From assembly GCA_009602735.1 (NCBI GenBank), contig WELA01002985.1:509527-544784 (forward strand): a DNA stretch of 35,258 bases, written 5' to 3'. The notes beneath the pieces were generated by a model, which made no database searches, was not told where the DNA came from, and saw nothing but the letters and a program-made list of their open reading frames with translations. Below are positions 1 through 35,258 of this stretch, piece after piece (the stretch's first letter is position 1; every line of letters begins with the position of its first letter). The position numbers and the translations under genes were made by a program. The DNA comes from Mesotaenium endlicherianum. Lineage: Eukaryota.

Positions 1-638
1 ATTCGCCCAGGCTGTTAGGATTCACGCTTGCTCCATCTGATGACCTGGCCAGGGCCACCAAAACAAGGTACATCTCCTTCACCTGATTCGCCCTGCATAG
101 CTTCTTAACTTGTAGGCTCGACAGAAGACAATTACTTGTGGTCGTATCCACCTCCACCTGTTTCGCTGTCTCCATTTGACCATCACGCCCTTGGACCTTC
201 ACTTGTCCTGTGCTCCAGTGCACTTGAGGGTTGGCTTTTCTTAGCCATGGTCGGCCCAATATCACCTCATGGTGACCTAAGTCTGCTTGCTCCATAAGTT
301 CAGTACTTTGGTGCCCCGCTACTTCCACGTGAATAGCTTCCGTAGATGCACCACACTTGAGTCTCTGCCCATTTGCCAAAATTGCCTCCCTATACTCATA
401 ATGCTTCTGCAAAGGGATTCGCCACTCTTTCACTAGCTTCTTGTGCAAAAGTTTGCACTTGCGCCACCGTCGACCATAAACTTCACCTTGTTGCCGTCGA
501 CCACTCCTTCCACGATGATAGGCTTGTCAACGTCTCGTCCTTTGCCTCTCGGCTGGCTTCTGGGGATAACCTCCTTGTGAGTTCTCGTCTTCACGCCAGT
601 TGACACCCCAGAACGACTTACTGGCGTCCTCCTTTTCC
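1..638 (-). pseudogene. pol: Ty3/Gypsy pol 5' part (aspartic protease), disrupted; runs off the window's left edge
   Basis: ORF 433..702 gives KPIIVEGVVDGNKVKFMVDGGASANF (D-G-G-A active-site motif). After a frameshift/stops it reads ...HEVILGRPWLRKANPQVHWSTG, a typical Gypsy protease C-terminal motif. Confidence 0.9.
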
Positions 639-639
639 C
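593..639 (-). promoter_or_regulatory. -1 programmed ribosomal frameshift signal between gag and pol
   Basis: Minus strand: slippery heptamer G GGA AAA (639-633), 5-nt spacer, 8-bp stem ACGCCAGT (627-620)/ACTGGCGT (600-593). The pol frame is -1 relative to gag. Confidence 0.75.
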
Positions 640-1642
640 TACTGTTGAGGTTGCTTCGCCTTCACATGACAGTCTCGAGCCAGATGTCCAAGCTTGCCAC
701 AATAATAGCAGGGTCCTCTCGACTTCAAATTATGCTGCCTGCGCTGGTACTGAGCAAGTCCCAACTCCATAGGTACTGGACCTTGAACACTCGTGCTTGG
801 TGCTTGAGATCCAAAGTGTCGATATCCTCCAAAGTTGTGGCTGCCCCACTGTCTCTGACTATATTCCAGAGCGTCGACCCTTGTTGCCAATGCCATCATT
901 TCTCCAAGACTAGTAAGGTCCTTGAGCGCCACTTCCTTGGCCACAGTTGGCTTGAGTCCCCTCTTGAACTTGTCCATCATCTCCGAATTGTGCATGGATG
1001 GACATTGAAGCACCAGCTCGTTGAAGCGCAAAACATACTCCTGAATGCTTCCTCGTTGACGAAGGCGCACCAATAGATCTCGAGCTGCAGCCTCGGGTGC
1101 GATAGGTTGAAATTGCCTCTTCAAGCCTTCAAAAAGTTGATCAATTGTAGCAGGAAATCCAGACAGCTGCTCCTCTCGCTCATACCAAGCTCCAGCACTC
1201 TTCTTCAGCAAAGTAATCACAAAGGCAACTTGCCTGTCGGGCGTGAGCGCAGAATTCTCCATAAACTTCTTCACCTCAAAAATCCATTGATGAACAGGCG
1301 GCGATGCACGCTCTCCAGTGCACACTTCAGGCTTAGGCGCACGCACTCCTGATGCGGGTACAATAACTGGTTGCACCACTGGATTAACATGGATTGGTGG
1401 TACAACAGGTGCAGGTGCCGAACTTGTTGAAGCGGCATTCCCAACAACAACTCGCACCATTCTCTCCATCTCCGCGCACATATTTTGTTGAAATTGGGCG
1501 TAGACTTCTCCTCCAATTGCATTTGCCATTTACCTTAGCATTGCCTGCATTTCCTGTTGCTCTCTGGTCATCGTTGGTGCTGCCTGCTGCGCTCAACATG
1601 CTCAACATGTTCGCCTCCTCTAGCTGCCGGCTGCGACTCCAT
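618..1642 (-). pseudogene. gag: Ty3/Gypsy gag (Retrotrans_gag capsid-like + CCHC zinc knuckle)
   Basis: ORF 639..1529: WIFEVKKF, LKKSAGAWY, LRQRGSIQEYVLRF, KFKRGLKP, GPVPMELG, CYYCGKLGHLARDC. In-frame TAA at 1530-1532, TAG at 639-641 and a frameshift near 1595 interrupt it. Likely native end ...GKGGRQ* at 618. Confidence 0.92.
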
Positions 1643-1665
1643 AATATAATATGCAAACTAGCCCA

Positions 1666-1677
1666 GCTCCGATACCA
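1666..1677 (-). promoter_or_regulatory. Primer-binding site (tRNA-iMet type)
   Basis: Minus strand TGGTATCGGAGC, 2 nt after the LTR end ...CCTTTCA; variant of the canonical TGGTATCAGAGC. Confidence 0.9.
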
Positions 1678-1679
1678 GA

Positions 1680-2423
1680 TGAAAGGGGCAGAGTGCCCCT
1701 AGTGGAAGCGTAGTAACTTACGAGGAAAGGAACTAGTTGCAATCATACTAAAGAGTGCAGCGGCATATCACTAAGAAAGCTTAGGAATATTACTCAACAT
1801 TTGAGTAGCAAGATACTGCTCACAAATGATGTAGAATGGAAGGCCTTGTCATTGCAAACCCGTAGAAATTTACAGAAGTGAAAACTGATGAGAAATGAAG
1901 AAGTTATGCCTTTTTATAGTTTTCTACCCCAATGCTCCTCTCCAGGAGGAAGCTACGGAATTTTCTAAGTGTTCGTCAAATCGTCCCTTCCAGAATATTT
2001 GTAAGTAGGCCAGATCAGTCTCATCTGATGTGTTGGGTCAAATTGACGTCCACATACATGCATCGACATTACTAGAATATTCTATCTTAGGCGCGCTAGG
2101 CTAAATCAAAATTTCTAGGTAAATTGACCTAGTCGGCACTCCGCGTCAGCCGAACTTACGTGAAATTTCGAGTTCACTCTAACGGGCCATATCGCCCGAT
2201 GCTGTTGGTCAATGCGACGATTGCGCTCACCGCGAAATAAGGACAGTCGTCAACCGACCTCAAAACTAATTAAACTTTGGAAATCCATTACTCTCTCAAT
2301 ACTTGACCAAATTCGATGAACTTTATATCAAAATGACCAAGAAAATGCACTCTAGAGTTTTACGCAATCAAAACATACTTTCGTGAAACTCAAAAATGCA
2401 CTTGTTGAACCTATGACCTTACA
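1680..2423 (-). mobile_element. 5' LTR of Gypsy family A (744 bp)
   Basis: TG...CA termini (tgaaagg...ccttaca), adjacent PBS and gag, homologous along its length to 8008..8752. Confidence 0.92.
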
Positions 2424-2483
2424 GCCCGTGACTGCTCTCGTTCCACGTGCTTGCTAGGACCTACGCTGCCGCAAATTGCTGCT

Positions 2484-2957
2484 GCCTGCACACTCTCCGT
2501 CTCTTGCAGGCTCTGGCAGCAGGCTCTGGCTTGTTGGGGTGGGCGGGGGGTGGGGGGCCTGCTCCTCTCGCCGAGTTGGCAATCATGAGGGGGCTGCAAT
2601 ACAAGCATCTGCACTCCTTCTCGCCCTCCTTAGTGCGTCCAGGGGCTGTCCTCGCCTCCTTTTTTAGCGTGTGGAGAGGTTTGTGCAGGGGCTGTGTGGG
2701 GCAATGTAGGGCAGGGCAGAGGGAAGAGAGACTGTGCAGAAGGGAGCAGGTTAGGCGAGGAAGAAGGAGGAGGGAAGAGGGAGGAGGGAGGAGATTGGGC
2801 AGGGAGGGAGGAAGCAAGAGGGAGGAGGGAGAGGTCAGGGATGTGCAACGCTGCCTGCAGCTGCCTGCAGCGCTGCACACTCTCCGTCTTTTGCAGGCTC
2901 TGGCAGCAGGCTCTCGCTTGTTGGGGTGGGTGAGGGGTGGGGGGGCTGCTCCTCTTG
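2484..2957 (+). repeat. ~85-bp direct repeat pair (about 2484-2569 and 2873-2957) around purine-rich sequence
   Basis: ctgcacactctccgtctYttgcaggctctggcagcaggctctSgcttgttggggtggg...ctgctcctct occurs twice, about 389 bp apart. Confidence 0.8.
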
Positions 2958-2967
2958 CAGCAGGCCT

Positions 2968-4289
2968 TATTGCTGGCCAGGCATGTCTAAGCAAGTCAAG
3001 GAGTACTGCAGGAGCTCTGACACATGCCAAGGAATCAAGCCATCGTCGCAAAAGGCGGGAGGACTCCTCCAACCACTACCAATCCCCGAAATATAACGGA
3101 CAGACATCTCAATGGACCTTATCATGGACCTGCCCGTGACACCTCGAGGCCATAATGCAATACTAACGGTGGTGGACACACTTACCAAGATGGCTCATTT
3201 TATTCCCACGACGACTAAGGCTACAGCACCACAACTTGCAAGACTCATCTTTGACAACATCTTCCGATTCCATGGACTACCATCAAGAATTGTGTCGGAT
3301 AGAGATCCCAGATTCACAAGCCATTTTTGGAAAAAACTCTTCAAGAACTTGGGTACATCGCTGGATATGTCCACTGCCTACCACCCGCAATTGAATGGGC
3401 AAACCGAGCGTATGAATCTTACCCTAAAGACCTCTCTAAAGGCCTACATGTCTACTCTGGAGAAAGATTGGGACATGTACTTGACCCCCTTGGAGTTTGC
3501 CTACAACAACACGACGCAGGCCTTTACCCAAGAGTCCCCATTCTTCCTCAACTATGGCTTCCATCCAACCACGCCGCTGAGCTTCACGGCTGGCCATGAT
3601 GAAGTACTTGCAACAACAGATTTTATGGAGACATTAGAAGCGGCCCTTACAGCAGCAAAGAAAGCTCTACAACAGGCGCAAGATGCTCAAACAAGAGTCG
3701 CAAACAGGTCCAGAAGAGAAATTACGTACAAAGTGGGTGACAACGTGTTACTATCATTCAAGAATATTTCTCTAAACAATAGGCCTGCTGGCAGCAAGTT
3801 CTCTCCCAAGTATTTGGGACCCTTCAAAATTATCCAGCAAGTCAACCCCGTTGGATCCTAAAGCTAGAACTTCCCCAGACTACGCACATCGACCCCGTAT
3901 TCCACGCTTCCCTCTTCAAGCCATATGTGCAACCCGACAACTAGTTCCCAGGACGTGTGACAACCCCATCAGCCCCAACAATAGTGGATGATCATTTGGA
4001 GTACAAAGTGGAAAACATAGTGGCTATGAGAAATTTCAGGAGACAGCAGCAATACTTGATCAAGTGGAAAGGATATCCAGATTCGGAGAAAAGTTGGGTG
4101 GCGGCGCACTACCTTGACAAAGTTCAGAGAAAGTTGAAGCGCTTCCATGCCGCCAACCCCCATCTTGGACCAGCCCAAAGTCTCTCTATTAGAAGCCCGA
4201 AGACTTTAGGGAGGCAGCCTGCCACTATCAAGAAGCAGCAGAAGACCTCTTGGAGGCAGCCTGCAAGAACAAGAAAGAGGAAAAATTGA
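2968..4289 (+). pseudogene. Chromovirus (Gypsy family B) integrase + chromodomain, 5'-truncated and disrupted
   Basis: YCWPGMSKQVKEYCRSSDTCQ...GGLLQPLPIP (Zn-binding end); rve core with DDE in SMDLI / IVSDRDPRFTSHFW / GQTERMN; YLGPFKI (GPY/F motif); chromodomain YKVENIV...YLIKWKGYPDSEKSW. Frameshift near 3100 and stops near 3859 and 3942. Confidence 0.93.
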
Positions 4290-4910
4290 CATTAGACAAT
4301 CTTCTCTTCTCGCAATTTCTGGACAGAAAACTAAAACTGCTACTGGTGATAGGTCTCAGCATAACAAATTCTGAAAATTTACGTGGCTGTAGTCCATGAG
4401 TAGCCGGTCATTTAGAGTCCAAGTTTGGTCAATTTGAAGCACTGGTGAGAGAGATATGATGCTCTAAGTAGAAGGGGGTCAGGCTGCTGGCATTGTTAGG
4501 GCAGAATATGCCTTCTGACATTGTGCCTTCTCCTGAACTTGGAATGCTCTGAAACTCATGACTCTTGTAGAACATCTTACAGCGCCCAGTTTGAGACTTA
4601 TTTTGCAGAATTTGGAGAAGTATAGAAGGACTGATGATTTTCAGATTTTTCTGCACAGATTTGGAGGAGTGCCTACTCTCTCAGCTCTCAACAACACTCC
4701 AGAAGTTAGAATGCTCTCAAATTTGGTGACCCGGTAGAGTTCTTGGACGCGGTCTGTCTGGCACTCCAATTTTTAGATTTAGAGCAATTTTGTGGATGCT
4801 ATGAATTTTTAAATTCGTGGCAAATTCTGGGCCAACTTGTGGAATTTTCTTTATCGTAAAGGAATAGGCTAGCCAATAAGGTCACACCACCCACGACCTT
4901 GCCTAGTCTA

Positions 4911-5035
4911 CCTTACATGTGTAGCACCTGACTTGGCGCCTTGGACTAATCCTCTTCACATGTGTGGCATCTGACTTGAAGCTGTTGACTAGTTTGCTCC
5001 ACATGTGTAAGACCTTACTTGACGCGCCGAGACGT
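4911..5035 (+). repeat. Three ~42-43-bp diverged tandem units in the family-B 3' UTR (repeated at ~5980-6105)
   Basis: Recurring core acatgtgt..ca.ctgacttg at about 4914, 4957 and 5001. Confidence 0.7.
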
Positions 5036-5048
5036 CGCTTTTTCTATT

Positions 5049-5560
5049 GGGGGGGTGATGTAGTGATTTGAGTTATTATATATTAGTTTGCATATATTTT
5101 AATGTTTTCAAATATATTTGGAGTAGTATGTGTGGATTCAAGTGTGAATAGGTACTCTAGTGACTTGGCTCATGTTCTTTGAACCTTCTAAGGCATTTTC
5201 AAAGTTAGAGGAAAGACCTAGAAGAACTCCACGTGGCAAAAGTCAAATGTGCCATTTTTAGGTCAAAAGGACATGTGTACATTATTCTAGAAAGAGGTGG
5301 CAAGTTTTGGGATGGGTTGGGTGCCAACACATCAACATACACCTTCCTAGAAATTACTTATGTAACAAGTATATAAACAAGAGCTAGAACATAGAAAGAA
5401 ATTCCAGAATCACTCTTGTACGTGCCAAATTCCAGAAATACATTAACTTTCAAGAAGTCATCTCTCTTTCAAGAAGCTACCACTTGTGTTCAAAGATCCT
5501 TGTCTTGAATAGATAATGTATTCTATTTTACTAAGTACTTTATCTATCTGTTTCACTACA
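5049..5560 (+). mobile_element. PPT (5049-5058) + 3' LTR of family B (5059-5560, 502 bp)
   Basis: GGGGGGGTGA followed by TGTAGTGA...TCACTACA (8-bp terminal inverted repeat), downstream of the integrase. Confidence 0.92.
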
Positions 5561-5871
5561 CTCAGCATGCATGCACGCCTTGTGACTGTCGCGCGTGACT
5601 GCTTAGCATTTCAACTGGCAATCACGCCTATGTGGCTGGCGGCTGGAAGCGTTTGAGATGAACGCTCAAGCCGTAACTAGTCACTCGAGGGTCTTGGCCG
5701 AGGTGGCACACAACGCCTCTGCAACATCCCTGCTGTACTTGGCTTAGATAGCCGATTGATCAGTACCTTACTTGGCACTTGTTGGGCTGGCTCATTGCTG
5801 GTCCAAGGCCCCCAGCCTTTCGGCTGACTACTCCGTCCAAATCCCCATCCATCCCTGAGATTTGACGTGTC

Positions 5872-6630
5872 GGATTTTTGAGTTTGTGGCAGATTCTGGG
5901 CCAACTTGTACAATTTTCTTTATCATTAAGGAGTAGGCTAGCCAATAAGGTCACACCACCCACGACCTTGCCTAGTCTACCTTACATGTGTAGCACTTGA
6001 CTTGGCGCCTTTGACTAGTCCTCTTCACATGTGTGGCATCTGACTTGAAACTGTTGACTAGTTTGCTCCACATGTGTAAGACCTGACTTGACGCGCCGAG
6101 ACGTCGCTTTTTCTATCGGGGGGGTGATGTAGTGATTTGAGTTATTATATATTAGTTTGCATATATTTTGATGTTTTCAAATATATTTGGAGTGGTATTG
6201 TGTGGATTCAAGTGTGAATAGGTACTCTAGTAACTTGGTTCATGTCCTTTGAACCTTCTAAGGCATTTTCGAAGTTAGAGGAAAGACCTAGAAGAACTCC
6301 ACGTGGCAAAAGTCAAATGTGCCATTTTTAGGTCAAAAGGACATGTGTACATTATTCTAGAAAGAGGTGGCAAGTTTTGGGATGTGTTGGGTGCCAACAC
6401 ATCAACATACACCTTCCTAGAAATTACTAATTTAGTAAGTATATAAACAAGAGCTAGAACATAGAAAGACATTCCAGAATCACTCTTGTACTTGCCAAAA
6501 TATAGAAATATATTAACTTTCAAGAAGCCATCTCTCTTTCAAGAAGCTATCACTTGTGTTCAAAGATCCTTGTCTTGAATAGATAAACTATTCTGTTTTA
6601 CTAAGTACTTTATCTATCTGTTTCACTACA
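5872..6630 (+). mobile_element. Second family-B 3' end: partial 3' UTR, PPT (6118-6127) and LTR (6128-6630)
   Basis: Highly similar to ~4804-5560, with the same termini. No PBS or coding sequence lies between the two LTRs. Confidence 0.9.
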
Positions 6631-6680
6631 GTATATCATCTTGCTGATATTACATTCTATATACAACTGATATATAAATC

Positions 6681-6796
6681 TCAGCAAACTATACTATGAT
6701 ACAAAAGTCATCCTGCTGACCTTCTCAACAAAGTCAGCAAACTACACTATGATACAAAAGTCATCCTGCTCACCATTTTGACAAAGTAAGTAAACT
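6681..6796 (+). repeat. 53-bp tandem repeat (2 copies + partial)
   Basis: tcagcaaactaYactatgatacaaaagtcatcctgct... starts at 6681 and 6734; degenerate third start at 6787. Confidence 0.85.
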
Positions 6797-8007
6797 TGCA
6801 TTACATCGACATACAGTCGTTTAAATGAACTCGCGCATGTGAGTATATTGACATAATACTTATTTAGTGTTGTATTTATACATGCAATTAATTAAATAAA
6901 TAATGAACTGACTCATTACACCCGCACACCTGGCCCACCCACAAAAGCTCTCTATGCTCTGAACTTGGAGGGCACTTGCAAGTCTGTGTCACTCTGGGGC
7001 TGGAGAAGGGAGCGGGGTGGGAGGAGCTGGGGGAGGATGGGGGAGGGTGCAGACTAGCATTGCCACGCGCTGTTAAAACAGGGCTTTGCAGTGTCACCCT
7101 TGAAATGGCTGCAGTGCTCTTACTACAGCCCTGTGCTTCGACAGACAACAGGTATAAGCGTTAAATCAAACCTCCTTATTCCTAAACCAGAAACGTACGG
7201 CTTCTGCCTAAACTTATCATAAATGTGAATTTTAACAGCCCTTGCCCGTGGCCCCTACCCCCTTGCCAACGCCCCCCAACTGCCGGCTCGGTGCATCGCC
7301 CCCAGGTCGGTCTTCTGATTGCTATAGGGCAGATAAAAATTACTGAGGAGGCGTGATGACGACTGTCAGCTGGCACGAGCGTGCGGGCCAGAGCATGGCT
7401 GGACTTGACCGGCTCGCTGGCTGGGTGGCTGGGTGGCGGGCTCCATGGTGCAAATGGATGGTGGTGATGCATTGCTGACTCTACAACACCCTGCTGTCGT
7501 TTACTTGCTACATGCCATGAGAGTGGTTGGCAAGGACACTTGTGGCCCCCTCGTGCATGCGTGCGGCCCAATCCCACACGCCTCACCATTCAAGATTTGG
7601 CTAGGATTGCACTAAGGGATAGAGCTAGGCTAGCTAGGGATGAGAGTTACTGGCCGCTCCCCAGGGCATCAGGGAGGGATGAGTGGGTGTGACTGCTTGC
7701 GCACGGCATACAGGCGGTAAAGCTGGTGGAAAAGGAGGGGCAGATGATTAAGACGGAGCTGCAGCAGCAGGTGAGCTCTCTGTCATTGCATAGATCACGT
7801 GTCATTGGAGCAAAGGCAGTCTTGCAGTGCGTCCAAACCTACATCAGAGGCCGGCTGGAACTTCTCCACCTTCAAGCTGAGTCGAAGTCCTGTCAAAGCA
7901 GGTGCTTGCGCATGCAAGCCTAGCGTGGCGCCCCTGTGTACGTGTCAGTGCACTAGTCAAGTGCTCCTTCTGTTGATGCTTGGCTGCCGACGGATAATTG
8001 CTGGCTG

Positions 8008-8752
8008 TGAAAGGGGCAGAGTGCCCTAGTGGAAGCGTAGTGACTCACGAGGAAAAGAACTAGTTGCAATCATACTAAAGAGTGCAACGACATATCACTT
8101 AAGAAAGCTTAGGAAAATAACTCAACATTTTGAGTAGCAAGAAACTGCTCACAAGTGATGTAGAATGAAAGGCCTTGTCATTACAAACCCGTAGAAATAT
8201 ACAGAAGTGAAAACTGAAAAGAAACAAAGAAGTTATGCCTATTTATAATTTTCTGCCTAAGTGCTCCTCCCTAGGAGGAAGCTACGGATTTTCCTAAGTG
8301 TTTGTCAAATCGTCCCTTCCAGAATATTCGTGAATAAGCCAGATCAGTCTAATCTGACGTGTCGGGCCGAATTGACGTCCACATACATGCATCGACATTA
8401 CTAGAATATTCTATCTCAGACGCGCTAGGCTAAACCGAAACTTCTAGGTAAATCGACCTAGTCGACACTCCGCGTCAGCCGAACTTACGTGAAGGTTCAA
8501 GTTCACACGAACAGGCCAGATCGCTTGACGCTGTCGGTCAATCCCGCGGTCGCGCTCACCGCGAAGTAAGGACAGTCGTCAACCGACCTCAAAACTAATT
8601 AAACTTCAGAAATCCGTAACTCTCTCAACTCTTCACCAAATTTGATGAACTTTATATCAAAATGACCACAAAAATGCAATCTACACTTCTATGCAATCAA
8701 ATTATACTTTCATGAAACTCAAGAATGCACTCTATAAACCTATGATCTTACA
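8008..8752 (-). mobile_element. Solo LTR of Gypsy family A with 5-bp target-site duplication
   Basis: Homologous to 1680..2423; TG...CA termini; GGCTG on both sides (8003-8007 and 8753-8757); no PBS or PPT adjacent. Confidence 0.95.
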
Positions 8753-9212
8753 GGCTGCTTTTCGCTGCTGCACATTCTTATTCAGCTTTAATTGGTATGT
8801 GTCTGTGCAGTGGTTGTGGAAGTCAGCAGACACTTGGTGGTGTGCTTTATTTTGTCATACAACATGTGAGTGCAGGTCACATCTACGCACACGTTGCTGC
8901 AGTTAGTGGGTGTGTGGAGCAATGGTGCAGCCATCGGTATTCGTACCAGGCGGCCCATCAAATTAATCAGCAAGACTTCGATAAAGTAGACATAGAGGCA
9001 CAGAGGTTGCTCATAGGAGATAGTATTTGGACCTTGGAAATGTATTCAAAACATTAGCGAAACTGGACTGGATGTGTTGTTCCGCATATCAAGCCTCAGA
9101 GTGCTGATGATGTCGACTACGGCTGCCGTGAAGGCTGAAGAATGTGCACTACTAAAGCGACGGTTATTGTAGGTCATACTTCTCAAATTGTATCTAGGTC
9201 AGAATGTGACCT

Positions 9213-10429
9213 CTAAATCTTGCCAAAAGTCCGTCTACTTACATCGCTAACCAAACATATCGTGCAACCATAGTGTGGTCCATTGTCTAGCCGTGCGGCT
9301 GGGGGCTGGTAAGCGCGGTTTCGCACCAACTTGTCCAGCAGGCCCTTTGCATCCATCTCCCCAAGCTCGCAGAGGTCTTTGAGACACTCGTCCAGCATTT
9401 CCACGACCCCATTGCCCTCGTCGCCGTCGTCGCCACGGCTGGCCCCTGGCATGCCGTGAGGGCCCCCAGGACGGCCATCCCACCAGGCTGTGGTGTTGTC
9501 CTCCCCCATCTCGATAGCCAGAGACTCCTCAAGCTCGTTGAGGAGCGTGTCCTCCTCGGGCTCGTCGCAACTTCCCTGGTCCTATCCAGCCCGCACACCA
9601 TCCTCCTCCGCAACGGAATGCTCCTTGGCATGCTGGGCCACCTGGGCGTTGTCCTCTTCCTCCTCAAGATTGTGCTTGGCGAGCAGGTCAGCCACGCATG
9701 TCGGCGCTGCCCAAGGGACACCCTTTGGCAGGCTGGCCAGTGCGGCCTCACTCGCAACCCCCTCGAGAACAAGCCGCCTGTAGTCGTACAGGCCGAGCTT
9801 GCACTGCCCCACCCCTAACGTGCCCAGCCCCAACATGTCCGTGTTGAGGAGGCGGTGGCGCGCAAATCACTTGACTGCCCGAAGCTTGCAGCCCAAACCT
9901 CACAACAAGAGAAAACAGGAGAAAAACGTGGTCAAGGGGCACGGGAAAGTAGCGGTGCACACGCACCCTCCAAGCCCAACCTGACAGCTCCCATGCACAA
10001 ACACCAACTAAGCAGCAGACGGGCAGCCAAGTTGCTAGCTCACACGCACACACACCAAACAAGACAGTGAAGTTGTGGCTTGAATTACGTTAAGGGCAGA
10101 TTGTGCAAGGGTACTTACTTCTTCTCGATGGCAGCAGCCTCCCTCTCCCTGCTGGCCGCGCGCTTGTCCTTGCCCCCATCCTTCTCCTCCACCTGCGGCC
10201 TGCTGCCAGGGGCGTCCACTGATGCGTCAATCGCCACCCCCTCGACGCCCCCGCCCTCAATTTCCTTGCGTGACTCCACGTTGGCCCCGATGCGCTCGAG
10301 CTCACCCTTTAACGTCCTGTAGCATTCAGCGAGGTCGGGTGCAAAGGTGAACACCGCAACGTTGCTCACGCGCCCAGCGAGCTTCCTCCTCTCCGCTTGC
10401 AACAAGTGCACCAACCATTCATCCCACAA
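9213..10429 (-). pseudogene. Two decayed coding exons (charged/acidic, unknown function); probably the C-terminal exons of the YR-1 gene or a third gene of the element
   Basis: Exon WDEWLVHLLQAERRK...AAAIEK ends at a GTAAGT donor (~10118). A second frame ~9885..9213 stays coding-like through in-frame TGA (9867-9869) and TAG (9582-9584). Confidence 0.55.
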
Positions 10430-10841
10430 GCACCATAAAAGCGATTAGCCACACGCGCCAGTGCGTTGCCACACGCGTGGGACACCAGCCGCGACCGTAA
10501 ACGCTTGCCACACAGCTGAGCATTGCAGCATTAGGAGTGGAGGTTTGTCCTCTACAGACAAAACAACACAAGCATCAAGCATGCTCTTGTGAGGGAGAGG
10601 CACTTATTTAACACGGGCTACGACAAATCACGACGCCGCATAGACATTAGGATTAAGCTAATCCAGAATCGGTATCGGGTGTAGGGTTCGCACACGACCT
10701 TTAGGCTTCACAAGCAAAGTCAAGGTACAAGCAAATTAGGGGTAGGGTTTAACGGTCTGAGCTGGCTGGCACGGCAAGCCCCAACGATAAGCCAATGCAA
10801 GAAAGAGCAATTGCAATCAAGATGCCCTCAGCGCCCACACA

Positions 10842-13800
10842 CCTTGCAGAATTTTGCCCGCTCTTCTGAGAGCTTTTTTGTTCCCTGCTGCAGAGCGTCG
10901 CCCTGTTGATGAGTGTACTCAACGTGCTTGTCCTCCCCGAGCCCGCTGCTCTGAAGCGCTTCGAGCATCCGCTTGAGCTTTTCAATGTCGTCCTCCAGCT
11001 TCAGGACGTCCACTTTGGCTTGCAGGTCCGCCAGCTGTTCCCCGGCCTACTCTTTGACCACGTGGAGGGAGCCGCGCTTTGTGACACCCGTGCCAAGATG
11101 CACCCTGGGCTCGAGGGGGCGCACGTCCTTGTTGTTGGCCCCAGCCTAGACTTGGCCCGCGGCCTCGGCATCCTGCCCATGCCCCTTCTTTCCCTTCCCC
11201 GTTTGCTGCCGCTCCAGGTGCTCGCGCTTGAGACTGGCAAAAGTGTCTTGGGTGAGCATAGTCAGCAGGACGTCGAGCGGAGGGCCCTAGTCAACGTTTC
11301 TCCTGATGCACATGGCTGGCTGCGCGTACGGCTTCAACCCAGCAGCGCTCTGCGTCTTCTCGACGGTGTGGCACACCCGCGCAAATGCGTCCAGCGTCAG
11401 CAGGCCGTTGTTTGCCCTGCCCGCGTGCAACATCTGCTTGAGGCACCGGCCGCTCCGTAGGCTCTGCGCCGAGTAGGCTGCTGCAACGTATGGCGGGAGG
11501 CCAGCATACTCCATCTGGCAGCGAAGCCAGTAGCGGGCGAGGTCCCTGGAGAGTTGCAACCAAGAGACGCACACGCGCACAAACACAAAGGTCAATGTAC
11601 GACGACATTGAGCTCGGCAGCAGCGACAGCGAGCTCGGCATCGACAGCGACAGCCAGCTCGGCGGCAGCAACAGCGAGCATTGCAAGAACAACATTGACA
11701 GCAACAGCGAGCTTGGCAATAGTAACAGCTACACGACAGCAACATCGACAGCGAGCTCGGCAGCAGCGACAGCGACAGCAACAGCGACGACGAGCTCAGC
11801 AGCAGCAACAAAGACAGCGCATCGACAACAAAAGAGAGTTCTGCGGCAGGTGACGTCGAGGGCAAAGCACTTGCATGGGGACGACGTGAGGAAGCACAAC
11901 AAGTGTGCGAGGCCACGAGGACACGCACCGTGCACACGAGACGGAGTCACACTTGACAAGTTGCTTGAAGGAGCGACAGAACAAGGTCAATGGCGCCTAG
12001 AGTAACTTACCGGCACCAGGGGGTTCATGTCCTTGTCCTCGACGAGCAAAAATAGGAAGTAGTGGAGCTTGTCAGCGCGGATCTTGAAATTCATCTCACG
12101 GACGGCAGCCTCTAGGGAGCTGTTGCCTGCTGCCCACGCCTTCAAAAACGACACAAAGGCCACCAAAGTGCGCACGGGACAATACCTGCGTGCACGCAAG
12201 TGGCCGGCGGACCATTGTGTTTATTAGATGGCTGGCTGGCAGGCAGCTGCTGCCTCTAGCGGACAAGAGACCGCAGGTGGCTGGTGCGTGCACGTAGCGC
12301 CGGTCCTCTAGAAACTCCTCGACGCGCGCCTTGCGCCGGCCGGCCCGACGGGTCCTGTCGTGCTTGCGAGCCTTCCGGTCGGTCACCGTCAGGATGGCCT
12401 CAAGGTGGAAGGACCCGTCGTGTGCCAGGTATGGACGGAACTCGACGTCCCGCAGCCGGAGGAGCTCCATCGAGTTGGGCCGGAGCGCGGCGCACACGGA
12501 GAGCTTGAGCAACATCTTCATCACAAGGCCCCGGAGCAGGGTGGTGTTGACGCTGTCGACGACCATCTTGTAGACATCCATCGTCATGGCCAGCTTCCGC
12601 TTGGGCCTCTCTGTGCCTCGCGTGCTGCCAGCCAAGTCAGTCAGTCAGCGCAGGCTGTGAGTGTTTGAGTGAGGTCACAAGCACAACGGGTCTCAGCAAG
12701 GGGGGCTTTATGCTGAGGGCAACAAGAGCGACATGAGGAGAAACGTGGGGGGGGGGGGGCTTGGAGGAGCGCGTACCGCATGATGAAATCAAGTTGCGCC
12801 TTGAACATCTTGTTGAAGTCGTCCATGGACTCCTCCATGTACGCGCCCTTGGCTTGCTTCTTGCCTAGAGCAAGGTAGGCCCGGGCTTGGTAGCACAACT
12901 CAAGCGTGTAAGCCCACATGTAGCCGTTGCCCCCCCCCCCAGCAAGAGCATCCACAGCTTGAAGGTCTCCCGGTCCATGGGCAAGGGCCCCAGGTCAATG
13001 ACCTTCTTTGGCCACTCCTTCTCCTTGGCCCTCTCCGCCCAAAAGTCGGCCACCATCTGGAACAAGGCTGCCAGGGCCACTGCCCTCTTGAGAGCAGCCT
13101 CCTCCGTGAGCTGCAGCGTCTCCGTGCGAAAATCCTGCACGATCTTCTCCCGCTTCTTGGCGGGGAGCTTTTTGAGCCCCTTCATTGCCACCACCGGCTC
13201 GACGAGCTTGATGTCGTGGTTGGCCCCGCGCACCAGCGCCTCGGCCGCAAACTCGAGGCACTTGCCGAGCGTGCTGTCAAGAGAAGCGTAAGGGGTGAAG
13301 GACCACGAGGCCATGACCTCCGTGAGGAGCTTGTCGTCGCGCGCGGTCCAGTCGCGCAAGATGGCATCCGCATCCTTCGGAGAGTACGCTGTCATATCAC
13401 GTGCGTGCAAGAAGTGAGTGAGGAAGGGATGCGAAAGGACGGGCAAAGTCTGGGGGGGAGGGGAGAGACAAAGACGAACTTAGACCTGCTGCACCGACGA
13501 CGCCCCACAAAGTAGAAGACATAGCACACACGTAGAGGTAAGAGGCCAGGCTCGAACAATACTCACTTTTCGAGGGGCTGGCCGTAGCGGGTTCGTTGGG
13601 GGGCTCCGTCGCTGGTGTCACCGACGCGGGAGCAGCATCGAACGACGGGGCCGGGGTGGCATAGGTCACGGCGCTGCCGCTCGCAGGCGGGGGCAACGTG
13701 GCCGCATTGTCGGCGTACAGGCGGCGCCCTTTAATCCCCCTGGGCGGCTGCGTCTGCGGGGGGGAGGGGGCCTGCACGCTCGCTCTGACGCTGGTGGCGG

Positions 13801-13927
13801 AGGGCAAGCCGGCGAACTCCGGCTGCGCGGCGTCGGAGGCGCGCCGGAAGGACCTCATCCCCGGCGGCAGGACGGGCAAGGAGGAGCCTGCGCCGCCGCC
13901 GTCCGGTGCTGCACTCAGGCGGGCCAC
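10842..13927 (-). pseudogene. Spliced tyrosine recombinase gene YR-1 (Crypton/DIRS-like YR domain)
   Basis: Box I AALRPNSMELLRLRDVEF (Arg 12480-12482); Lys candidates in TVTDRKARK; YCPVRTL; box II EYAGLPPYVAAAYSAQSLRSG (QSLR 11455-11466); candidate nucleophile GLKPYAQPAM (Tyr 11326-11328). GT-AG introns (donors at 13566, 12776, 12010). In-frame TAGs at 11287, 11146, 11047 and a frameshift in the C-run ~12930-12940. Confidence 0.8.
11595..11830 (+). repeat. Low-complexity CAG/CGA/CAA-rich minisatellite within a YR-1 intron
   Basis: Recurring acagcgagctcggcagcagcg / cgacagc / caacagc units. Confidence 0.75.
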
Positions 13928-14087
13928 GCGTTAGTTACGTGTTAATGTGGCAGCTCAACAAAACATCGCGAGCAATGTAGCAGCGGCGCCCAGCCTGTCA
14001 AGGCTAGGTGGTAGGCTAAAATGTGCAGGGGCTTGATGCAAAGAGGCGTTTGCACCGCCAAGTGCAAAAGGGGCCGGATAGAGGGTC

Positions 14088-17000
14088 TCACGCTCGGTCG
14101 GCAAACGCATGCCCGGCGGGGTCTGTCCGGCGTCGGACGGCAGGCTGCGCGAGGGGGAGGGAGTGGACGCCGTGGCCGACGAGGTGGCCAACCTCAAGCC
14201 GGAGGAGCTGGCAGTGCCTGTAGCGGCCGTACCACGCCAAAGCCGCGAGGTCAATGGGTGAGTGACGCACAACAAGCCTCTTCACTCACGCGTGCAAGGG
14301 AGGGGGACAGTAAGAAATTGCAGCCAGGTTAAGCCCGGCACACTCACCGTCGGAGCTGGACGAGCCAACGTGGTGCCGCCCCTTGCCCTTTTTGCCCTTG
14401 CTCTTGTGCTTGCTCCAGCTCTTGCTCTTGCTCTTGCCCTTGCCCTTGCCCTTGCCCCTCTTCTTCTTCCGCTTGGGCGAGGGTCCAGCCTTGCTGGGTG
14501 CACCCGGCGCCCCTGCCGCTGCTCCCCCCATAGCAAGCAAACACACGGAGGCACACACGGCCCGCGAGAGAGGATGAGCACGGGTTGGGGCTTCTAGGGT
14601 GGAGCAGCACGAGTGAGAGGCCCAAGACCACATACACAGAGATAAACACGGAGAGAGCGCGTGGTAGGCGGGTTGTTGTGAGCAAGGCGGGGCGATGCTC
14701 AACGAGTCTCACCTCGCTTGCCGCCTGTGCCCTTGGGGGGGGGCGAGGGCCACGCCTCGGGATTCCCTTCCGCTACGCTCGCGGCTGCGCAGCACGGAGA
14801 GAGGGGCAAGAGGCGAGGACGTTGTGTGAGTCAGCACCACTGGCCGGCGCCAATATTGCATTCTGCCGCCCGATCTGGGCCAGGACGTGGCACACGCGGC
14901 AACTGTGGGGGTGGAAGGGGCGGGCGTACCTGGTGGGGCCGAGTGAGCGGCAGGCGCGACAAGGGGGGCAAGAGGGGCAGGTTCTACGCCCAGAGGGTCT
15001 GGCGCTCGCTCAGCGGCCTGCGCTTGGGCCTGGGCCTGGTCTGCGTGGGGGTCTGGCGCTCGCTCGCCGGCTTGGGCCTGGGCCTGGCCCTGGCCCTGGG
15101 CAGCGGCCTTGGCCTGTGCTTGGGCCATCTTGTTGCGCTTGGGCTCGCCTCTCTTCGTGTAGGTGTCACTCAACATGTTGACGGCCCTCTGAACCTGGTC
15201 CTTGAGGTTCGTCGAGAACCTGCGCACATGCACGCGGCTCCGACGAGGTGCGGAGCGAGTGACGAGTGGGACGTGTGGCAGCATCGCACGGCGGCGACGG
15301 AGAGCAGAGCAAAAGCAGTTAGCCTAGACGCGGGGCACTACAATGGGGGGGTCGGAGGTCTGGTAAGCGTATTCGTTGCTGATCCTCAATCGCATGGCGT
15401 CGGCCTCCTCCCTCTCCTTGTCGGTCACTGCCGGGTCTCTGAGCTTGGCATTGAGGGCGTCGCGCTTCTGCCTGTTCTTCTCGAGGTTGGCAATCAACAT
15501 GTTGAGCTCTTCCAGCAGCTCGGTGTCCCCCCTCCCAGTTGCGTACTCCCTCATGACGCGCTGCGCCTCTTCCCAGCTCATCGCGAGCTCTGCTGCACAT
15601 CCGGCCAGGAGACAGACCCCACCCTACACGGCGATGCAAAGTAAGCATCCCATCCCCGGTGCCTGCCGTGCTGTGCGCGCAGGAAGTGGTGGAGGCTAGA
15701 AATAGGAGGGGCACCGCGCCGACTCATCGTGATTGCGCCCGGGCAAGCCCTCCTTGCGCCTGGTGACAGCCTCCTGCATAGTCCTGACCTCCCGCCCCAC
15801 CATGGTGAGAGTCTCCTCTTTGGGCCCCTCGCCTGCCTCCTTGGGATGATCTTCGAAGCGCGTGGCCCTCCCTCCTGCGCAACGCAGTCACCCTGCGCAC
15901 GGCGGGCAGGGAGCGGGCCACCACCGGTCACGCGCCGCTGGGCACCAGCAGCCAGCCTGTCGGTCAAAGATGGAGGTGCGCGCATGCATGCAGTCTGGGT
16001 TGGTTGCCGGGGAGGGGCACTCACTTGTTGGACACCTCCTTGCCCCAAGCCTGCGCCTTGGCGTCGCCGCTGTACTCGCACCTATCTTTCCCCACCGGCC
16101 TGTACTCGTTGTGGTGGTCCTGGAGCGCCTCCTCCGCCTCGCTCAGATCCTGCAGCATCTTGTCGAGCTTGGGATTGTTCTTGCCCTTGAGCACCCCAAT
16201 GGTGTGGGGCAGGTAGTTGTCCCCGCCTGCACCGGCCAGCAAAGTAGCACAAAGAGGCCAGGGGGGGGAAAAAAAGAGGGCGGCGGTCAGCAGGAGCACT
16301 GCAAACCGTGAGACGGCATGATGGGAGAAAAGTACAAAGCGAGCAAAGTAAAGAGTGGGTGAGGTGCAAAGCACTCACGCGCCCCCTTGGCGGCCACAAC
16401 CCTGGCCCTGTCAACGTCCGTGCGTATGATGTCGCGGTCGCGCTGGTGTTGCTTGCGGTTGCCCCTGGCCTTTGCTAACTGGTGGGCCATCTGATTGCAG
16501 GCCGCGCCCGGCACGTGCTGACCCTTGGCCACCAGATCGCGCGCCATACCTGCCGCGCGCACCTTCTCGCTCCCCATCTCCGCCGACACAATGCGCCCGG
16601 CGGCATGGTGCGCAAGCGTCAGCGTGTAGCGGCCGCTCTGCCCGGGGTCGTGCGACAGCGGATTAAACCCCTTGGCCTTCACGCGCTCCACCTTGCGGGG
16701 GTCCTGCTTCAGCTCGGCGGGTATCTCTACGGACACGTCGCTCTCGTCGGAGCCTGGCACGAAAGCGCACGACCAGATCCGCGTGCGCGTGAGGATGAGG
16801 GCAGGGAGGGAGGGAGGGAGAGGGCGAGAGAGAGAGAGCGAGGAGGTACACATGTCGTGCGACGGCGTGAAGCAAGCATATCAAAGGCACGGGTAGCCCA
16901 CAAGTGAGGCACGATGCACCTCACCAATTGAAAAAAAGGATCGAGCGCGCACAGCGAGAGTTGGGCGCCGCACTCACCTCCGAGGTAGTCGTGCATACTC

Positions 17001-18346
17001 GGGCGGGCGAGGTCGATCGCCGGGCCGAAGTAGCAGTCGAACATGGAGTTGGAGATTTGGCTGCGCCACCCGCACCTGTCTGCCAAGTCGCGGATGATTG
17101 TGAACACGTCGAGATAGCCCTTTTGCTCGATGACGTGGATGGCCGCCTGCGCGCCAAGTGCACATCGTGGGAGGGGGGCGGGGGCGTCAATAGTCCACCA
17201 GATTGGAGGCAGCCCAAAGCACGCGCGGCAGGCTTCTGGCAGCACGAAATCCGCGCAAAATCTGGAGCAAAACGACGGAGAGAGATAGGGGACCTGCTCC
17301 ACCGTGCCCTTCCGTATGCTCTGGCTGGAGAGCTCGTCGGGGCAGATGCTGGCGTACTCGGCCATTGCCTTGATCTCGCGCGTGAGGGCGTACTCGCTCC
17401 ACTGCGCGCAAGGGGCGCAAGGGTGGCAGGGGCAGGAAGGTCTTCATCATCAAGCAAGGCGCGGGACGGCGGGATGTGCCAGATCTGGACTGTCATAAAA
17501 GTGGCATGAGCGCGCGGACACTCACCGCCTCGCGGGTGTAGCCGTTGTCACGCGTGGCCACCAGCACGAGGTCCTTGAGGCACTCAGGGCAGATCTCGTA
17601 GTTGGCGCGGGGCGCATCGTCGCCCCGCGCGCGGGCAACCACAAAGGCGCCGCGCGCCTTGAGCATGACGACAAGCCAGCGGTGCAGGTTGAAGGGGGCG
17701 TCCGTCCTGCCAAAGGCGGCCTCCCGGCGGTTGCCCTCCTTTCAGGTGTTCTTGTGGGGGTCGATCTGCGAAGGGAGCACCCCCAAACGAGCGCGCACCA
17801 TGCAAGTCGTCGTCAGCAGGCAGGTGGCTTGGGGGGGGGNGACAGCGATAGTGCCAGGAGAAAGAAGTCAGCGCGAGCACTACGCACTTGCCACACGACC
17901 AGGCTGGCCTCGCCGCCGCCGCCACCGCCGCCGCAACCGCTGTCGTCATTGGAGATGGAAGAGATGCGCAGGTCTTCCAGGCGGGTCTTGAGCAGGTTGC
18001 GGACGCGCGCCCCCGCCTTGTGGCCCATGAGAAGCATCAGCTCGTTGACGACGTCGCGCGGGATGTCCTCCCGCAGCGGCGCCAGCATGAGCTGCACGTC
18101 GCAAAGGATGAGGGCGCGGCGCCTATGTGGGTGCTCGACGGGGTACAGCCGCAGGCACACGTTGCGCGCGGCGCGGGCCTCCTCTTTGAACTCCGCCATG
18201 GTCCCCTCCACCGGGGGCGGGTCACGGCTCCTCAGCCACCGGAGGAATAAGGTGTCCATGTGGACGAGCGCTTGCCGTCGCGCAGCCAGCGCAGGAAGAC
18301 CGCGTATGTCTTGCGGGATATGGAGCCGGGGAAGCCGGCGGACAGC
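14088..18346 (-). pseudogene. Spliced tyrosine recombinase gene YR-2: catalytic domain and long C-terminal region
   Basis: Box I GHKAGARVRNLLKTRLEDL (Arg 18005-18007); DPHKNT (Lys 17751-17753, followed by TGA 17742-17744); EYASICPDELSSQSIRKG (QSIR 17312-17323); LADRCGWRSQISNSMFDCYFGPAI (Trp 17066-17068, Tyr 17030-17032). Phase-consistent GT-AG introns join the catalytic exons; later exons give helical, Ala/Gln-rich and Lys-rich segments. The 3' end is approximate. Confidence 0.82.
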
Positions 18347-18347
18347 N

Positions 18348-21300
18348 GACTCCTCCATGTACGCGCCCTTGGCTTGCTTCTTGCCTAGAGCAAGGTAGGC
18401 CCGGGCTTGGTAGCACAACTCAAGCGTGTAAGCCCACATGTAGCCGTTGCCCCCCCCCCCAGCAAGAGCATCCACAGCTTGAAGGTCTCCCGGTCCATGG
18501 GCAAGGGCCCCAGGTCAATGACCTTCTTTGGCCACTCCTTCTCCTTGGCCCTCTCCGCCCAAAAGTCGGCCACCATCTGGAACAAGGCTGCCAGGGCCAC
18601 TGCCCTCTTGAGAGCAGCCTCCTCCGTGAGCTGCAGCGTCTCCGTGCGAAAATCCTGCACGATCTTCTCCCGCTTCTTGGCGGGGAGCTTTTTGAGCCCC
18701 TTCATTGCCACCACCGGCTCGACGAGCTTGATGTCGTGGTTGGCCCCGCGCACCAGCGCCTCGGCCGCAAACTCGAGGCACTTGCCGAGCGTGCTGTCAA
18801 GAGAAGCGTAAGGGGTGAAGGACCACGAGGCCATGACCTCCGTGAGGAGCTTGTCGTCGCGCGCGGTCCAGTCGCGCAAGATGGCATCCGCATCCTTCGG
18901 AGAGTACGCTGTCATATCACGTGCGTGCAAGAAGTGAGTGAGGAAGGGATGCGAAAGGACGGGCAAAGTCTGGGGGGGAGGGGAGAGACAAAGACGAACT
19001 TAGACCTGCTGCACCGACGACGCCCCACAAAGTAGAAGACATAGCACACACGTAGAGGTAAGAGGCCAGGCTCGAACAATACTCACTTTTCGAGGGGCTG
19101 GCCGTAGCGGGTTCGTTGGGGGGCTCCGTCGCTGGTGTCACCGACGCGGGAGCAGCATCGAACGACGGGGCCGGGGTGGCATAGGTCACGGCGCTGCCGC
19201 TCGCAGGCGGGGGCAACGTGGCCGCATTGTCGGCGTACAGGCGGCGCCCTTTAATCCCCCTGGGCGGCTGCGTCTGCGGGGGGGAGGGGGCCTGCACGCT
19301 CGCTCTGACGCTGGTGGCGGAGGGCAAGCCGGCGAACTCCGGCTGCGCGGCGTCGGAGGCGCGCCGGAAGGACCTCATCCCCGGCGGCAGGACGGGCAAG
19401 GAGGAGCCTGCGCCGCCGCCGTCCGGTGCTGCACTCAGGCGGGCCACGCGTTAGTTACGTGTTAATGTGGCAGCTCAACAAAACATCGCGAGCAATGTAG
19501 CAGCGGCGCCCAGCCTGTCAAGGCTAGGTGGTAGGCTAAAATGTGCAGGGGCTTGATGCAAAGAGGCGTTTGCACCGCCAAGTGCAAAAGGGGCCGGATA
19601 GAGGGTCTCACGCTCGGTCGGCAAACGCATGCCCGGCGGGGTCTGTCCGGCGTCGGACGGCAGGCTGCGCGAGGGGGAGGGAGTGGACGCCGTGGCCGAC
19701 GAGGTGGCCAACCTCAAGCCGGAGGAGCTGGCAGTGCCTGTAGCGGCCGTACCACGCCAAAGCCGCGAGGTCAATGGGTGAGTGACGCACAACAAGCCTC
19801 TTCACTCACGCGTGCAAGGGAGGGGGACAGTAAGAAATTGCAGCCAGGTTAAGCCCGGCACACTCACCGTCGGAGCTGGACGAGCCAACGTGGTGCCGCC
19901 CCTTGCCCTTTTTGCCCTTGCTCTTGTGCTTGCTCCAGCTCTTGCTCTTGCTCTTGCCCTTGCCCTTGCCCTTGCCCCTCTTCTTCTTCCGCTTGGGCGA
20001 GGGTCCAGCCTTGCTGGGTGCACCCGGCGCCCCTGCCGCTGCTCCCCCCATAGCAAGCAAACACACGGAGGCACACACGGCCCGCGAGAGAGGATGAGCA
20101 CGGGTTGGGGCTTCTAGGGTGGAGCAGCACGAGTGAGAGGCCCAAGACCACATACACAGAGATAAACACGGAGAGAGCGCGTGGTAGGCGGGTTGTTGTG
20201 AGCAAGGCGGGGCGATGCTCAACGAGTCTCACCTCGCTTGCCGCCTGTGCCCTTGGGGGGGGGCGAGGGCCACGCCTCGGGATTCCCTTCCGCTACGCTC
20301 GCGGCTGCGCAGCACGGAGAGAGGGGCAAGAGGCGAGGACGTTGTGTGAGTCAGCACCACTGGCCGGCGCCAATATTGCATTCTGCCGCCCGATCTGGGC
20401 CAGGACGTGGCACACGCGGCAACTGTGGGGGTGGAAGGGGCGGGCGTACCTGGTGGGGCCGAGTGAGCGGCAGGCGCGACAAGGGGGGCAAGAGGGGCAG
20501 GTTCTACGCCCAGAGGGTCTGGCGCTCGCTCAGCGGCCTGCGCTTGGGCCTGGGCCTGGTCTGCGTGGGGGTCTGGCGCTCGCTCGCCGGCTTGGGCCTG
20601 GGCCTGGCCCTGGCCCTGGGCAGCGGCCTTGGCCTGTGCTTGGGCCATCTTGTTGCGCTTGGGCTCGCCTCTCTTCGTGTAGGTGTCACTCAACATGTTG
20701 ACGGCCCTCTGAACCTGGTCCTTGAGGTTCGTCGAGAACCTGCGCACATGCACGCGGCTCCGACGAGGTGCGGAGCGAGTGACGAGTGGGACGTGTGGCA
20801 GCATCGCACGGCGGCGACGGAGAGCAGAGCAAAAGCAGTTAGCCTAGACGCGGGGCACTACAATGGGGGGGTCGGAGGTCTGGTAAGCGTATTCGTTGCT
20901 GATCCTCAATCGCATGGCGTCGGCCTCCTCCCTCTCCTTGTCGGTCACTGCCGGGTCTCTGAGCTTGGCATTGAGGGCGTCGCGCTTCTGCCTGTTCTTC
21001 TCGAGGTTGGCAATCAACATGTTGAGCTCTTCCAGCAGCTCGGTGTCCCCCCTCCCAGTTGCGTACTCCCTCATGACGCGCTGCGCCTCTTCCCAGCTCA
21101 TCGCGAGCTCTGCTGCACATCCGGCCAGGAGACAGACCCCACCCTACACGGCGATGCAAAGTAAGCATCCCATCCCCGGTGCCTGCCGTGCTGTGCGCGC
21201 AGGAAGTGGTGGAGGCTAGAAATAGGAGGGGCACCGCGCCGACTCATCGTGATTGCGCCCGGGCAAGCCCTCCTTGCGCCTGGTGACAGCCTCCTGCATA

Positions 21301-23359
21301 GTCCTGACCTCCCGCCCCACCATGGTGAGAGTCTCCTCTTTGGGCCCCTCGCCTGCCTCCTTGGGATGATCTTCGAAGCGCGTGGCCCTCCCTCCTGCGC
21401 AACGCAGTCACCCTGCGCACGGCGGGCAGGGAGCGGGCCACCACCGGTCACGCGCCGCTGGGCACCAGCAGCCAGCCTGTCGGTCAAAGATGGAGGTGCG
21501 CGCATGCATGCAGTCTGGGTTGGTTGCCGGGGAGGGGCACTCACTTGTTGGACACCTCCTTGCCCCAAGCCTGCGCCTTGGCGTCGCCGCTGTACTCGCA
21601 CCTATCTTTCCCCACCGGCCTGTACTCGTTGTGGTGGTCCTGGAGCGCCTCCTCCGCCTCGCTCAGATCCTGCAGCATCTTGTCGAGCTTGGGATTGTTC
21701 TTGCCCTTGAGCACCCCAATGGTGTGGGGCAGGTAGTTGTCCCCGCCTGCACCGGCCAGCAAAGTAGCACAAAGAGGCCAGGGGGGGGAAAAAAAGAGGG
21801 CGGCGGTCAGCAGGAGCACTGCAAACCGTGAGACGGCATGATGGGAGAAAAGTACAAAGCGAGCAAAGTAAAGAGTGGGTGAGGTGCAAAGCACTCACGC
21901 GCCCCCTTGGCGGCCACAACCCTGGCCCTGTCAACGTCCGTGCGTATGATGTCGCGGTCGCGCTGGTGTTGCTTGCGGTTGCCCCTGGCCTTTGCTAACT
22001 GGTGGGCCATCTGATTGCAGGCCGCGCCCGGCACGTGCTGACCCTTGGCCACCAGATCGCGCGCCATACCTGCCGCGCGCACCTTCTCGCTCCCCATCTC
22101 CGCCGACACAATGCGCCCGGCGGCATGGTGCGCAAGCGTCAGCGTGTAGCGGCCGCTCTGCCCGGGGTCGTGCGACAGCGGATTAAACCCCTTGGCCTTC
22201 ACGCGCTCCACCTTGCGGGGGTCCTGCTTCAGCTCGGCGGGTATCTCTACGGACACGTCGCTCTCGTCGGAGCCTGGCACGAAAGCGCACGACCAGATCC
22301 GCGTGCGCGTGAGGATGAGGGCAGGGAGGGAGGGAGGGAGAGGGCGAGAGAGAGAGAGCGAGGAGGTACACATGTCGTGCGACGGCGTGAAGCAAGCATA
22401 TCAAAGGCACGGGTAGCCCACAAGTGAGGCACGATGCACCTCACCAATTGAAAAAAAGGATCGAGCGCGCACAGCGAGAGTTGGGCGCCGCACTCACCTC
22501 CGAGGTAGTCGTGCATACTCGGGCGGGCGAGGTCGATCGCCGGGCCGAAGTAGCAGTCGAACATGGAGTTGGAGATTTGGCTGCGCCACCCGCACCTGTC
22601 TGCCAAGTCGCGGATGATTGTGAACACGTCGAGATAGCCCTTTTGCTCGATGACGTGGATGGCCGCCTGCGCGCCAAGTGCACATCGTGGGAGGGGGGCG
22701 GGGGCGTCAATAGTCCACCAGATTGGAGGCAGCCCAAAGCACGCGCGGCAGGCTTCTGGCAGCACGAAATCCGCGCAAAATCTGGAGCAAAACGACGGAG
22801 AGAGATAGGGGACCTGCTCCACCGTGCCCTTCCGTATGCTCTGGCTGGAGAGCTCGTCGGGGCAGATGCTGGCGTACTCGGCCATTGCCTTGATCTCGCG
22901 CGTGAGGGCGTACTCGCTCCACTGCGCGCAAGGGGCGCAAGGGTGGCAGGGGCAGGAAGGTCTTCATCATCAAGCAAGGCGCGGGACGGCGGGATGTGCC
23001 AGATCTGGACTGTCATAAAAGTGGCATGAGCGCGCGGACACTCACCGCCTCGCGGGTGTAGCCGTTGTCACGCGTGGCCACCAGCACGAGGTCCTTGAGG
23101 CACTCAGGGCAGATCTCGTAGTTGGCGCGGGGCGCATCGTCGCCCCGCGCGCGGGCAACCACAAAGGCGCCGCGCGCCTTGAGCATGACGACAAGCCAGC
23201 GGTGCAGGTTGAAGGGGGCGTCCGTCCTGCCAAAGGCGGCCTCCCGGCGGTTGCCCTCCTTTCAGGTGTTCTTGTGGGGGTCGATCTGCGAAGGGAGCAC
23301 CCCCAAACGAGCGCGCACCATGCAAGTCGTCGTCAGCAGGCAGGTGGCTTGGGGGGGGG
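18348..23359. repeat. 5,012-bp apparently identical copy of 12828..17839 (offset 5,520); probable assembly duplication
   Basis: All ORF translations recur at +5520. The copy is delimited exactly by single Ns at 18347 and 23360, and copy 1 ends at the N at 17840. Confidence 0.95.
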
Positions 23360-23360
23360 N

Positions 23361-23756
23361 CCGGGGGCGGGTCACGGCTCCTCAGCCACCGGAGGAATAA
23401 GGTGTCCATGTGGACGAGCGCTTGCCGTCGCGCAGCCAGCGCAGGAAGACCGCGTATGTCTTGCGGGATATGGAGCCGGGGAAGCCGGCGGACAGCCAAT
23501 CGTGGCGGCCCGGCCCCTCGTCGCTGTCCTTGCCTTTGCCCTTGGCGGTGTCGTCACTGCCCTCCCCGGCCACCCGCTCGCGCGCGAAGAAGACGATGAG
23601 GGCGAAGAAGCACATGTGCAGCGTCTTCATGTAGTGGCCGAAGGAGCGGCGCTCGCCGAGACTCTGCTCCTCCTCGGCGGCCCCGGCGGTGGCGGCGGCA
23701 TCGGCCTCGGGGTCCTTGAAGTGGCCTTCCTTGCGCTTGCCCTTTCCTGCTGGCAT
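23361..23756 (-). pseudogene. N-terminal coding exon of YR-2
   Basis: MPAGKGKRKEGHFKDPE...GFPGSISRKTYAVFLRWLRDG. 23361-23496 is identical to 18211-18346, so it joins directly to the box-I exon once the duplication is collapsed. Confidence 0.7.
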
Positions 23757-25361
23757 ACTATACTGCATGCAACAAGCGGGCAATAAACAAGGTCAGCGCG
23801 CGGCTCTGGTTCTCACAGAAGCTGGCAGAAGTGGTCGTATGTCTTGCTTGGCAGGTAACCTTCTAGAGTTCAGGGGTAGATGGCGCTCTTCGATGAAAGT
23901 CGCAGCAAAGGTTGGCAAACTAGTTAAGTGTCTTTAACTGCAACAACACCAGAGGTGAGCATACCAAGGGAGCTACTGGTGTGCTTTTTTGCGAGCCACG
24001 AGTCATGTTGATGCATGTCCATTGCACCTTCAGGTTAGGTTGTGTTCAAGCCTTGCCAAAAGTGGGTGCAGCACGCCCATGCATCACAGAGATTAACATG
24101 CGTGCATGGTGTGCACAAAACAGAGGCTGGCAGATTCTCGGTTCGTCGAGCCAACATCATGGACCAGGGCATGAACGTCCGCAAGAAGGCACAGATCGAG
24201 AATGCACTCAACAATGACAGGGACAAGATCCGTGAAGCACAAGTCAACAGAGGCAATTACGTGTACAAATGAGAGATGTATACAAATGAACATGCATTTA
24301 TAAGTAAGCACATACAGAGTTATGTACTCTTGCGCAGATTTGTGTATGCTTCGTTGGGTGCAAGTGACGGATCGGCTGGTTGCAGCCCGGGAAGAAGACT
24401 CAGAAGAGCGGGAGGGACGCAGAGACGAGTGGGGCAGACGTAGAAGAGCAGGTGCTGCAGTCGCTGGCGAGCCCTGCATGCAGTTTGCTCCACGCTGGGG
24501 CACAACCGCTGCCATGGCAGAGGGCAGCACGTTCTGCCTCCACTCCACTTGCTAAGCTGGCAGCCGCCAGACTGGGCCGTGTCACCCGCACTAGCAGCGC
24601 CCCCGGTCAAGAAGAAAGAAGAAGCATACTGCTCTGCTGCACCTGCACAGCAAGGCCCTAGCCCCGTGGGATGGCGGCAGCCCTGGCCCTCTAGGTACTC
24701 TGACAGCAATTAGATGCAAGACTGCAGGCTGCTGGATCGTATATACTCAGCTCACTCAATGTGCATGGCTGGAATGAGAGGGGATCTGACCTGACCAATT
24801 GCCCAGTCCCTTGCTTCTCTTCCTTCTAAAAAGGAGGCGCCATATCCACGCCCTGGCCGCCTGCCTGCCTGCCTGCCTGCAAGCCTGCAAGCCAGCCTGG
24901 CGCGCATGGCTTGAATCCGATGCGGGCTCTCCCTAGCCTCCTTCCCGCCATCAATCGCCCTAGCCCGCATCGAGGGTGCCGGCGCCATCTTCTTGCCCAC
25001 AGTGCCATCTCTCTCCGTGTCTTGCCACCCGCCCCCTCGATTGCAGCAGCAGCAGCTGTGCAGTGCCACTCCATCCGAGAGGAGGCATGATTCTACTCTG
25101 TCGTAAATCTTGATGGAAGCGTGACGATGACTTAACGAGATACGCATTGCAAATTCTATCTTAATAAATGGATGCATTCTAGATTCGAATCTGCTCTGCT
25201 TGTCGTGACATTATTTCAGCAGCTAGAGTGGGACAAGCTTGATTAAGCCTCAGATAGACGCTATGAGTGGGCACGCAAGCAGTGCTAGAAAGTGCGAGTG
25301 TGTGCATGCATGCATGCAGGACGCGAGAGCACCAAAAAAAAAACAAGAGCAAAAATAGGGG

Positions 25362-25591
25362 GACTCCGATTAGAAGGCACGGGCTTGTGACTGAGCGAAA
25401 GCAATGCGCACGCTAGCTATAGCTAGAGCTGTAGCTATGATCGAAGGCTCTTTGCTCTTTTGGGCCATTGTGCGTGTCCGAGGGGTGTGAGTCCGAGTAT
25501 GTGCTGGACTCCGATGACTCCGATGTGACTCCGATCTTGTCGGAGTCGCACGGGACGGAGCCAAACAAAAAATGACCGGCGAATCTCGCCG
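25362..25591. repeat. Cluster of GACTCCGA(T) motifs and short palindromes upstream of YR-2
   Basis: GACTCCGAT at 25362, 25507, 25516 and 25527; inverted TCGGAGTC at 25540-25547; CGGCGA-atc-TCGCCG at 25577-25591. Confidence 0.75.
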
Positions 25592-25852
25592 ATCGAGACT
25601 GTCGGCCCGTCTGCCCAGGGCCAGAAGTCTGACCAAAATGGGCGTGTCAGGTCAGGTGGATAGTTTACGTGAAGAGTGTAGGCAGAATTTGAAGCGATGC
25701 CACCCCCCAAAAAGGGCACTTTTGTGTGCCTGCCTCTAGGCCACAGTCGGCCAGTGCCCAGACCCCAGCGACCAGTTTCTCACTGCCGCACACCACAGGA
25801 CCGTACTTGATCAAATGTCACGGAAATTCATACAATATGCATGTACAAGAGC

Positions 25853-26928
25853 GCGAGCCATTCACATGTTTGAGCCCAAATTGCCACACGATCCATCGCC
25901 CACGTGTACGGGACGATCCAAAACAGGATCCAGGCTGATCCAGGCAGATCTAGGCCGCCGGCAGGTTTCGTTCGCGCTGCGCCCGGACGGGGACAAACAT
26001 TGTCATAGGCAAACCGCTCCCAACATGATACGTGACACGAACATTCCAAAGAGGTAATTGTGACGCCGATTGACACGCGTTTACATGCAAGCTTGTTAAC
26101 TTGCTGACACCGTCGCCGAGGTAACCCGCTAGCTCCCACGGGAGCGCTATATAAGTCGGTGCACCTGGTTGATTCGGCAAGCGTGCGGATAAGCGTGCGT
26201 GGACAACGGGCCCACACAAAATCTTGGACGTGCTCATGTGGGGGAGGAAATTGTATTCCCATACATCTTATGTGCGTATGAACTGGTGTTTATATGCACA
26301 CATGACGATGTGCATTCATGCATGCGCACTCACTCGCGTATTTGCATGCAAGCATGACAAGTTTGCATATGAGTGTACATATGTCGTGAAACTCAGCCTA
26401 CAGGTGAGCGACGTGTGCATGGTCATTTCGTTGCACATATACACATTCACGAGGAGCGTGCAAGAGCTCTTTTGTGAGAGTGCAAATGAGAGCGCTTAAG
26501 TGCGTGTATATGTGAGGGCGCGGACAAAATGTGCAAGATTCATTGAGCGGACACACAACCATCCCATGGAAGCCATTATGCATGTACAAACATGAAAATA
26601 TGCTCCGCGTTGCAACGTTCACCATATCCAGTAGGTTACGTTCCTAGTCATCACTTTGAGAATTCCTTTCAATAAATTACATGTTTCTGTGAACATAATT
26701 AGTACTTTTATTGAGAAAATGCACAATCTACATTATGCCTTAGCTTGTGAAAATATTAGTTTTATAAGTGAATAGATACTCTCAGTCGGTGTATCCCTAT
26801 TTTGATAATTCGCCCGTACAATATCTTTTGGCCGCACACTACAAAATGTAATGTTGTAAAGTCGTACGCCATAAAGCTCGTATAAAGTAACTGTCCTATC
26901 TATAACCAATTCATAACCAGTTTAAATC
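25853..26928 (+). repeat. Left arm of a ~1.07-kb inverted repeat
   Basis: Reverse complement of 34111..35183; mirrored ORF translations (25828..26262 - versus 34775..35188 +). Similarity is lower towards the inner end. Confidence 0.92.
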
Positions 26929-27064
26929 GCTGACACTCACGTATTACGCCAAATTGCGACGTATTATTTTGGTAACCACGTATAACACGCATGGTATATA
27001 CGCACAAATATGTAAGACATATCCGTATATTACAAACTTCAACTAGGAATGTTTCGAAAGGACA

Positions 27065-27066
<2 letters not shown>

Positions 27067-27118
<52 letters not shown>

Positions 27119-27129
27119 NNNNNNNNNNN

Positions 27130-27202
<73 letters not shown>
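27067..27202. repeat. (CT)n microsatellite with an internal N gap
   Basis: Direct reading; Ns at 27119-27129. Confidence 0.98.
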
Positions 27203-27204
<2 letters not shown>

Positions 27205-27532
27205 TGTCATGCACGTCCTTGTCGAGTACCTTTAATTTCTAGTAATAGGATAAGAGGGTGGAGAGTCGATGTCAGGTCTTAGTGATTAGTCGGGTTAGGG
27301 GTGGTAGGTGAGGAGGGTCTAGACTGTGGGCAGTGGTGGTGAACACTGGGACCCATGGTCTGCTCAGGAGGTTCTGCTGTTGAGCAGCTGTGAGGCACCC
27401 CCAAATCACGCGCTCTTTCTCTACCTCCACATGTGGTGTTGCCGCCCACACGTATGGGGGACGACCCTCAGGTTTGCTCGCCTGAAGGGTCGGCGCGAGT
27501 ACCCAGTAGGATCCCCTATTGTCCATGGCTAG

Positions 27533-27996
27533 TTTAACGATCCGCCATGTGGCCGATTGCGGCGCGTGCGACACGTCGCAGATGCGGCCGGAAGTGTCGG
27601 TTTGAATTGTATAAGTACAACTCGCGAGCGATCTAAGTACCTCGAGTTACCTTTTTGTTCGTATCAATGGTATCGGAGCGCGAACGTACGCAATCGTTTG
27701 CAAGAGACGAGGATTCAAATCCTGCGAGGTGCAAAACTCATCGATGGTACGACTGTACGGCGATCTTTGGATTGTACAAAAAAAGGACACTATTCCAAAA
27801 CGATGTCCTTCGCGCCGCCGCGGCATAAGTGCCGGGACGTGCACACTTGTAGGTGGGATGAGTGTAACAATTTGCCACGTGGCCGGTTGCAGCGCATGCG
27901 ACACGTCGCGGATGCGGCCGGAAGTGTCGGTTTAGATTGTATAAGTACAATTGGCGCGCAATCTAAGTACCTTGAGGAACCTTTTTGTTCGTATCG
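27533..27996 (+). mobile_element. TRIM-like miniature LTR retroelement (464 bp)
   Basis: 134-bp direct repeats 27533-27666 and 27863-27996 (about 19 mismatches by eye); PBS TGGTATCGGAGC at 27668-27679; purine-rich AGGTGGGATGAG before the second repeat; 196-bp non-coding interior. No clear TSD. Confidence 0.8.
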
Positions 27997-28588
27997 CTTT
28001 AGCGAGACCATTACATACCATAAGCAATCCCGACGGGTGTGTTGTTGTGTTCCCTAGAAGATAGGGAAAGTAAGAGGTGAGGAGAAGTTGGGTTACCTTT
28101 TGACTTGAGTCGTACGTGTCTGTGTTTGTCCTTTGTTTTGTACCCTTTCGTAATTAAAGTACACTTTCATTTGTGTGTTATGACGCGATGATGCATCTTC
28201 TGTAGTAGGTAGTGTTTCCTTTCACTTCGTAGGAGCTAAACATAGTTTGTGAGGGCACGCTCCTTAGGCCGCAAGCTAACACCATTCTGGTGTTAGCTTT
28301 GTATGTTCAATTTCATGAGAGTGATGATATTCTCTACGTTCGTGGTGACTTAAAGCTCATATTGTTCGATTGTGCCTTCTTGTTTTTCTCGCTTCTAGTG
28401 TAGGTGCTCGTAATGCCCGTCATGAATGCACAATAAGTCGAGAATACGCCCTCTCTCTCTCGGCCATAACATTGTCAATCGCTATTGCTCTTCCTCGTTC
28501 TTGGTGCTATGTTTCGCTCATTAGTTTAGCTTCCCACTTCCTTGCCCTTGCACGATGCCTAGCGCCTGCCGACAGCCTACGCTGCAAA

Positions 28589-28820
<232 letters not shown>

Positions 28821-29039
28821 CCTATGAGCTTGCTTAAAAAGAGACAATACTTTCATGTTATTAGTAGGTCAGTGGCGCCGATAGGGAGCAAAGAGAAGGG
28901 AACAACGCAAGGAGCTTGGAACTTGTGACCTTTTGGTGCGAGTCGTCGCGTCTTTATGTGTTACGCATACAAAAAAAGGGATACAATTGCGTTCATTACG
29001 ATTTCAATTCAAAATTCCGTCTTTTGTTTGTCTGAATTG

Positions 29040-32000
29040 CGCTTGGTCATTGAGATAAAGTGACTTAACAAATTATTACTAAATAAAAGATTCTTACTTA
29101 CAAGTAATTTTTATAGTGTTTTTGGTTGATTCACTATACATCAAAAGAACAAGTTGGCTAGTGTAATGAATCAGTGTGTTGTTTGATATATCAATTTAGT
29201 AAACGCAATACTTAATTAATCTGCTGAATTTTATTAGTATTTAATGTAACGCCTTTGTCGAGGACAGCAGGCTATAGTCAACTCACATTAGGTTGCTGAC
29301 ACATTCTTTGACAGTCAGCTGACCACCCTGATAAAGGAGCATGAGCCATATTCAAGATTAGGTACATGTCAAGGAGAAGGACCTATGTGATCAATAGAGT
29401 AGGACCCTAGTTTGGAGTTTGGAAAGTTGTAACTGGTAGCAAGAGTTACCCTTACTAGTCAAAGGGCATGAGCCATAGTCAAAGTTGGTTAAATTGCATG
29501 GTAAAAAGTGCTATACAATTGATAGAATAGTATATACAATCAAGGTTCCGCCGTTGGCATGTATGCTTAGATGTAATGTTTGCTATAACGCAATTGTTTG
29601 TCTCCAGGGTTAGGATTTGTTCGTGTAGAAATCTAACACGCAAAATCATTAATTGAAAATGTTAACGCTGAGTTGCCCCGACATTACACCGAATTGTTGA
29701 TTGTATTTAAGATATACAAAAGCGTGCGAATTTGTACTCTTTTGATGTGCGAGTTTATATCACTTGGAGTCGAACAAAAAAATTGTTTGCTTAATTAGTG
29801 AATTGAGCGCTTGTAATGCACAAAAAAAGTAATACTTTATACCATAGCTTGGAGTCTATGGAAGACGTAACCCATAGATTGTTTTGAAAGCTTAGAACTA
29901 ATGAGGTTAGAAGGTGTGCCTAGCTGCGCAGAGACTGGGAAGTAAGAAGAGGTTATTGAGTAATAGAGCTCACTTGGAGCGGTTGGCCAAACTTAGCAAC
30001 ATGGAGGACGGGTATGTGTCAATTGGTCAATTGGAAGGCTGGTTGATTGGAGCGGAGATTATGCTAGACGCTGGAAGTCGCTGTGGGGAGGGAGGTTCTT
30101 TGTTTGCATTTCACGAAGTGAGTGGGCTGAGGGTGGTGGTTACAGCTTGTTGATTCAACCAATTGTAATACTTAATTAGACATACACTATCATAATTATT
30201 TTCAATTTAGTTACTAACCTAGCCAAGTGCGACAGGCTAAAGTCATCTTATTGATAAGTTCTTTGACAGCCAGCTCATCGTCTTATAACGAACTAGCGGA
30301 TTGCCTAGCGATGCATCTACGGTGAACACTTAATTGCCACCTAAATGGATAGTATTTCACTAATGGTATTTCATTGAACATTCAAAAAAGTACAAAGCTT
30401 ATCACCACAAACAATTTCAAGTTAACTCAATGGTCATACGCTGGTAATAGTCTAATAGAGCATCAATCATGCAATCAGTGAATTCGTAATTAAGCATAAG
30501 TTTGTGTTACGTCGTCATCCTCAGACTCTAATGTTCCCTCGTGGTCTCCACAAAAAGCTGCTCTTGTCACGAATGCCAAAATCAATAGCAATCCTAGCAC
30601 AAGTTCATGGAATGCATTTCAATGTTCAATGGCAACGCGATAGCATCGCCTAAACAGGATTTAACCATGTCGGTAACCTTGAGTGACCAAATTCACACCC
30701 ATCTCCTAACATTCTGAGTTGCCATCCGTCTAAGGCGTCATTTGGTCATTCATCTAGCATATCACAATAGATGATGTTATTAGGCAAGTTGCTAGTTTGG
30801 TCTAAGGTCGTCAGCTGGCTGTCAAAAAATAAGTGAGCAAACTGACTAAAATAGACTTCAACTTCACACATACATTGGTCAAGGGTGATACGAAGGCGCA
30901 CAAAAGGGATATAGATTGGGTGAAGATGGCTCCACTTACGCCCTATGTAACAATGAGCAGCGAAAAACTACGAGATAAAACTCTTTCTTTGTCAATCGAT
31001 GGCTCGAACCAAATCCTCGCTGTTGCTTTTATATATTAAATTATTGTAAATTATTATAGCAGATTAAAGCTAATCAAATGTTACATTGAAATGAATTGAC
31101 ATATCTAAATATAATGACTCGATCGATAGCAGTAGGGTAAATTCAACTCCAGTCAGCTTGCTGACACATTTTTTGACAGCCAGCTGACCACCTTAAGTGG
31201 TACTGGCGAAATGCCAAGCAATGCATTTAAGTGTGATTTAGATGAAAGGCCAAATAACGCCTTAGGCAAATGATACTTTGGGTTGATGGGAGATGGCTAT
31301 GGATTTGGTTAGCCGAGGTCCTACAAACATGGTTGACCCTCGACTTACTTTATAAGCAACTTAACAATAAACAAAAGATCTTCACATCATCAAGTAATCT
31401 TTATGGTGTTTTCTGATCAACTTATTAATCAGCGAACGAGGGCACAACCAACGTAAGCAATACGCACAAGTCAACGAGCATTAATCATACAATCAATAAA
31501 CTCATACATAAACAAGGTTAGTAAGTAGTTCGTGCAACGGCTTGCAGACTTATATTCAAATATTGTCTCAATAGTCTGTACAAAGAGTTGGCCTTCTCTT
31601 TGAATATTAAATTCCGTATTAATACCTAGCATATGTACATGGAAAGAGTTTTACTGTTCACCGGGTAGTGCAATGGCATTGCCTACCAGGGAGTTAACTA
31701 CGTCGAGAGGACCAAGGCTAACCAAATCCACAGCCATCTCCCATTATTCCAAATTGCCATCTGCCTAAGGCGTCATTAGGCCATTCATCTAGCATATTAC
31801 ACTTAGATGCATCATTAGACAGTTCGCTAGTATCGCTTGAAAGTTGAGGTGATCAGCTGAGTGTCAAAAAATGCGTCAGCAAGCAGATCTAAGTTGACTT
31901 CAACCAGCTGTCTTTAGCAGAGTCATCATACTTAATAAAAGTTTAAGTCCAGCAGACTGAGTATTAACTGAAGTTTAGCAAATTGGACTTAATTAAGTAC

Positions 32001-33150
32001 TGCATTTAATTGAATCATTATATCTAACAACATACAAATAAATTACAGGAAGTAATGCTCACAAGTCAAATGCTAGTAGGGAGCATCATTCATGCAGTCA
32101 CTATACTCATACTCATACATACAAAAGGCTAATAAACTATTCTTGTAACGGCTTGCAGCCTTGGATTTTGATATTCCCTTAGCAGTTTGTACAGAGAGTT
32201 GGCCTTGTTTTTAAACGCCAAACACAATAGCAATCTTAGCATATGTACATGGAAAGAGTTCTACTGTTCAACGACAATTACAATGGCACCATTTGGAGTT
32301 AATCACGTTGGTAAGACCTTGGCTAATCAAATTTACAGCCATCTCCCATCATCTCGAATCGCCATCCGCCTAAGGTATCATCTGGCCTAGCGAGCACGCG
32401 CGACCGTCACAAAGCCTGCATGTAGGCTAAGTGACAAAGTATAATTTAAGGAATGTTGTAATGAATCAGTATATTAGTAGATATAATATTCATTTAAATA
32501 TAATAGTTATTAAAGTTCAACTTACTGAATACTAGTTGTTAATCAGTCTGCTGGACTTCATATTTGATATCAGTTTAATGACTCAGCCGGAAGCAGCAGG
32601 CTGAAGTCAACTGAAGTCCGCTTGCTGACACATTCTTTGACAGCCACCTGACTTCCGTACTCGGTAGCAGCGAACTGCCTCAATATGCATCTAAGTGTGA
32701 TATGCTAGATGAATGGCCAGATGACATCCCTATGATGGATGGCGATTTGGGATGATGGGAGATGGCGGTGGATTTGGTTAACCGAGGTCCTACCAGCGGG
32801 GTCAACTCGAGGGGAGGTGGTGCCATCGCACTGGCCGTTGAACAGTAAACTCATTCCATGTACATATGCTAGGCATTGCTCTCAAGTTCGGCATTCGGAA
32901 ACGAGGCCAACTCTCTTGTACAGCTTACTGAGAGAAACCGGAATCCAAGGCGAGAAGCCATTGATACGCACTGTCTTCTAACCTTGCTTATGCATGAGTA
33001 TACTGATTGCATTATTGATGCTAGTCAACTCGCATTTGACTTACGAGTATTGTTCACTGCTAGTGTGTTGTCCTTCGCCGTTTAACCACTTAACGAAAAA
33101 TACCAGAAAGATTACTTGCTGATATAAAGATCTTTATTAATCGTTAATCG
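29040..33150. repeat. AT-rich array of diverged ~0.7-kb repeat units and fragments in alternating orientation
   Basis: Marker gctgacacatt.tttgacag.cagctgac at ~29296(+), 30260(+), 30810(-), 31160(+), 31855(-), 32625(+). Marker cagccatctccca...taaggcgtcat..ggccattcatctagcatat at ~30700, 31730, 32337 and reversed at ~31220-31310 and 32690-32780. Confidence 0.8.
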
Positions 33151-34110
33151 CCTATTTGGTTAGTCAATTCATTTCAAATGCAGTGGCACCAATGAGGAAG
33201 AGCATGCATGCATGCGAGTATGACGAAGTCAACGGCAATCTCGAGAGGGGCTAGCTTGCGTGGTGCCTATGATAGGCATCAGCCACACACACTCTACCCT
33301 CATTCTGACCCACATTTTTCTGCCAGGTCCAAGAAGACGAAGGTAAGAAGGAGAGGGAGAAGATAGAAGAAGAAAAAAGGCGCAAAGAAGAATAGAAGGA
33401 ACTTCTAAGAAGGCAAGACGACAAGTTTCCGTCTACGTTGAACATTCCTGCTTATGTCTCACGCTTTGTAGCTAAGAAAACTTAGGATTCATGAGTTCCC
33501 AAACAGGGATTTTTGCTTGAAAGATTTAAAAGCTTGCAGATAGGATGTGCTAGGAAATCATAGCACAGTTGAACCAATCACCACAAGCGTGTGAAGAGCA
33601 CATAAAATGGTGAGTGCTGTGTTAGTGTCCAAGTTCTCAGAAGTCTCAATTGCCGGATTGATGGAAGCAAGAGCAAAGTTAGCAAGACTAGAACTCTCAG
33701 TGGAAAACTGAGTGAGCTCAGCCAGCAGTGAAGAATTGTTAGGTGCGACTTTGAGGGGAAGACTCAAGCCAACCCAAAAAACATGCTATAATTTTTGATT
33801 TTTGTAAGCTGTGAGTCTGTGACTTTGAAAATTAAGCGTAAACCCTGGTGGGCAATTTTCTTTGAGACTAAGTGCTAACCCTCTCACTGACTGATGCTAG
33901 TGCAGGATGACCAAGAATTGGTCAGCCACAGGCAACCTGCCACCGACACACGTGCGAAGGTCGAACGACAAGGTAGATCCCACACGTGCAAGAATACATC
34001 GACCAGTCGACCAAGCAGTGCATACACGCGTGAAGAGCCACCGACATATCGACCACACGTCCGCAAAATTATCACACGTGCCCTGACCTCGATACGGCTA
34101 GGCACGACAT

Positions 34111-35183
34111 GATGTAGATTGTTTATAAACCAGGTATGAGTAGGGCAATCAATTTATACGTAATTTATGTCGTACGATTGTACGGCGTATCACAATTCGT
34201 ACTGTGCGGCTAAAAGATATTGTACGGGCAAATTTCAAAATTAGACTTACATCAATTGTGAGTATCTATTCACTTATAAAACTAATGTTCTACAAGCTAA
34301 GACATAATGTAGATTATGCATTTTCTTAACATAATTACTAAGCATGTTCACAGAAACATGTAATTTATTGAAAGGCATTCTCAAAGTAATGACTAGGAAC
34401 GTAACCTAATGGAATGGTGATCGTTGCAACGCGGAGCATATTGCCATGTTTGTACATGCATAGTGGCCTCCATGGGATGGTTGTGTGTCCGCTTAATGAA
34501 TCTTGTACATTTTGTCCGCGCCCTCACGTATACACGCATTTAAGCGCTCTCATACGCACTCTCACAAAAGAGCTCTCGCACGCTCCTCGTGAATGCGTAT
34601 ATGTGCAACAAAATGACCATGCACACGTCGCTCACCTGTAGGCTGAGTTTCACGACATATGTACACTCATATGCAAACTCGTCATGCTTGCATGCAAATA
34701 CGCGAGTGAGTGCGCATGCATGAATGCACATCGTCATGTGTGCATAAACACCATTTCATACGCACATAAGATGTATGGGAATACAATTTTCTCCCCCACA
34801 TGAGCACGTCCAAGATTTTGTGTGGGCCCATTGTCCACGCACGCCTATCCGCACGCTTGCCGAATCAACCAGGTGCACCGACTTATATAGCGCTCCCGTG
34901 GGAGCTGGCGGGTTACGTCGGCGACGGTGCCAGCAAGTTAACACGCTTGCATGTAAACGCGTGTCAATCGGCGTCACAATTACCTCTTTGGAATGTTCGT
35001 GTCACGTGTCATGTTGGGAGCGGTTTACCTCTGACAATATTTGTCCCCGTCCAAGCGCAGCGCGAACGAAACCTGCCGGCGGCCTGGATCGGCCTGGATC
35101 AGCCTGGATCTTTTTTTGGATCGTCCCGTACACGTGGGCGATGGATCGTGTGGCAATTTGGGCTCGATGTGTGAATGGCTCGC
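34111..35183 (-). repeat. Right arm of the ~1.07-kb inverted repeat, cut by an LTR at 35184
   Basis: Reverse complement of 25853..26928. Confidence 0.92.
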
Positions 35184-35258
35184 TGTAGTGATTTGAGTTA
35201 TTATATATTAGTTTGCATATATTTTGATGTTTTCAAATATATTTGGAGTAGTATTGTG
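35184..35258 (+). mobile_element. Start of a third family-B LTR (runs off the window)
   Basis: TGTAGTGATTTGAGTTATTATATATTAG..., as at 5059 and 6128. No PPT precedes it, so it is a 5' or solo LTR. Confidence 0.93.

Follow-up and report, generated by a model that had tools for sequence, protein, structure and literature searches.

Gene content of the locus

The window, meaning the whole stretch of 35,258 nucleotides of Mesotaenium endlicherianum DNA analysed here, carries on its minus strand a broken copy of one spliced gene that is predicted to encode a single protein of about 2,000 residues. This protein comprises two diverged domains, A and B, which are very probably tyrosine recombinases (YRs), with a charged region and a low-complexity linker between them (Table 1). 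The charged region of about 345 residues is without a family match, the linker includes a Lys-rich, NLS-like stretch, and five exons link the two domains without a break in the frame. Searches of Rfam and with ARAGORN gave no matches.

Table 1. Features of the putative recombinase gene and its surroundings, in window coordinates and in the order of the minus strand
Feature	Position	Strand	Basis or remark
Upstream segment common to other copies, partly transcribed (24788-25370)	24788-25647	none	contigs
Host-gene fragments upstream of the gene	24120-24688	+	matches to other transcripts; partly single-copy depth
First part of exon 1: ATG at 23756, N-terminus and predicted core-binding region, domain A	23361-23756	-	RNA covers 23361-23758
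Frameshifting deletion in exon 1	near 23418	-	RNA with extra letters
Assembly duplicate of 12828-17839	18348-23359	none	identity and N bounds; not biology
Rest of exon 1 and exons 2-4, putative recombinase domain A (= YR-2)	16978-18210	-	joints, P0003 match
Domain A residues	R201 18007; N204; K245 17753; Q347-x-x-R350 17323-17314; W383 17068; Y395 17032	-
Stop codon 248 in domain A	17744	-	window copy
Exons 5-9, charged region of about 345 residues that follows domain A	15149-16753	-	RNA joints, frame
Damage in exons 5-9: 8-nt frameshift, two damaged donors	15869 (frameshift)		window copy
Ala/Pro/Ser low-complexity linker, aa 761-1070, 310 residues	13567-15148	-	joints and loose ends
Putative recombinase domain B (= YR-1), predicted core-binding part included	11290-13388	-	joints, frame, features
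Domain B residues	R1323 12482; S1326; K1362 12365; Q1472-x-x-R1475 11466-11457; H1504 11370; Y1518 11328	-
1-nt frameshift in domain B	12940	-	window copy
Exons of the C-terminal region with five stops over about 450 residues, followed by the 3' UTR; poly(A) at 9026	9026-11289	-	RNA
Downstream sequence common to another copy, to the edge of the aligned stretch	8760-9025	none	contigs

The locus is distorted by its assembly. Positions 18348-23359 are 100% identical to 12828-17839, which makes an exact duplicate of 5,012 bp flanked by single Ns, and positions 23361-23496 are repeated as 18211-18346. Among the window-identical contigs listed, the three in the duplicated part have depths of 65-120 and the six in the non-duplicated part depths of 75-97. 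Since the depth is not doubled inside it, the 5-kb duplicate is an assembly artefact, and the true minus-strand order therefore runs from 23756 to 23361 and then from 18210 downwards. The initial annotation had collapsed this N-bounded duplicate, and the identity, the single Ns and the undoubled contig depth all bear it out in doing so.

Evidence for a single transcript

Twenty-four public sequencing runs were listed for the stretch; four DNA runs from one sample share 75-81% of its words, 16 of the runs listed share about 10%, none of these matching runs is on record as RNA, and four raw RNA runs were chosen by species label. Reads from two raw RNA runs (1,082 and 5,433 reads) were aligned to positions 8760-18346. 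Poly(A) RNA is steady in all four RNA-type runs (X12, X13, X21 and X24) and a stranded RNA run assigns the transcript to the minus strand. The RNA reads are mostly 90-99% identical to the window, and the transcripts therefore derive from a related copy of the gene, 90-95% identical, and not from the window copy; the differences amount to 833 substitutions and 24 indels, with 40 of the 833 and 12 of the 24 among those listed. The reading frame and the catalytic residues are accordingly those of the window copy, and the sequence of the expressed relative is seen through the listed differences.

The chained exons give one frame of 1,995 codons in 19 exons and 18 introns that begins with the ATG at 23756. 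It was built from the window copy with N padding near 23418, 15869 and 12940, where the RNA has extra letters. At least 14 RNA joints were found, and the joints listed cover 15 of the 18 introns; the exon 3/4 intron is supported by the relative P0003 (see below), the last by contig ends and the first by sequence only. In the region of exons 2-4 the joints include 17401/17526 and 16752/16977, and a 72-nt exon at 14784-14713 was found from loose read ends. A 3,945-nt transcript contig (run X12, depth 311.4) bears the joints from 10395/10842 through 16225/16378; it starts past the first catalytic Tyr and reaches near the 3' end. A joint at 17934/18320 with 20 other letters occurs in DNA as well as RNA; it may come from a copy with a deletion or from a chance match in GC-rich sequence, and was left aside.

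The initial annotation had taken the block to be spliced, as the RNA joints bear out, and had divided it into two genes, YR-2 ending at about 14100 and YR-1 starting at 13927. This division does not hold, as the RNA joins 14092 to 13908 at a GT..AG intron (13 reads in X21 and 78 in X24) and an ATG at 13927 is absent. The joints 14216/14347, 13388/13569 and 14520/14929 also cross the proposed boundary. Because of these joints and of the one continuous frame, the block is a single spliced gene, present in the window as a broken copy. Raw reads from two studies cross every junction between domains A and B with the frame kept at each, the chained frame contains no stop codon between Tyr395 and Arg1323, and the only poly(A) end observed is that at 9026, all of which makes it very improbable that two separate recombinase genes supply two subunits; such an arrangement would fit the 310-residue low-complexity stretch between the domains, an ATG at 13395 in the intron just before exon 14, and five molecules that start at 13742 in one stranded run, and the contig by itself is no proof of a single transcript. 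Two adjacent, independent insertions of single-YR elements do not explain the pair either. As to the 3' end, which had been placed at about 10840 or at 9213, the longer of the two options is the one that stands, with coding sequence to about 9213-9290.

Identity of the two domains

The motifs quoted in the initial annotation are all present, in order, on the minus strand. An ordered catalytic set is found twice, R-K-QxxR-W-Y in domain A and R-K-QxxR-H-Y in domain B, about 930 residues apart, with K, W/H and Y assigned through alignment and order. The spacings from R to K, K to Q, R to W/H and W/H to Y are 44/102/33/12 in A and 39/110/29/14 in B, compared with 28/88/23/9 in Cre. Domains A and B align with a Smith-Waterman score of 83, against 36 +/- 5 (maximum 63) in 500 shuffles, and are collinear over about 230 residues; judged from their sequences they are diverged paralogues, as had been proposed.

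Both domains are very probably tyrosine recombinases, because of their neighbours by language-model features, a weak match to a XerD profile and the order of their motifs. In the Atlas, a piece of domain B has its first neighbours at 0.97 in eukaryotic clusters, and the clusters listed carry DUF3435 (11% of members), DUF3504 (31%), ResT/TelK (16%) and phage integrase (22%). A phmmer search with a piece of domain A against 1.84 billion representatives gave two matches, of which one is genuine. This is P0003, a fragment of a Mesotaenium gene model (Mesen1) that matches the chain of exons 2-4 with 63% and 49% identity, keeps K, QSLR and W, and has W where the window copy has stop 248. The first Atlas neighbour of P0003 is DUF3435 at 0.95 (94% of members), followed by NDC10_II and phage integrase. 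As P0003 spans domain A only, the two domains have been seen together in a single species. The other match, P0002, was dropped as ankyrin-repeat-like, since it matches mainly an in-frame intron. A profile of A, B and P0003 scores 25.0 against box I of 73 XerD-like proteins (maximum 17.2 in 40 shuffles) and does not rise above shuffles against nine Cre-like proteins. A single, weak integrase match was found in PHROGs (phrog_216, E 0.081), and the predicted secondary structure runs in the order helix-helix-helix-three-strand.

Several other searches were negative within their scope. Pfam matched no YR family, and no DUF3435 HMM, in pieces of the gene (16, then 7); a local HMM of 82 bacterial YRs gave domain A 3.6 bits against 3.3 for the best shuffle, with no value reported for domain B; and word-based searches with three pieces among proteins of up to 2,000 aa gave no match. 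No annotated full-length orthologue came up among the 1.84 billion representatives. In three scans of viral and metagenome contigs, none of the 17, 274 and 277 candidates was confirmed, and phage tblastn and PDB sequence searches with the recombinase gene returned nothing meaningful. AlphaFold models of unspliced fragments reached pLDDT values of 43 and 56, and there was no recombinase among their fold-search matches. The YR fold, for which a check had been suggested, is supported by the feature and profile searches and not by a structural match, the fragment models being of low confidence.

Both domains have Gln at the His-II position and Asn or Ser at Glu-I. Cre H289Q is nearly wild type and Cre E176N is among the strongest substitutions (PMC2943603; papers are cited here for the portions of their text that were available). 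Because Cre tolerates Gln at His-II and Asn or Ser at Glu-I, the variant residues are compatible with activity and, by analogy, both domains may be catalytically competent. Were they instead relics of the recombinase fold, with one domain active at most or with both binding DNA without recombining it, the same two substitutions would fit, and in Flp H305Q is severely defective (PMC2943603); the distances of 12 from W to Y and 14 from H to Y, against 9 in Cre and XerD, and the fold matches without a recombinase of the low-confidence fragment models point the same way. All other catalytic positions are nevertheless present in both domains, Gln is common to both and to the Mesotaenium relative P0003, and Starship captains likewise vary at His-II in the available portions of their descriptions (PMC10104507, PMC11162782), so that this reading is considered highly unlikely.

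Copies, flanks and mobility

The window copy is decayed, as the initial annotation had stated, and carries three frameshifts, six stops and six damaged splice sites. The frameshifts are a deletion near 23418, where the RNA has extra letters at 23418-23420, an 8-nt change at 15869 and a 1-nt change at 12940; the internal stops are all TGA or TAG; and 12 introns keep GT as well as AG, with damage at three donors and at three acceptors. In run X24, the window has A/T where the RNA has G/C at 234 places and the reverse at 80. Decay of the window copy has thus proceeded largely through C-to-T change, which may have been driven by methylation.

Further copies exist. In the DNA runs, exon 1 is represented by contigs that carry 0, 2 or 44 differences, and its summed depth is 460-670, against 85-97 for contigs unique to the window copy, and outside exon 1 the summed depth is about 150-510 and continues through the introns. 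Summed depth does not equal copy number, as the tool itself cautions, and together with the distinct variants it leads to an estimate of about three to six genomic copies with common introns and flanks. Divergence between the copies is about 1-15%, and the RNA-type variants are also present in the DNA of the sample that contains the window copy.

Upstream, the sequence common to the copies stops at 25647, where a repeat with a depth of 2,000-3,000 and varied flanks begins, and other contigs continue past the equivalent position with at least two other sequences; position 25647 may be the end of the element or a truncation. The window contains five GACTCCGA motifs, two of which are inverted, and they all cluster within 25362-25547. 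The lox-like inverted repeat seen at 25524-25551, with arms of 10 bp and a spacer of 7 bp, was rejected as not significant on its own, since such a repeat turns up in 30 of 300 shuffles. The left flank is interrupted by a solo LTR at 8008-8752 with a CAGCC target duplication, and the window copy as a whole sits among debris of LTR and TIR elements. No terminal inverted or direct repeats were found between 24801-25900 and 5501-9300.

The host-gene fragments upstream of the gene begin with an epsin/ENTH-like exon piece (five of five PDB matches are epsins, best E 0.069). A segment of about 1 kb that contains them is skipped in another DNA contig (joint 23742/24814), and they are possibly captured cargo. 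The epsin-like fragment and the subterminal motif cluster would be typical of mobile elements.

The initial annotation had held the block to be free of reverse transcriptase (RT), and a six-frame scan of the window for the Y/FxDD motif was indeed empty; long terminal repeats of the unit were also not found within the window. Both results argue against assigning the gene to a DIRS/Ngaro-type retroelement as its recombinase, with an RT that is situated beyond the window or has been lost, and the 18 introns retained in the DNA copies would fit poorly with copying via spliced RNA. That reading is hardly probable, even though another repeat cuts off the right end at 25647, no left end came to light and DIRS/Ngaro elements are present in some streptophyte algae (10.1101/835561).

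The preferred reading, held with moderate confidence, is that the gene encodes a transposase, a single-chain enzyme with two recombinase domains, and that the DNA element it serves lacks RT, is low in copy number and is of the Crypton/Starship-like kind. It retains much of the earlier proposal of a Crypton-like element with two subunits, in that two diverged YR-like units without RT occur in a decayed, multi-copy unit, and drops the separate subunits. Mobility itself, also part of that proposal, is likely; shared termini, direct repeats and an empty site were sought in the contigs and the window and not found.

Alternatively, the gene may have been domesticated by the host from a recombinase transposon, its product binding or resolving DNA in the nucleus and its extra copies, the window copy among them, being pseudogenes that arose through segmental duplication or were captured by other elements. 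There is good documentation that Crypton YRs have been domesticated (PMC3212892, PMC3537659), and a host gene would suit the 18 introns, the missing element ends, the position of the window copy amid LTR and TIR debris and the poly(A) RNA that several studies contain from a related copy. The divergence of about 1-15%, however, indicates repeated copying over time, domains A and B keep R, K, R and Y where domesticated DUF3504 genes have lost the catalytic Tyr (PMC3212892), and neither the 1.84 billion representatives nor the word searches yielded an annotated full-length orthologue. On balance a domesticated gene is unlikely, though it deserves consideration.

Comparison with known elements

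Like Cryptons, the unit has an RT-less YR gene with introns, lacks TIRs and LTRs and is of low copy number (PMC3212892, PMC9977147), and a CryptonF is active in a green alga (PMC9977147, PMC3212892). Unlike Cryptons, for which the portions available describe a single YR domain accompanied by GCR1_C or a peptidase, it has two diverged YR-like domains in one frame of about 2,000 aa, with QxxR in place of HxxR. Cryptons end in direct repeats of 4-6 bp; here the right-hand limit, 25647, is also where another repeat starts, and on the left the common sequence extends to the edge of the aligned stretch.

The nearest named neighbours by language-model features are the Starship captains (DUF3435), although the Pfam DUF3435 HMM gives no match. 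The gene resembles the captains in its variable His-II, its long C-terminal extension and its possible cargo (PMC10104507, PMC11162782). In the same portions of these sources, Starships are reported from Dikarya fungi only and have one YR and intact cargo downstream (PMC10104507, PMC11162782), whereas the host here is an alga and only gene fragments are present, upstream of the gene. Since it departs from the single domain of Cryptons and from the cargo and host of Starships, the element is placed in neither group, although it probably works like them.

In its predicted use of two different recombinases on one site or element, it would resemble XerC/XerD, TnpA/TnpB of Tn554 and RIT. Those are separate prokaryotic proteins, and RitA combines two core-binding domains with one catalytic domain (PMC8138268); here a single eukaryotic chain, encoded by a spliced gene, contains both putative catalytic domains. 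With DIRS, Ngaro, VIPER and ALOG-type retroelements the gene shares a eukaryotic YR and, in domain A, the W before the catalytic Y (PMC3537659, PMC13465315), and unlike them the unit has no RT, RNase H, gag or long repeats and has many introns.

As far as the available portions of the sources go, a single YR is described for each of Cryptons, Starships and DIRS-type elements (PMC3212892, PMC13465315, PMC10104507, PMC11162782, PMC3537659), and the tandem or double recombinase domains in PMC8989519 are DDE domains. A literature search, for which Repbase entries, subscription reviews and supplements were beyond scope, found no eukaryotic element with two YR domains, no YR transposon reported with Mesotaenium and no Starship or DUF3435 reported with streptophytes. 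The gene likely belongs to an undescribed kind of mobile element. More tentatively, it could represent a new group of streptophyte-algal DNA transposons that is expressed and captures host fragments, and whose transposase would be a single-chain heterodimer with two anciently diverged, active QxxR domains acting on asymmetric sites.

Proposed mechanism and implications

In YR recombination four recombinase domains act on two sites, and XerC and XerD each take one arm of dif. By analogy, a synapse would obtain its four domains from two molecules of the protein. Domains A and B would sit on different arms of an asymmetric site, like XerC and XerD on dif, and this assignment of arms would determine which strand exchange comes first. 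Being long and flexible, the linker may allow A and B to span the two arms of a single site or the two ends of the element. Excision would then produce a circle, and integration would take place at a short target that matches, steps that are modelled on Cryptons (PMC3212892, PMC9977147). The whole scheme is drawn from YR biochemistry and the Crypton model.

Tyrosine recombinases act as tetramers that are built from one protein, as in Cre, Cryptons and Starships, or from two, as in XerC/XerD. The protein proposed here would, if the reading is true, be a eukaryotic, fused counterpart of XerC/XerD in which half-site identity and the order of strand exchange are settled within one chain, and it would bear on the open question of how excision and integration are controlled in RT-less eukaryotic YR elements. 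A single chain with two catalytic domains is also a design sought by engineers of recombinases for asymmetric sites, and as an expressed, apparently intact relative of the window copy exists, cloning and testing are possible. Whether as a mobile element or as a domesticated descendant, the gene would add an RT-less YR element to the green-plant lineage closest to land plants.

RNA and a possible variant copy at the probable recombinase gene

Many reads from X21, a public RNA run that is otherwise strongly stranded, lie in the opposite orientation between 14840 and 16440, at most in numbers near half those of the main strand. Antisense RNA is possible across the exons of the linker between the two recombinase domains. 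Upstream of the gene, a segment common to other copies is transcribed (24788-25370). At 24788, which adjoins a possible minus-strand donor, 37 reads depart from this segment to a sequence that is absent from the window. Possibly the related copy that supplies the RNA reads uses the segment as a 5' UTR exon, or it belongs to another gene.

DNA and RNA records have 20 other letters in place of a 385-nt stretch (17934-18320) that contains box I of domain A, the first recombinase domain. This replacement reflects either a sister copy with a deletion or a spurious match.

Repeats and retroelement remains

To the left lie Ty3/Gypsy and solo LTR remains, the solo LTR sharing 88% identity with the LTR that precedes gag, together with two AT-rich copies of about 757 bp that are 95% identical. 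A portion of the latter is found again where the window ends on the right, with TGTAGTG as its first letters, and may represent another LTR.

The right part holds the end of a very high-copy repeat that begins with CAGG, has a depth of 2,000-3,300 and varied left flanks, and may be a hAT/MITE terminus. Nested within this repeat is a 9.3-kb unit, in which no long ORF was seen; it has inverted repeats of about 1,050 bp at both ends (92% identity) and its interior includes a mosaic of direct and inverted repeats of 60-580 bp.

Repeat and retroelement features of the window
Feature	Position	Strand	Remarks
Ty3/Gypsy gag	642-1529	-	zinc knuckle
LTR	1680-2424		precedes Ty3/Gypsy gag
Integrase-SH3-chromodomain fragment	3097-4286	+	separate from gag
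AT-rich copy	4805-5560		
AT-rich copy	5874-6630		
Solo LTR	8008-8752	-	TG...CA; 5-bp CAGCC target duplication
High-copy repeat end	25648-25852		
9.3-kb unit	25853-35183		
Repeat mosaic	29200-33000		
Portion of AT-rich copies	35184-35258
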